NCBI GenBank assembly: GCA_964473565.1 | Contig: CAYYPI010000005.1 | Location: 1-52,859 of the forward strand | Direction: 5' to 3' | DNA from: an uncultured Gammaproteobacteria bacterium | GTDB lineage: Bacteria > Patescibacteriota > Patescibacteriia > Patescibacteriales > UBA12465 | DNA: 52,859 nucleotides | Shown: in pieces, positions 1-52,859 of the stretch | Position numbering within the stretch: the first letter of the stretch is position 1 | Layout of the letters: each line of letters begins with the position of its first letter | The notes under the pieces: model-generated | What the model was told of the DNA's origin: nothing | Seen by the model: only the letters and a program-made list of their open reading frames with translations | Database searches by the model: none | Program-made: the position numbers and the translations under genes

Positions 1-56
1 ATGAAATGATTAAAATACTTAATACTTAATCCGCCATATGTGTGTGCCTAAAACAA

Positions 57-1319
57 TTAATCTATTAATCCAATATAAGGAGTATCTTTTCTTTTTATAT
101 TTTTATCTACTACTCTACTTTTAGAACCAAGATTCATACTAGAAGCAAGGAATATAGAGTCATTGCCATAGTTTTTGTGTATCTTATCACAAGCAGAAAA
201 AAGCTTTTTTAATTTTTGTGTTTGCAGATGATTATAGAAAATATCAGACTGTCTACCACTAATATTTTTTAATTCTTTTAAAGTAACACCTGTAGCCCTA
301 TATTTTAAATAAGGTGAAAATAAGGATTTAAAATTATCAACTAAAACTTTTATTATTTCTATATCAATATTACTATGATTTTCTAACTTAATGTTAATTT
401 TTCGATACTTAAAATCACTTGTTTTTAGAAAAAAAGAAACACTACCAGCTTGTAAGTTATAGCTTCGTGCCTTGGCGCAGGCTTTTTCAATATTTTTAGA
501 AAACTGAGAAAAAATAAACTTAAAATCACCAGAATTTCTATCAAAAGTTTCAGATTTACCTATGCTTTGAAAAGTTTGTTTGGGCTTAGTTTTTAATTTA
601 TATAAATACTTTGTTTTTAACTCTTGATATATATCAAAGCAGGCTTTGTTAAAATTGTATTTTACAAAATCTTCACTCTTATTAACAAATCCCAAAGCAG
701 TATTTATTTTATATTTATGAAAAAGCTTAGCTAAGCTAGCACCAACGCCCCAAATATCTTCAACTTTTAATCTACTTAAATAATACTGTAAATTATCATT
801 ATTTATATTAACATAACCAGCAGGTTTATCCCAATCAGAAGCAATCTTGGCTAATGATTTATTATAAGAGAGACCGGCAGAAAAACTTAAATTAAGCTCT
901 TTTTCTAATTCATACTTTATTTTTAAAGCTAAGTCTTCATAACTTAAACCATAGACGCTATCTAGTCCACTAAGATCAACAAAACATTCATCTATACTAT
1001 ATCGCTCCACTTCCTCACTGTATCTCCTTAGAATTTCATACATACGTTTTGCAAACTTAAGATAGAGATTATAATTAGAATCTAAAACTATAGTTTGAGG
1101 AAATAATTTCTTAATCTCAGTTATTGACATTCCTCTTTTTACACCTAAAGCTTTAGCTTCATATGATAAAGCTGAAGCAATTTTTCTTTCTTTGCCAGTA
1201 ACCACTGCTTTATTATTTAAACTTGGGTTTAAAGCTCTTTCGCAAGAAACAAAAAAACAATCTCCATCAATGTGTAAAATTGCTTTCTTGTTTATATCAT
1301 TAAAACTCGTACTAAACAT
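57..1319 (-). CDS. dinB: Y-family DNA polymerase (Pol IV/DinB-like)
   Basis: ILHIDGDCFFVSCE, SYEAK, YSIDECFVD and KIASDWDKPAG Y-family motifs; QSDIF clamp-binding-like motif near the C-terminus. Confidence 0.9.
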   Translation of the reverse strand: MFSTSFNDINKKAILHIDGDCFFVSCERALNPSLNNKAVVTGKERKIASALSYEAKALGVKRGMSITEIKKLFPQTIVLDSNYNLYLKFAKRMYEILRRYSEEVERYSIDECFVDLSGLDSVYGLSYEDLALKIKYELEKELNLSFSAGLSYNKSLAKIASDWDKPAGYVNINNDNLQYYLSRLKVEDIWGVGASLAKLFHKYKINTALGFVNKSEDFVKYNFNKACFDIYQELKTKYLYKLKTKPKQTFQSIGKSETFDRNSGDFKFIFSQFSKNIEKACAKARSYNLQAGSVSFFLKTSDFKYRKINIKLENHSNIDIEIIKVLVDNFKSLFSPYLKYRATGVTLKELKNISGRQSDIFYNHLQTQKLKKLFSACDKIHKNYGNDSIFLASSMNLGSKSRVVDKNIKRKDTPYIGLID

Positions 1320-1330
1320 ATTATAATATT

Positions 1331-1900
1331 TTACTTATATTTCCTGATTACAGCTTTAACCACAGCAGCTATCTTTAAATCACTTTGTGGATATATATCT
1401 TTATATTTAGTATTAGCTGCCTGCAAATACACTTTAGTTCCCTTTTTTCTTAAATATTTCATAGTCCAATTATTATCAACCTCAGCAATTACAATGTCAT
1501 TCTCTTGAGCTTTAATACTCCTATCTACCAAAACCATATCTCCTGGTAAAATACCAGCATCTTTCATGGAGTAGCCGCTAACTTTAAGCATAAAGCTAGC
1601 TTCTTTATTTTTAATTAAATAATCATCAAGGCTTAATGATTCTAAGTTTTCTTGTTCAGCAGCACTAGGAAAACCAGCTTCTACCTCACCTAAAAGCTTA
1701 AGGTCATACAAAAAAGCATCCCCAGGAATCAAATTACCAGAACTATCTTTTTTTACTAATCCTTTTTTAATTAAAGTTTTAGCTAAATTAAAAGCTGAGC
1801 TCTTGGACTTATAGTTAAAAAGCTTAGCTAGTTCGCTATAAGACGGTAATCGTCTATGTTTTTGATAAAAATTTTCTAATTTATAAATATTTGTATTCAT
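1331..1900 (-). CDS. lexA: LexA repressor (N-terminal wHTH plus S24 peptidase)
   Basis: PSYSELAKLF HTH, VEAG-FP Ala-Gly cleavage site, GYSM catalytic Ser, TMK catalytic Lys. Confidence 0.88.
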   Translation of the reverse strand: MNTNIYKLENFYQKHRRLPSYSELAKLFNYKSKSSAFNLAKTLIKKGLVKKDSSGNLIPGDAFLYDLKLLGEVEAGFPSAAEQENLESLSLDDYLIKNKEASFMLKVSGYSMKDAGILPGDMVLVDRSIKAQENDIVIAEVDNNWTMKYLRKKGTKVYLQAANTKYKDIYPQSDLKIAAVVKAVIRKYK

Positions 1901-1932
1901 ATTTTTTCTTTCTATTTTTTCTCTCCATCTCT

Positions 1933-1961
1933 ATTATAAAGAACGTTCGTTCTTTTGTCAA
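1933..1961 (-). promoter_or_regulatory. Consensus sigma70 promoter of lexA-dinB with an SOS-like box (GAAC-N4-GTTC, 1941-1952) in the spacer
   Basis: Minus strand reads TTGACA (1961-1956), 17 bp, TATAAT (1938-1933); the spacer contains AAAGAACGAACGTTCTT. Confidence 0.85.
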
Positions 1962-1968
1962 AATAAAA

Positions 1969-1995
1969 TAAATACCCTTAATATTAGGGTATTTA
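1969..1995 (-). terminator. Intrinsic terminator insulating the lexA promoter
   Basis: TAAATACCCT-7 nt-AGGGTATTTA inverted repeat followed by a T-rich tract on the minus strand. Confidence 0.65.
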
Positions 1996-2044
1996 CTTAA
2001 ATTATAGATTAGACAAGTATTATATTTAGATAAGATAAAGTTTC

Positions 2045-2917
2045 TTAAATACTATACTTTTCAATAACCATTGAATCTAACATGTGATCAACTACATCCT
2101 GATAGCCCTCATCACCTGGATCAGCAGCAATGTAGCGTATTTCTAAAATAGTATCATCTTCAAGTGGTAAGAAAATATAAGTAGTTTCAGTACCGGCACT
2201 AATCAGAGAATAAGAATAACCAGAAATATCATTTAGGGTATATTCACTTATTTCATCAGCTACTGTAGCTATCTCATTTTCATCAAATCTAGTCTCTGTA
2301 TATTCTCTGATACTTAAATCATCTCTGTTAAGCACTCTATTAACAGTAAAGACTATACCATCATAGACTTCAGTTCCAAACCCTTGTGTATCTCCAAAGT
2401 AAAGGAAGCTTACACTACCATCTTGATTTTTCTCTATATTCATACTAGGAAGAAAATCAAAACCTACCTTAAAGTTTTTACTATAATAATACTTCCAGTC
2501 AATTTCAGATACATTAAGTTCCTTTACACTAGTATCTCTATCAATTTCACAAGTATAGGTACAAACTTCAATACAACCTTCAGCTTCAGGCCCACAAGCT
2601 GAGCCACATTCATTAAAAGTACCTCCTCTTCGTTGACAATCATCTCTTAATTCTTCAATGCCTAAGTCTGAATTTGAACCATAAACAATTTTATTACTAT
2701 AACTTGCTTTAATATCAATATTTTTATCTTCCCTACCTAAATTAGGATTACTATAAGTATCCTCATCTACAGGCATTGAATCTGGATCAATGTATTCTTC
2801 ATCTGTATATTCAGAAATTGCTAATTCATTAACATCCGGTATTGATTGATAAATGAATATCATAGCCGCTATAGCTATAATACCCACTATAATAATGTAT
2901 AAAGTGGATTTTTTCAT
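2045..2917 (-). CDS. Membrane-anchored acidic surface protein with a small six-Cys domain and a possible PsbP-like C-terminal domain
   Basis: N-terminal TM helix after MKKST (ATG 2917); CQRRGGTFNECGSACGPEAEGCIEVCTYTC segment. Confidence 0.6.
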   Translation of the reverse strand: MKKSTLYIIIVGIIAIAAMIFIYQSIPDVNELAISEYTDEEYIDPDSMPVDEDTYSNPNLGREDKNIDIKASYSNKIVYGSNSDLGIEELRDDCQRRGGTFNECGSACGPEAEGCIEVCTYTCEIDRDTSVKELNVSEIDWKYYYSKNFKVGFDFLPSMNIEKNQDGSVSFLYFGDTQGFGTEVYDGIVFTVNRVLNRDDLSIREYTETRFDENEIATVADEISEYTLNDISGYSYSLISAGTETTYIFLPLEDDTILEIRYIAADPGDEGYQDVVDHMLDSMVIEKYSI

Positions 2918-2944
2918 AAGACACAAATATTAAAATTAATTATA

Positions 2945-3283
2945 TTATTTATCAAGTAATGCCTCAAGAATCCATACTATAATAGAAAGTATGATACTAA
3001 ATATAAGTGCAATCCAAAAACTAGAAATAATAAAGCCAGGAATAATAGCTGCTACAAGAAGTACCATTAAAGCGTTAATAACTAGAGTGAAAAGGCCTAA
3101 GGTCAAGATGTTGATAGGCAGTGTTAGAACTAGCAATAAAGGACGGATAACTGCATTAACTACACCTAAAACTAAAGCTACTAAAAGTCCAGCCCAAAAA
3201 CCACTAACACTAGCTCCTGGTATAAGCCAAGCGCTAATAAAGATAGCAGCCGTACTAATTAACCAAGTAATGAGTAGTTTCAT
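2945..3283 (-). CDS. Four-TM membrane protein, YvlD/phage holin 4_2 family
   Basis: NAVIRPLLLVLTLPINILTLGLFTLVINA family signature. Confidence 0.85.
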   Translation of the reverse strand: MKLLITWLISTAAIFISAWLIPGASVSGFWAGLLVALVLGVVNAVIRPLLLVLTLPINILTLGLFTLVINALMVLLVAAIIPGFIISSFWIALIFSIILSIIVWILEALLDK

Positions 3284-3323
3284 GTGTTTATTGTTATTTA
3301 ATAATAAAATTAATTACCTAAGA

Positions 3324-3857
3324 TTAGTTACTTGAACTTAAAGTAACAGGTATACTATAAGTCATTAGATTCTCTGGTAGTCCTGATGGATTAGCTGACT
3401 CAAGTATTAACAAAGCTTCAGTTTCTTCTTCAATTTCATACTCAATATTACCGCTAAAATCTACAGGTTCTTCAGTCATCCAATCACCTAAAGCAGTGAC
3501 ATAAGAATCGGCTATAATTCCAGCATTTTCCCTATCTATTAACTTAACTGTAAAAGTTCCTTCAAAATACCAAGGGCCAGTAGCTTCACCTTCTATATTG
3601 ACTGGGCTACTAAGAGTTTCATTTTCTTGTGGGGCTTCCAAGCTTAAACCTTCGTCATTTTCATAATTTAACATATCTTCCTGATTTTCATTATCTAAAT
3701 TTTCATTATTAGTAGTTTCATTTAAAACAACATCATTATTTTGACTTACGGTATTGTTTATTTGTTTATTATTCTTTACAAAAAACCAAATTAAAATTAT
3801 AGTTAAGAATAACACAAGAATAATTATAAGAGATTTTGTGGATTTATTGTTTTTCAT
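3324..3857 (-). CDS. Membrane-anchored Gmad2-type immunoglobulin-like domain protein
   Basis: N-terminal TM, Asn-rich linker, SPVNIEGEATGPWYFEGTF and NPSGLPEN motifs. Confidence 0.7.
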   Translation of the reverse strand: MKNNKSTKSLIIILVLFLTIILIWFFVKNNKQINNTVSQNNDVVLNETTNNENLDNENQEDMLNYENDEGLSLEAPQENETLSSPVNIEGEATGPWYFEGTFTVKLIDRENAGIIADSYVTALGDWMTEEPVDFSGNIEYEIEEETEALLILESANPSGLPENLMTYSIPVTLSSSN

Positions 3858-3956
3858 ATATTTTTCTTGTTAATTATTAATATAAATTATATTATACATC
3901 ATTAAAGTACTTTTTTCAAGGATTATTAAGAATTTAAATTCAAAATACTATATATT

Positions 3957-4592
3957 ATGCATAAATTAATTTATGAAAAGAATCTATTTAAACAAGGCTA
4001 CAAGTATATTGCCGGAGTAGATGAGGTGGGTAGAGGGCCTTTAGCTGGACCAGTTGTTTCTGCTTCTGTATTAATTGATATTAATTTTTTAAATAATATC
4101 AAGAATTTAAAGGGCTTAAATGACTCTAAAAAAACAAGCTTGGAAGACAGAGAGAGGATATTTTCTATAATTCATGAAAACGTCATATCAGTGGGAATTG
4201 GTGTTTGTAACCCTAAAACTATAGATAAGATTAACATCTTACAGGCGTCACTGTTATCATCTAATAAAGCGGTACTTAATTTAAAAACTAAGCCAGATAT
4301 CGTTTTAGTAGATGGTAATTATAAAATTCCAAAACTAGACTATCCTCAAGAAGCTATTGTACAAGGAGATGCTAAAATAGCAATAATTGCTTTAGCTTCT
4401 GTAATTGCTAAAGTCTATAGAGATAAGTTAATGACAAAACTTGCATATAAATATCCTGGTTATGACTTTGAAAAAAATAAAGGTTACGGCACGCTCTATC
4501 ATAGAAAAAAAATAACTGAACTTGGACCATGCGCAATACACAGGCGCAGTTTTGCTCCACTAAAAAATGAAAAAAGTGATCTTATTCTTTAA
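3957..4592 (+). CDS. rnhB: Ribonuclease HII
   Basis: GVDEVGRGPLAGPV, DSKK, VDGN, ASVIAKVYRD, KGYGT, HRRSF. Confidence 0.96.
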   Translation: MHKLIYEKNLFKQGYKYIAGVDEVGRGPLAGPVVSASVLIDINFLNNIKNLKGLNDSKKTSLEDRERIFSIIHENVISVGIGVCNPKTIDKINILQASLLSSNKAVLNLKTKPDIVLVDGNYKIPKLDYPQEAIVQGDAKIAIIALASVIAKVYRDKLMTKLAYKYPGYDFEKNKGYGTLYHRKKITELGPCAIHRRSFAPLKNEKSDLIL

Positions 4593-5673
4593 TTTTCATC
4601 CTTTTTTCTTGCAAATAAGACATTAAACGTTGGTAATATTCTAGATTATTAAGGCTAGCCATTTTTTGACCTAAGGCTTCATTTAATTTGAAAAGGTGAC
4701 TTAAATAAGCAAAGCTATTTTCTCTAAGCAATTTTATATCACTAGTTTTATTAATAACTGAAAAATTATTTAAATACTTTGAATTAGAAATATTGATAAC
4801 TTTTGGTTTTAAAATATTTTTAGTAGGTAGAAAAAGTCTTCCATGCCTTGCTTCCCTAGTTGGTATTACGCAATCAAATATTTCCCAGCCCATTTTTTCA
4901 CATAAATAAATATGTTCAATAGTGCCTATACCCAAAGCAAATTTTAAATACTTATCATCAATCAGCTCTGCTGTCTCTTTTAAGATTTTAGTTAAGAAAA
5001 CACCTTTTTCATCAACTGGTCTGGCTCCAAAACCAAAACCATCAAAACCAATTTTCTCTAAATCTTTATATGACTTGGTACGCAAATCCATGTATTTACC
5101 ACCTTGAATAACTGCAAAAAGGAGCGGTCTTTGGCTTTTCTTAATCTTTCTCTTTTTAATTTGTTTCTCATATTCAATTTTACACCTTTTTGCCCAGGCT
5201 GTGGTTCTTTCAATAGATTTTTTTAAATCTTTTTTACTCATACTATAGGGAGGGCAATCATCCAAGCAAACCATCATATCTGTACCTAAATCAAACTGAA
5301 TCTGAATTGATTTTTCTGGACTTAGCTCATGCCAAGAACCATTTAAAGGAGATTTAAATACAACTTTATCTTCATATATTTTTCCCATTTTAGGATTTTT
5401 GTGTATTAATGAAAATACTTGAAAGCCACCGCTATCAGAAAGAAGGAAACCAGGATAATTCATAAACTTATGAATACCTCCAGCCTTTTTAATAATATCT
5501 ACACCAGGCTGTAAATAAAGATGAAAAGTATTTACCACCATAGCCTTAGTTTTTGTCTTTAAAATATCCTCATTACTCAAGCTCTTCAAAAAACCCCTAG
5601 TAGCATCAGGCATGAAAAAAGGGGTTTTTATTTTCTTGTTTTTATATTTAATTTCTTTGATTTTTTGAGTCAT
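4582..5673 (-). CDS. tgt: tRNA-guanine transglycosylase (queuine tRNA-ribosyltransferase family)
   Basis: TPFFMP, NTFHL, DSGGFQVFSL, IQGG, FDCVIPTREARHG. Confidence 0.9.
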   Translation of the reverse strand: MTQKIKEIKYKNKKIKTPFFMPDATRGFLKSLSNEDILKTKTKAMVVNTFHLYLQPGVDIIKKAGGIHKFMNYPGFLLSDSGGFQVFSLIHKNPKMGKIYEDKVVFKSPLNGSWHELSPEKSIQIQFDLGTDMMVCLDDCPPYSMSKKDLKKSIERTTAWAKRCKIEYEKQIKKRKIKKSQRPLLFAVIQGGKYMDLRTKSYKDLEKIGFDGFGFGARPVDEKGVFLTKILKETAELIDDKYLKFALGIGTIEHIYLCEKMGWEIFDCVIPTREARHGRLFLPTKNILKPKVINISNSKYLNNFSVINKTSDIKLLRENSFAYLSHLFKLNEALGQKMASLNNLEYYQRLMSYLQEKRMKIKE

Positions 5674-5678
5674 AATAA

Positions 5679-7685
5679 TTAGGGAGCAATTCTACCATCA
5701 CTACTTAAATTAGCAATCTCATCTTCTTCTAATTTAGAGGTCGTGGCTGGAGATTTAATGTTTAAAGTATCACCAGTAACAGTGTCTGTAGCAGTTATAG
5801 TGGCTCCAGGACTGATGATTAATATTTTATTCTCATCCTCATCTCTAGGCTCAACACTTATTTCAAACTCGGCAATGAGATTGTGCTGCGTAGTGCTTAA
5901 ATAATCTATATTCCAAATAATTTCTCTAGTTTGTGTATTAAAACTTAATTTTCCAGTATCAACACTTTTAACTCCTTCGTATTCAACATAATTAGGCAAT
6001 TCCAGCTCTACTAGAAGATCCTCTAAATCGTGTAAATTATTATTAATTTGCCAATAAACTCTAAAAATGGTTGTTTCATTAACTTCAGGCGGTAGAGGTC
6101 CACTACCTACTGGAATATTTTCTTCATTAAAGTATAAAATAGTTTCTTCTAAATTCAAATCTGAATTAAGTTGATTTATAACTTCATTACTACGATTATC
6201 TTCTTCATCATTAAATTCCTCATTTTCTTTCATAGAAAACTGAGCATAACTAATAATTTCTAAGTCTTGACCGATATAGGATTCTTGAAATTCTTTAACA
6301 GGCAAAATAATATCAATAGTTCCTGATTCTTCAGGCTTGATTTCAGCTAAATTAGGAATTTTCTCCTTTGACCATGCAATAGTATTAGCTCCTATAACAC
6401 CATTGTTTTCATCTTCTATATTTTCAAAATCAACTAAATCACTATCAACTACTAACATAATAGTTAAATCTTCTATAGCAAGCTCACCTTTATTTTGATA
6501 ACTTAAAGTATAATTTAAATTCTCTCCAAAATTAACTGGTTCCCCATTTTTAGAATCATTAATCATTAAACTTAAGTTTAAATCTGATTTCATGATTTTT
6601 AAATCGATGTCTCTATTTAAAAATATATATTCTTTATTATTAACATTTTGAACAAATGAAAACTTTATTTTTTCCTCATCATTTATTTTTTCATTTACAC
6701 GATATCTAAATTTTAATTCTTGAGCACTAAAATTTCTATCAAAACCACTAATACGATAAGTGTTTCTCTCATGAGAAATTATTTCTAAATCAGATTCTTC
6801 CCCCTCCCCTTCTTCAGGTAATAAAATATCAATGTTTTCTGAACTCTCTATTTTTAAATCAAAACTATTAATATAATTTTTTTCCTCTTGTGCAAATAAA
6901 ATTGAAACTTCGTGAGTCTCACCCACTAAAGCTGTGCTTAAATAATCAAGATCAACATTAAAACCATTACTTTCAATTAGAGTATTCATATCTACTATTT
7001 CTTGAAATTGACTAGAAAAATTACCTGGCATGTATGTTAAAATAGCCTGACTTAAATTAGGACTACCAGAAGGTCCAATTATCATTGCTAATATATCAAC
7101 TTGAAGTCTTTCTTTAGGCTCCAGACTTCCCAAATACCAGGAATTATTGGCACTGTCAGTAGGTATGGAACTATCAATGAAAATAAGGTTGTCAGCATAA
7201 TTCATATCAAGCTGCATATCAAGAATCTCAGTATCACTTGCATTAAAGACCTCAACAGTATAGGTAAATTCTTCACCAGCAACAACTGACTCTGGTCCAT
7301 TAATTCGCAAATCAATATTTTTTGATTCACGATTTGATTCATAAAAATACCAATAAGCAAAATATGCTAATACAAAAATAAAGGCTAGTATAAAAATAAA
7401 TTGAATAAGCTTAAACCACCAAGTTTTTTTAGCCTTAATCTTTAACTTGCTAACATCCACCATCTGTCCTTGCTTATCTTTATATATATCACTTAGATTT
7501 TTCTCTATTTCCTCACTACGTCCACTTTCTTTAACACTATCTTCAAAATCATTAAGCTCTTCTTGACTAGGTAATGGACGTTTAATAAAATCAGATAAAC
7601 TAGATTTCTTCTCCGTTCTTACCTTAATTTTTTTCTCATTAATATTATTATCCTCTTGCTTAGAGTTATTATTTTTATTAGTCAT
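5679..7685 (-). CDS. Single-pass membrane protein with repeated Ig-like (DUF11-like) extracellular domains
   Basis: One TM near aa 90-115; repeated GEEFTYTV/GENLNYTL beta motifs; GPLPP motif. Confidence 0.65.
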   Translation of the reverse strand: MTNKNNNSKQEDNNINEKKIKVRTEKKSSLSDFIKRPLPSQEELNDFEDSVKESGRSEEIEKNLSDIYKDKQGQMVDVSKLKIKAKKTWWFKLIQFIFILAFIFVLAYFAYWYFYESNRESKNIDLRINGPESVVAGEEFTYTVEVFNASDTEILDMQLDMNYADNLIFIDSSIPTDSANNSWYLGSLEPKERLQVDILAMIIGPSGSPNLSQAILTYMPGNFSSQFQEIVDMNTLIESNGFNVDLDYLSTALVGETHEVSILFAQEEKNYINSFDLKIESSENIDILLPEEGEGEESDLEIISHERNTYRISGFDRNFSAQELKFRYRVNEKINDEEKIKFSFVQNVNNKEYIFLNRDIDLKIMKSDLNLSLMINDSKNGEPVNFGENLNYTLSYQNKGELAIEDLTIMLVVDSDLVDFENIEDENNGVIGANTIAWSKEKIPNLAEIKPEESGTIDIILPVKEFQESYIGQDLEIISYAQFSMKENEEFNDEEDNRSNEVINQLNSDLNLEETILYFNEENIPVGSGPLPPEVNETTIFRVYWQINNNLHDLEDLLVELELPNYVEYEGVKSVDTGKLSFNTQTREIIWNIDYLSTTQHNLIAEFEISVEPRDEDENKILIISPGATITATDTVTGDTLNIKSPATTSKLEEDEIANLSSDGRIAP

Positions 7686-7686
7686 A

Positions 7687-10329
7687 TTATTTATCTATAC
7701 TTATTTGTTGCCATAAAGCACCAAAATATTTATCAGTTTCTAAACTGGAAATAATATTCCAGCCATTATTTTGTATATTTTCTATATTTTCAGATGACCA
7801 TAAAACTTTATAATCATCATTATTAATTTTTAAATGTGAAACTATAGTACTGTTTACTGAACCGGGCTGTTTTTGTACCAATAAAGAATATGGTGTTAAG
7901 CTTGGAGTCTTTCCTAATACTCTATGCTTTATATCATCAAACCAATCATAGTCTGGCTCAATAGTGTTAAAATTAAAGGGCAACTTATATTTTAAAGTAA
8001 TCTCTACGGTTTCACCTGGATCAACCATTGACCAATTCGCAAAGACAGTTTTGTTAAATTCTTGATAAATTTTAGTTTTAGTAACTGGATCTATCAAAGC
8101 TTGTCGCTCAGCTTCTAAACTATCTAATTTTTTAGCATGATCTTCTGGGTAGGAAAAATATTCTCTATCAGGCGTCTTAAAGCCTGAAGTTGAAATAAGG
8201 GTTGAACCTTTAGGAACATAGACTCTCATCCAATTAACATTACGCACACCTGTAAACTCCTGTCGTTTAATACCTTGATGACTACGAACAATCTTTACCG
8301 TATTAATAATAGAACCATCTTCTTGAATTTGACTATAATGTGCAATATCTTGTTTTATGGCCCTGTCTGTTTTTTGACCAGCAATATTTGTATTAATTAC
8401 TGACAGATAATCATATTGGCTATCTCTAACCCTTCCTGCCCATGAATTTTTTTCTGCTAATTCTTGCATGTCATTGTCATTAAAGTACAACAAGGCGTGC
8501 TTCTCTTGAAGATTATTTTGAATACTAGCAATCATAGCTATTAATGACTCTGCGCTAATTCTTTCAGGCAACTCTTTTAATAACTTATCTAAAATGTCAC
8601 CAATTATTTTCTTTGGTTCTTTATTTTGCTCTTCAATAAGTTCACCATCAGCTGTAGTTTTAAGCACTGTTTTTTCTTCTACAATTGGCTGTACTGTTTC
8701 CCAGAAATTCTCATGACTAATAACCACACCATACTCATCTGTCATATCAATTGGGCCTAAAATCTTTAATAAATCTTCAATTACAACAGGGGTAAAAGAG
8801 ATTACACCATCAACTGTAGGGCCATCACTTTTTTCATAAAACCAACTTATATTCTCAGCTGATTTTTTCCAATCAGGCCACCAGTTTGAATCCCAAAAAT
8901 ACCATCTAGGACTAATTAACCACATAGGTTCAGGGGATTCTATATTTAAATTCATACCTGCTTCAGTATCATAAGTACCACCTTTAGGGACCTCTAAGTT
9001 TTTAATTTTTCCATTACTAAAATCAATTAAAGCGTAGCTACCCATAAAGCCACCACTGGCTCTGAGCTCACTATTATTTTGAAAAATAAACAAATACCTT
9101 TTATCTGAATCTATTCCTAGAAAAGGTTTTAGGGTTTCAGCTAGAATAACAGATTCATTTAAACCTTCTGATAATATTTTTGAGGCCTCTTTTATCTGAG
9201 TAAATTCGCTTTGATAATTAGCTGGCAATAAACTGATATTAATTTCATCTAAGGTTTGACTCAGTGAGCTAGCAGAAGCAGATGCTTTTTTACTATGAAC
9301 TAGAAAATTCTCTAAATTTGAAGCTAAATTACTATTTTCATTATTATTCAAAAAACTATCAACAGCTAAACCTAATTCCTTTCCTGTTTGAGATATCTGT
9401 AAGCCAGCCTCTAAAAATAAAGGTCCTTGCGAAGCCATTTGATGTTTAGGATTTTTTGACAATGCTGCTAAATCAAATATAAATTTATCAATACTTTCTA
9501 TTTCGGCTTGTGCTGCTAAAAACTCATCTCCAGCTAAAGAAAAATAATTACTAGCATCGTTCATTTCCAAGGTCTTAGCTTTATCTGAGGCTAACATTAA
9601 ACTTTCCATAGCTGATTGTGAATGTAGATTTAATTTACTTTCTAAAACATTAAAATTAAAAACATTGTAATAACTTAAAACTTTAAAAGGTAGTATTAAA
9701 ATTAATAATACAAATATAAAACCAAAAATAGCCTTTAAACCACTCACTTCTTTAAGTTTATTTATACCTATAAAATCATTTTCTGGTTTTTCAATTTCTT
9801 CTTTGCTTTTTTGCAAAGGAAAAGGATTTTTTAGATCTTTATCCGGCCACTTAACTACAGTAGCAGTATCAAATTTGTTTTTTTTCTTTCTTTTCTTTTT
9901 AAATTTTAGCTTATATAATAATGATTTCCTTCTATTTAATTTCTTTTTAATTTTCTTATATATCCAATAGTGAAAGTAATTTCTTTTCTTTTTTTTAAAT
10001 ATTGGTTCAATAATTTGTTTGTGTATTTTATATGGCACTCTCAAGATAGCAACTATTAGTTTAATTAATTTCAGAAATGTCAAAACTAAGGGCCAGAGTA
10101 ATAAATTTTTAAAGTAATACTTTCTAAATCTTGGTAACTTGAACTTTAATGATAATCTTTTTTTCTTTTTCTTATCATCTTTATTATCACTCTTATGTAT
10201 TACGTTGCTGTTAATCTTTTCTAGTTTAGATTCTGAAATTTTCTTTAAATCAACAACAAAACTAGACATGTCTTGCCAATTATTTTGATTGTTTATATTC
10301 AATTGATATTTTCTTTTTTTTCTTGGCAT
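7687..10329 (-). CDS. DUF4012-domain membrane protein
   Basis: YLFIFQNNSELRASGGFMGSY, DSNWWPDW, VDGVI and KQPG motifs; Lys-rich N-terminus. Confidence 0.8.
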   Translation of the reverse strand: MPRKKRKYQLNINNQNNWQDMSSFVVDLKKISESKLEKINSNVIHKSDNKDDKKKKKRLSLKFKLPRFRKYYFKNLLLWPLVLTFLKLIKLIVAILRVPYKIHKQIIEPIFKKKKRNYFHYWIYKKIKKKLNRRKSLLYKLKFKKKRKKKNKFDTATVVKWPDKDLKNPFPLQKSKEEIEKPENDFIGINKLKEVSGLKAIFGFIFVLLILILPFKVLSYYNVFNFNVLESKLNLHSQSAMESLMLASDKAKTLEMNDASNYFSLAGDEFLAAQAEIESIDKFIFDLAALSKNPKHQMASQGPLFLEAGLQISQTGKELGLAVDSFLNNNENSNLASNLENFLVHSKKASASASSLSQTLDEINISLLPANYQSEFTQIKEASKILSEGLNESVILAETLKPFLGIDSDKRYLFIFQNNSELRASGGFMGSYALIDFSNGKIKNLEVPKGGTYDTEAGMNLNIESPEPMWLISPRWYFWDSNWWPDWKKSAENISWFYEKSDGPTVDGVISFTPVVIEDLLKILGPIDMTDEYGVVISHENFWETVQPIVEEKTVLKTTADGELIEEQNKEPKKIIGDILDKLLKELPERISAESLIAMIASIQNNLQEKHALLYFNDNDMQELAEKNSWAGRVRDSQYDYLSVINTNIAGQKTDRAIKQDIAHYSQIQEDGSIINTVKIVRSHQGIKRQEFTGVRNVNWMRVYVPKGSTLISTSGFKTPDREYFSYPEDHAKKLDSLEAERQALIDPVTKTKIYQEFNKTVFANWSMVDPGETVEITLKYKLPFNFNTIEPDYDWFDDIKHRVLGKTPSLTPYSLLVQKQPGSVNSTIVSHLKINNDDYKVLWSSENIENIQNNGWNIISSLETDKYFGALWQQISIDK

Positions 10330-10335
10330 GTAGAT

Positions 10336-11496
10336 TTATTTAAGTATTTCTAAATATAATCTGTAAGTGGAGTGCGCACTAGAAAACCAATGATATTGCG
10401 CTATCTGCACTTTACCCTTCTCGATTAAATCCTTACGTAAATGTTTATTTTTAATAATCTTTTTAATTTTCTCATAAGCATCTATATTTTTATAAGGATC
10501 AAAATATAAAACAGAGTCTCCTAGAATTTCAGGTAAACTAGCTTGATTAGAGCTTACCACCGGACAGTCATAGGCCATAGCTTCAAGTGGAGGTAAACCA
10601 AAACCTTCATAGAGTGATGGAAACACATAAGCTAAAGCATTCCTGTACAAAGAAGCCAAATCTTTATCAGGCACATAATCAGCAAAAATCACGTCTTTAT
10701 CAGACAATTCTAAGCTTTCAGCATGCTTTTTTAAGCGTTTATAAAAATAATCATTTTTTCCAACTAAAACTAAAAGTAAACTAGGAAAATCTTTTTTTAG
10801 TTTTTTAAAAATATCAAGTAGACCTTCTAAATTTTTATGGGGGTAAGCATTACCAACATAGAGCAAGTATCTATTATCACCAATCTTATAGTCTTTTAGC
10901 AGCTTTTTGTCACTGTCACGATTTACATTATCATCTAAAACTAAATCAGACACACCCTCATAAATAACATTAATTTTATCTTTTTTCACCTTAAACTTTT
11001 TTTCAATATCTTTTTTTGTAAACTCAGATACAGCAATAATTTTTTCTGCTCTAGCAATTGCCATAGAAATGACAAATTTATATGCCAAGTATTTGATCTT
11101 GTAATAAAGAGGCGGAAGTAATGATGCTTTTTGCGTAGGAAAACGAGTTAATATTAAATCATGGATAGTAACAATAAAATTTACTTTTGTTAAAACTGGA
11201 ACATTAAAATGGGTGAAATGTATTAAATCTAATTTTTCTTTATATATTTGCCAAGGAAAAAATATTTGCTCTGCAAAAGAATACCAACGACTTTTTACTA
11301 AAACTTTTTTGACATTTTCTTTCTCACTTGAAAACAAATCATAATTTTCTGGGCTTAAAAAAATAACATAAAAATTCTCTGAATCCATTCTTAAAATATT
11401 ATCAACTATTTCTTTTGTGTACCTTCCTAGACCTTTTCCAATAGGGCCATAAAATCTAGCATCTATACCTATTCTTTTTTTATTACTTTTATTCAT
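10336..11496 (-). CDS. Glycosyltransferase family 4
   Basis: TIHDL, YVGNAYPHKN, FPSLYEGFGLPPLEAMA (EX7E). Confidence 0.93.
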   Translation of the reverse strand: MNKSNKKRIGIDARFYGPIGKGLGRYTKEIVDNILRMDSENFYVIFLSPENYDLFSSEKENVKKVLVKSRWYSFAEQIFFPWQIYKEKLDLIHFTHFNVPVLTKVNFIVTIHDLILTRFPTQKASLLPPLYYKIKYLAYKFVISMAIARAEKIIAVSEFTKKDIEKKFKVKKDKINVIYEGVSDLVLDDNVNRDSDKKLLKDYKIGDNRYLLYVGNAYPHKNLEGLLDIFKKLKKDFPSLLLVLVGKNDYFYKRLKKHAESLELSDKDVIFADYVPDKDLASLYRNALAYVFPSLYEGFGLPPLEAMAYDCPVVSSNQASLPEILGDSVLYFDPYKNIDAYEKIKKIIKNKHLRKDLIEKGKVQIAQYHWFSSAHSTYRLYLEILK

Positions 11497-11518
11497 ATTT
11501 CATTATTTCAATTTATTT

Positions 11519-12316
11519 CTATATTATTAAAGCTGCTAACAAAGTTATTATTGCAAAAAACAAAACAAAATAACCAAAGTTAATTTTTTGAGCAAGTTTA
11601 AGTAAATACTTAATAGTTAACCAACCAAACACAAAAGAGGCTAACAAAGCCACTAAGGAATTAAGGTTAAAACTAAACTTATCTAAATTTAAAACAATAT
11701 TCCCTGCTAAAACTAGTGGTAAGCTAAGTAAAAAACTAAGCTGCAATGCACTTTGTTTATTAAACTTTGACATCAAAAGAGCTGATACTGTTAAACCAGA
11801 TCTTGACAAGCCTGGCAAAGCGGCAAAGGCTTGTACTACACCAATCATTATACCATCAAAATAACGTAAATCCTTTTCATCTTTGTAACCACCTTTTTTA
11901 ACTCTTAATTGTAAGTAAGCAGTAATAAAAAGCATTACAGCAATAATAATAGTAATTACCTGAGCAATAGCAGAGATATCAACAGTAAATTTATCAATAA
12001 TTTCTAAGAAAATTATCCCTAAAACACCACTAACTAATGTACCTAGAATTAAAAAATTAAGTGTTTTCTTATTTTCATCACTAGCTTTCTTGTAATTAAA
12101 TAGGTTTTTCAATAAAATCCATACCTTTTTTCTGAAATAAACTAAGGCAGCTAGAAAAGTACCAAAGTGTAGAAACAATGAATAATGAATAGCCTCAGAG
12201 AGCGTTTCAGTGCTAGCAAAAAAATTAGCTTTCATTAAAACAATTATTCCCTCAGAGCTAACAGGTAACCATTCAGCTATGCCTTGTGCTGCCCCAATAA
12301 TTAATGACTCAATCAT
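11519..12316 (-). CDS. uppP: Undecaprenyl-diphosphate phosphatase
   Basis: QGIAEWLPVSSEG, LHFGT, LPGLSRSG motifs; polytopic membrane protein. Confidence 0.92.
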   Translation of the reverse strand: MIESLIIGAAQGIAEWLPVSSEGIIVLMKANFFASTETLSEAIHYSLFLHFGTFLAALVYFRKKVWILLKNLFNYKKASDENKKTLNFLILGTLVSGVLGIIFLEIIDKFTVDISAIAQVITIIIAVMLFITAYLQLRVKKGGYKDEKDLRYFDGIMIGVVQAFAALPGLSRSGLTVSALLMSKFNKQSALQLSFLLSLPLVLAGNIVLNLDKFSFNLNSLVALLASFVFGWLTIKYLLKLAQKINFGYFVLFFAIITLLAALII

Positions 12317-12321
12317 AAGTT

Positions 12322-13944
12322 TTAAGCAAAGGGTAAATTCTCAGGCGGTGAGCTTTTTGAATTTACACTAGTTTCTTTATTATTTGTATTAGCACTATCA
12401 TCTTCAATATTATTATCTGAAAAAATTGATTCTTCTGAAATTTCTTTTCTATGTTTATCCTCATTATCTGTACTATCAAGCTCTTGTCTAGCTTCATTAT
12501 AGTCTGGCTCATCTTTTTTATCTTCAGAATATGGAATTTCTCTTTTTTCTAAAACTTCATCTAAGTTATATTTTTTATCTTCACTTTCTTGCACCTCAGA
12601 TAAAAATTCAGGCACATTTGATTCAATTCCAGCTTCAATTTCTTGAGGTAAGCTAGAAGGCGCTTCAGCTTTTCTGCCAGGAGCTTTTTGTAGCAATGGT
12701 GACTGCACTGAAGCTTCCACTGGAAAGTGCCATAAAGTAGCCAGCTCTTCAATATTCATAATACCTGGCATCCTACCAGCACTAGCATCTCTGTTTACAT
12801 AATTAAATATTATATTATTTTTCTTACGAACAATACGTTTATTTTTTTTAAAGTACTCGGCTTTAGTCATAGTATACTTTACATCAGGTTTTAAATTATT
12901 TAAGTCTAAAGCAGCAAACTGTTTCATGTAACCAACAAAACCATTAGCCACCTTACCTTTATTCATATCTTCTTTTCTGGCAACATAGACAGCTCTTACT
13001 TTGACTCTAAAACCTAATTTAGATACTTTATCATGAACTCCCTCCACTTGATGCTTTTGTTTAGGGGTTAATTCTATCATTGATAGTCCACTTTCTTTAG
13101 CAGTTTCCTCCTTTTTTTCTATATCACCCCAAATACTATAAAAAACTTCACTTAATTCACCTAATAATTCTAAGAAGTGCATAAATATACCTTTCTTACC
13201 AGGTGTCTTTTTTTCTAATATCTTATCCACCACCTTATCACCTTCATCCATCCAGTCAAAACCTATTGGAACTACAATTATTTGATACCAAAATTGTTCA
13301 CCAGGTCCTAAAGAGCTACATAAATCCATAAGTGCTGCCGATGGATCCTTAAATTGGGTTTCACTAGGTCCAATCATATGCTCAAACTTAGAATAGACTT
13401 TAATTGGAAGCATGTGATTATTAGCATGTATATACTCTGAACCCCATAAATCATACTCATCATCAGGATACTTGTGAGGAACATCATTAACATAATCATC
13501 AATCTCACTAATTTCAGCGTCTGGATACTGTGAATATACAGCGGATTCAACTAAATTTCTAAACCTTTCAGGTGTTCTAATGATAAACTGGGTATAACCT
13601 TCAATGCTAACAATCTCTAAACTAAAACTTAATTGTACTTTACCTTCAAACCATTTTTCAAAAAAATTAATTGATCCATGGGCTCCGGATAAATATGTAA
13701 AGATATTTTCTGCAGCCTTAGGTGTTTGCTCATTACCTCTTGGAATATCTATGGCTAATAAAGTATATGTTACCGTAGATGACCACTGCTCTATTTTTCT
13801 CATCAACCATACCTGCAAAACTCCATGTAAGAATAAAACAGCCAATATCATCCATCCAAAATAAATAAAAAAACGCCAAAACATAAGATCAGCTGGCAAG
13901 GATAGGAAATCTTGTATAGGTGTTAAATCAATTAATATATTCAT
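12322..13944 (-). CDS. Conserved hypothetical membrane protein with acidic disordered tail ending PPENLP
   Basis: N-terminal TM; FSLEIVS, YSQYPDAEI and EELATLWHFP motifs. Confidence 0.6.
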   Translation of the reverse strand: MNILIDLTPIQDFLSLPADLMFWRFFIYFGWMILAVLFLHGVLQVWLMRKIEQWSSTVTYTLLAIDIPRGNEQTPKAAENIFTYLSGAHGSINFFEKWFEGKVQLSFSLEIVSIEGYTQFIIRTPERFRNLVESAVYSQYPDAEISEIDDYVNDVPHKYPDDEYDLWGSEYIHANNHMLPIKVYSKFEHMIGPSETQFKDPSAALMDLCSSLGPGEQFWYQIIVVPIGFDWMDEGDKVVDKILEKKTPGKKGIFMHFLELLGELSEVFYSIWGDIEKKEETAKESGLSMIELTPKQKHQVEGVHDKVSKLGFRVKVRAVYVARKEDMNKGKVANGFVGYMKQFAALDLNNLKPDVKYTMTKAEYFKKNKRIVRKKNNIIFNYVNRDASAGRMPGIMNIEELATLWHFPVEASVQSPLLQKAPGRKAEAPSSLPQEIEAGIESNVPEFLSEVQESEDKKYNLDEVLEKREIPYSEDKKDEPDYNEARQELDSTDNEDKHRKEISEESIFSDNNIEDDSANTNNKETSVNSKSSPPENLPFA

Positions 13945-13993
13945 AATATAATATCATCCTATTTAAGTATATTTTACCATACTTAGGCAAAAA

Positions 13994-14021
13994 ATAAAAT
14001 CCCATGAAAATGGGATTTTAT
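13994..14021 (-). terminator. Intrinsic terminator
   Basis: ATAAAATCCCAT-GAAA-ATGGGATTTTAT perfect 12-bp stem with T tract on the minus strand. Confidence 0.75.
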
Positions 14022-14052
14022 ATAATATATAAAAAGTATTTTTTAGTTTTTT

Positions 14053-15075
14053 TTACCACTCTTTAAGAGCATACAAACCTCTACCAACTAACTTATATCT
14101 ATCATCTAAAATAAGCTCATTATGTACCGTAGCGGCATTAGCTTTTTTCTTATCAAAACCAACTTCATTAATTCTCTCTGCAATTTCAGTAAAATGCATT
14201 GGTTTTTGATTATTATATTTTAATACTAAATAAATCTTATCATTAATTGTTTTAGGTTTAACCTCTTTTGAATCACTAAGACCCCATTCGCCAAATTTAT
14301 TTTGATCTAAATGTTTAATGGTCTGTAGGAAATTATACAAAGGTTTATTATTATTAATCAAATCTGGATCTTCAGGAAAAACACTGTGCTTAAACACTTC
14401 ACTAAGATCAGCTCCATCTTTATTTTCTAACTGATTATTATATTTTTTGTATGTCTTTAAGCTTTTCAGTATTTCTAAAAGCTCTTGTGTCTTCACTGTT
14501 TCACGCATAGACTTAACTTTTTCCACAGCTTCATTAACTAACTCATCAAAGTGTTTGTCAGAAATATCTTTTAAGCTATATGAAACATGATAATCATTAT
14601 GATTTAAATATTTAGAAATATTTTCAGGAAATAGTTTAGAAATAATAAAATCAAAATGTTCTTTATATAAATTTCTTTCTTTTTCAGTTAATTCTTTTTT
14701 TCTTAATTCCTGTAAAGAAATAGTTAAAATATCTAACATAAACTCCTGTCTCATAAGACCACCATGTTCTTGCAGTAATTCAGAAACACTTTGTTTAACA
14801 TCTTTTATATATTCATCTAAAGAATCTAGTTTGCGTAATTTAGCTAAACTAGCAGTTTCTATTTGTCTAACTCTTTCACGGGTAAGCTTGTGTAAACCAC
14901 CAATAGACTCTAAAGTTTCCCTTTTTTTGCCATGAAGACCATGACGTCTAGTTAAAATATCTTTTTCTCTATCTTTTAATCCAGAAAAGATTTTATTTAC
15001 AATAGAAATAGAGTCTAGCTTTGCTAGCTCTTCTTGTTTTTTTTGTTTAATTAAACTTTCTATATACTTTGACAT
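14053..15075 (-). CDS. Sigma-70 region-4 HTH protein with C-terminal HARE-HTH/RNAP delta-like domain
   Basis: ETLESIG...LTRERVRQIE and PMHFTEI...VHNELI..RYKLVGRGLYALKEW. ATG 15075 follows AAAGGAAA; the track's TTG at 15135 coincides with a TTGACT -35 element. Confidence 0.8.
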   Translation of the reverse strand: MSKYIESLIKQKKQEELAKLDSISIVNKIFSGLKDREKDILTRRHGLHGKKRETLESIGGLHKLTRERVRQIETASLAKLRKLDSLDEYIKDVKQSVSELLQEHGGLMRQEFMLDILTISLQELRKKELTEKERNLYKEHFDFIISKLFPENISKYLNHNDYHVSYSLKDISDKHFDELVNEAVEKVKSMRETVKTQELLEILKSLKTYKKYNNQLENKDGADLSEVFKHSVFPEDPDLINNNKPLYNFLQTIKHLDQNKFGEWGLSDSKEVKPKTINDKIYLVLKYNNQKPMHFTEIAERINEVGFDKKKANAATVHNELILDDRYKLVGRGLYALKEW

Positions 15076-15149
15076 AATTTTTCCTTTATTTTTTTTACTA
15101 TACATTACTCTATCACAAATAAAATAAATAGTCAAGCTTTTATATAAAA

Positions 15150-15180
15150 AGATAAACTACACGCTTTGTATAGTTTATCT
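15150..15180 (-). terminator. Intrinsic terminator after the YggT gene
   Basis: AGATAAACTA...TAGTTTATCT inverted repeat plus T tract on the minus strand. Confidence 0.6.
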
Positions 15181-15222
15181 AATATATTTTTTTCTAGAAT
15201 ACCTAGACTATAAATTAGTATA

Positions 15223-15558
15223 TTATTCTAATCTATCATTTCCCTCTTCATTGTTTTTAGCTTTTCTAAAATTACTTAAATAGTTAATAATTTCAATAAG
15301 TATCCAAGCTACTATAGCATAAACAATTACTGCAAAAAGAGTGGAAAACTCTATAATTAAGCCGTCCTCTAAAACTGGCGCAGAAAACATACCTCTAAAT
15401 GGATATAATAAAGGATCAGAAGTTTCATATATCCATGAAACAAAAGGAGCCGAAGTGTTAGCACCGAAAAGTTTTAATACAAACCTCATTAGTAAAAATA
15501 CCTCTACTAAAGAAAATACTATATTCACTGTATTTTCTAGAATTTTTTTATACCACAT
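15223..15558 (-). CDS. YggT family membrane protein
   Basis: RFVLKLFGAN..APFVSWIYETSDPLLYPFRGMF. Confidence 0.85.
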   Translation of the reverse strand: MWYKKILENTVNIVFSLVEVFLLMRFVLKLFGANTSAPFVSWIYETSDPLLYPFRGMFSAPVLEDGLIIEFSTLFAVIVYAIVAWILIEIINYLSNFRKAKNNEEGNDRLE

Positions 15559-15679
15559 ATAATATAAGTTAATTATAAAATATTAAAGTACAAGTAAAAA
15601 ACAGTATAACAAAAAATTACTAATATTTCAAGTATTAGGCAGAAATACTTAGTTAAAGAAGTTAAAATAATTACAATTT

Positions 15680-16612
15680 TTATCTTAACTTAGCAATCTT
15701 TCTATAGTTTTTAATTAGTTTAAAATAGTTGTTTAATTGAAATCTTTCTTTAAATAAAACGTAAAAAAACATCAAGATAACTTTAAAAGAAATTAGGGTT
15801 TTGTTATAAAAACTTTGTAATTTAAAATATTTTATATAAATAATATGTTGATTTAGAAAAGACATCTTCCTAGCAAATTTACTCTTTTTTGCTCTGCTTT
15901 TTTCTTTCTTGGTAGTTCTATCATGATAAATGTAAGCATTGTTTACTGTTTCAGCGCTATAGCCCCTTAAAAATAGTCTATAAGCTAAGTCAGCATCCTC
16001 CTTATACATAAACATATTCTCATCAAAATACTTATTATCGTTCTTAACTTTATTTAAAGCACTCATTCTATAGATTCCTGCCGCTCCTGAAGTGCCAATA
16101 ATGTGATTATTATTATCTTTTAAGGCCTCATCTAAGTTAACTCCTTGTCCTTTGTCTATAAAGCGAAGACCTGGCTTTAAGACTATACCTAGACTATCAA
16201 CTAGTTTTGATCTATTTAAATATGGAAAATTCCACTTTAATATTATAGGGCTAACTGCACCTAAACTTCCTCTTTTTTTGATAGCTGATAAAAGCTGTGA
16301 AATAGAATCTTCTTCAAGATAAGTGTCTGGATTGATAATAAGAAAATAGTCAGCTTTTAGATTATTAGTTTTTTCTAAAATTATATTATAAGCTTTAGAA
16401 AAACCCAGGTTTTTACCTGAGCTTAATATTTCTATCTGAGGGTATTTTTCTTGTATATAATTTAAATTACTTAAATCATTAACACTATTATCAACACAGA
16501 ATAATTTATAATCTCCAACTTTATCTAAGGCTTTAATTAGACTTGGTAAGAAAATATCTAAGTATTTATAAGTATCTTTTTCATAACTTATGAAACCGGC
16601 TGCAATTTTCAT
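15680..16612 (-). CDS. Glycosyltransferase family 2 (possible rhamnosyltransferase)
   Basis: VDNS, NLGFSKAYN, INPD, FDENMFMYKEDADL; adjacent to rmlA/rmlD. Confidence 0.85.
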   Translation of the reverse strand: MKIAAGFISYEKDTYKYLDIFLPSLIKALDKVGDYKLFCVDNSVNDLSNLNYIQEKYPQIEILSSGKNLGFSKAYNIILEKTNNLKADYFLIINPDTYLEEDSISQLLSAIKKRGSLGAVSPIILKWNFPYLNRSKLVDSLGIVLKPGLRFIDKGQGVNLDEALKDNNNHIIGTSGAAGIYRMSALNKVKNDNKYFDENMFMYKEDADLAYRLFLRGYSAETVNNAYIYHDRTTKKEKSRAKKSKFARKMSFLNQHIIYIKYFKLQSFYNKTLISFKVILMFFYVLFKERFQLNNYFKLIKNYRKIAKLR

Positions 16613-16624
16613 GTTATTAAATAA

Positions 16625-17350
16625 TTAAATAATCATATTATCTGCTAATTTCTCTTTAGCAATTTTCTGGGCTTCTAATAAACTATCATGAGTTCCGGCA
16701 TCCAACCATTTGCCATTTACCTTAGCAACCTCTAACTCACTTTTACTCAAAAACCAATTATTAATATCTGTTATTTCTAATTCCCCTCTATCGCTTGGCT
16801 TTATACTTTTTGCTACTTCAACTACTCTGCTGTCATAGACATATAGTCCTGTAACAGCATAATCACTAATCCATTTTTTAGGTTTTTCCACAATCCTTTC
16901 CGCTTTCTTGTTATCATCAAACTTAACTACTCCGAATCTATGTGGATCTTTAACTTTTTTAGCAAAAACTTTTGCCCCTCCTTGAAATGAACTTAAATCA
17001 TGACTAAAATCATCCTCAAAGATATTATCACCTAAAATCATAGCTACATCTTGATCATCAATAAAGTTTTCTCCTATTAAAAAAGCTTCAGCCAAACCTT
17101 TGGGTTTGTCTTGTATTTCATAGGTAAATTTAACACCAAATTGCTTACCACTGCCCAATAAATTCAAATAATCACCTGCTCTTTCAGGTGCAACAATAAT
17201 TAAAATTTCCTTAATACCTGCTTTAATTAAAGTATTTAAAGGATAATAAATCATTGGTTTATTATAAACCGGTAATAATTGTTTGCTGGTAATTTTAGTT
17301 AAAGGTTGAAGGCGAGTACCTGAACCTCCTGATAATATAATACCTCTCAT
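16625..17350 (-). CDS. rmlA: Glucose-1-phosphate thymidylyltransferase (short form)
   Basis: GIILSGGSGTRLQPLT, SKQLLPVYNKPMIYYPL, LGDN, RGELEITD, WLDAGT. Confidence 0.93.
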   Translation of the reverse strand: MRGIILSGGSGTRLQPLTKITSKQLLPVYNKPMIYYPLNTLIKAGIKEILIIVAPERAGDYLNLLGSGKQFGVKFTYEIQDKPKGLAEAFLIGENFIDDQDVAMILGDNIFEDDFSHDLSSFQGGAKVFAKKVKDPHRFGVVKFDDNKKAERIVEKPKKWISDYAVTGLYVYDSRVVEVAKSIKPSDRGELEITDINNWFLSKSELEVAKVNGKWLDAGTHDSLLEAQKIAKEKLADNMII

Positions 17351-17360
17351 AAATTTAATT

Positions 17361-18227
17361 TTAATCTAATAAATAAGCTCTTAAAGCTTGCTTCCAATAT
17401 CGCAATGGTCTAGTCTTAGTATTTGCTAAAACACTGTAGTGTGGTCTTTTAGCTGGCCTTTTAAATTCACTTGCTAAGCTAGCTTCTATCTTAACATCTT
17501 TTTTTAATATATTAAAGAGTTCTAAGGCACCTTGATACCAAGTTGCCTGTCCTTTATTAATTAAATGATATATACCAATGGGATAATTATGATTAATTAA
17601 ATATTTAGTGCTTTCAGCTAAATCATGAGTATAAGTAAAACAACTAATTTCATCATCAACAACCTTAAGTTTATCCTGAGTTTCTGATAATTTCAACATT
17701 ATATCAAAAAAACTACTCTTAGATTCTTCACTATAACCCTTAGGGCCAAATAGCTTAGAGGTTCTAATTAAATAATAATCAAGCCCCCTAACCTCTAGCC
17801 TTTCAAGTGCTTTTTCACCCATGTACTTACTATAGCCATACTTATTAACTGGATTTGGGACTTCATGCTCTAAATAAGGATCCGTCCTATCTTCTTTGCC
17901 AAAAACATAATCCGAGGAATAATGTACTAATTTAATCTTATTTTTTAAAGCAATGTTTGCCAAAAGTTCAGGTAATTCAGAATTTAACTTTAGCGCCACT
18001 TCCCACATATTTTTATCTTCTTCACATTTATCTACATTATTATAAGCGGCACAGTTAATAATTAAATCTAAAGACAAAGAATTAAGCTTTTTTTCAACAA
18101 CAAAAAAATCTAAAAGATCTAAATCTTCCTTATCAAAAGAAATTAAATTATTTTCAGGACTAAATTGTTTTTGTATTTGTGTCCCCAAATTACCCTTAGC
18201 CCCTAAAACTAAAATATTCATAGCCAA
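17361..18227 (-). CDS. rmlD: dTDP-4-dehydrorhamnose reductase
   Basis: GAKGNLG, NCAAYNNVD, SSDYVF, YGYSK, AKRPHYSVL. Confidence 0.92.
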   Translation of the reverse strand: MAMNILVLGAKGNLGTQIQKQFSPENNLISFDKEDLDLLDFFVVEKKLNSLSLDLIINCAAYNNVDKCEEDKNMWEVALKLNSELPELLANIALKNKIKLVHYSSDYVFGKEDRTDPYLEHEVPNPVNKYGYSKYMGEKALERLEVRGLDYYLIRTSKLFGPKGYSEESKSSFFDIMLKLSETQDKLKVVDDEISCFTYTHDLAESTKYLINHNYPIGIYHLINKGQATWYQGALELFNILKKDVKIEASLASEFKRPAKRPHYSVLANTKTRPLRYWKQALRAYLLD

Positions 18228-19519
18228 TTTTTTTCTTGCCTAATTAAAATGTCTTTAGCTTGAAGTGGTTTAGCCATAACCTCTTTAACCACCTTCTCCA
18301 TTCTAGCACTTTGAGAGCCTTTAACAAGTATCAAGTCATTTTCTTTAATTTTTTCTTGTAAGAATTTACCAGCTTCTAGGTTACTATTAAAATAAAAACA
18401 TTTCTTTTTGTCAAAGCCTAGCTCTATTGCTCCTCTAATAATATCTCTAGACTTCTCTCCTACTACAATTAAAAGTGCGGGGTTAAGCTCTGCTACCTTT
18501 CTGCCCACTTCCCTGTGACCTTCTTGAGTATATGGTCCTAACTCTAACATTTCACCCATAACAACAATATATCTTGAATCTTTAAAGTTCATTGACTGCA
18601 TTAAATTTAAAGCAGACAAAGAAGAGTTTGGTGAAGAGTTGTAAGTATCATCAATTAAATAAGTATTTTTTATACCTAAAATAACATTCATTCTAGCTTT
18701 TGGCATCCTAAAATTATTCAAACCTTCTAAAGCCTTAACTAGATTTAACTTTAAAGAAATTGCACAACTAATAGCAGCTAAAACAGCATAGACAGCACTA
18801 ATACTAGTTGCTTCTGGTATTTTTACTGGCACAGTGGATCCCTGCCAGTTTAATTTAAAGTTAATACCTTTAATCTTTTCTAAACTAATATTTTCATCTT
18901 TATGACGTTCAAAATTGTATATTAAATCAAAAGCATGTAAGTCAGCATTTTTATCTAAACCATAACTTATAGCCATAGCTTTACTAAGCTCTCTCATCCC
19001 TCTGCTGTGTTCGTTGTCGTAATTTATAATAGCAACTTTTTCCTTTTTTAGAGCTTTGATAAGTTTAGCTTTCTCATCCTTGATATTTTCCAGTCTTTTA
19101 AAAAACTCCAAATGCGAAGAACTTACTCCTGTTACTATAGCAATATCAGGAGGAGCAATACTAATAAGATAATCCATGTCGCCAGGCCTATCAATGCCCA
19201 TTTCTAAAATTAATACTTGTGGATATTTTTTATTATTTATCACTAATAATTTTAAGGCTTTTAAAAAAATAAATAGCCAATTAAACATTGACTTACCAGG
19301 AGCCTCTCTTATTCCAATAATAGTTAAAGGAACTCCTATTTCATTGTTAAAGTTTTTATAGGTAGCTCTAACCTTAAAGTGCGGTCTTAATACCGCCTCG
19401 CAAGCCTCTTTAGTTGTGGTTTTACCCACTGAACCAGTAATACTAATTATTTGAGGTTTATATTTTTTTAAAACTAAACGGGCTAAATATTTTAATTTCA
19501 GAAATAATATTTTTTTCAT
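18218..19519 (-). CDS. murF: UDP-N-acetylmuramoyl-tripeptide:D-Ala-D-Ala ligase
   Basis: ITGSVGKTTTK, NNEIGVP, LEMG, DDTYNSSP, MLELG, VKGS. Confidence 0.93.
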   Translation of the reverse strand: MKKILFLKLKYLARLVLKKYKPQIISITGSVGKTTTKEACEAVLRPHFKVRATYKNFNNEIGVPLTIIGIREAPGKSMFNWLFIFLKALKLLVINNKKYPQVLILEMGIDRPGDMDYLISIAPPDIAIVTGVSSSHLEFFKRLENIKDEKAKLIKALKKEKVAIINYDNEHSRGMRELSKAMAISYGLDKNADLHAFDLIYNFERHKDENISLEKIKGINFKLNWQGSTVPVKIPEATSISAVYAVLAAISCAISLKLNLVKALEGLNNFRMPKARMNVILGIKNTYLIDDTYNSSPNSSLSALNLMQSMNFKDSRYIVVMGEMLELGPYTQEGHREVGRKVAELNPALLIVVGEKSRDIIRGAIELGFDKKKCFYFNSNLEAGKFLQEKIKENDLILVKGSQSARMEKVVKEVMAKPLQAKDILIRQEKNWL

Positions 19520-19523
19520 ATAT

Positions 19524-21632
19524 TTATCTTTCCTGTGGTACTTTGTAGTACTTTAACAGGAAGTCACTTATTTTACCAAAAAGAGGTGCAGCTGAATCAG
19601 CTGAATACTTCACTGTTTTGGGGTTATTTAACTTAGTTAATACTACAAACTTAGGATTGTCAATAGGTAGTATTCCCACAAAATTATGAACATAGTTATC
19701 AGCACTATAAGCTCCTTTTTCAGCTACCTGAGCCGTACCAGTCTTACCACCTATATAATAGCCATCTACAGCAGCTTTAGTGGCATGACCACTTTCAATA
19801 ACATTTACTAGCATTCCAGAAACTAAAGAAGCGCTTTTTTGAGAAATAACTCTTCTAATAACTCTAGGTTGAGTAGTTTCAACAACCTCATCATTAAACC
19901 TTATCTCTTTGACTAAGTAAGGCTTCATCAAGACTCCGTCATTAGCTATAACTCCATATGCCATAATAAGTTGAAGAGGTGAAACAGAAATTCCTTGACC
20001 AAATGAGGTGGTAGCTGCATCAATCTCTCTAATATTATTGTTTAATAAATTATTCATATTACCTTTTGCCTCTGAACCTAATTCAATTCCGGTTTTTTGA
20101 CCAAAACCAAAATCTTTTAAATAATCTGAAAAATTATCAGCGCCAACTTGCTTCATAGCATAAATAGCACCAGTGTTTAATGATTTAGCTAAAACAGTGT
20201 TCATATTTACCCAACCATGAGGTCCGTGACTAGAGTAATCTGAGTTCTTAATTGGTTTATGCCAACCTTCTATCATAATCTTACCTTCATCTTGATATGA
20301 TGTATCTGGGCTAACCTTGCCTCCATCTAAAGCAATAGCCATGGTCATAGTCTTAAATGTAGAACCTGGCTCAAACTGCTCAAAGACTGCAGGATTATTA
20401 AATAAACTAATATTCTTTACATCACTATAATCATTAGCATCAAAATTAGGATAAGAACACATAGCTATAATTGCTCCTGTTTTAGGTTCTAAAACAATAA
20501 CTGTACCACCATCAGCTTGATAATCATCTACAGCTTGCTCCAGCTCTTGGCAAACTCTAAACTGTACCGGACGATCAATAGTTAAGACTAAATCTGCTCC
20601 ATCCTCAGCCTTAAAGTATTGTCTATTACTAATCATAACAGTATTACCAGAACTTTTTTGTCCACTAACTGAACCAAGGGAGCCATATAGCTCTTTATCA
20701 AAGAATTCTTCAAGTCCATAATTACCTATTTGTCTATTTTGGTCTTGCCTAACAAAACCCGTAAGTTGTGAAGTTATATTTTTTTCCGGATAATATCGGT
20801 ATTTTTCTGTTTGTTGTGATATGCCAGGATAAATTATTTGTCCATCTTCTTTAATTTCTAAATCTAAATCTAAGTTATTATAGTTTGTATCTTTTAGGTA
20901 TACTTTAAAGTTCCTAATACTAAGCAAACCCTCAGCTAGGGGTTCGTCACTAGTACTAGCTAAATATCTATATAATTTAAAGATCTGATCTTCAGTTAAT
21001 TTGCTAGCAATAGGTTCATAGGGGTCATTAAATTTTCTTAATTTTTTTAAAAATGAATCTATTATCTCTTCTTTTTCTTTCTCTATTTCTAAACTTATAG
21101 CTATATCCTTTCTTTCTTTAAAATCTTGATTATCAACACGATTTTCAAAATGAGCCTTGGTACTATTTATTTTTTCTTGTTTTTCTCCATTTGAAATATC
21201 TAAGCTATTTATATATGATATTTCAGATTCTAGATCTTCTTTCTCCTTTTCTTTAATTAATTTTTTAGCTTCTTCTTGTATTTCTTCATGATATAGAGCT
21301 AGATAGACTTTTTCTGCTAACTTTTCTTTGTTGATAGCCTCTTTAGGAATGAAAAAAAGTGAAGCAAAGTCTTTGTTAGTAGCAATGGTAAACACCTTTT
21401 CATTAGCACTATCTGTCATGTAAATACTGCCTCTAGATGGTGTTAAATCTGCACTAATATTATGTTGTCCAGAAGCCATAGCGCTATAATAATCATGATT
21501 CTTTATTTGCACTGTGTATAGCTGAATTACTAAAGTACTTAATAACAAAAAAATAACCGCAACAACAAAGTATAAGCGATTATTATATTTTTTATATTCT
21601 TTTTTTTGATTATTCTTTTTTTGTTTCCACAT
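19524..21632 (-). CDS. ftsI: Class B penicillin-binding protein (FtsI/PBP3-like) with a charged insertion
   Basis: RGSI, RYYP, GLE, EPGSTFK (SxxK), SLN (SxN), KTGTAQ; dcw context. Confidence 0.88.
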   Translation of the reverse strand: MWKQKKNNQKKEYKKYNNRLYFVVAVIFLLLSTLVIQLYTVQIKNHDYYSAMASGQHNISADLTPSRGSIYMTDSANEKVFTIATNKDFASLFFIPKEAINKEKLAEKVYLALYHEEIQEEAKKLIKEKEKEDLESEISYINSLDISNGEKQEKINSTKAHFENRVDNQDFKERKDIAISLEIEKEKEEIIDSFLKKLRKFNDPYEPIASKLTEDQIFKLYRYLASTSDEPLAEGLLSIRNFKVYLKDTNYNNLDLDLEIKEDGQIIYPGISQQTEKYRYYPEKNITSQLTGFVRQDQNRQIGNYGLEEFFDKELYGSLGSVSGQKSSGNTVMISNRQYFKAEDGADLVLTIDRPVQFRVCQELEQAVDDYQADGGTVIVLEPKTGAIIAMCSYPNFDANDYSDVKNISLFNNPAVFEQFEPGSTFKTMTMAIALDGGKVSPDTSYQDEGKIMIEGWHKPIKNSDYSSHGPHGWVNMNTVLAKSLNTGAIYAMKQVGADNFSDYLKDFGFGQKTGIELGSEAKGNMNNLLNNNIREIDAATTSFGQGISVSPLQLIMAYGVIANDGVLMKPYLVKEIRFNDEVVETTQPRVIRRVISQKSASLVSGMLVNVIESGHATKAAVDGYYIGGKTGTAQVAEKGAYSADNYVHNFVGILPIDNPKFVVLTKLNNPKTVKYSADSAAPLFGKISDFLLKYYKVPQER

Positions 21633-21637
21633 AATTA

Positions 21638-21718
21638 CTAATCAGCGGATACCATGAAATATTTGAGAATATCTATTACAGCATTAACCTGTGGTAAAAA
21701 TTGTGATAATAAACTCAT
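21638..21718 (-). CDS. Putative 26-aa small protein MSLLSQFLPQVNAVIDILKYFMVSAD (not in the ORF track)
   Basis: ATG 2 nt after the upstream stop and TAG 5 nt before the ftsI ATG; fills the intergenic gap. Confidence 0.4.
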   Translation of the reverse strand: MSLLSQFLPQVNAVIDILKYFMVSAD

Positions 21719-21720
21719 AA

Positions 21721-22050
21721 TTATTTCTTAGCAACTGTTGTGTTAGCAACTGTGATATAAGTAATATCCTCAACAGCCACCAAATCTAAACTGCTAATAC
21801 GAGATTTCACATCATAAAGCGACTCTTTAGTCACAGCTATATCCTGATAGTTTGCATTCTCAACTGCTAGGGCTCTAACTTCAGCTTGTTTTTCCTGTAA
21901 GTCAAAGCCCTTAACGGTTAAATCATTAACTCCGGCAACATAATAAATTAAGCTAAAAGCTAGGCACACGACAATGGTAGCATTTAGCCAACTTAATAGT
22001 TTGCTTTTTTTAGACACACGACTTTTTTGTTGTATATAATTCTTTTGCAT
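21721..22050 (-). CDS. FtsL-like cell division protein
   Basis: Single TM plus coiled coil; lies between rsmH and ftsI. Confidence 0.65.
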   Translation of the reverse strand: MQKNYIQQKSRVSKKSKLLSWLNATIVVCLAFSLIYYVAGVNDLTVKGFDLQEKQAEVRALAVENANYQDIAVTKESLYDVKSRISSLDLVAVEDITYITVANTTVAKK

Positions 22051-22061
22051 GGGAATATATA

Positions 22062-23006
22062 TTATAATTTTTGCGCTATTCTGAGCCTGGCACTTCTAGA
22101 TCTAGGATTTTTTTCTAATTCTTCTGGACTAGGTGTAATTCCTTTAGGCTCTATTATTTTAATTTTTGCTTTATGTTCACAAACACACATTGGTGCTTGG
22201 GGTGGACAAATACAGTCTTTGGCTTCCTTTTTAAAATAATGCTTCACTATCCTATCTTCTAAAGAATGAAAGCTAACCACTGCTAAACGTCCCTCTGGTT
22301 TTAATAATTCAATTGCTTGTGGTAAAAATTCTTCAAGATTTTTAAGTTCTTCATTGGTAGCTATGCGTAAGGCTTGAAAAGTTTTAGTTGCTACATTAAC
22401 ATTTTTAGGCCAAAATCTTTTTGGTACAGTTTTCGCTATTAAAGCTTGTAAATCTTTTCCGGTTTTAATAGCTTTTTTCTTTCTTTCTTTAACAATATTA
22501 TTAGCAATAGACTTTGCAAATCTCTCCTCACCATATTCTTTAATAATTCTTTCCAATTCTCTTTGTGAGTAAGTATTAACAATACTTTGAGTATCATGTA
22601 ATTCTTCCCTACTAAAGGCCATATCTAGGGGTGCTTCACTTTGAAAGGAAAAAGTTCTATCTCTATCATGTAACTGATCTGAAGATAAACCTAAATCAAC
22701 TACTATGCAATTGAATTTTTGTTGTAAAGAAAAGTGTTTTTGAACTACTTCTTTAATCTTTTTAAAATTATTGTGCTCAATAATTAAATTATCTAAATTC
22801 TTTTCTACTTTAAGTTTAGTTGCTTCTGCTATAGCCTTCTCATCAAGATCTAAACTTAAAACAATTCCTTCTTTTCCCACTTCTTTAAGTAATTGCTTAG
22901 TGTAACCCATAGCACCCATAGTGCCATCTATACAGAAATCACCTTTTTTAACTTGTAAATTATCTATTACCTCTTTAAGCATTACTGGTACATGAATACT
23001 AGACAT
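22062..23006 (-). CDS. rsmH: 16S rRNA m4C1402 methyltransferase
   Basis: HVPVM, DLGLSS, PLDM, YGEE, FQALRIATNEEL, SFHSLEDRIVK, NPRSRSARLR. Confidence 0.96.
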   Translation of the reverse strand: MSSIHVPVMLKEVIDNLQVKKGDFCIDGTMGAMGYTKQLLKEVGKEGIVLSLDLDEKAIAEATKLKVEKNLDNLIIEHNNFKKIKEVVQKHFSLQQKFNCIVVDLGLSSDQLHDRDRTFSFQSEAPLDMAFSREELHDTQSIVNTYSQRELERIIKEYGEERFAKSIANNIVKERKKKAIKTGKDLQALIAKTVPKRFWPKNVNVATKTFQALRIATNEELKNLEEFLPQAIELLKPEGRLAVVSFHSLEDRIVKHYFKKEAKDCICPPQAPMCVCEHKAKIKIIEPKGITPSPEELEKNPRSRSARLRIAQKL

Positions 23007-23007
23007 A

Positions 23008-23439
23008 TTAAACTCCTAGATCACCTAAACTTTCTGCTATATCATTACTATTTTTCTCAGCTTGTTTCTTATATTTATCCCAGGCTTTTTCATCCCAAAT
23101 TTCTAAATGATTATACAATCCTGCAATAATTGTTTTTTTCTCTAAATCAGCAAAATCTCTTAAGTATTCAGGTAGAGTAATTCTTCCCTGACTATCAAAT
23201 TCAACATCCATGGCTCCAGCAATCATATGTCTAGCAAAAGCTCTTGCCTTAGCTTGACTAGTTGGTAAACTGGCAAGCTTCTCTGCCATTTTCTGCCACT
23301 GTTCTTTGGAATACAAAAAAAGACAGTTATCTAAACCTTTAGTTACCACCGCTCCTTTTTTCAAAGAAGCACGAAACTTAGCTGGTATAGCTAACCTGCC
23401 TTTTGAATCTAAACTATGTTTGTACTCTCCAATAAACAT
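23008..23439 (-). CDS. mraZ: Division/cell wall cluster transcriptional repressor MraZ
   Basis: MFIGEY..SLDSKGRLAIPAKFR, DSQGRI, HLEIWD. Confidence 0.96.
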   Translation of the reverse strand: MFIGEYKHSLDSKGRLAIPAKFRASLKKGAVVTKGLDNCLFLYSKEQWQKMAEKLASLPTSQAKARAFARHMIAGAMDVEFDSQGRITLPEYLRDFADLEKKTIIAGLYNHLEIWDEKAWDKYKKQAEKNSNDIAESLGDLGV

Positions 23440-23459
23440 ACGTTTATTATTTAATAATT

Positions 23460-23523
23460 CACCTCAATTCACCACTATTCACCACTACGACTTTATTATA
23501 CACCACTAATACACACTCGTCAA
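23460..23523 (-). promoter_or_regulatory. dcw promoter with MraZ-type direct repeats
   Basis: TTGACG (23523-23518), 17 bp, TATAAT (23500-23495); GTGGTG at 23506-23501, 23485-23480, 23475-23470 and GAGGTG at 23465-23460, about 10-bp period. Confidence 0.8.
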
Positions 23524-23604
23524 CTATTTTAAAAGTCAATAAATATAGGCTAAAAACGTATTTTTTAACATATATTGATTTAAAATAAGAAAAAAAATAA
23601 AAAA

Positions 23605-23624
23605 CTGTGGAAACTTATCCACAG
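23605..23624 (-). terminator. Hairpin terminator containing a DnaA box (TTATCCACA, 23615-23623 on +)
   Basis: Minus strand CTGTGGA-TAAGTT-TCCACAG followed by a T run. Confidence 0.55.
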
Positions 23625-23674
23625 GCTTTTATTTTACTTAAATTTCAAGAAAAGCTAAAAAATTGAACTTAAAT

Positions 23675-24049
23675 TTAAATTTTCTTTTTTGAAATTACAA
23701 TATCAGGATCTCGATCATAATCAGGCTTGACTATTTTAATATTATTAATTTCTATAGTTTTTTTCTTAGTAGAACTTAACTTTATATTCTTTGCATAAGC
23801 TAAGGTATTAGCAACAATTACACCTAGGCGTAAACCTGTAAAACTACCACCATCATTATTAACAAGAATTTCCTTAATTTGTGACCACTTAACATTATTG
23901 TCTTTCAATAAGCTATCTATAGTTAACAATAATTCATTTGCTTGTTTTTTAGAGAAAATATCTTTTTCAATAAAATAAAGAGTCTTCCCTTTATCAATTA
24001 TTTTGACTATTATTTTTTTATTGTCTCTACTGTCTATATATAGTTTCAT
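23675..24049 (-). CDS. tsaB: Short TsaB (YeaZ)-like protein
   Basis: LYIDS, ELLLTID, GGSFTGLRLG..VANTLA; N-terminal domain only. Confidence 0.75.
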   Translation of the reverse strand: MKLYIDSRDNKKIIVKIIDKGKTLYFIEKDIFSKKQANELLLTIDSLLKDNNVKWSQIKEILVNNDGGSFTGLRLGVIVANTLAYAKNIKLSSTKKKTIEINNIKIVKPDYDRDPDIVISKKKI

Positions 24050-24980
24050 ATTTTTCAAATGCTTTTTTAATATCTTCCATAGCCTCTATTCTAACTAAGT
24101 CTTGTCTTAAAGATCTAGCTCCAGGCCAAGAGCTAATATACCAAGATAAATGTTTACGCATTTCTTTTAAGCCAAAATCTTTTTTATATTTATAGGCAAG
24201 CTTACTATGCTTTAAAGCTATCTTAATGATTTCCTCTACACTATAATTTATACTACGACCTTCTTTAATTTCTTTAAATAACCAAGGTCTACCCATAGCT
24301 CCTCTGGCTAAACCTAGTCCATCTGCCTTGGTTTTATCCAATGTCTTTTTAGCACTACTAAGATCTTTTACTCCACCATTAGCTAAAATAATACCCTTAA
24401 ATCTTTCCCTGGCTCTTAGTATAAGATCATAATCTATTTCTCCACTAAAACCTTGATTCAAAGTTCTCCCATGTATCATTAAAGCTTTAATATCTAAGTC
24501 GCTAATATAATCAAGAAAATTTATTAAATCAACTTGCCCTGATTTAGTTCTAGTTTTAATAGATACTGGCACAGAGGCTTGAGATATTGTAGCTGAAATT
24601 ATTTTCTTAGCTTGCTCTTTTTCCTTCATTAAGATTGCTCCAGCTCCTTGTTTTAATACTTTATTAACTGGGCAACCAAAATTTATATCAATACCATCTG
24701 GTTTAATCTCTTTTTCAATCACCTTCACTGCTATTTTAAAATGTTCAGGATGATAACCAAAAAGTTGCACAACATAAGGTCTTTGTTTTTCTGTGTAGCT
24801 TAGCATCTCTAAGGTTTTTTCTGGGTTTTTAGTTAAAGCAGTGGCGCTAGCCATTTCACTGTATAATACATCAGCACCATATAATGAACACATTTCCCTA
24901 AAAGCTATATCATTAATACCTGCCATTGGCGCTAAAGCTATTATTGGTTTTTTAAAATCATTCCAAAAATTATTTCCCAT
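24027..24980 (-). CDS. dusB: tRNA-dihydrouridine synthase (DusB-like)
   Basis: LAPMAG, VQLFG, IDINFGCP, IHGRT, ANGGV, RGAMGRPWLF, MRKH. Confidence 0.9.
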   Translation of the reverse strand: MGNNFWNDFKKPIIALAPMAGINDIAFREMCSLYGADVLYSEMASATALTKNPEKTLEMLSYTEKQRPYVVQLFGYHPEHFKIAVKVIEKEIKPDGIDINFGCPVNKVLKQGAGAILMKEKEQAKKIISATISQASVPVSIKTRTKSGQVDLINFLDYISDLDIKALMIHGRTLNQGFSGEIDYDLILRARERFKGIILANGGVKDLSSAKKTLDKTKADGLGLARGAMGRPWLFKEIKEGRSINYSVEEIIKIALKHSKLAYKYKKDFGLKEMRKHLSWYISSWPGARSLRQDLVRIEAMEDIKKAFEKYETIYRQ

Positions 24981-24982
24981 AT

Positions 24983-26368
24983 TTACTTCTTTTTCAATTT
25001 ATAACCATCCTCACTATCTTTAATTTCAAAACCCATTCTTTCAATTTCTCTGCGTAAGTTGTCAGCCTCAGCAAAATCTTTTTCCTCTCTAGCTTTTTCT
25101 CTTTTTTGAGCAAGTACCTCCACTGTGCTGGGTATCTCATTATCTAATTGTTTCTTTATATCTAAACCTAAAAATTTATCAAAATCTAAAATAGTAGCAA
25201 GCTTATTAGCATCACTTAAGGTCTTATCTCTTAACATGGTTTGAACTAAAGCTAGGGCTTGAGCTGTATTTAAATCATTATTAATATGACTAATGAATTT
25301 ATCTTTATATACTTGATTAACTTTACCAGGCTTAGATTCTAAATCTTGAACTCTTTGATATAAAGAACTTAGTGCTGACTGTGCATTTTTTATAATATCA
25401 AAACTATATTCTAATGGCTTCCTATAATGTACTTGCAATGTACTCAAGCGAAAAGCTAGTGGATCAATATTATTATCAAGTAAAGCTTTTTGCAAAGTTA
25501 AGAAATTGTCTTCACTTTTAGCCATCTTTTTTCCACCCTCTATATTCATAAAGGCACTATGCATCCAATAGTTAAAAAACTTTTTCTCAGTAGCTGCCTC
25601 GGATTGAGCAATTTCATTAGTGTGATGCACATCAATGTGATCTATACCACCACAATGAATATCTAATTGCTTTCCTAATCCTTTTAAACTCATAGCGCTA
25701 CATTCAATATGCCAACCAGGAAAACCTATTCCCCAAGGTGAGTCCCATTCCATTTGTCTTTTCCTGTCTTTAGGTGAGAACTTCCAAAGAGCAAAGTCAG
25801 TAGGATTCTTTTTTTCTATATTTTTTTCCACTCTAGCTCCATCTCTTAAATCTTCTAATTTTTGCTTACTCAATTTATTGTAATCACTTATTTTAGAAGT
25901 ATCAAAATATATACCATCAGAAGTTTTGTAGGTATAACCTTTTTTTTCTAAAGTTTTAATTAAATCAATTTGTTCTTTAATAGTATCAGTAGCTTTATAC
26001 CAAATATTAGGTTCAATTATATTTAAATAATTTAAGTCCTCAACAAAAGCCTGGAAATAATAATCAGCTATCTCCCAAGCACTTTTCTGCTCTCTTTTAG
26101 CTCCCAACTCCAACTTATCTTCACCCATATCTCCATCCCCTACTAAATGACCAACGTCAGTAATATTCATTACATGTTTTACCTTATAATCATTATATAA
26201 AAACATTCTCTTTAAAAAATCTTCAAAAAGATAGGTGCGCAAATTACCAATATGAGCATAATTATACACAGTAGGGCCACAGGTATATAAACCCACTTCA
26301 TTTTTCTTAATGGGTATAAACTCTTCTTTTTTTCTATTTAGTGTGTTGTATAAATAAATTGTTTTCAT
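24983..26368 (-). CDS. cysS: Cysteine--tRNA ligase
   Basis: CGPTVY..AHIGN, DFALWK, PGWHIECSAM, HHTNE, KMAKS. Confidence 0.97.
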   Translation of the reverse strand: MKTIYLYNTLNRKKEEFIPIKKNEVGLYTCGPTVYNYAHIGNLRTYLFEDFLKRMFLYNDYKVKHVMNITDVGHLVGDGDMGEDKLELGAKREQKSAWEIADYYFQAFVEDLNYLNIIEPNIWYKATDTIKEQIDLIKTLEKKGYTYKTSDGIYFDTSKISDYNKLSKQKLEDLRDGARVEKNIEKKNPTDFALWKFSPKDRKRQMEWDSPWGIGFPGWHIECSAMSLKGLGKQLDIHCGGIDHIDVHHTNEIAQSEAATEKKFFNYWMHSAFMNIEGGKKMAKSEDNFLTLQKALLDNNIDPLAFRLSTLQVHYRKPLEYSFDIIKNAQSALSSLYQRVQDLESKPGKVNQVYKDKFISHINNDLNTAQALALVQTMLRDKTLSDANKLATILDFDKFLGLDIKKQLDNEIPSTVEVLAQKREKAREEKDFAEADNLRREIERMGFEIKDSEDGYKLKKK

Positions 26369-27255
26369 ATAATACTTTTTATTTTTTTGAGTGATTTTTC
26401 AAATTCTAAGATATTAGTTTCTAATTTACTATTTAAATTATCAAACTTAAAACTTTCTAACTGTTCATCCATTGACTTAATAAATTTAAAAATAAGATTT
26501 TTTTCTATTTCATTCATTTCCTTGCTATCAGTATTTAAACCTTCAAGTAATGATTCAAGGTCTTCTTTACTAATTCCTAGATATAAAGCTGGTAAATTAT
26601 GAAGTTCTTTTACTTGCAATGACCCATCTTCTTTAAAGCTTAAACCTTGTTTTAAGCTGACACCCCCTTTTTCCATGATTTTTCTTATTTTATCTTTTTT
26701 CTTTTCACCACCATCATCACCAGAGTGTCCCAAAACATCATCAAAGCCACAGACAATATTACCTGTTTCTTTATCTAAAATAATATTATCTACGCCATGT
26801 TTATAGTCATCATACTTGGATGATTTACAAACCAAAAAATTATCTTTTAAAGCTTTATCTAGCAATAAAGTAATGGCTGTCTCTGCTAAAGAAGATTTAT
26901 TAAGCTCTTTATCTTTTAGCCAAGTTTCCTTGCTTTTACCCATTTCCTTTGACCAAGTGTCTTCTCTTTCCTTTACAAACTCTATATCGCTCTCATTACT
27001 TAAAGACACACTGCAATCACTCATGAAAATATTGGCATACTCATTATTAAGATGAGTAGATAATTCATTTATCTTTTTATCCAAGAGAGGCTTATATTTT
27101 TCCGCCTTAAACTGTGGTCTTTCTTTAGGTATACTCTCTAAGTCTATTTTTCCTAATATCTTTATCATATAAATAAATAGTAGCATGATAGGAACTAGCA
27201 AGGCAAGAAAAAAGTCCTTCTTTAAAGAAGAACTTATACGTTTTTTATTCATCAC
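26365..27255 (-). CDS. Hypothetical protein (start uncertain)
   Basis: Long ORF overlapping the cysS start; YDDYKHGVD...FD acidic motif. Confidence 0.6.
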   Translation of the reverse strand: MMNKKRISSSLKKDFFLALLVPIMLLFIYMIKILGKIDLESIPKERPQFKAEKYKPLLDKKINELSTHLNNEYANIFMSDCSVSLSNESDIEFVKEREDTWSKEMGKSKETWLKDKELNKSSLAETAITLLLDKALKDNFLVCKSSKYDDYKHGVDNIILDKETGNIVCGFDDVLGHSGDDGGEKKKDKIRKIMEKGGVSLKQGLSFKEDGSLQVKELHNLPALYLGISKEDLESLLEGLNTDSKEMNEIEKNLIFKFIKSMDEQLESFKFDNLNSKLETNILEFEKSLKKIKSII

Positions 27256-27276
27256 ATAGCTACACAGAAAATGAGT

Positions 27277-27444
27277 TTAAATTGAAACAGCTTTAATTTC
27301 TCTGCCTATACATATAAAAAAATATATAAAATAGACTAATAATATAGCTGCACTCATCATTATGGCAATAAAAATAACTATTGGTAAATAGAAATCTAAT
27401 TTTACTTGCCACCAGACTAAAAGATCAGAAATAAAATATTCCAT
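27277..27444 (-). CDS. 55-aa hydrophobic ORF (MEYFISDLLVWWQ...), in frame with the downstream ORF
   Basis: Manual translation; a single TAA at 27279-27277 separates it from the frame of 26365-27255. Confidence 0.45.
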   Translation of the reverse strand: MEYFISDLLVWWQVKLDFYLPIVIFIAIMMSAAILLVYFIYFFICIGREIKAVSI

Positions 27445-27508
27445 AACTATTATTTTTTTGTATATTTACTTTAACTTTTTTTACTACTTTTGTCAATAAT
27501 AACCTGGT

Positions 27509-28783
27509 TTAAAGTTCTTGTTCTATTTCTTCACCGCTTAACATATCCTTAACCTTGTATTTTCCTTCCTTATACTCCTTATCTCCTAAAATAATAACTT
27601 TATTAATATTTTTTTTATTGGCATACTCTAGGGCCTTACCAATCTTAATCACTTCCAAGCCTTCTTCAATATTATAATTTTCTTGTCTTAATTTTTTTGT
27701 TAATAAAGCTGTTTCTTTTTTTAAACTATCATCAAGTAGTGGTAAGTAATATTTATCCTCTTTTTTAATTTGATCCAGTAAATCCCAAGTTTCTAAAAAC
27801 AGCTTGGTTGTTTCATCTCCAGGAGCAAAACCAACAGCTGGAAAAGATTTTTGTCCAAAAATGTCAGCTAAGGAGTTATACCTTCCTCCACCAAACATAG
27901 CCCTGTTATTATCTTTATTTAAATCAAATATTTCAAAAACTAAACCATCATAATAATCCAAACCTCTAATCACAGCTGGGTTAAAAGCAATATAATCACT
28001 ATAGCCTAAATCAGATAGCTTTTGCATAACTATAGTGATATCACTTAAACCTTGACTACTCTTTAACTGAGGTAATTCTTTAAGAAGTTCTTTATCATCT
28101 TGAGAATTCATAAACTTAGAGATAATCTCAAAAGAATCTTTTTTAATATTTATATCTTTAAAAGCTTTTTCAATATCAGCACTTTTCATCTTATTCCATT
28201 TATCCATTAACCTAGTTACAGTGAGTTTATTAGTATCTTTAATATTGGCTAAATCTAAAACTGATTCAATTAAATCTCTACTATTAATATACAATTTAAA
28301 AGAATTCTTAGGCGCTTTAAAGGCTAACATAATATCTAAAGACATTTGCATAATCTCTCTATCTGCCTCTAAAGAATCACTTCCAAATATATCACAATTC
28401 AATTGCCAAAACTCCCTATTTCTTCCACGCTGTGGTTTCTCATTTCTAAGGAAGTTAGCTACAGAATATAGTTTAATTGGCTTTTGCTCCTGATTATATA
28501 TTTTAGAAACTAAACGGGTAACGCTAGGGGTCATCTCAGGTCTAATAGCTAATTCTCTGCCGGCTCTATCAGTTATAGTCATCAGCTCCTTATTACCAAC
28601 CTCCTCGCCTGATTTTGCTTTATATATCTGAGCGCTTTCTAAAATAGGTGTTAAATAAGGATCAAATCCATATGACTGACAAACCTTCTTCCAGGTATCA
28701 AAAATATATTGCCTGATAGCAAATTCTTCTGGCAACCAGTCACTGGTTCCCTTTATTGGATTGTTTGTTATTTCTTTATTCAT
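27509..28783 (-). CDS. hisS: Histidine--tRNA ligase
   Basis: RPEMT, RNEKPQRGRNREFWQ, RGLDYY, GGGRY. Confidence 0.96.
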   Translation of the reverse strand: MNKEITNNPIKGTSDWLPEEFAIRQYIFDTWKKVCQSYGFDPYLTPILESAQIYKAKSGEEVGNKELMTITDRAGRELAIRPEMTPSVTRLVSKIYNQEQKPIKLYSVANFLRNEKPQRGRNREFWQLNCDIFGSDSLEADREIMQMSLDIMLAFKAPKNSFKLYINSRDLIESVLDLANIKDTNKLTVTRLMDKWNKMKSADIEKAFKDINIKKDSFEIISKFMNSQDDKELLKELPQLKSSQGLSDITIVMQKLSDLGYSDYIAFNPAVIRGLDYYDGLVFEIFDLNKDNNRAMFGGGRYNSLADIFGQKSFPAVGFAPGDETTKLFLETWDLLDQIKKEDKYYLPLLDDSLKKETALLTKKLRQENYNIEEGLEVIKIGKALEYANKKNINKVIILGDKEYKEGKYKVKDMLSGEEIEQEL

Positions 28784-28911
28784 ATGTAATTAGTGTAGCG
28801 CAGTTGTATTTTTTTTTCAATAAAGGTGTTAATAATAATTTAATAATAAGTTTAGAATTTTTTAATAGCATTAATTATATATTAAGCTTAATTATAATTA
28901 ATTTTTTATTT

Positions 28912-29586
28912 ATGAAAATCTTAATAATTGATGATGACAAAGAAATCGTCAAATTCTTAAAACCTAGCTTAGAAGCTGAGTTTTATGTGGTAGATCAGGC
29001 TCATGATGGAGAAAAAGGTTCATTCATGGCCAGAACTAATCATTATGATTTAATTATTTTAGATTACATGATGCCTAAACAAAATGGATTAGAAACATTG
29101 AAGGAAATACGTAAGGATAAAGTACAAAGTTATATCATTGCTTTAACGGTAAAGTCTGAATTAAAAGATAAATCTAACTTATTTAAAGCCGGAGCTGATG
29201 ATTATTTAACTAAACCTTTTATTTTCGAAGAATTATTACTAAGAATTAAAGCAATATCTAAAAGACCGCCCTTAAAAAATATAAAGATTTTAGCTCTTGA
29301 TAATCTTAAATTAGAAGTGGATAGTCAAGAAGTCTATAGAGGCAAAAAGAAAATATACTTAACCAGAAAAGAGTTTTGTCTCTTAGAATATTTTTTAAAT
29401 AATATTAACAAGGTTTTATCTAGAGCTTTGATATTAGAAAATGTTTGGGATATCAATGCTGATCCATTTTCTAATACAATAGAATCGCATATATTAAATT
29501 TACGTAAAAAAATAGAAGCTCCTGGCAAAACTAAATTAATACACACTGTAGCTGGTAGAGGTTATAAGATGGCACTTAAACTATAG
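28912..29586 (+). CDS. OmpR/PhoB-family response regulator (orphan)
   Basis: MKILIIDDD (ATG 28912), LDYMMP, GADDYLTKPF, LTRKEF, LRKKI, IHTVAGRGY. Confidence 0.93.
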   Translation: MKILIIDDDKEIVKFLKPSLEAEFYVVDQAHDGEKGSFMARTNHYDLIILDYMMPKQNGLETLKEIRKDKVQSYIIALTVKSELKDKSNLFKAGADDYLTKPFIFEELLLRIKAISKRPPLKNIKILALDNLKLEVDSQEVYRGKKKIYLTRKEFCLLEYFLNNINKVLSRALILENVWDINADPFSNTIESHILNLRKKIEAPGKTKLIHTVAGRGYKMALKL

Positions 29587-30765
29587 TTAAAGAAATTTCT
29601 TACCTTTAATTTTTTCAGGTAAATACTCTTGATCAGTACTGTCCTCTAAAGGACTGTATTTATAGCCTTTACCATAATCAAGTTTTTTCATTAAATCAGT
29701 AGGAGCATTTCTAATATGTTTAGGAACAGCTAAATTACCAGAATCATAAACCTCAGCTTGAGCTTTATTATAGGCTTGATAAGCAGTGATACTTTTTTTA
29801 GATTTTGCTAAATATATAACTAAGTGCGCTAAATGCACTTTACACTCAGGCAGACCAATCTTCTTGCAGGCATCAAATACATTATTAGCTAGAAGTAAAG
29901 CACTGTTATTAGCAAGGCCAATATCCTCACTGGCAAATCGAAGTAATCGCCTAGCAACATAAACTGGATCCTCACCACCCTCAATTATTCTAGCTAACCA
30001 ATACACACTAGCATCAGCGTCTGAACCACGTATTGATTTGTGTAAGGCTGAGATTAAATTATAATGATTATCTGCTGCCTTGTCATGTAAAAGTTGAGGC
30101 TTATCTAAAACTTGCTCTAATTCCTTTTCTGTTACCTTCTTATAACTATTATCTAGCTTTTCTAAAATATTTAAAGCCTGACGAGCATCACCATTTGCTA
30201 AATGAGCTATTTTTTTCAAGACTTTATTATCAATTTCAAGACTAGTTTCTGTAAGGGCTCTAGTTAATATCTTCTCTATATCTTTTTTCTCTAAAGATTC
30301 TAAAACAACAACCTGAACTCTGGAAAGTAAAGCAGAGTTAATCTCAAAACTAGGATTTTCAGTAGTTGCTCCAATTAAAATAATCGTTCCTCTTTCTATA
30401 TGAGGAAGCAAAGCATCTTGTTGAGATTTATTCCAACGATGAATTTCGTCAATAAAAACTATAGTTTTAGCTCCCAATCTTTGATCTGCTTGAGCTCTAG
30501 TTATTACTTCCCTTAAATCCTTTAAACCACTGCTGACTGCACTGAGTTCAATAAAGTTAGACTTGCTTTCTTTTGCAATTAAAAAAGCTAAAGTAGTCTT
30601 CCCGCTTCCAGGAGGGCCCCAAAATATTAAAGAAGGAATCTTATCTTTCTTTAAACTTAATCTTAAAAAAGAATTGGCTTTAGCAATATTTTTCTGACCA
30701 ACGAAATCAGAAAATGTCTCAGGTCTTAATCTATTAGCTAAAGGTTGAAATTTATTATTTATCAT
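29587..30765 (-). CDS. rarA: Replication-associated recombination protein A (AAA+)
   Basis: PLANRLRP, GPPGSGKTT, DEIHR, GATTENP, SALHKSIRGSD, ASEDIGLA. Confidence 0.95.
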   Translation of the reverse strand: MINNKFQPLANRLRPETFSDFVGQKNIAKANSFLRLSLKKDKIPSLIFWGPPGSGKTTLAFLIAKESKSNFIELSAVSSGLKDLREVITRAQADQRLGAKTIVFIDEIHRWNKSQQDALLPHIERGTIILIGATTENPSFEINSALLSRVQVVVLESLEKKDIEKILTRALTETSLEIDNKVLKKIAHLANGDARQALNILEKLDNSYKKVTEKELEQVLDKPQLLHDKAADNHYNLISALHKSIRGSDADASVYWLARIIEGGEDPVYVARRLLRFASEDIGLANNSALLLANNVFDACKKIGLPECKVHLAHLVIYLAKSKKSITAYQAYNKAQAEVYDSGNLAVPKHIRNAPTDLMKKLDYGKGYKYSPLEDSTDQEYLPEKIKGKKFL

Positions 30766-31570
30766 TGATATTAATTTGTTTAATATCCTTAATAGTTTCT
30801 CCTAAAAACCTCTCTCCTAAACTTTTCAATCTATTACTTTTATCTGTGGTAAAGAAAAGTCTTTTTGCGTGCTTAGAAGTTTTTAATTTTATATCTTTAT
30901 GCCTTAAAAGATAATCCTTTAAACTAAGGGCTACCACCTCACCTGGATCTGAAACTAAAGTTCTCTTAGGCATAATTTCTCTAATAGTTTCTAACATATA
31001 AGGATAATGGGTGCAAGCTAATATTAAAGCATCCACTTGTTTCATTTTTAATTCACGTAAATAACTTTTCAATATTTTTCTAGCTTCAGGTTTGTGAGCC
31101 CAATTTTCTTCAATTAAAGGCACAAGTAGTGGTGTCTCTTTTTCAATAACTTCTAGTTCTGGATTTAAAGCCTTAATCTCTTCTTCATATATATGAGAAT
31201 TAATAGTAGCTCTTGTCCCTATTACTCCCACCTTTTTAAGCTTTTTATTTTTAGCAACCGCTTCTGCTAGTGGCCTAATAACTCCTAAAACTTTCTTATC
31301 TGGATATTTCTCAGGTAAATACTCCATCTGTATCTTTCTCAGCGCTTGACTAGAGGCACTATTGCAAGCAAATATTATTATCTCTGCTCCTTGTGAAAAC
31401 AAGAAATCCACTGCTTGCTTACTGTAATGGTAAATAAGTTCTTGTGACTTATTACCATAGGGAACCCTGGCATTATCTCCTAAATACAAATAATCATATT
31501 CAGGTAAATGCTTTAGAAACTCTTTTAGAACTGTTAGTCCACCTAGACCAGAATCAAAAACCCCTATCAT
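30755..31570 (-). CDS. murI: Glutamate racemase
   Basis: FDSGLGGLTV, PYG, ACNS, LACTHYP. Confidence 0.95.
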   Translation of the reverse strand: MIGVFDSGLGGLTVLKEFLKHLPEYDYLYLGDNARVPYGNKSQELIYHYSKQAVDFLFSQGAEIIIFACNSASSQALRKIQMEYLPEKYPDKKVLGVIRPLAEAVAKNKKLKKVGVIGTRATINSHIYEEEIKALNPELEVIEKETPLLVPLIEENWAHKPEARKILKSYLRELKMKQVDALILACTHYPYMLETIREIMPKRTLVSDPGEVVALSLKDYLLRHKDIKLKTSKHAKRLFFTTDKSNRLKSLGERFLGETIKDIKQININDK

Positions 31571-31571
31571 A

Positions 31572-31895
31572 TTATTTAAAGTTTCTTAACAATGAACGAC
31601 AATAATCATATTCTTCAGGATTAACCTGATCTTGAGTAATTAAAGTCTGACATGTTTCTAACTCTTGATTTAATATTTCTAGTTTTTCGCTAGACTCATT
31701 AATTTGGTTTATCTTTTCAGACTGAATATTATAATACAAATAAGCACCAGCTAAAACTATAATTAATATTATTGTCTCCACTAGTATTACTTTAGTCTTA
31801 AAAGATTTCTTATTTTTCTTTTCTTTGTAATCTTCAAGATTGTCTTCAAATTGAGATTCATTTTCTATATCATTTGTTTTGTTCTCTTCAGACAT
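31572..31895 (-). CDS. Hypothetical single-TM protein
   Basis: One hydrophobic helix; tightly coupled to murI. Confidence 0.6.
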   Translation of the reverse strand: MSEENKTNDIENESQFEDNLEDYKEKKNKKSFKTKVILVETIILIIVLAGAYLYYNIQSEKINQINESSEKLEILNQELETCQTLITQDQVNPEEYDYCRSLLRNFK

Positions 31896-31943
31896 ATATT
31901 CTTTTTAATTATTACTTATATTAAAGCTTAGCAGTAATAATAA

Positions 31944-32669
31944 TTATTTACTAGTCCAAGCACCATCAGCAAATATTACTTGACCAGTAATATAGCTAGC
32001 TTTATCTGAAGCAAGAAATGTAGCTAAGCCTGCTATTTCTTTTGGCTCCCCTACTCTTCCCATGGGTGTAGAGCTAGTAACTAGTTTATTAAAATCAGGA
32101 TTTTTTAAAAGCTCTTCAGTCATAGCTGTTTTAATAAAGCCTGGGCCAATGGCATTAACGCGAATATCCTTTTTAGCTAAATCAATAGCTGAGGCTTTAG
32201 TCAATTGCACTACTCCACCTTTAGACACACAATATGAAACAGCTCCTTCAAAACCAACTTCTCCTAATATTGAGCTCATATTAATAATTGATCCTTTAAC
32301 ATTATTTTCTTGCATGTACTTAGCAGCTTCTCTAGTACCATAAAATGTTCCTTTTAAATTTATATCAATTACCTTATCAAAGTTTTCATCATTTTCTTCT
32401 AAAATACCTCCTAAAGAACCAACACCAGCATTATTTACCATTACCTCTAAACTGCCAAACTCCTCTACTGCAAACTGAACTAATTTTTTCACTTCTTCAG
32501 ACTTAGAAACATCAGCTTTAAAATATCTAGCATTTTCTGGTAATTCATTTATTTTACTTACATCACTATAGACCACCTTAGCGCCTTGCTTAATAAAATC
32601 ATCAGCAATTGACCTACCAATACCTGAAGCTGCGCCTGTGACTATAGCTACTTTATTTTGTAATTCCAT
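31944..32669 (-). CDS. Short-chain dehydrogenase/reductase
   Basis: TGAASGIG, NNAG, YCVSK (YxxxK), IRVNAIGPG. Confidence 0.92.
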   Translation of the reverse strand: MELQNKVAIVTGAASGIGRSIADDFIKQGAKVVYSDVSKINELPENARYFKADVSKSEEVKKLVQFAVEEFGSLEVMVNNAGVGSLGGILEENDENFDKVIDINLKGTFYGTREAAKYMQENNVKGSIINMSSILGEVGFEGAVSYCVSKGGVVQLTKASAIDLAKKDIRVNAIGPGFIKTAMTEELLKNPDFNKLVTSSTPMGRVGEPKEIAGLATFLASDKASYITGQVIFADGAWTSK

Positions 32670-32753
32670 ATGTTTTTATTTTTAATTTAAATATTTATAA
32701 TTAATTATTTAGTTAATGAAGTCTTTAGTAATTATAACACAAAACTATAATCA

Positions 32754-33503
32754 TTAAATTTGTATTCTATTGAATAACTTAGAACCAATAAAAATAGTAA
32801 CGAAAGCTAATGAAAAAAGTATTACAATATTGAATCCCATATTAAAATAACCTTCTGAACTTAAGCTTTGTCTTAAACCATCGACTCCATAAGTTAGTGG
32901 GTTAATCCTAATAACGTAATATAATGTTTTATTAATCCCTTCCAAAGGAAATAGTGATCCAGATAAAAAGAAGGTTGGCATAACAATAAAGCTCATAATT
33001 AAATGAAACCCTTGCATATCTTCAAGTACTGAAGCAATAGCTGTACCAAAAGCTGTGAAAAATATTGCTATCAAAAACATAAACAAAAAAGCTAGTGGTA
33101 AATATATATATGACTCAATACTAAAGCCAAAAAAAGTTGATATTAGTAAAACAAATATACCTTGCAAAAAGGCCACTGTTGCTCCGCCAAAAGTTCTTCC
33201 TAACATTATATTAAACCTAGAAGCAGGAGCTACTAAAGTTTCTTTCAAGAAACCAAATTGTTTATCCCAAATTACTTCCATACCAGTGTACATGGCAGTA
33301 AAAATTATACTCATAGCAATAATTCCTGGTGCTAAAAACTGAATAAAGTCTCCTTGACCACTAGCTTGATACATAGGGCCAAAGCCAAAGCCAAGTGCTA
33401 TTAAAAAAAGTATAGGTTGCCCTAAAGATCCTAGTATTCTAGCCCTTGAACGTGTATATCTTTTTATTTGCCTAAGCCACAAAATGTAAATTGTATTTAA
33501 CAT
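32754..33503 (-). CDS. ABC-2 type exporter permease
   Basis: Six TMs; GFLKETLVAP, FLSGSLFP, NPLTYGVD; probable ATG 33503. Confidence 0.88.
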   Translation of the reverse strand: MLNTIYILWLRQIKRYTRSRARILGSLGQPILFLIALGFGFGPMYQASGQGDFIQFLAPGIIAMSIIFTAMYTGMEVIWDKQFGFLKETLVAPASRFNIMLGRTFGGATVAFLQGIFVLLISTFFGFSIESYIYLPLAFLFMFLIAIFFTAFGTAIASVLEDMQGFHLIMSFIVMPTFFLSGSLFPLEGINKTLYYVIRINPLTYGVDGLRQSLSSEGYFNMGFNIVILFSLAFVTIFIGSKLFNRIQI

Positions 33504-33507
33504 ATAA

Positions 33508-34302
33508 TTACTTCTTTCTGATGTATTGTTTAATAACATCTAAATTATCACCTCTTTCTTCTCTAATGTTTTTACCAGTTAAATTAATAAAGGCTTCTTC
33601 TAAATTAGCGCTTTGCTTTTTTTCTAAAATCTCAGCAACGGTTCCCTGGCTAACAATTTTGCCATTATCAATAATTGCCACTCTATCAGCAATTTTTTCC
33701 ACCTCATCCATATAATGAGTAGAAAAGAAAATAGTAATATTTTCTCTTTTATTTAATTTGCTAATATAAGACCAGATGTGCTGACGTGTTTGAGGGTCTA
33801 ATCCTAAAGTAGGTTCATCTAAAAATAATATTTTAGGATGATGAAGTAAACCTCTAGCAATTTCTAATCTTCTTTTCATGCCACCTGAATACTTTTTAAC
33901 TATCATATTCCTCTTATCCCAAAGCTCTACCATTTCCAGTAGCTCTTTAATCTTCTCCTTTCTTTCTTTCTTTGGGACTCTATAAAGCACTGCATGAAAA
34001 TGCATGTTTTCATAAGCAGTTAACTCAATATCTAAACTTTGATCTTGAAAAACAATTCCAAAAGATTCTCTAACTTTATTTTTCTCCTCTAAAATATTAT
34101 AGCCATTAACATAAATACTACCACTAGTGGGTTTTAAAAGAGTTGTTAATATCTTTATAGTAGTACTTTTCCCTGCTCCATTGGGGCCTAAAAAAGCAAA
34201 AAACTCACCTCTTTTAACATTAAAAGTGATATCATCTACAGCTTTTAGATCTTGAAACTTCTTTGTTAAGTTTTTTATTTCAATTATATTGTCGTTTTCC
34301 AT
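33508..34302 (-). CDS. ABC exporter ATP-binding protein (DrrA-like)
   Basis: GPNGAGKST, YSGGMKRR, LFLDEPT, STH; probable ATG 34302. Confidence 0.92.
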   Translation of the reverse strand: MENDNIIEIKNLTKKFQDLKAVDDITFNVKRGEFFAFLGPNGAGKSTTIKILTTLLKPTSGSIYVNGYNILEEKNKVRESFGIVFQDQSLDIELTAYENMHFHAVLYRVPKKERKEKIKELLEMVELWDKRNMIVKKYSGGMKRRLEIARGLLHHPKILFLDEPTLGLDPQTRQHIWSYISKLNKRENITIFFSTHYMDEVEKIADRVAIIDNGKIVSQGTVAEILEKKQSANLEEAFINLTGKNIREERGDNLDVIKQYIRKK

Positions 34303-34303
34303 A

Positions 34304-35440
34304 CTATTTATCTTTGCTTTCATTTTCTTTTCCATAATACCAAGCAGCTAAAAAGGTAGCAACTGGGACAGAAAAAATTAAACCTATAGTTCCACTTAGC
34401 GTTCTAATAATCTCAGTGGCTATAAGCTCTGTATTAATAATATGCTCTATGGAGTTAAAGGGACTCTCACCTGAGATAAATAATATTAATAGTGGCAAAG
34501 ATACTCCAGCATAAGCTAGGAATAAGGTGTTAGTCATGGAAGCAATATGAGAAACTCCTACTCTATAAGTTTTCACAAATATCTCCTTAAACCTATAACT
34601 CAAATTACTACTAGCTATTTCTTTGGCTGTGGAAATTTGCGATATCACTGCATCATCTAAGACACCTAGTGCACCGATAATAATTCCTGCTAAGAGTAAC
34701 CCTTTTAAGTTAATAGTAGCTCCTTCTATATTAAATAAAAATAAGATATCTTCACTGGCAGCACCTGTTAATTGCGCTAAATTAACAAAAAGCCAGGAAA
34801 TAAAAATAGTAATCACTAAACTAAAAAATATACTTGCCACTGCTAAATGAGATTTAACCTTAATACCCTCAGTTACGTAAATAATAACTAACAATATTAA
34901 AAGCGAACCTAAAATGGTAACCATTAAAGGATTAGCTCCAGCTAAAATTTTAGGAATAATATAAGATATAATAATAAAAAAAGTAAAAGATAGAACTATT
35001 AAAGATCTAAAACCTTTCCATCTACCAACAATAAGAAGTATTGCTACAAATAAAGCTAGTAAGTACCAAATACTAGCAGTTCTATAAGGTTCTACTATAT
35101 AATAAAAATCTTGCCCATTTGCTGCTTGACTATGAGCCATTAAGACTTTATCTCCGACTTCATAAGTTTGGGCGCTTAAAACTTCTAAATCACCAATACC
35201 TTCAAAAACTATTGTCTCATTCTCATATTCACCTTCTAAACCTAATAATTTTAAATTTTGTTGAAGCTGACTACTTTCATTATTAAACTCAAGCAACTCT
35301 TCATCTAAAATCTCAACAACTTCAGCCTTAAAAATGCTTTCCTCTGAAACTTGATTATTAACTTGCGCTTTAGAGCTAAGAGGAAGCAAAGTAATAAATA
35401 CAAAAATTACTAGTATTATTTTTTTTGTAATTTTTTTCAT
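34304..35440 (-). CDS. YibE/F family membrane protein
   Basis: GALGVLDD..ISQ, HIASMTNTLFLAYAG, EIIRTL. Confidence 0.88.
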   Translation of the reverse strand: MKKITKKIILVIFVFITLLPLSSKAQVNNQVSEESIFKAEVVEILDEELLEFNNESSQLQQNLKLLGLEGEYENETIVFEGIGDLEVLSAQTYEVGDKVLMAHSQAANGQDFYYIVEPYRTASIWYLLALFVAILLIVGRWKGFRSLIVLSFTFFIIISYIIPKILAGANPLMVTILGSLLILLVIIYVTEGIKVKSHLAVASIFFSLVITIFISWLFVNLAQLTGAASEDILFLFNIEGATINLKGLLLAGIIIGALGVLDDAVISQISTAKEIASSNLSYRFKEIFVKTYRVGVSHIASMTNTLFLAYAGVSLPLLILFISGESPFNSIEHIINTELIATEIIRTLSGTIGLIFSVPVATFLAAWYYGKENESKDK

Positions 35441-35478
35441 ATATTATATTTTAACATAATCTGAAAATTATTAGAATC

Positions 35479-35530
35479 TTGCCATAGTTTAAATATATTG
35501 TTAGAATACCAATACCTACCCCCCAGGTAT
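35479..35530 (+). promoter_or_regulatory. Promoter and CsoR/RcnR-type operator
   Basis: TTGCCA, 17 bp, TAGAAT with extended TG; then ATACCT-ACCCCCC-AGGTAT (35512-35530), an inverted repeat flanking a C tract. Confidence 0.7.
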
Positions 35531-35548
35531 ATAAATAACATTAAATAT

Positions 35549-35797
35549 ATGAACAAAGACACTAAAGAATACAAGAAAACATTAATCAATTTAAAGAAAG
35601 CTTCTTCTCAAATTAAAAACATAATAGAGATGATGGAAAAACAAGAATATTGTATTGATATTATGCAACAAAATTTAGCTGCTATTGGACTACTCAAATC
35701 TGCCCACAGCCATCTCATGGAAAACCACTTAAAGACTTGCTTTTCTAGAGCCATGAAAAGCAGTAATGAGAAGATGAAAGATAAAATAACTAACTAA
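35549..35797 (+). CDS. CsoR/RcnR-family metal-sensing repressor, C-terminus possibly truncated
   Basis: YCIDIMQQ..A..G, HL..C (Cys-His-Cys ligands); ATG 35549. Confidence 0.85.
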   Translation: MNKDTKEYKKTLINLKKASSQIKNIIEMMEKQEYCIDIMQQNLAAIGLLKSAHSHLMENHLKTCFSRAMKSSNEKMKDKITN

Positions 35798-36045
35798 TTT
35801 TATGAAATAATTTAAAAACATCTACTTGGTGATACCCTTGATATTTAACATAGTTTTTAGACATCATTTCATCAACACCAACCGTAGGCACAAAGTATCT
35901 TTTGACCTAAAGACTGGCTTTGAAAAATTTTTTGGTGATTGCACTCACGATATAAAAAAACAAAATACTTAAGTAATTCTATTTAATATAATGTTTTTAA
36001 ACCAAGAGCTTCACTCTAAACACACACCTGCTAAAGTAGGTGGTT
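35790..36045 (-). mobile_element. Decayed IS200/IS605 element (tnpA C-terminal fragment and terminal hairpin)
   Basis: Minus frame reads L*VKRYFVPTVGVDEMMSKNYVKYQ...KLF, resembling TnpA LWxxxYFVxTVG..YxxxQ with the Trp codon changed to TAG (35909-35907); hairpin CACCTGCT-AA-AGTAGGTG at 36025-36042. Confidence 0.75.
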
Positions 36046-36066
36046 TTTAATTCTTATAACAAACAC

Positions 36067-37566
36067 CTAGTTGAGCCTTAAAATATCATCAATAATTTGT
36101 CTATCATTTTTAAGTCTAGGCACTTTATATTGACCTCCTAAGCGCTTGTTAGCTTTGAGCCAATCATAAAAGAGATTCTCCCTAGCTACAATGATTTCAG
36201 GCATTGAGAGGGTCATATCGTTATATCGTTTAGCCTCATAATCAGAATTTAATTTCTTTAATTCCTTATCTAAATCTTGAATATAGTTATTAAGATCTTT
36301 AGGAGCTTTGTTAAACTCAATCAACCATTGATGTCTACCAGTATTTTTTTCAGACATAAATACTGGAGCTACTGTGTACTCTTTAATTTCAGAGTCATGA
36401 AGCTTATTAGTTTCAGTTAAAGCTTTCTCTGCATTATCAATAATTAACTCTTCACCAAAAGCGTTAATAAAACTTTTAACACGTCCACTAACTATAATTC
36501 TAGGTGGTTTTAAGCTAGTAAATTTGATGGTATCACCAATCAGATAGCGCCACAAACCTGAATTAGTACTAATAATTAAAGCATAATTTTTATTTAACTC
36601 TACTTCATTTATAGTATAGATTTTAGGGTTTTCATTATCTATATCTTCTAAAGCTAAGAATTCATAGAAAATAGAAGAGTTAAAAGACAAGAGCATATCA
36701 CTTCTTTCTAAATCATCCTGAAAAGCAAAAAAACCTTCAGAGGCATTATAAACTTCTAAATAATTAATGCTTCTTTTTTTAAATAATTTCTCAAATTGAG
36801 ATTTATAGGGTGAAAAACTAACGCCACCATGAATAAATAATTCAAAATTTGGCCAAACTTTATGTAAATCATCTTTATCTTCAAGTTCCAAAACTTTCTT
36901 CATTAAAAGTAAATTCCAAGACGGTACGCCTGAAAAACTAATCATATCTTCCTTTCTGATAATATTAGCCATTTTAGCAAGCTTTAGCTCCCAATCACTC
37001 ATGGTAGCAATTTTAAACTTAGGACTTCTTCTTAGTTTGATCCACCAAGGTAAAAACTTTATCAAAAGTACCGAAATGTCAGAAATATATTTATCTTTTC
37101 CTAAATCTTTATTTTGTCTACTGCCAGCTAAAGCAAAACTTTTGCCGTACAATAATTTTGAACGCTTAACTTGATTAAAGTATGTAGCTAGTAAATCTTT
37201 GCCAACCTTATAATGGTTAGCCTTTAGACTTTCTTTAGTCACAGGGATAAATTTGCTCTTAGAACTACTAGTACCTGAGGATTTAGAAAATAAGTTAATT
37301 TTCCCAGGCCATAGAACATCAAGTTTGTTCCCTTCTAGAATTTCTAATATATAGGGCTCAAGATCTTCATAGCTAGAAATAGGTACCTGTTTTTGATAAT
37401 CTTTGATATTACTAATATTTTTGTAATCATAATTAATTCCCCACTTTGTATTTTTAGCTCTAGTAATTAAATCTTTAAAAATCTTCTTTTGACAAAAAAA
37501 AGGATCTTCTAAATCCTTTTGCAGTTTTTTATACTTTCTTTGAAAAAGCAGTTTTCCTAAATTCAT
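36067..37566 (-). CDS. GH3 family acyl-adenylate-forming (acyl acid-amido synthetase-like) protein
   Basis: SSGTS..SKFIP, YNASEG, WRYLIGD, GGQYKVPRL motifs. Confidence 0.88.
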   Translation of the reverse strand: MNLGKLLFQRKYKKLQKDLEDPFFCQKKIFKDLITRAKNTKWGINYDYKNISNIKDYQKQVPISSYEDLEPYILEILEGNKLDVLWPGKINLFSKSSGTSSSKSKFIPVTKESLKANHYKVGKDLLATYFNQVKRSKLLYGKSFALAGSRQNKDLGKDKYISDISVLLIKFLPWWIKLRRSPKFKIATMSDWELKLAKMANIIRKEDMISFSGVPSWNLLLMKKVLELEDKDDLHKVWPNFELFIHGGVSFSPYKSQFEKLFKKRSINYLEVYNASEGFFAFQDDLERSDMLLSFNSSIFYEFLALEDIDNENPKIYTINEVELNKNYALIISTNSGLWRYLIGDTIKFTSLKPPRIIVSGRVKSFINAFGEELIIDNAEKALTETNKLHDSEIKEYTVAPVFMSEKNTGRHQWLIEFNKAPKDLNNYIQDLDKELKKLNSDYEAKRYNDMTLSMPEIIVARENLFYDWLKANKRLGGQYKVPRLKNDRQIIDDILRLN

Positions 37567-37569
37567 ATA

Positions 37570-38562
37570 TTATCTTTTAACAGCTAGTTGACCACAAGCA
37601 GCCTGACCTTCGTTGCCAAAACTACTTCTAAGAGTAGTTCTGATTCCTCTTTTCTCTAAAACTCTTTTAAAGTTTTGAATTTGTTTTTCTTCACTGGACT
37701 TAAAAACTCCTGAATCATTATATCTAATTAAATTCAGCATATATAATTTCTTATTTAAAATGTCAGCTAACTCATTAGCTAATTTTATACTATCATTTAC
37801 ACCTTTTATCACCACATACTCAAACATAACTTGGCGACCAGTTAACTCAATATATGAATCAACTAGTTCTAGCAATTCTTTTATACTTTGTTTTTTATTA
37901 ATAGGCATTAAGTGACTTCTAAGCTTGTCATTAGGAGCATGAAGCGAAACAGCTAAATTAACTTGTAATTTAGACTTAATCATTTTTTCAATTCCCTTTC
38001 TAATACCAACCGTAGAGATTGATATTTTTCTAGCACCAATATTAAATTTGTCTTCACTATTTAACATTTCAATAGCTCTAAAAACATTATCAATATTTAA
38101 AAATGGTTCACCCATACCCATAAAGACAATATTATCTACTTTTTCATTTTTTTCTTTTAATTTTCTAGCAAAATATAATACCTGCTCCACAATCTCTTTA
38201 GCACTGAGATTACGTATAAAGCCCATTTGTCCAGTAGCACAGAATTTGCAGCCCAAAGCACAACCAATTTGACTGGAAACACACACAGTATTTCTTTTAT
38301 TTAAGTTTTTAATAAGTACAGCCTCTACTTTCTGCTTATCTTCTAAAGTAATCACCGCCTTAACAGAAGCATCCTTTAAAACTACTTCCTGAGCATTTAT
38401 TTGCAAAGAGCAGCTATCCTCCAACTTAGCTCTTAAATCTTTTGGTAGAACACTAGCTTCCTGCCAAGATGATATAAAATCTTGGTATATTAGCTTATTA
38501 ATTTGTTTAATCCTAAAACTAGGACTAGCCTGAAGAAGTTCTGTTAATTTATCTAAATTCAT
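37570..38562 (-). CDS. rlmN: 23S rRNA/tRNA m2A radical SAM methyltransferase
   Basis: CVSSQIGCALGCKFCATG, FMGMGEP, SLHAP, AACGQL. Confidence 0.95.
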   Translation of the reverse strand: MNLDKLTELLQASPSFRIKQINKLIYQDFISSWQEASVLPKDLRAKLEDSCSLQINAQEVVLKDASVKAVITLEDKQKVEAVLIKNLNKRNTVCVSSQIGCALGCKFCATGQMGFIRNLSAKEIVEQVLYFARKLKEKNEKVDNIVFMGMGEPFLNIDNVFRAIEMLNSEDKFNIGARKISISTVGIRKGIEKMIKSKLQVNLAVSLHAPNDKLRSHLMPINKKQSIKELLELVDSYIELTGRQVMFEYVVIKGVNDSIKLANELADILNKKLYMLNLIRYNDSGVFKSSEEKQIQNFKRVLEKRGIRTTLRSSFGNEGQAACGQLAVKR

Positions 38563-38592
38563 ATTTATCTTAATTTACTCTCTCTAAAATAA

Positions 38593-38859
38593 TTAATGCG
38601 ACTTAATTCTTCTTTTTCGTATAGGATAATAGACTACTCCTATAATAATAAGCACTAAACCAACAACAAAAGCAATCCAGCCTATATAGGTAAAAAGGAT
38701 ATTATTATCAAACAACTTGATAGCGGCAATACTTAAAACAAAAGAAGAAAAGCCTGTTCTTATATAAGCAAGAGTATTGCGTTCGTTAGCAAAAACTGTT
38801 CTCTCTTGAGCAAGTAATTTACGTGATTTTAATGTTTTATCTATATTATTGTTATCCAT
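38593..38859 (-). CDS. DUF202 (YidH-like) membrane protein
   Basis: LAQERTVFANERNTLAYIRTG followed by two TMs. Confidence 0.85.
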   Translation of the reverse strand: MDNNNIDKTLKSRKLLAQERTVFANERNTLAYIRTGFSSFVLSIAAIKLFDNNILFTYIGWIAFVVGLVLIIIGVVYYPIRKRRIKSH

Positions 38860-39030
38860 AATAATAATTATAAATTATATAGTCATATATGTTTATATTG
38901 AATATGTTTCTAATTATTATTATACAATATCTTGAACTCTTTTCCTAACTTATCTATTTAAGTTTAATATAATAACTTAAGTTAATATATTAAATAAAGC
39001 AAAATAAACAATAATAGATAGAAAAATTAA

Positions 39031-39243
39031 CTAGCGATAACCTTTGCTACGCATGCAGTTTTCATAATAATCATCCATACTTATTCCTTGCATTGTTTGG
39101 GCGCTTTTTTCTGCTTTGCTAGCACAATTCCTAGCTGCTTGATAGGGGCGAAAACTAAACCAAAAAAAAGAGAAAATTAATATTATTAAAATTGTAACTA
39201 CAATGAATTTCTCTTTTTTAGAGAAAAAATCTAGTTTGTACAT
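39031..39243 (-). CDS. Small single-TM protein with a Cys pair
   Basis: TM helix, RP..A.RNC ... YENCMRSKG. Confidence 0.6.
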   Translation of the reverse strand: MYKLDFFSKKEKFIVVTILIILIFSFFWFSFRPYQAARNCASKAEKSAQTMQGISMDDYYENCMRSKGYR

Positions 39244-39421
39244 AGCATTATATTTATTATTAATTAAATTATTTCTAAACTTTAGCTTATCTATTTATAT
39301 TATATGCTACTTTAAAAAAAAGAAATAGTAACGATTAATCTATAAAGTCAATCTTTACAATCTCAATGGTAGGGGTATAATAATATAGGGCTTTATTAAT
39401 AATCATATTAACTTTTTTACT

Positions 39422-40468
39422 ATGGCTAGAATAACTGCAAAGGGATATTCTTTCAATGATGTCCTAATTGTACCTAAATACAACAAGATTGCTTCCAGGC
39501 GTGAAGTTAATTTTCAAACACAAGTCACTAAAAACTATAAAATAGATATACCAATAGTAGCAGCTAATATGGATACAATCTGTGAAAGTGAAATGGCTAT
39601 AGCTTTAGGAAAAATGGGTGGACTAGGTGTAATACATCGATTTTTAAGTATAGATCAGCAAGTAGGAGAAATTAAAAAAGTTAAAAAGCATAAACTAATT
39701 ACTGCAGCAGCAGTAGGTGTAAAAGATATTGAAGAGCGCGTAGATGCCTTAGCAAAAGCTGGGGTAAATATTTTAGTTTTAGACGTAGCTCATGGTCACT
39801 CCAAAAGAACTGGCAAAACTCTTGATTATATAAAGGAACGCTACCCAGAAATTGATGTCATGGTTGGGAATATTGCCACCAAAGATGCAGCTGAGTATTT
39901 TATTAGTAAAAGAGCTGACGCTATTAAAGTAGGAATAGGACCTGGTGCCATGTGCACCACTAGAGTTATGACAGGGGCTGGCATACCTCAAATCACAGCT
40001 ATTATGGATGTCTATGAAGCTAGTCAAAATAGAGTACCTATCTGTGCTGACGGAGGGATTAAATGTCCTGGAGACGTTGTTAAAGCAATTGGAGCTGGAG
40101 CTAACACTGTAATGATGGGCTCTTTACTTGCTGGTACTAAAGAAAGTCCTGGTAAAATAATTATTAAAGATAAAAAGAAATTTAAAGAGCATCGCGGTAT
40201 GGCTAGTTATCTAGCTACAATCAAGAGAATGCAAATGGATGGTAAAAAGGTAGAGAAAGATGTACATGTTGAAGGAGAAATGACACTAGCTTTATATCAA
40301 GGACCAATCGCTCCAGTTATTAATAAATTCTTAGGAGGCTTAGCCTCAGGTATGACTTACACCGGCTCTAAAATTATTGATAATCTAAGAGGAAAGGCTG
40401 ACTTTATTGAAATTAGCTCAGCAGGATACAATGAGAGCATTGCTCATGGAATAATAAATAAATTATAA
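39422..40468 (+). CDS. IMP dehydrogenase/GMP reductase family protein without CBS domains (probably GMP reductase)
   Basis: [40 protein letters not shown]. Confidence 0.85.
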
Positions 40469-40497
40469 TTAAAAAAAGAGGTTTATCAAAAGGATAG

Positions 40498-40529
40498 AAA
40501 AAAGGTGCAATTTTATTTGCACCTTTTTT
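40498..40529. terminator. Bidirectional intrinsic terminator
   Basis: AAAAAAGGTGCAA-TTTTAT-TTGCACCTTTTTT between convergent genes. Confidence 0.8.
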
Positions 40530-40555
40530 ATATAATACAAGATAAAATTATAAAC

Positions 40556-41650
40556 CTAATTGTTAGATTCTAAATGCTTATTGAAAAAATCAATAGTTCT
40601 CTGCCAAGCTAAAGATGAATTCTGAGTAATATTGTGATCATCTCCTTGATACTCGTGGTACTCTACAACTTTACCCTCTTCTTCTAGTGCTTCTTTTAAA
40701 CTTATAGATAACTCCAATGGCACAACTTCATCTCCAGTAGCTTGCTGAATTTCTATAGGCGCAGAAATATATTCTAAATAATTATGAGCTTCTAATTCAT
40801 TCCAAAACTCAGGATTTTCACTAGGTAGACCATTTTCTTGAATCAAGTTATGACTAAGGTCTTGCAAAAAAGGAATATCATCATTATATGTCTCTAACAT
40901 TTCTTTATATGTGCTAACAACTCCTGCCCAAAAAGAATAGGCTTTAATATCTTCTGTTATTAATGCAACCTTAAGACCAATCTCTCCTCCATTTGAATGC
41001 CCCCAATAAGCAAGTCTTTCTTGATCAACATCTTCATAATTCTTTAAATACTTAATAGCATTCATAGTATCAATTATATACTTTTCAGAAAAATGAGCAC
41101 TTACGGCTTCTCCCTCTGAATCATCATGGCCTCTTAAATCAGGTTTATAGGTCACAAAACCTGCTCTAGCTAAAGCAGCTTGATATGTAGGGTAGCTATT
41201 TATTGTTGAGTACTCATCAGGAGGGATATAGCCATGGACAAACATAATCGCTGGGAAACCATCTTCTGGCATCTCCATAAGTGGCACAGTTAATAGTCCA
41301 TCAATCTCCAAACCTTCTGACTGATAACTTGCAATGTATCTTTTATAATTATAACCATCTTCCAGCTCTTCTTTAATTGTAAAATCACCTCCTTGATAGT
41401 TATTATTTCTAAGTGCTTCTATAGACATGGGATGAGGACTCTTAGAATTAAGCTCTATGTATTCAGTATTATCTTTCTGCTTTAATGAATTAGACTCATT
41501 AGACGAGTTCTTATCTAGACTTGAGTTATTTACGCTTAAATTTTCATTATTTTCTGAATTATTTAAATACTTATTGAAAATAAAGAAACTGAGTATCAGT
41601 ATTAAAATAAAAGATAATATTATTAATAATATTTTGTGTTTATGTTTCAT
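40556..41650 (-). CDS. Membrane-anchored alpha/beta hydrolase (S9 peptidase-like)
   Basis: N-terminal TM; HGY, DLRGH, GHSNGG nucleophile elbow, DEVVP, DDHN. Confidence 0.88.
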   Translation of the reverse strand: MKHKHKILLIILSFILILILSFFIFNKYLNNSENNENLSVNNSSLDKNSSNESNSLKQKDNTEYIELNSKSPHPMSIEALRNNNYQGGDFTIKEELEDGYNYKRYIASYQSEGLEIDGLLTVPLMEMPEDGFPAIMFVHGYIPPDEYSTINSYPTYQAALARAGFVTYKPDLRGHDDSEGEAVSAHFSEKYIIDTMNAIKYLKNYEDVDQERLAYWGHSNGGEIGLKVALITEDIKAYSFWAGVVSTYKEMLETYNDDIPFLQDLSHNLIQENGLPSENPEFWNELEAHNYLEYISAPIEIQQATGDEVVPLELSISLKEALEEEGKVVEYHEYQGDDHNITQNSSLAWQRTIDFFNKHLESNN

Positions 41651-41793
41651 ATTTTTATTTTTTAATAATTATTAATTAACTATATAAAAAGTTATGATTA
41701 AAATGTATATATAATAATTTTAACAATTTTTGTAATTTATAACAATTTAGTTCAAGATTTATTTAAGAAAATAATTATTAAAACTAATTAAAA

Positions 41794-41821
41794 AAAAATA
41801 TAGTATTTAAACTATATTTTT
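41794..41821 (-). terminator. Possible terminator at the left edge of the island
   Basis: AAAAATATAGT-ATTTAA-ACTATATTTTT inverted repeat. Confidence 0.45.
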
Positions 41822-41997
41822 ATTAATGCACTCCGTTCGTGTATAGAACTCCGCTTTCAAGAGGCTTTCAATGGTTCTTGAGATTTTTCCATGGGCTTGT
41901 GAGTATGATTATATTCTATTAGAAATGAGACAAATGTAATACTATAAATGAATATAATTTTCTCAAATTGACAAATATTACTTTTATAATATTAGCT

Positions 41998-42432
41998 CTA
42001 ATACCTTCTTTTTCGACCTTTACTGCGACCGCCTCCTCTGTTATTAAGTATTCTAAGCTCTGGCCAGAAACCAATAACATGAAGAAATAATCCAGTCGAA
42101 GCAAATACAACAAAGTGAATTATATATGGCCAAATCATGCAATAAATATTCTCATCAAATATTTTTTCAAAAACTAATAATAAAATGGTTTGAAACCCTA
42201 AAAAAGTTCCACTACCTACGAAAGAATTAAAACCAGGAGAGAAACCATTAGCAGAATTATAATGAGACGTTCCATTTCTCGTTGAAAACTCATAAACAAC
42301 CCAAATACCCAAAACCAACACCACTAATATCCACTTCCATGGCCACAAATAAAAAATTATCTGCCATATATAAGAAGATATCGAAGATGCAGTTGGTATA
42401 GCTAGTGCTTGGCAAATCTCTTTTATTAACAT
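41998..42432 (-). CDS. Hypothetical membrane protein with basic C-terminal tail
   Basis: About three hydrophobic segments; starts 3 nt after the upstream stop. Confidence 0.65.
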   Translation of the reverse strand: MLIKEICQALAIPTASSISSYIWQIIFYLWPWKWILVVLVLGIWVVYEFSTRNGTSHYNSANGFSPGFNSFVGSGTFLGFQTILLLVFEKIFDENIYCMIWPYIIHFVVFASTGLFLHVIGFWPELRILNNRGGGRSKGRKRRY

Positions 42433-42435
42433 TTT

Positions 42436-43239
42436 TTATAAATATATATCAATTAATTTTTCTCCATCCCATTTTGTAAAACACTTAACTATCTTTTCTT
42501 TTATAATTGGCAATTTGTTACTTACCTCTTTGAAAACCTGTTGTAAATCATCAATATCATATGTAGAGTCGTGTAGATAAAAAATAAGGATATCAGCCTT
42601 CTCTATTTGATTATCCTTGTCTTTAATTTTTCTAACAATCAGATTCTTAAGATGTTCTGCCGGAATCCAACCGACTAATACCTGTCCTATTAAGGCTGTT
42701 TTGTTTTTATTGTTTATATCTTGAACTACTTTAATTTTAATATTTTCTCCATCATAGTCACTAATACCTCTATTTTCTAATTCTTCAACTTCTTTAAAGG
42801 CTCCATCTATTTTATTAAAATTTTTTATCTCAAACTCAACCGCCTTCCCACTTGAAATATTTTCCAATCTACCCCATAAGGCACTATACTTTTTTTCAAA
42901 ATTTTTTAATAATATACTTTTTATTTCAATATTTTTATTATCACTATTTTTGCACAAAATTAAATCATTATTTTCCTCTTTAGAAAAAACAGCAAAGTCA
43001 CGATCAGATAAATCTTTATTAATTAAATATAAAGAATGTAATTCTGCATACAAAGAATACCACTCGTTTTCCGTGCTATTCTTCTGATACTTATTTAATC
43101 TAGATATAAATTTATTTCTATCATCATTGGTCCTGTGATATTGCCACAATCTATCAATTAAAATACTTAGTCCATGTTTATTGCAATATTCAGGAGCATT
43201 ATCTATGAAATTTTTCTTTAAATCTTCAAATTTTGTCAT
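42436..43239 (-). CDS. Hypothetical protein, possible PD-(D/E)XK nuclease fold
   Basis: AEL helix followed by NDLIL...NIEIKS (E...D...ExK pattern). Confidence 0.5.
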   Translation of the reverse strand: MTKFEDLKKNFIDNAPEYCNKHGLSILIDRLWQYHRTNDDRNKFISRLNKYQKNSTENEWYSLYAELHSLYLINKDLSDRDFAVFSKEENNDLILCKNSDNKNIEIKSILLKNFEKKYSALWGRLENISSGKAVEFEIKNFNKIDGAFKEVEELENRGISDYDGENIKIKVVQDINNKNKTALIGQVLVGWIPAEHLKNLIVRKIKDKDNQIEKADILIFYLHDSTYDIDDLQQVFKEVSNKLPIIKEKIVKCFTKWDGEKLIDIYL

Positions 43240-43259
43240 AATAATAATTCAATAAGAAA

Positions 43260-43847
43260 ATGCTTTTGAAAATATTGTCCGATTTAATTTCAAAAGAAGA
43301 AACACGATCCACCACCTTCATGTTTTTTTAAAAGTTTCCTTCGCCTTAGAAAAATTTATTTCCTTACTTTTATTCACCACCACATTTCTTGCTTTATCAC
43401 AATCAATGCAAAACTTATTCCACAGATTACCATCTTCTTCAAACAGATTTTTACCAGTTATTTCTTTTAACACTTTATTCAACCTCTCTTTAGTTCAACA
43501 TTTTTTTATTAATATCTTTTCTATATCAAGATCTGCCAATCCTAGATTTGTGTAACCTTAATAGATAAATGATTCTAGAAATATCTTCAATAATTGATAT
43601 ATTTTTACAATTTTCTTTCAACCGCAATCTAGAAAGTTTATCGATTATCTTATTATAAATTTAGAATCATCTAAACTAAGCGCCATGTAATTCAAGGTAA
43701 AATATATAAAAAACCATAATTATCTGATAAAGCAACTTCAACAGCTGTGACTAAATCAACTAATATTAAAATAAATCAAAAATAAAAGAAAAAAAATGCG
43801 TAAGAATTTAAATAATAAATTAGCTCTAATAAATAAAAAACTAACAT
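43260..43847 (-). pseudogene. Decayed gene resembling a HEPN-domain protein
   Basis: Broken frames give LVDLVTAVEVALSD and LNKVLKEITGKNLFEEDGNLWNKF...KARNVVVNK..EI...KAKE with several stops and frameshifts. Confidence 0.45.
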
Positions 43848-43856
43848 TAAGCTAAA

Positions 43857-44414
43857 TTACTTCATTATTTTTAACTCTTTCCTAATATCTAAATAATCTG
43901 GTAACTTGCTTGAAACTAATTTCCAAAATTTATTTGAATGATTAAATTCTTTCAAATGACACAACTCATGAATAACAATATATTCCGCCATTTTATTCTG
44001 TAAATAAACTATTTTGTAATTAATATTTATATTACCTTTTTTCGAACAACTCCCCCATCTGGTCTTCTGATTCTTGATTTTTATATTGTTTATTCTAAAC
44101 TCATTATTTTTATTATATTTTTTAACAATATCCTCTACAATTTTATAAGCCTTATCTTTTTTCTTAAAAAAATCATCATCAGATAAATTATTGAATGCTT
44201 TATTTTTGTGATCATTAAAATAGCTTATTTTTTTAAGCAACCAATTTCCCTTTTCTTTTAAAAATTTTTCAACAATATTTTCATCAGCTGTGCTCGGTAA
44301 AGTCACAACAACGCTTGCATCGCAATACACAGCCACCCGAAGTCTTTTGGCTCGTTGGCTTTTTCTTATTTTATAATCAATTTTCTTATCATTAATTTTA
44401 ATCCTCCTGCTCAT
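43857..44414 (-). CDS. M48/SprT-like (YgjP, DUF45) metallopeptidase-family protein
   Basis: QKTRWGSCS, YIVIHELCHL.EFNHS..FW (HExxH); usual position after hsdR. Confidence 0.9.
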   Translation of the reverse strand: MSRRIKINDKKIDYKIRKSQRAKRLRVAVYCDASVVVTLPSTADENIVEKFLKEKGNWLLKKISYFNDHKNKAFNNLSDDDFFKKKDKAYKIVEDIVKKYNKNNEFRINNIKIKNQKTRWGSCSKKGNININYKIVYLQNKMAEYIVIHELCHLKEFNHSNKFWKLVSSKLPDYLDIRKELKIMK

Positions 44415-44415
44415 A

Positions 44416-47322
44416 TTAGAACTTTTTAATAATTACATCTACCAATCTGTTCAAATATTTATTAAAATCAGTGATTTTAATTTTATTCTTGTAATCAATT
44501 AGAATTATTACTTGCAAAACCTTTTTTATTTCTTTTATAAACTGCTCTCTCTTTGATGATTCCTGCCAATCCTTATCTAGAACATTTTCAAGTCTTTTAG
44601 TCATTTCTCTTATAAATTTAATAATCTCCTTTTGATTATCATTTTCAATATACTCACCAGAAACAACATATAAACCATACTCCTTTAAATTCATACCTAG
44701 CTCTTTTGCTTCCTCACTTTTTGATTTAATATCATTAAGTAGATTATAATATCTTTTAACCCTCTCGGCTAAATCAATTTGATTCTTTTCAAACTCGTTC
44801 CTGATGGTAGACAGCCTTTCACTAAACTTTTTAAAAACTGGGTTGTCATCAATATTGGCGCTTATTTCTTGTTTTAACATCTTCTCCAAGTTTAATGCTT
44901 TCTCCTCATCATCCATCTTATCTAGTCTTTCAAGCGTATACAAATCATTAACTTTAAGCTCTCTGAAATTCTTAGTTATACCCTCATAATCAATCTCATC
45001 TTGAATTATCTTTTTTACTTTTTCACCATATTCTGATAATAATGCCATATCATTATCAATTGCTCTAAATTCTTTCGCAAAAGCTAAATAAAAACTTGTG
45101 ATCCACTCAAACTTTCGTAAATACTTTTTTAAAAATGGATCGGGAGAAAGTATCTCAAATAATAATTTTAATTTACTATACTTGTTAGCGAAATATACTT
45201 GTTTGTCCTGATTATCAATAAAGATTTTCAAACATCTTCTCAGATTATCCATTGATGGATCCTCAATATTTATATTAACAAATACATCCATTACATCTTC
45301 TAAAATTCTCTTAAAATCTTTCTTCATTATATCCAAGTCAATCATTGCTGAATCAACAATGTTTTCATCAAAATTCAATGCATCATACAGATTTTTTGTA
45401 ATACCATAATAATCAATAATTTTCCCGCACCCCTTATTTGGATATACTCTATTGGTTCTAGCGATTGCTTGAAGCAAATTATGATCACGGAGTGGTTTAT
45501 CTAAATACATCACTTGCTCAATCGGAGCATCAAAGCCAGTCAAAAGCATATCACAAACCAATAAAAATTTTAATGGATGGTTTGTGTCCTTAAAATTCAC
45601 AATTATTTTTTCCCTTTCTTTTTTATTTGTATTATATTTTTTTAAATCATCTCCATCGCTGTTTCTATCTCCCGGAGAATATACAACAGCAGTCCATTCC
45701 TTTGGCACTAATCTATCGAAGTAGTCTTTATATTTTGCAGTCGCTTCTCTGTCGTAGCAAACTACTTGTGCTTTAAAGCCATTTGGCTCTACATACAACT
45801 TATAATGCTCGATGATATCTCTCGCTATTGCCTCCATTCTCTTTTCCAATTTCACAATGACCTCTTTCTTTCCATACTTCTTTGTTAATTCTTGTTTCTG
45901 TTTATCATCTAAATCTCTGGTCAATTCATCAAATTGCTGATCAAGCTTATCTTCATCAATAAAAAATTTGGAAAGACGTGCTTCGTAGGTCACTGGCAAG
46001 GTCGCACCATCGTCAATTGCCTCTTGTATGGAATAATAATCCAAATATCTCTCCCCTTCTTCTCCAAAATTTCTATGAGTATTCAAGGTTACCTTATCAA
46101 TAGGGGTACCAGTAAAGCCAAAGAAAAAAGCATTTTGCATTGTATCTCTCAAATTTATAGCAGACACCCCCTCATTATCTCGATGAGCTTCATCTGATAA
46201 AACAATAATGTTTTCATCCAAATTTTTTATATCATTACCTAATTCGGAAAACTTTTGTATTGTTGAAATAAATATGCCTCTTTCTGGAGATTTAATTTTC
46301 TTTTCTAAATCCTTTCTTGATTCAATTCTTGTCACATTCTGTCCTCCGCAATTTATAAAGGTATCGTAAATTTGGTCATCAAGATCAATTCTGTCTACTA
46401 AAATAAAAACTTTAGGATTTTTTAAACTTTCATCAAATCTCAATTTCCAGGCAGAAAAAAACATAGTTAAACTTTTACCACTTCCTTGTGTATGCCAAAT
46501 AAGACCTCTTTTTTTACTTCCATCCACAACTCTTTCAACTATTTTATTTGTAGCTCTTATTTGTTGATATCTAGCGATTTTTTTAATAGTTTTCCCTTTT
46601 TCTTTTTCAAATACAATAAAATTTTTAATGACATCAAGCAACCTATCTGGAGACAATAATGCAATTAATGTGTTCTCTAATTCTTCATCATCTTTTCTCT
46701 GGTCTTCCTCTTTCCAATGATTAAAGAATTGCTTTGGCGAATATGTTGAGCCGTAAACAGTATTTAAGCCATCGGTTGAAATATTAAAACAATTTGGCAA
46801 AAACATTTTTCTAGCAACTCTTTCGTATCTTTTGATTTGATCAATTCCGTTTTCATAATTAACAGTTAAGGATATGGTCGGACTTTTTGCTTCAATATCA
46901 ACAATAGGCAATCCGTTTAAAAATAACATTATATCGGGTCTAATGTTTTCTGTATCTCCTTCAAAGTAAAATTGATTAGTAACAACAAAATGGTTATTTT
47001 CAATATTTTTAAAATCAACGATAAAATAATCCTTTTTTTTCTTTTCATTGGATGCTCTCATGTTGACGCCATATCTCATCAAATTTAAAAAACCTTCATT
47101 GGTATCAATCTTCTTTATCTCCCTATAAACCGATTCGGCGACATCCTCGTCTACATCATTGATCTTTTTTACAGCCTTAATAATTAATGGCTTTATCAAA
47201 TATTCATTTTCGAAATCCCGAAAACCAGAAAAATCTTCAGGCTTAATATTTTCATAACCCAATTTTTCCTTTAAAAATTTGATTATGTAATTTTCAACTG
47301 TAGCTTGCTCGTTAAATTTCAT
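44416..47322 (-). CDS. hsdR: Type I restriction enzyme R subunit
   Basis: RPDIMLFLNGLPIVDIEAK, QIKRY, WHTQGSGKS, DEAHR, FTGTP, MLLTGFDAP, QAIARTNR. Confidence 0.96.
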   Translation of the reverse strand: MKFNEQATVENYIIKFLKEKLGYENIKPEDFSGFRDFENEYLIKPLIIKAVKKINDVDEDVAESVYREIKKIDTNEGFLNLMRYGVNMRASNEKKKKDYFIVDFKNIENNHFVVTNQFYFEGDTENIRPDIMLFLNGLPIVDIEAKSPTISLTVNYENGIDQIKRYERVARKMFLPNCFNISTDGLNTVYGSTYSPKQFFNHWKEEDQRKDDEELENTLIALLSPDRLLDVIKNFIVFEKEKGKTIKKIARYQQIRATNKIVERVVDGSKKRGLIWHTQGSGKSLTMFFSAWKLRFDESLKNPKVFILVDRIDLDDQIYDTFINCGGQNVTRIESRKDLEKKIKSPERGIFISTIQKFSELGNDIKNLDENIIVLSDEAHRDNEGVSAINLRDTMQNAFFFGFTGTPIDKVTLNTHRNFGEEGERYLDYYSIQEAIDDGATLPVTYEARLSKFFIDEDKLDQQFDELTRDLDDKQKQELTKKYGKKEVIVKLEKRMEAIARDIIEHYKLYVEPNGFKAQVVCYDREATAKYKDYFDRLVPKEWTAVVYSPGDRNSDGDDLKKYNTNKKEREKIIVNFKDTNHPLKFLLVCDMLLTGFDAPIEQVMYLDKPLRDHNLLQAIARTNRVYPNKGCGKIIDYYGITKNLYDALNFDENIVDSAMIDLDIMKKDFKRILEDVMDVFVNINIEDPSMDNLRRCLKIFIDNQDKQVYFANKYSKLKLLFEILSPDPFLKKYLRKFEWITSFYLAFAKEFRAIDNDMALLSEYGEKVKKIIQDEIDYEGITKNFRELKVNDLYTLERLDKMDDEEKALNLEKMLKQEISANIDDNPVFKKFSERLSTIRNEFEKNQIDLAERVKRYYNLLNDIKSKSEEAKELGMNLKEYGLYVVSGEYIENDNQKEIIKFIREMTKRLENVLDKDWQESSKREQFIKEIKKVLQVIILIDYKNKIKITDFNKYLNRLVDVIIKKF

Positions 47323-47323
47323 A

Positions 47324-48340
47324 TTATTTTTTATTGGTTATTTCAAAAATATTGTAAACAAATTTATTTCCGTTTAATGTCTCGGACTTTGAATAATTAG
47401 GGATCACATTTATTATTAAATTATTAAGACGCAAAGCCTCTTTAGTTGTAAACATTCCAATTCCATCACCAGCCTCATTTTTAGCATTTACCCCTGAATA
47501 CCCTTCTTCAAATATTTTCTCAATTTCGTCTTTTTCAATTCTAATACTCATCATTTCAATCTTAATTAAAAAATCTTTTGCTGACAATTTCTCAAAATTA
47601 ATAAAGATCTCTGAATTTGGCTTAGTATATTTAACAGCGTTCTCAAAAAAATTGTACATAGCCAAATTAAATATTTTATAATCTAAAACAACTTTATTTT
47701 TTTTGGCATAATCATCCTTAATTAAAAATTTAACCTCAACCTCTTTTTGTTTTAAATCTTCAAAAAAAGGCTGCGATATTCTCAATAAAACTTTCTTTAC
47801 ATTATGTTCAATAAAATTGTAATCACCACTTTCATCAAGTGATAGAACATTAAAACACTCTATATGTGCATTTACATCAAAAATTCTTTTATTTAAGTAG
47901 CATATAACTTCTGCGGTTAAATCTATGTCGTTTGATATTTCATCTTTTACCTTTTGCTTAAAAGTATCATATCCATAACTGTGCGTTGTAACATTTTCAC
48001 TGATCAAGCTTTCCATTTTTTGTTTCATCTGGCCTTGAATATTCTTGAGGGTATGAGAATGACTTTTTATTTTATTTGTATAATATTCAAAAAAGATAGG
48101 TGACATTAAACCCAAAGCATTCAATGTTTTATTAAATAGTTTCTTGCTTACATAAAGATCGTCGTCGTTAACTGATATCAATCTTGTGATTATGTTACCA
48201 TCTTTTTTGACTCCGCTCCGTATTCTCTTACCTGATAAAATAATTTTTCCATCACCGGGAATTTTATCAATATTTTCACAATCGGTTATATTGGAAGACA
48301 ATATTCTATTGAAATTGTTTTTAATTTCAAAATAAATCAT
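47324..48340 (-). CDS. Soluble histidine kinase with unknown N-terminal domain
   Basis: H-box-like HTLKNI, N box NFFENAVKY, F box IFEEGYS, G2 box GDGIGM; no TM segment. Confidence 0.8.
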   Translation of the reverse strand: MIYFEIKNNFNRILSSNITDCENIDKIPGDGKIILSGKRIRSGVKKDGNIITRLISVNDDDLYVSKKLFNKTLNALGLMSPIFFEYYTNKIKSHSHTLKNIQGQMKQKMESLISENVTTHSYGYDTFKQKVKDEISNDIDLTAEVICYLNKRIFDVNAHIECFNVLSLDESGDYNFIEHNVKKVLLRISQPFFEDLKQKEVEVKFLIKDDYAKKNKVVLDYKIFNLAMYNFFENAVKYTKPNSEIFINFEKLSAKDFLIKIEMMSIRIEKDEIEKIFEEGYSGVNAKNEAGDGIGMFTTKEALRLNNLIINVIPNYSKSETLNGNKFVYNIFEITNKK

Positions 48341-48801
48341 TTTAATTTACTTATCTCTTCTGTAATTATTTTAATAAATTCATATGTATCAGAATTTTTT
48401 GCTAAATAATTATCAGCTGACTTAATGTCGTCTTTTAAACTAAATCTATTGTGCCCAGAATACAAAATTACTCTTTTTGAATCTTTGTAGGTATTTTTTA
48501 AAGATTTAATAATTCCAATGCCCTCCTCATTTTCTGATAAAGTTTTCCCAACACCTTTAAAATCCACAAAAATTATTTGAGCTCTTTTAACAACCTCATC
48601 TTCGATATTTTTTAAATCTTTAATTTTATCAACAACCCAACCAGCTTTTTTTAAATTTGAAACGATGGCAAAATCTTCATCATCGACAAAAAGAATATGC
48701 ACATTGGATTTGTCGTGTTTTTTATTTTTTCTCCAAAACAACAATAAATCTTTCAAGTTAAAATTATTATTTTCAAATTTAAAAAGATTAATTTCACTCA
48801 T
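48337..48801 (-). CDS. Stand-alone response-regulator receiver (REC) protein
   Basis: ILFVDDE, IIFVD (phosphoacceptor), ILYSG, YLAK; ATGA overlap with the kinase. Confidence 0.82.
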   Translation of the reverse strand: MSEINLFKFENNNFNLKDLLLFWRKNKKHDKSNVHILFVDDEDFAIVSNLKKAGWVVDKIKDLKNIEDEVVKRAQIIFVDFKGVGKTLSENEEGIGIIKSLKNTYKDSKRVILYSGHNRFSLKDDIKSADNYLAKNSDTYEFIKIITEEISKLK

Positions 48802-48811
48802 ATTATTAATT

Positions 48812-49879
48812 TTATACTCTTATTCTACCACTCAAAAGGTCGTTCATAAGACCTTTTTTAAGTTGAATAAGTTTATTTTTAAATTGTTTATTAATTTCAA
48901 TTTTTTTATCAACTCCTGACAAAACTTTCACAAATTTTTTTTGTTCATCAAGAGGGGGTAGTAATATTTTTGCTTCCTTAACCCATTTAAAATGACGGTT
49001 ATACCCTGTGTTTGGAATATCTAAATTTAACAAAGAATAATATAAAAATTTTGGATCATTTTCTTTTTTACTTTGAAAAAGTTTTATGCCATCTGCTCCC
49101 ACAGCAAAAGGTTGATTAATAAATTTTACTACTCTTGTGTGATCTCCAAACAAAATAACTGGATAATTATTATTTACCAAATTATTATCATCAGTATAGC
49201 CACTTATATATTTTTGTCCTTGGTCAAAAATTGGATATTCACCTTTATTTTGATATTCTTTCTTTTTTAATCCTTTTATTTTTTTAAATGAACACAAGTC
49301 AATACAACTTATAAAACTAACTTTTGTTTTCAACTTTTTATTGAAAAATTCCCACATTAACCCCTTTTTAAGTTTTTCTATTTTTTTTATTATTTCTTCA
49401 GTTCTATCAATATCTACATCAACTTTAAATAAAATTTCAGCAATTTTGTCTTGTTCGTTTTTTTCTTTAGGAACCACGATATTCATTTCCTGATATTGAG
49501 ATATATAATATCGTTTATGATTGCCTACAGGAAAGTTTATTGATTTCATTTTCTCAAAAATAAATTTAAGGTTAATCTCTTTGTTTTTTTGCTTTAGTAT
49601 CTTTATTGCAGAAGATTTAATTTTAAAAGGAAAATCGACGAATTTACTATCTGTAGTAAAATCGTCAAAAATTATTACTGGTATATCTTTGTAAATCCCA
49701 AAATCTTCATTAGTATAACCTAAAATAAAAGACTTATTAGCAGTCAATACTGGAGTTTTATTGTTTTTATCATACGCAACGCTTTTAACGATATAATTAT
49801 CCGGCCTCTCATAATCCAATAAATCGCAAATTTTTTTCAGTTCCCATCCTTTTGGAATTGTTTTTTTTTCTTGATTCAT
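48812..49879 (-). CDS. hsdS: Type I restriction-modification specificity subunit
   Basis: IPKGW start, two TRDs, EQDKIAEIL and PPLDEQ helices, LKKGLM repeated twice. Confidence 0.92.
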   Translation of the reverse strand: MNQEKKTIPKGWELKKICDLLDYERPDNYIVKSVAYDKNNKTPVLTANKSFILGYTNEDFGIYKDIPVIIFDDFTTDSKFVDFPFKIKSSAIKILKQKNKEINLKFIFEKMKSINFPVGNHKRYYISQYQEMNIVVPKEKNEQDKIAEILFKVDVDIDRTEEIIKKIEKLKKGLMWEFFNKKLKTKVSFISCIDLCSFKKIKGLKKKEYQNKGEYPIFDQGQKYISGYTDDNNLVNNNYPVILFGDHTRVVKFINQPFAVGADGIKLFQSKKENDPKFLYYSLLNLDIPNTGYNRHFKWVKEAKILLPPLDEQKKFVKVLSGVDKKIEINKQFKNKLIQLKKGLMNDLLSGRIRV

Positions 49880-49881
49880 AT

Positions 49882-50336
49882 TTAACCTAAATGATTTTTG
49901 TTATACTCTGCTTCAGCTAAAGCATCAACATACTTAGCCCATTTTGCATTTCTCTTATGATGAAAATATTTTTTAAAGCCACTAAATCTGCCTTCCAGTT
50001 TCTTAACTTCATCATAAAGAGGCTTCATGTTTTCTGATTTTATGCCATAATCTCCATTCACTTGTTTTATTACCAGCTCACTATCCATCCAAACCTCAAT
50101 ATCATTTCTACAATATCCGGATGCTAAATCTAAGGCAAAAATTAATCCATTATACTCAGCTTGTGGTACTGTCAACTCACCAAGATATTTTGATTTTTCT
50201 AAAATAATATTTTCTTCCTCATCTAAAATTATCATACCACAAGCAGATTTTCCTTTCCTATTCTTCCCTTTAAGTGGGCGTTTTCTATTTTACAACAAGC
50301 ATCAGTTATTATTTTAACTTTTTTATATTTAGCCAT
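49882..50336 (-). CDS. RNase HI-family protein split by a -1 frameshift
   Basis: ATG 50336 gives MAKYKKVKIITDAC (first catalytic Asp); the -1 frame continues GKSACGMII...QAEYNGL...MDSELVIKQVNG.Y...VDALA. Confidence 0.75.
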
Positions 50337-50340
50337 TTTA

Positions 50341-52023
50341 TTAATATTTTAATTCTTTTAAATATTTTTTAACCTCTTTATCGATCAAATCCCTCTCCTT
50401 CTCCAACTTGGCAATATCTTTTAAAACTTCTTTTACATCAACAAGTTCTTCTTCATCGCTAGAATCAACATATCTTCGCACATTTAAATTATACTTGTTC
50501 TCTTTTAAAACCTTTAGCTCAACCACCTTTGCAAACTTATCTTGATCTTTATAAATATCATAGGTATTAACAATTTTCTCTATGTCCTTATTTCTGAGTT
50601 TATTTTGATTTTTACCTTCTTGGTATTCTTTCTCGGCATCAATAATTAATATTTTACCTTCTTTTTCTTTTGATTTATTCTTATTGAATATTAAAACAGC
50701 AGCAGGAATACCTGTTCCATAAAATAGTTTTGATGGCAAAGCAATCACAGCTTCTAAAATATCTTTTTCTATTATCTGCTTCCTAATTCTCCCTTCAATT
50801 CCACCTCTAAATAAAACTCCGTGAGGCACAACTACACCAGCCCTACCATTAGAATTTAAAGATTTAATTATATGAAGAATGAAAGCATAATCAGCATTTT
50901 TTGTTGGTGGCATTTCATAATCATCAAGTCGCCCGTATTTATTTGTTTTAAAGGCCTCATTCGCCCATTCTTTTATTGAATACGGAAAATTTGCAACCAC
51001 AATATCAAAGGTTTTTAGACTGCCGTCATTATTCAAAAATTGCGGATTCGATAAAGTGTCTCCTCGTCTTATATCAGCTCCATCAAGACCATGCAAAAAC
51101 ATGTTTATTTTTGCAATCGCATAAGTTCCAAGGTTCTGCTCTTGGCCATAAAGATATAGCGTGTTTGCAATTTTCTCCCCTCTCTTCTTTTTTAAATAAC
51201 TATATGCCTCCAGTAAGAATCCAGCGGAACCTACTGTTGGATCATAGACATGATCTTTTTCATGTGGTTTGAGAATATTAATGATTACCCTTTCAACTTC
51301 ACGAGGAGTGTAGAATTCTCCACCTTTCTTGCCTGCATCTGCCGCAAACTGCTCAATCAAATATTCATAGGCATCGCCAAGCAAATCGGAACTAATATAA
51401 TTACTGGCAAAGTTAAATTTTGAAAAATGATTTATTAAACTTTGTAAAGTTTCATTTGGAAATTTATCCTTGTTAGCAAAATCAAGATCATCAAATATTT
51501 TATCAAGCTTCGGGCTGTTGGCGTTTGTTAGTTTATCAAAAATTTCATTTAACTTCTGTCCAATATTCTCAGATGTTTCTTGAATCACCGACCAACGACA
51601 ATCTTTTGGAACTTGAAATCTGTGATTATGATCCATTCGAGCAATATCCCTATCTTTAAATTCATCCATAGCCTTATCGTATTCCTCATCCCAAACATCA
51701 CTAATTCTCTTGTAGAATAAAAGTCCGAATATATATTTTTTATAATCAGAACTATCAATTTTTCCACGTAAAATGTCAGCACTCCTCCAAAGGAATTGCT
51801 TTAATTGGGCAAGAGTCATTTTATCACTATCAAGCCCTTCCAATATTCCTTTATCATCGATTATTCTTTCAATGTCTTCTGGGCGATATTTTCTGTCTTT
51901 TCTCGGACCAACTCTTAGTGGGGTTATTTTCCCATCCTTTTCCCAATTCCTTAAAGTGTCCTGATTAACACTAAGCAAATCAGCGGCCTCACTTATATTT
52001 AATAATTTTTTTTCCTTTTTCAT
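50341..52023 (-). CDS. hsdM: Type I R-M methyltransferase subunit with N-terminal MerR/excisionase-like HTH
   Basis: LLNISEAADLLSVNQDTLRNWEKDGKI HTH; LWRSADILRG, GEFYTP, YDPTVGSAGFL, ANFPY, PHGVLFRG. Confidence 0.94.
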   Translation of the reverse strand: MKKEKKLLNISEAADLLSVNQDTLRNWEKDGKITPLRVGPRKDRKYRPEDIERIIDDKGILEGLDSDKMTLAQLKQFLWRSADILRGKIDSSDYKKYIFGLLFYKRISDVWDEEYDKAMDEFKDRDIARMDHNHRFQVPKDCRWSVIQETSENIGQKLNEIFDKLTNANSPKLDKIFDDLDFANKDKFPNETLQSLINHFSKFNFASNYISSDLLGDAYEYLIEQFAADAGKKGGEFYTPREVERVIINILKPHEKDHVYDPTVGSAGFLLEAYSYLKKKRGEKIANTLYLYGQEQNLGTYAIAKINMFLHGLDGADIRRGDTLSNPQFLNNDGSLKTFDIVVANFPYSIKEWANEAFKTNKYGRLDDYEMPPTKNADYAFILHIIKSLNSNGRAGVVVPHGVLFRGGIEGRIRKQIIEKDILEAVIALPSKLFYGTGIPAAVLIFNKNKSKEKEGKILIIDAEKEYQEGKNQNKLRNKDIEKIVNTYDIYKDQDKFAKVVELKVLKENKYNLNVRRYVDSSDEEELVDVKEVLKDIAKLEKERDLIDKEVKKYLKELKY

Positions 52024-52057
52024 ATAAAAATTTTAAATCAATTTTAACTATAATATC

Positions 52058-52120
52058 AGAATAGCACATCCACGAATAATGTCAAATAGAATATACATTT
52101 TTTCATAGGTTTTCATAGGT
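52058..52120 (-). promoter_or_regulatory. Probable hsdM operon promoter with an upstream tandem 10-bp direct repeat
   Basis: TTGACA (52085-52080), 16 bp, TATTCT (52063-52058) with extended TG; TTTCATAGGT x2 at 52101-52120. Confidence 0.55.
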
Positions 52121-52413
52121 TAAGATGTTATTTTAATTTTTATTTAATTTTTTTTACTTAAAATTAGCCAATTTTTGTGGTATTGTTATAGGACTGAATA
52201 TAAGCTATAATGTAAACAAATAAAAACAGACCATGACGGGGTCTGTAATTATTAGAGGGACTCTTTTTCTCTCTTTGGGAGATCCTTCCCTATTTATAGT
52301 TTGATATGTGTACAACTTAATTTTATCATAAATTTGGATTTAAAGAAATAAGGGATATAAAAAAAATATATAGATAGGATACTTGATGCTTGTCTATCTT
52401 ATTTTACGATTTC

Positions 52414-52680
52414 ATGTATAGAATGCTAATCTCTTACGATTTGATTTCCCCTAGAACAGATTATGAAGAACTTTATGACTACCTTCAATCTTTCAGGCAG
52501 TCAAAACATCCACTAGAATCTGTTTGGGTTGTTAGGACCAACAAGAAACAAGATGCTATAAGAGACGAACTCAAGGAAATAGTTGATGCCAATGATAAGA
52601 TATTGGTAGTTGATATAACTGGTTGCGCAGCAGCATGGCACAATATTCCATCTGAAGATTGGATAAAAATAGGACAATAG
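52414..52680 (+). CDS. Small Cas2/VapD-like ferredoxin-fold protein
   Basis: About 88 aa; LISYDL..., LESVW, D.ND.ILV pattern; probable ATG 52414. Confidence 0.6.
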   Translation: MYRMLISYDLISPRTDYEELYDYLQSFRQSKHPLESVWVVRTNKKQDAIRDELKEIVDANDKILVVDITGCAAAWHNIPSEDWIKIGQ

Positions 52681-52684
52681 AATA

Positions 52685-52725
52685 AAATAAAAAAGAATAA
52701 GACCGTCACTTATTCTTTTTTATTT
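52685..52725. terminator. Bidirectional terminator between the Cas2-like gene and tRNA-Trp
   Basis: Perfect 17-bp inverted repeat AAATAAAAAAGAATAAG-7 nt-CTTATTCTTTTTTATTT. Confidence 0.75.
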
Positions 52726-52807
52726 GTAGTAATTTTTTACCCATCAAAAAACAGGACTTACTTTACCTCCACAGGTGCGGGGATCTATTCACACAAGATA
52801 TTCTAAG

Positions 52808-52859
52808 CACGGGTGGGAGGAATCGAACCCCCGCTAGAGGTTTTGGAGACCCCTGTACT
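52808..52859 (-). tRNA. tRNA-Trp(CCA), 5' part cut by the window end, CCA tail not encoded
   Basis: Minus strand GGGGT-CTCCAAA-ACCTC anticodon arm, GGGGG-TTCGATT-CCTCC T arm, CACCCGT-G acceptor strand. Confidence 0.92.

Follow-up and report, generated by a model that had tools for sequence, protein, structure and literature searches.

The seven-gene operon analysed here, within a window of 52,859 nt (the whole stretch of DNA that was analysed), is fairly likely to be a mosaic of three layers: a restriction-modification (R-M) core, a portable phosphorelay pair and a cargo slot. We read it as a mosaic, and not as one seven-gene system, because the receiver and kinase pair is already catalogued separately and the cargo gene can be swapped for others. 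The first layer would comprise the HTH-HsdM, HsdS and HsdR core together with the gene of a YgjP/SprT-like peptidase. The second would be a two-gene His-Asp phosphorelay, PDC-M43, portable as a unit and settling in or beside ATP-dependent R-M loci. The third would be a slot which in this case holds an additional RNase HI-like gene, broken by a 1-nt frameshift in the assembly.

Type I R-M operons with nested genes are a current hunting ground for anti-phage systems, and this locus is a clean and compact example from a bacterium with an ultra-small genome. An earlier note on this DNA had proposed that all seven genes act as one machine, an idea that is corrected by the present analysis.

Organization of the operon

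The seven co-oriented genes are located on the minus strand (52023-43857), in the order HTH-hsdM, RNase H, hsdS, receiver, kinase, hsdR and peptidase (Table 1). The intergenic spacers are of 4, 2, 10, -4, 1 and 1 nt if the RNase H gene starts with the ATG at 50336; with this start codon, the gene order, strand and tight spacing given in the earlier note were confirmed. The promoter-like site upstream of hsdM was the top-scoring minus-strand site of a scan (10/12 matches) that was weakly specific, with 83 sites found vs 65.4 +/- 6.6 in shuffles. Given the tight spacing, the lack of any terminator-like site seen inside the operon and the weakly specific promoter scan, the operon is probably transcribed as a single unit from this promoter-like site. 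Neither Rfam families nor meaningful repeats were found in the region 41000-52859, and no tRNA genes were found in 38000-52859. The host belongs to the Patescibacteria (Parcubacteria-type) and has an ultra-small genome.

Table 1. Positions of the genes and sites of the operon within the window
Feature	Position	Strand	Basis or remark
Promoter-like site: TTGACA, 16 nt, TG, TATTCT	52058..52085	-	hsdM starts 35 nt downstream
hsdM with N-terminal MerR-type HTH, 560 aa	50341..52023	-	Pfam, TIGR00497
RNase HI-like gene, upstream frame, 34 codons then TGA	50232..50336	-	Translation
Frameshift site, short A/G run	50248..50258	-	Frames overlap; one base fewer than close relative
RNase HI-like gene, downstream frame, 117-aa ORF	49882..50235	-	Pfam RVT_3; frame open from 50289
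hsdS, 355 aa, two target-recognition halves	48812..49879	-	Pfam, PADLOC
Single-domain receiver, 154 aa, PDC-M43A	48337..48801	-	PADLOC, invariant residues, model
Soluble histidine kinase, 338 aa, PDC-M43B	47324..48340	-	PADLOC, Pfam HATPase_c, model
hsdR, 968 aa	44416..47322	-	Pfam, TIGR00348
YgjP-like/SprT-like zinc metallopeptidase, 185 aa	43857..44414	-	PF01863, HELCH motif

Judged by the domain content of HsdM, HsdS and HsdR, the core genes are those of a Type I R-M system, as the earlier note had recognized when it described a Type I operon with extra nested genes. HsdM contains the Pfam domains N6_Mtase (9.7e-112) and HsdM_N (3.8e-27), its residues 7-56 match MerR_1/HTH_17 (Pfam), and the protein scores 278.7 bits against TIGR00497, whose cut-off is 242.75. 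HsdS has two Methylase_S stretches (Pfam) and matches the PADLOC model Specificity_I (2.8e-63). In HsdR, the domains HSDR_N (7.2e-36) and SWI2_SNF2 (1.7e-71) are accompanied by ResIII, T1R_D3-like and T1RH-like_C (Pfam), and the match to TIGR00348 reaches 5.6e-171 (570 bits; cut-off 284.55).

The last gene of the operon had been assigned to the M48 peptidases. Its product is a YgjP-like metallopeptidase (PF01863, 2.3e-42) with a HELCH motif. A YgjP-like peptidase gene also lies 3' of hsdR in two related loci (L012 and L015), and a peptidase gene follows hsdR on unrelated plasmids as well; a literature search on the hsdR-peptidase association yielded nothing usable, and the association was tested on plasmids instead. 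One of these, the Acetobacter pasteurianus plasmid pAPA32-020 (hsdM-hsdS-hsdR-peptidase), shares with our operon the hsdR-then-peptidase order and the peptidase family (tblastn, PF01863), whereas Type I operons of this kind differ from ours in having neither the phosphorelay pair nor RNase H. The HTH-HsdM fusion was in turn found in at least 202 protein clusters. On these matches, the fusion is common in Type I operons, and so is a peptidase gene 3' of hsdR.

The receiver and kinase pair

The two genes between hsdS and hsdR are transcribed in the order receiver then kinase, with the kinase start overlapping the receiver stop by 4 nt and the kinase stop 1 nt from the hsdR start. The receiver matches the PADLOC model PDC-M43A (PDLC04646) at 1.3e-35, as well as two more M43A models; the match of the kinase to PDC-M43B (PDLC04647) has an E-value of 1.5e-50 and spans profile positions 7-340 of 347. 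PDC-M43 models are the only ones in PADLOC to which the two proteins have strong matches. The pair, part of a seven-gene combination that the earlier note did not recognise as a described system, is therefore already catalogued as the PADLOC defence candidate PDC-M43; the PADLOC search suggested in that note was what revealed the match.

The receiver protein has no Pfam match, and its assignment nevertheless held. Residues D40, D41, D80 and K135 are invariant among 13 sequences and position 115 is mostly Ser/Thr; we take these to be the acidic pair, the acceptor Asp, the Ser/Thr and the Lys of a receiver domain. The structural model (pLDDT 82.5) finds its matches among receiver domains of solved structure (probability 1.0) and consists of about 34 residues followed by the receiver fold, with nothing C-terminal to it, so that an output domain is absent. 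A TM-like N-terminal helix occurs in 2 of the 14 receiver family members, and the 154-aa receiver described here has none.

The identification of the second protein as a histidine kinase proved equally sound. It has a Pfam HATPase_c match, and residues H96, N234, G280, G283, G291, G293 and G295 are invariant among 21 sequences; these presumably represent the H-box, N, G1 and G2 boxes. In the model (pLDDT 87.6), a beta domain (residues 1-57) precedes the DHp helices (66-168) and the catalytic domain (176-336), and the best PDB matches are WalK and HK853. No TPR match was found in the kinase with Pfam, and the pair shows neither a toxic nor an effector domain in Pfam, the receiver alignment or the receiver model. 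By its aligned residues, the pair is predicted to possess every catalytic residue of a His-Asp phosphorelay and no output domain. Residues and modelled folds taken together thus suggest that the catalogued candidate PDC-M43 is a complete kinase-receiver phosphorelay.

A full-text search found no paper that uses the name PDC-M43. It is one of a set of PADLOC candidates for which Payne et al. (bioRxiv 10.1101/2024.01.29.577857) drew on genes lying within BREX, DISARM and Type I R-M systems, and their account lends support to the view, also taken in the earlier note, that accessory genes of hsd operons are a source of defence candidates. The embedded-gene candidates are described in that account as untested, and its main text does not mention kinases or receivers.

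Distribution of the pair

Among 13 informative related loci, whose tallies are neither unbiased nor independent since the loci were gathered by pattern scans that started from near relatives of this kinase and several come from sibling data sets, nine contain R-M genes and four have no R-M gene in view. The receiver and kinase genes are adjacent in all 13. Type I systems account for seven of the loci, five with the same hsdS-receiver-kinase-hsdR layout and two with a different gene order; in one locus the pair lies between mod and res of a Type III system, and in one it follows a Type IIG enzyme. The pair is placed directly upstream of the gene for a restriction subunit in six of the nine R-M loci (adjoining hsdR in L002, L009, L010, L012 and L015, and res in L018), as it is in the operon described here. 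One of the loci without R-M genes is a conjugative plasmid, on which the pair adjoins a HigB toxin-antitoxin pair. Its occurrence within Type I and Type III systems and beside a Type IIG enzyme makes the pair a good experimental target.

The locus scan used an alignment of 15 kinases, an alignment of 21 being too diverse. Duplicates were counted once (L017 = L003, L014 = L013), and L008 (1.2 kb) and L019 (1.5 kb) were left out as too short for context. A Polaromonas locus (L004) was dropped as a generic kinase with 19% identity over kinase residues 227-321, and so were seven of the eight class-sample matches (L044-L050), which matched at catalytic-domain positions only, in frames of 369-1001 aa.

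In a phylogenetic tree of low resolution, with 6 of 11 inner branches open, the loci with the same layout do not form one supported clade. The pair from L013, a locus without R-M genes, is sister to that from the Type I locus L011 (support 94/94). Within the clade formed by the present locus, L009 and L010, the pair and the hsd genes show comparable divergence (HsdR 66-67%, receiver 74-84%, kinase 67-75%). More distant pairs match the PDC-M43 models even better, at 3.7e-52/3.1e-67 in G498 and at 2.5e-88/5.2e-132 on a Shewanella plasmid.

When 400 other genomes of the phylum were sampled, a kinase orthologue was found in one; within the class sample, none was found in the 8 genomes of the same family or the 5 of the same order. 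We read the pair as rare and patchy in the phylum and, on this pattern, as apparently of horizontal origin. A word-based search returned 23 kinase homologues, and a profile search 194 representatives (50%-identity clusters) at E <= 1e-30; set against the clusters of HTH-HsdM, these numbers suggest that most such operons are without the pair, the searches being not strictly comparable. Among 72,556 plasmid records, this kinase had one distant match and the Shewanella kinase matched only itself. No kinase match was found in 50,697 phage records, and a pattern scan of viral contigs revealed no kinase relative.

The gap between hsdM and hsdS

In all five relatives with the same layout, the gap between hsdM and hsdS is filled, the contents being CBASS, a fused PARIS (AriAB), PDC-S13, an NYN nuclease or unknown genes. 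In four of the five, they include one of the named known or candidate defence genes. The loci L015 and L002 are 92-94% identical in receiver, kinase and HsdR, and their slots differ: a PARIS-type AriAB fusion occupies one, and a CBASS effector with a cyclase occupies the other. CBASS, PARIS and other cassettes can thus be seen to swap on nearly identical backbones, and on these gene contents the gap is a cargo slot with a fast turnover. RNase H was absent from the slot in all five of these divergent loci, and among the compared loci its presence there is limited to the present lineage. The expectation that the inserted genes recur together with hsd genes was accordingly borne out for the receiver and kinase, through the nine R-M loci (seven of them Type I), and not for RNase H in the divergent loci.

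Likewise, only part of what had been said about the RNase H gene itself could be upheld. The RVT_3 domain is present (7.8e-12, profile positions 17-117 of 123, Pfam; NCBIfam RNase HI models match weakly), but in this assembly there is no single intact frame, the gene being divided into two by a 1-nt frameshift. Intact relatives of 152 aa align first to the 34-codon frame, which corresponds to their residues 1-31, and then to the 117-codon frame, which is -1 relative to the upstream one. In the alignment, the first conserved Asp of these relatives falls in the upstream frame and the remaining ones fall in the downstream frame; they may correspond to the catalytic acidic residues of RNase HI.

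In a contig of run X2, from another study and about 94% identical, an additional base behind 50253 cancels the shift, and the order is likewise hsdM-RNase H-hsdS. For this comparison, contigs of run X1, the probable source, do not contain the site, and an X4 contig ends 3 nt past it and is uninformative. Programmed -1 frameshifting was set aside because a programmed shift should be conserved, and this close relative is without it.

A gene for RVT_3-type RNase H is common in the phylum, with 275 of 400 other sampled genomes carrying one. The nearest intact paralogues of the operon copy (59% and 53% identical) adjoin radC outside R-M loci, one of them also beside a ParE/Phd pair. The ORF matched no PADLOC model, and a pattern scan of viral contigs found no relative of it, so no phage link is evident. 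We read the RNase HI-like gene as cargo that plays no part in the working of the R-M enzyme or the phosphorelay.

Comparison with known systems

The pair shares with PDC-M43 the matches to both the M43A and M43B models, the receiver-then-kinase order and the embedding in an R-M operon. It represents a divergent Patescibacteria branch of the family, with matches of about 1e-35/1e-50 vs 1e-88/1e-132 for the pair of the Shewanella plasmid, and its receiver is shorter than others and without their occasional TM-like helix. Compared with a classical two-component system, the signature residues of kinase and receiver are present here, whereas the output domain of a response regulator is not.

The Detocs system, as outlined by Rousset et al. 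(bioRxiv 10.1101/2023.01.24.525353), consists of a kinase (DtcA), a receiver-only buffer (DtcB) and a receiver with a PNP effector (DtcC). The present pair resembles it in the His-Asp phosphorelay, in the anti-phage context (putative for our pair) and in having a receiver without an output domain. It differs in that the third gene, coding for the receiver with effector, is absent, the operon containing one receiver gene. In addition, the Detocs kinase is described with TPRs, whereas ours has a small N-terminal beta domain, a comparison made by description.

Another parallel is PrrC, a back-up defence embedded in the Type I system of the EcoprrI hsd operon (Payne et al., bioRxiv 10.1101/2024.01.29.577857). 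In both cases an extra gene lies nested among hsd genes, where it could serve as a guard or back-up of restriction. PrrC, however, is described as an ABC-ATPase anticodon nuclease, whereas our pair comprises a kinase and a receiver without a nuclease or ATPase effector; no ABC-ATPase or anticodon nuclease match was found among the operon genes with Pfam, PADLOC or NCBIfam.

Possible role of the pair and alternative explanations

With the beta domain formed by its 57 N-terminal residues, the soluble kinase would sense a cue in the cytoplasm; it would then autophosphorylate on H96 and pass the phosphate to D80 of the receiver, as residues and folds lead us to infer. Having no output domain, the receiver must act by contacting other molecules. 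By analogy with Detocs and PrrC, the pair could be a self-contained sentinel or back-up switch, triggered when infection or blocked restriction is sensed, a reading that we put forward tentatively. We favour it over the idea that the pair is a dedicated regulator of R-M, i.e. a switch for restriction alleviation or activation that acts on HsdR, Res or the assembly of the complex and has no defence activity of its own. Such a role, which we regard as rather unlikely, would fit the R-M genes in nine of the 13 loci, the position just before the helicase-nuclease subunit gene in six of these and here, the single nucleotide that separates kinase and hsdR, and the similar depth to which pair and hsd genes have diverged in the clade of L009 and L010. 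With no toxic or effector domain visible, a regulator also fits better than a stand-alone defence. On the other hand, the pair accompanies three types of R-M with different subunits, occurs in four loci with no R-M in view (including the conjugative plasmid with the HigB pair) and seems to be missing from most HTH-HsdM operons. The frequency of the pair at R-M loci and its place before the restriction subunit may reflect a real functional coupling. That it is an ordinary housekeeping two-component system residing in the hsd operon by chance is extremely unlikely. The genome has few such systems (three receiver matches in Pfam and, besides this kinase, a single kinase-like HATPase_c gene), so that a housekeeping function is conceivable for any kinase; however, this pair has a sparse and patchy distribution, appears again in R-M loci of three types, matches models built from genes embedded in defence systems, and lacks a DNA-binding output domain. 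Returning to the sentinel or back-up switch, a more specific and quite improbable version is that PDC-M43 is an effector-less phosphorelay guarding ATP-dependent restriction of Types I, III and IIG, which would detect a phage product or the blocking or overwhelming of restriction and whose phosphorylated receiver, membrane-anchored in some members, would bring about a protective or abortive state. If true, PDC-M43 would follow Detocs as the second two-component system with a defensive role and would be the first phosphorelay known to guard R-M systems.

The earlier proposal, in which all seven genes form one new integrated defence system, with RNase H acting on RNA:DNA hybrids, control by the phosphorelay, autoregulation through the HTH and a role for the peptidase, can no longer be sustained in that form and is very unlikely. 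The seven co-oriented genes with spacers of at most 10 nt and no terminator-like site between them, and the gene order preserved in the contig of run X2 with the shift removed, are what it would predict. Against it, the RNase H gene is frameshifted here and replaced by unrelated cargo in all five divergent loci of the same layout, its nearest paralogues are unlinked to R-M genes, and the HTH-HsdM fusion and trailing peptidase are widespread without the pair. A further alternative is that the RNase H is functional, owing to an assembly error or to ribosome slippage on an A-rich run, and is itself a new defence cargo. We consider this unlikely, since the ORF has no PADLOC match, its nearest paralogues reside beside radC, nothing in viral contigs links it to phages and, as regards slippage, the relative without the shift is at odds with a programmed one. 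It is nevertheless consistent with the occupation of the slot in all five relatives, mostly by known or candidate defence genes, with the location of the frameshift in a short homopolymer run with the extra base of the close relative and with the operon copy being supernumerary in this genome; if true, the slot between hsdM and hsdS would contain, in the form of an RNase HI-like gene, a new kind of defence cargo. The operon copy belongs to the same family as the RVT_3 RNases HI of other Patescibacteria but differs in being divergent, frameshifted and located in an hsd operon, and it shares 38% identity with the other RNase H gene of this genome (on C1), which is the more typical of the two.

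Nature of the locus

The locus combines a Type I operon and its usual accessories with a member of the PADLOC phage defence candidate family PDC-M43 and a strain-specific RNase H cargo gene; its interpretation in the earlier note as a single new seven-gene defence system was not supported. It lies on a contig of 52,859 bases in a genome of 0.97 Mb (completeness 95.6%), whose relatives are Patescibacteria/Parcubacteria-type bacteria. The spacers reported for the seven genes (4, 2, 10, -4, 1 and 1 nt) were borne out, and no terminator-like site was found inside the operon.

Coordinates of the operon genes and of the predicted signals upstream
Feature	Position	Strand	Remarks
hsdM	52023-50341	minus	1st in transcription direction
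RNase HI-like gene	50336-49882	minus	2nd
hsdS	49879-48812	minus	3rd
receiver gene	48801-48337	minus	4th
histidine kinase gene	48340-47324	minus	5th
hsdR	47322-44416	minus	6th
YgjP-like peptidase gene	44414-43857	minus	7th, last
promoter-like site	52085-52058	minus	promoter scan, best on strand; scan weakly specific (83 sites, about 65 expected)
terminator-like hairpin	52246-52226		terminator scan; belongs to upstream unit

The identities of hsdM, hsdS and hsdR are unambiguous, and both the MerR-HTH-HsdM fusion and a peptidase near hsdR are usual features of Type I operons. The MerR-type HTH occupies residues 7-56 of HsdM; the fusion is found in at least 202 protein clusters, and all 120 clusters listed in the HTH-HsdM search contain HTH and methylase domains, the named ones being from Patescibacteria groups. 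The last gene encodes a zinc peptidase of family PF01863 (YgjP-like), which has a HELCH motif. Genes of the same family come after hsdR in two related loci (L012 and L015) and on an Acetobacter plasmid, and one is also present in a Type I locus of a Klebsiella plasmid (whose record has an incomplete gene table), while a third context, on a Eubacterium plasmid, has no R-M link. The peptidase search matched 354 Klebsiella plasmid records. In the Type I locus of Klebsiella plasmid NZ_AP018751.1 a YecA-family gene is nested 3' of hsdS; further along come an SprT-like peptidase and, after it, DUF262 genes and an Hhe gene.

The receiver-kinase pair

As the PADLOC check proposed in the earlier note revealed, the receiver and kinase match PDC-M43A (1.3e-35) and PDC-M43B (1.5e-50), respectively, with no further PADLOC-DB match except a weak MTase_II match of the receiver. 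PDC candidates, described as untested, go back to genes embedded in BREX, DISARM and Type I R-M systems (Payne et al., bioRxiv 10.1101/2024.01.29.577857; PMC12988326); Payne et al. mention neither kinases nor receivers in their main text, and a full-text literature search did not find the name PDC-M43. In the DefensePredictor paper, a figure legend lists HATPase and REC domains for a predicted system that lacks validation and may or may not belong to this family.

The two genes are translationally coupled, and both proteins retain the full set of residues and fold elements that the predicted His-to-Asp phosphotransfer calls for. The kinase contains a HATPase_c domain, with H96, in the first long helix, and the ATP-lid residues invariant in an alignment of 21 sequences; its model (pLDDT 87.6) starts with a small beta domain (residues 1-57), continues with two long helices and ends in a catalytic domain, and among its PDB matches are WalK and HK853. 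The 154-aa receiver protein has no Pfam match, but residues D40, D41, D80 and K135 are invariant, and a structure search with its model (pLDDT 82.5) finds solved receiver domains at probability 1.0. Its chain ends after the receiver fold, and it therefore lacks an output domain. A TM-like helix precedes this fold in two of 14 family members (from genome G028 and Shewanella); the other receivers, including that of the window, have merely 32-40 residues there. Receiver residues 9-75 (window 48577-48777) weakly match the PADLOC Type II methyltransferase model PDLC03279 (E 6.9e-07) towards its C-terminus, at positions 450-514 of 587; therefore some methyltransferases may carry a fused segment resembling the receiver N-terminal part.

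Genomic contexts of the pair

Since our scans were seeded on close relatives of the kinase and some of the loci share data sets, proportions among the 13 related loci judged are indicative only. The earlier note had suggested a search for hsd operons containing the REC and HK genes and/or RNase H: the pair accompanies R-M genes in nine of the 13, while RNase H occupies the slot between hsdM and hsdS in none of the five loci with the window's layout, hsdM-[cargo]-hsdS-REC-HK-hsdR(-peptidase) (L002, L009, L010, L012 and L015). Two further Type I loci have another order (L011, hsdM-REC-HK-hsdS; L016, REC-HK-hsdS-hsdR), in L007 (genome G028) the pair is preceded by a Type IIG enzyme together with a methyltransferase-like gene, and in L018 it lies between Type III mod and res. 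At L018:202-6138, PADLOC matches to MTase_III (1.7e-181) and REase_III (4.7e-229) flank the PDC-M43 pair. No R-M gene was found in four of the 13 loci, where the pair follows a PARIS-type AriAB gene near a serine recombinase (L003/L017), lies amid RHS-like genes (L013/L014), follows ribonucleotide reductase genes (L051) or adjoins a HigB pair on a conjugative Shewanella plasmid (L042).

Among same-layout loci, identities amount to 63-74% for HsdM, 58-84% for REC, 42-75% for HK and, with the near-identical L015-L002 pair set aside, 51-70% for HsdR. In the trees (6 of 11 inner branches unresolved), a supported clade (99/99) unites the window, L009 and L010; the six loci with the window's layout do not group as one supported clade, and the pair of L013, a locus without R-M, is sister to that of L011 (94/94). 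On the basis of these identity levels and this topology, we read the pair as a portable module, long resident in one operon yet able to move.

A word-based search yielded 23 kinase homologues, and a profile search of 1.84 billion representatives gave 194 at E <= 1e-30, almost all of them 320-356 aa in length. The pair is rare and patchy, as expected of mobile accessory genes, because the kinase occurs in one of 400 other genomes of the phylum sample and the true pair in one of 400 of the class sample (G498, the genome of L051), where the kinase search matched none of the eight same-family and five same-order genomes.

Possible role of the pair

The N-terminal domain of the kinase would sense a cytoplasmic cue, and the phosphorylated receiver would act via protein or membrane contacts. 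The closest tested analogue is Detocs, described as a system in which a kinase signals to a receiver and thereby activates an effector fused to it, with a receiver-only protein acting as a buffer of the signal (bioRxiv 10.1101/2023.01.24.525353); the pair is not Detocs, since the operon lacks an effector-bearing receiver. For the pair we tentatively favour an autonomous sentinel or back-up switch. A dedicated R-M regulator seems somewhat less likely, and the remaining probability falls to other roles. The phosphorelay pair is the part of the locus that deserves experiment.

Cargo between hsdM and hsdS

The seven-gene unit of the earlier note is real, but its RNase H gene is broken by a frameshift in this assembly. 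From the ATG at 50336 the reading frame runs for 34 codons to a TGA; the RVT_3 match sits in the -1 frame, without the first 16 positions of the profile. Intact 152-aa relatives align with the upstream frame first and change to the downstream one in a short A/G run near 50253. In a 703-nt contig from the metagenome of another study (~94% identical), a single additional base behind 50253 cancels the shift; this contig covers 49844-50523, running from the end of hsdM through the RNase H gene into the start of hsdS. The frameshift may be a real 1-nt deletion or an assembly error; contigs of the probable source run do not cover the site.

RNase H of the same type is present in 275 of 400 other genomes of the phylum sample, and the window's genome has a second copy on contig 1 (38% identical). 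The two nearest paralogues (59% and 53% identical), both intact and from two other Patescibacteria genomes (L040:9597-11631 and L041:9013-10215), adjoin a radC-like gene outside R-M loci, in one case with a ParE/Phd toxin-antitoxin pair in between.

In the same-layout loci the slot holds a CBASS effector and cyclase (L002), a fused AriAB (L015), PDC-S13 with a gene of no assigned family (L010), an NYN nuclease with two small genes (L009) or two genes of no assigned family (L012). Sequence comparison indicates that slot content turns over fast, because L015 and L002, whose REC, HK and HsdR are 92-94% identical, have different cargo and share only 57% identity in HsdS; they provide a clean natural example of cassette exchange within a Type I operon. 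The segments concerned are L015:6895-8394 (fused PARIS-type AriAB) and L002:76-1900 (CBASS 1TM effector and cyclase). The phylum sample has just one other close HsdM (genome G335, 71% identical), followed by another gene of no assigned family and then the contig end.

Neighbouring genes

Near the contig end (~130 nt away), at 52685-52725, is an AT-rich perfect inverted repeat of 17 nt with a loop of 7 nt. The strand of the operon (minus) also carries a two-gene cassette (41998-43239), some 620 nt further downstream. Its products are a soluble protein of 267 aa and one of 144 aa that has several hydrophobic helices and a basic tail. Pfam and NCBIfam gave no match for either, and the only match is a weak one of the 144-aa protein to the PADLOC '2TM effector' (E 0.0085); the two genes may form a further defence-type pair. 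On the plus strand, at 28756-29586, lies an OmpR-type response regulator gene (Response_reg and Trans_reg_C), and no kinase gene was detected beside it. The whole genome has only three HATPase_c matches, the hsd-embedded kinase among them.

Follow-up and report, generated by a model that had tools for sequence, protein, structure and literature searches.

Detocs is an anti-phage system working as a His-Asp relay, in which DtcA is the kinase, DtcB a stand-alone receiver and DtcC a receiver carrying the effector (Rousset et al., 10.1101/2023.01.24.525353); according to this description, some of the effectors are transmembrane proteins, and DtcB was proposed to be a phosphate buffer and not the output. 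Ambrosia combines XRE, methyltransferase (MTase), HATPase kinase, REC-wHTH and HNH genes, and its defence is reported to depend on phospho-Asp (10.1101/2025.09.30.679545). Modules of other kinds have been described as cargo of type I restriction-modification (RM) operons, and PrrC is, in the account of Payne et al. (10.1101/2024.01.29.577857), found almost only within type I RM. The same 2024 preprint is the source of PDC-M43, a phage defence candidate predicted by "guilt-by-embedding".

We have analysed a stretch of 52,859 nucleotides (hereafter, the window) of contig CAYYPI010000005.1 from an uncultured bacterium (assembly GCA_964473565.1), in which a receiver gene and a histidine-kinase-like gene lie inside a type I RM operon. 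As in the published outline of Detocs, where DtcB has this form, His-Asp relay components are found together with an effector-less stand-alone receiver. Detocs is, however, described as a three-gene system whose kinase is large and carries TPRs and in which a killing domain is fused to a receiver, whereas PDC-M43 has two genes, a kinase-like protein of 338 aa and no effector-bearing receiver. Membership in Detocs was considered and rejected because no conserved third gene was found across the 12 loci and three plasmids compared below. Ambrosia, as its preprint presents it, is similar in that its cluster unites RM-type genes with a kinase-receiver pair, but the Ambrosia receiver acts on transcription and bears a winged-helix DNA-binding output, and the RM part consists of a type II-like MTase and an HNH nuclease. 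In the window, the receiver lacks any output domain, and the pair is housed in a complete type I system, which has no need of it. Compared by architecture with the published cluster, assignment to Ambrosia was also rejected, since the receiver has no wHTH and the neighbours are hsdS and hsdR. PrrC and other described cargo of type I RM operons share with the pair the nesting of a foreign module between hsd genes, but their protein families and chemistry are unrelated to PDC-M43.

Gene order in the type I operon

All genes of the operon are on the reverse strand. The first is hsdM (50341-52023; Pfam N6_Mtase 9.7e-112, HsdM_N, and MerR_1 2.9e-9 for an N-terminal MerR-type HTH), and the best promoter-like site of our scan, judged by consensus match only, is located before it at 52085-52058. 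An RNase H-like gene (49882-50235) lies between hsdM and the type I specificity subunit gene hsdS (48812-49879; Pfam Methylase_S 7.7e-21, PADLOC Specificity_I 2.8e-63), which is the upstream neighbour of the pair. The receiver gene (REC; 48337-48801, 154 aa) and the gene of the soluble histidine-kinase-like protein (HK; 47324-48340, 338 aa) follow, and the downstream neighbour is the type I restriction subunit gene hsdR (44416-47322; Pfam HSDR_N, SWI2_SNF2 and ResIII, PADLOC REase_I 8.7e-136), after which a gene for a YgjP-like peptidase is found (43857-44414). The junctions are tight: the REC ATG is 10 nt from the hsdS stop, REC ends and HK starts within a shared ATGA (a 4-nt overlap), and the hsdR ATG is 1 nt from the HK stop. 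The first-pass annotation of this DNA had placed a kinase-receiver pair with an ATGA overlap in the slot between hsdS and hsdR, and both the order hsdS, REC, HK, hsdR and the junction itself bear this out. Since the pair sits in the only hsdS locus of the source genome, we take this placement to be more than chance.

Family membership and genomic contexts

Both proteins match the PADLOC candidate PDC-M43 with the same gene order and adjacency. The REC ORF corresponds to PDC-M43A (PDLC04646, 1.3e-35) and the HK ORF to PDC-M43B (PDLC04647, 1.5e-50, with residues 6-335 on profile positions 7-340 of 347), for which three further M43B profiles also match; the only other PADLOC match of the pair, in a release that may lack Detocs models, is one weak hit to MTase_II. 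As a control, three of the other two-component proteins of the source genome (the canonical HK, its cognate response regulator and a canonical single-domain REC, the orphan OmpR-type response regulator being set aside) were searched against PDC-M43, and none matched at 1e-5. Judged by sequence, the pair in the window is thus a further member of an already catalogued, predicted PADLOC candidate family. We found no paper naming this family and no experiment on it in the literature; kinases and receivers are unmentioned in the main text of the preprint that predicted it (10.1101/2024.01.29.577857), and PDC-M43 does not appear among the candidates tested in a cold-seep study, as far as its accessible text lists them.

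At E<=1e-30, approximately 459 representative HK clusters were obtained, nearly all of them with lengths of 320-365 aa, together with 318 REC relatives at E<=1e-5. The distribution is patchy, with full-length matches in two of 401 genomes of the phylum. A Pseudomonadota sample of 401 genomes gave no match at E<=1e-25, a result that carries no information, since at most five candidates per genome were scored, without a positive control. The DNA of the plasmid copy had no match in complete E. coli genomes. Neither viral contigs, searched for PDC-M43, nor phage records, searched with P0022 as query, contained a homologue, and therefore counter-defence gives no hint. Contigs from four DNA runs yielded only short pieces of relatives, with many spurious joints.

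Related loci were sought with an alignment of 16 closer sequences, and the resulting sample is biased, since 12 loci represent one subfamily found through two peptide patterns and three more are from plasmids. Two loci that were too short (L034 and L045), one with a weak match outside the family (L003) and three duplicates (L002 of L043, L040 of L039 and L005 of L046) were left out of the count. The 12 non-redundant CPR/metagenome loci comprise eight of type I, and one each of type III, type IIG, PARIS and RHS context, and RM genes enclose or directly adjoin the pair in ten of them. Within the eight type I loci the cassette occupies three different slots (S-R, M-S and upstream of S), while elsewhere it lies between mod and res of a type III system (L044), directly after a type IIG gene (L046), next to a PARIS AriAB fusion (L043) or among RHS genes (L039). 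In three proteobacterial plasmids, whose annotation tables are incomplete, the pair is found without an annotated restriction enzyme within 9 kb and near toxin-antitoxin, NACHT, DUF262 and transposase genes; one of them (L049) has nothing more of this kind than a short N-6 DNA methylase gene some 6 kb distant. In all 14 loci with a clear HK start (that of L043 is uncertain), the REC gene precedes and overlaps the HK gene, by 4 nt in nine loci, 1 nt in two and 8 nt in the three plasmids. The copy at L037, in the M-S slot, and that at L039, in the RHS context, are sisters (support 89/92). The cassette moves between contexts. Two loci, L001 and L041, are near-identical, yet the cargo embedded with them differs, being CBASS in one and AriAB in the other; CBASS and PARIS show the same habit of settling in slots of type I RM operons, and these sister loci hold them in the same operon slots as the pair.

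This range of contexts supports an association with defence. The first-pass annotation had regarded homologues lying mainly in non-defence contexts as an outcome that would speak against its reading; the homologues compared here do not lie mainly in such contexts, one further locus besides the RM-associated majority being of PARIS type, and both proteins belong to PDC-M43. A specific gating of HsdR by protein contact, which had been offered as an example of how the signal acts, is not supported: the slots and RM types vary, L043 and L039 have no RM gene nearby, and the three plasmids have no annotated restriction enzyme within 9 kb; an output that depends on HsdR cannot explain these loci.

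The receiver and the kinase-like protein

The AF2 model of REC has a pLDDT of 78.3, with residues 1-25 below 50 and a (beta/alpha)5 core from residue 35, and the top Foldseek matches are all receiver domains, e.g., NtrX (4d6y, TMt 0.77) and ArlR (0.79). Pfam Response_reg did not match REC, and the sole Pfam signal was a weak one to VpsR (0.01). All phosphorylation residues are present, as the first-pass annotation had noticed, and they are conserved in 124 aligned relatives: D40 in 119/121, D41 in 118/121, D80 in 124/124, S or T at position 115 (S115 in the window) in 124/124 and K135 in 124/124. The codon of Asp80, the predicted phospho-acceptor, is at 48562..48564 on the reverse strand (translation IFVDFKG). 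An N-terminal extension of 33 aa, rich in Phe and Lys, precedes the REC fold, and neither Pfam nor AF2 gives an output domain, the protein ending at residue 154; the roughly 30-aa extension and the missing output read earlier from the letters are therefore confirmed. Forms with a longer, fused REC were absent from 7998 scored candidates, which is weak evidence.

The PDLC04646 match to the window REC spans only profile positions 70-196 of 203 and leaves the N-terminal TM/linker part of the profile uncovered. A TM-like N-terminal segment is present in 24 of the 124 relatives, among them those of the three plasmids and one from CPR, while the window REC is without the TM helix and linker of the plasmid members. 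Read from this alignment, it is a truncated form that has probably lost the N-terminal helix and kept a 33-aa stub. There is no TM segment in either protein of the window, the best Kyte-Doolittle windows of 19 residues reaching 0.66 and 0.65 (the latter in REC), so that the kinase is without TM as had been noted. An amphipathic membrane-binding helix in the extension was considered as a candidate and rejected: over 11 residues, the best hydrophobic moment came to 0.563, compared with 0.535 after shuffling, the mean of a sequence's own shuffles was exceeded in 53% of 100 sequences, and such a helix is not supported.

For HK, the AF2 model (pLDDT 88.9) has a beta domain at residues 1-57, helices at 66-112 and 124-168 and a CA domain at 176-336. 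The top Foldseek matches are HK853, HprS and WalK, and VIA-align gave Z values of 18.9 for ZraS, 18.4 for DivL and 18.1 for HK853; in Pfam, HATPase_c matched (5.8e-8) and the HisKA model did not. The N-terminal domain (aa 1-57, 48170..48340) is beta-rich and sensor-like, with strands at 2-8, 13-16, 31-35, 38-47 and 50-57. Weak evidence for its nature comes from its structural neighbours in the Atlas, the N-terminal sensor regions of histidine kinases (TM 0.58-0.68 across some 60 aa). The first-pass annotation had given this domain about 90 aa; the real length is about 57-65 aa, since residues 66-112 are the first DHp helix, which carries His96. The DHp-like helical hairpin (aa 66-168, 47837..48145) aligns to the DHp of HK853, HprS and DivL, and the His96 codon is at 48053..48055 in the H box KSHSHTLKN. 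This His is conserved in 167/167 aligned representatives (two gaps). The next residue in the window is Thr97 and not an acid; across 169 representatives this position is N in 124, T in 31 and D in 3, the last being the only acids, and S, T or N is kept at H+4 in 149.

In the CA (HATPase_c) domain (aa 176-336, 47333..47815), the N box (N234, K237 and Y238, each in 169/169), the F box and the G2 box (G291 in 168/169, G293 in 169/169 and G295 in 167/169) are intact, while the G1 box (aa 263-267, 47540..47554, within the translation IEMMSIR) is degenerate, reading M-M-S-I-R in place of DxGxG. In HMMER alignments to SrrB and BceS, the D, G and G of this box line up with M263, S265 and R267. The first-pass annotation had listed the H, N, F and G2 boxes and the degenerate G1 box, and this agrees with our result; we add that the change is family-wide, with M263 in 167/169 and S265 in 169/169 representatives. 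Within the aligned sequences, the G1 Asp-to-Met change and the missing post-His acid are family-wide traits described here as new. Because both the G1 Asp and the acid after His are missing throughout the family, ATP-driven autophosphorylation is not assured, and in its classical form it may not occur in the PDC-M43 kinase-like protein. The term two-component pair, used earlier for these genes, thus holds for the DHp hairpin, His96 and the receiver fold and residues, and fails for the post-His acid and DxGxG, which are absent.

Possible function of the cassette

Our preferred explanation, held tentatively, is that the pair is a self-contained mobile signalling module, an independent cargo in RM operons and not a dedicated HsdR switch. 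PDC-M43 is a translationally coupled cassette of a soluble sensor with a histidine-kinase fold and a stand-alone receiver. The 57-aa N-terminal domain of HK may sense an infection cue or a failure of restriction, the phosphorylation state of REC Asp80 would change through His96, and the receiver itself would be the output, resulting in growth arrest or protection. Since about one-fifth of the relatives have an N-terminal membrane helix, the action may be at the membrane or by protein contact. Detocs, as described, provides a precedent of a His-Asp relay serving defence. Against this explanation, an effector domain is visible in neither protein, the window copy has no membrane anchor, and the high share of RM-associated loci (10/12) also fits a functional tie to RM. 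We consider quite improbable a more elaborate proposal, in which PDC-M43 would be a minimal two-gene immune relay whose receiver is the effector (membrane-anchored ancestrally and contact-acting in the truncated CPR form) and whose kinase pocket has been re-tooled (Asp to Met, Gly to Ser) to use or sense a non-ATP nucleotide, so that the CA domain would read the nucleotide state during infection.

The functional tie to RM could take the form of a guard or gate, with REC or HK binding the restriction complex and either licensing or braking the translocase-nuclease, or firing when restriction is blocked by an anti-restriction factor. PrrC is physically coupled to the RM enzyme EcoprrI and fires when restriction is blocked by phage anti-restriction proteins, and its near-exclusive embedding in type I RM, referred to above, is a further point in favour, as are the frequent positions inside or directly beside RM genes, the 1-nt distance between HK and hsdR and the occupation of the genome's only hsdS locus. 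A ResIII-type SF2 motor in HsdR, type III Res and the type IIG partners could even be a shared target. We nevertheless think this unlikely, because the slot and the RM type differ from locus to locus, L043 and L039 have no RM gene nearby, and the plasmid pairs are without an annotated restriction enzyme within the 9 kb covered.

The changes in the nucleotide site bear on another possibility, which is compatible with a role in defence: HK may not be an ATP-driven kinase but a sensor-controlled phosphatase or phosphotransferase, or may use or sense a non-ATP nucleotide, with REC being charged by, e.g., acetyl phosphate. In GHKL ATPases the G1 Asp contacts the adenine amino group, and the H+1 acid and the H+4 residue have roles in kinase versus phosphatase activity; in PDC-M43 this Asp is Met and the first G1 Gly is Ser, and the post-His acid is rare while S/T/N at H+4 is largely kept. 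The canonical HK of the same genome keeps H-D and D-F-G-E-G, and the best structural matches include the non-canonical kinase homologue DivL. However, the intact N and G2 boxes are the pattern of a working nucleotide site, and the true phosphotransferases Spo0B and ChpT have lost both; we regard this possibility as somewhat unlikely. Much less probable is a two-component system of the ordinary regulatory type, without any role in immunity, which would be a chance or addiction-like passenger of the RM island and would perhaps cross-talk to the orphan OmpR-type regulator at 28756-29586, 18 kb away and without an adjacent kinase. Single-domain receivers are indeed common in ordinary signalling, and the Ambrosia pair is described as regulating RM-like genes transcriptionally (10.1101/2025.09.30.679545), but PDC-M43 has no DNA-binding domain, recurs in five or more distinct defence contexts, is carried by plasmids next to defence or toxin-antitoxin genes, and has a patchy occurrence in the phylum (2/401 genomes).

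If PDC-M43 has no effect on phages, it would be one more unvalidated database candidate of little interest. The loss of the adenine-contacting Asp throughout the family, while the rest of the nucleotide site stays intact, amounts to a natural experiment of a rare kind on the GHKL fold, and the loci compared here illustrate how very small CPR genomes fit several independent defence cargos (the pair, CBASS, PARIS and the RNase H-like gene) between the genes of a single type I operon. Should PDC-M43 protect against phages, no smaller His-Asp defence system would be known: with only two small proteins and without a recognisable killing domain, it would raise the clear question of how a receiver on its own can stop a phage.

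Gene organization of the restriction operon and its genome

Seven genes form one tight block on the minus strand: hsdM (50341-52023), an RNase H-like gene of 117 aa (49882-50235), hsdS (48812-49879), a receiver (REC) gene of 154 aa (48337-48801), a histidine kinase-like (HK-like) gene of 338 aa (47324-48340), hsdR (44416-47322) and a YgjP-like metallopeptidase gene (43857-44414; family match 2.3e-42); the hsd genes were assigned by Pfam and PADLOC. The receiver and HK-like genes, hereafter the pair, share an ATGA at their junction, as the first-pass annotation had reported, and 10 nt separate the hsdS stop from the receiver start and 1 nt the HK-like stop from the hsdR ATG. In consensus scans only, the strongest promoter-like site of the minus strand was upstream of hsdM, and no terminator-like site was found inside the block. 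The genome, G000 (0.97 Mb in 30 contigs, 95.6% complete), has Paceibacterota and Saccharibacteria as relatives and is therefore assigned to the candidate-phyla (CPR) bacteria; its only hsdS locus is that of the pair.

The RNase H-like gene, nested between hsdM and hsdS, is a second embedded cargo. It matches Pfam RVT_3 (7.8e-12), PHROG RNase H (1e-4) and NCBIfam RNase HI models (best value 4e-15, all well short of cut-off), and its first catalytic Asp is uncertain because the match begins at profile position 17. HsdM carries an N-terminal MerR-type helix-turn-helix (residues 7-56, MerR_1 2.9e-9), which is also found in the hsdM genes of two related loci, L038 and L041, and suggests self-regulation of these CPR type I operons. 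In the same two loci, a YgjP-like gene directly follows hsdR, as it does here. Just downstream of the restriction-modification (RM) block, two adjacent minus-strand genes (41998-43239) could be another small defence-like pair; the product of 267 aa has no family match in any library, and that of 144 aa has hydrophobic stretches and a weak PADLOC match to "2TM effector" (0.0085). A 96-aa ORF (52390-52680, plus strand) adjoining the upstream end of the operon matches the phage family phrog_1090 (4.2e-23) and, at a weak sub-threshold level, Cas2 (3.1e-4).

Only two kinase-like genes are present in the whole of G000. Its other signalling genes are one canonical kinase-regulator pair (contig 9), a canonical single-domain receiver adjoining mreB (contig 13) and an orphan OmpR-type response regulator (28756-29586, plus strand; Response_reg 5.2e-28, Trans_reg_C 1.1e-23), which sits between hisS and an MgsA-like ATPase gene with no adjoining kinase and to which the pair may cross-talk.

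Receiver and kinase-like proteins

The receiver is barely visible to sequence profiles, with VpsR at 0.01 as the only Pfam match and one response regulator at 0.004 in the PDB profile search. Its AF2 model, built on 12 relatives (pLDDT 78.3; residues 1-25 below 50), shows a (beta/alpha)5 fold from residue 35 on, and the top Foldseek matches are all receiver domains (TM by target 0.7-0.79). D40, D41, D80, S115 and K135 are invariant across the 12 relatives; in a wider set, D40 is kept in 119/121 and D41 in 118/121 sequences, while D80, S or T at 115, and K135 are each kept in 124/124. No domain was found after the receiver fold in the 154-aa protein, which bears out the initial description of a receiver with no output domain.

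Against Pfam, the HK-like protein gave HATPase_c only (5.8e-8) and no HisKA match, and NCBIfam gave sub-threshold matches to many sensor kinases. The AF2 model (pLDDT 88.9) consists of a beta-rich domain (1-57), helices 66-112 and 124-168 and a catalytic HATPase_c (CA) domain (176-336), and resembles HK853, HprS, WalK, ZraS and MprB, with a lowest Foldseek E of 6e-13 and a highest VIA-align Z of 18.9. The N-terminal domain, at first given as about 90 aa, is about 57-65 aa; its only structural neighbours, N-terminal sensor parts of other kinases, are a weak guide. No hydrophobic segment was found in either protein of the pair, in agreement with the earlier reading of a kinase without TM.

Conservation was compared in 169 HK-like sequences, drawn from the window, 23 word-search sequences and the 150 top-scoring ones from an exhaustive profile search. 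His96 is kept in 167/167 aligned sequences, N234, K237 and Y238 in all 169, and G291, G293 and G295 in 168, 169 and 167, respectively. The H, N, F and G2 boxes and the degenerate G1 box had thus been read correctly. The family G1 box is M-x-S-x-x (M263 in 167 and S265 in 169 sequences), with M263 opposite the G1 Asp in HMMER alignments to SrrB and BceS, and the residue after His96 is N in 124 and T in 31, being acidic in only three and a non-acid otherwise. The G1 Asp of GHKL ATPases contacts the adenine amino group, and an acid after the phospho-His helps autophosphorylation. Since these two marks of a working HisKA kinase are absent family-wide, ATP-driven autophosphorylation should not be taken for granted. 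In the ordinary kinase of G000 (L050), a membrane-anchored protein, the corresponding motifs are H-D and D-F-G-E-G.

The N-terminal domain contains at least four Cys in 75 of the 169 sequences, 40 of them with CxxC-x2-4-C-x5-12-C, and at most one in 80, including the window. These residue patterns suggest a putative metal site in the Cys-rich forms, and the window's subfamily has lost the N-terminal Cys (aa 1-65).

Family PDC-M43 and its genomic contexts

PADLOC-DB assigned the receiver to PDC-M43A (1.3e-35) and the HK-like protein to PDC-M43B (1.5e-50) of a phage defence candidate (PDC) family; the canonical kinase and two canonical regulators of G000 gave no PDC-M43 match. The "M" presumably stands for multi-gene, and the name "PDC-M43" was not found in the literature searched. 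The terms histidine kinase, response regulator, two-component and receiver are absent from the main text of Payne et al. (10.1101/2024.01.29.577857), the source of the PDC candidates, whose supplementary tables may say more. Passages of later papers call PDC candidates unpublished or unvalidated, and one validation study, in its accessible text, tested eight others, PDC-M43 not among them.

With 459 HK-like representative clusters (E<=1e-30) and 318 for the receiver (E<=1e-5), the family is not tiny, but its distribution is patchy. In a sample of 401 genomes of the window's phylum (including one unpublished genome, G154), just two gave full-length matches, and the other 281 with a match were hit in the generic CA region only. 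The best M43A profile covers an N-terminal transmembrane part, and the window's receiver aligns only to positions 70-196 of 203; its subfamily therefore has a truncated receiver. Within this catalogued candidate family, the pair is a new member with a shortened N terminus. The receivers of the three plasmid loci described below have 201-215 aa and start with one clear transmembrane helix and then a low-complexity linker, an arrangement shared by the receiver of L046, a CPR copy, and an N-terminal transmembrane-like segment is present in 24/124 receivers. The 33-aa stub of the window's receiver has 10% Phe and 14% Lys and a net charge of about +3.4 near the junction. An amphipathic helix was sought in this stub and rejected, with no signal above shuffles.

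Scanning genome and metagenome collections for sequence patterns yielded 15 loci, and the phylum search one more; once two loci too short for context, one non-family match and three duplicates were set aside, 12 non-redundant loci remained, the window among them, and these were annotated with Pfam and PADLOC. Type I operons hold the pair in 8/12 loci and in three different slots: between hsdS and hsdR (the window, L035, L036, L038 and L041), between hsdM and hsdS (L037) and ahead of hsdS-hsdR (L042); in L001, the pair lies downstream of hsdS, close to the end of the contig. Of the other four, L044 has the pair flanked by type III mod and res, L046 immediately behind a type IIG enzyme gene and a methyltransferase-like one, L043 behind a fused PARIS AriAB in an 11.7-kb stretch free of RM genes, and L039 amid RHS/YD-repeat genes. 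Full-length pairs on three proteobacterial plasmids (Shewanella, E. coli, Burkholderia) stand alone, adjoining toxin-antitoxin, NACHT, DUF3800, DUF262 and transposase genes in gene tables that are incomplete. In the 14 loci with a clear HK start (that of L043 is uncertain), the kinase gene follows the receiver gene and overlaps it, and no conserved third gene was found among the loci compared. A small, mostly unresolved tree groups L037 (type I) and L039 (RHS) together (support 89/92) and places L001 and L041 as near-identical, yet their operons have different extra cargo. Ahead of hsdS, and in addition to the PDC-M43 pair, L001 contains a CBASS 1TM effector and cyclase (76-1900; 1.5e-52, 2.4e-179) and L041 a fused PARIS AriAB (4895-6394; 4.5e-75).

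Possible roles of the pair

The homologues compared lie mainly in defence contexts, and the pair is strongly associated with defence loci. Of the first-pass proposals, these contexts support the defence setting but lend no support to gating of HsdR. Because slots and RM types change and RM-free copies exist, we infer from 15 loci, 12 of them from one subfamily, a portable unit working on its own, not a part needing HsdR. A guard coupled to RM, despite the frequent type I setting, is unlikely for the same reasons, and a non-immune regulator is more improbable still. A non-ATP or phosphatase-type mechanism, to which the altered G1 box and the residue after His point, has a somewhat better chance than these, and may coexist with either role. 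Our leading reading, held tentatively, is an autonomous, mobile phosphorelay-type module, in which the bare receiver itself would be the output.

Among known systems, Detocs is a validated His-Asp defence system of three genes; one of its receivers is fused to a killing domain, and the other, a bare one, is proposed by its authors as a phosphate buffer (10.1101/2023.01.24.525353). In the validated Ambrosia cluster, which acts on transcription, a kinase and a receiver-wHTH are combined with a methylase and an HNH nuclease (10.1101/2025.09.30.679545), and a figure legend of the DefensePredictor paper shows a system, predicted but unvalidated, that contains HATPase and REC domains. PDC-M43 differs from all three, as described in the accessible text of these sources, in its two-gene make-up, its lack of an output domain and its altered nucleotide pocket. 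Transmembrane effectors are described for some Detocs operons, and by analogy with these and with those of other abortive-infection systems, the membrane-anchored receivers hint at a possible action at the membrane. For the window's truncated receiver, protein contact would be the sole remaining way of acting.
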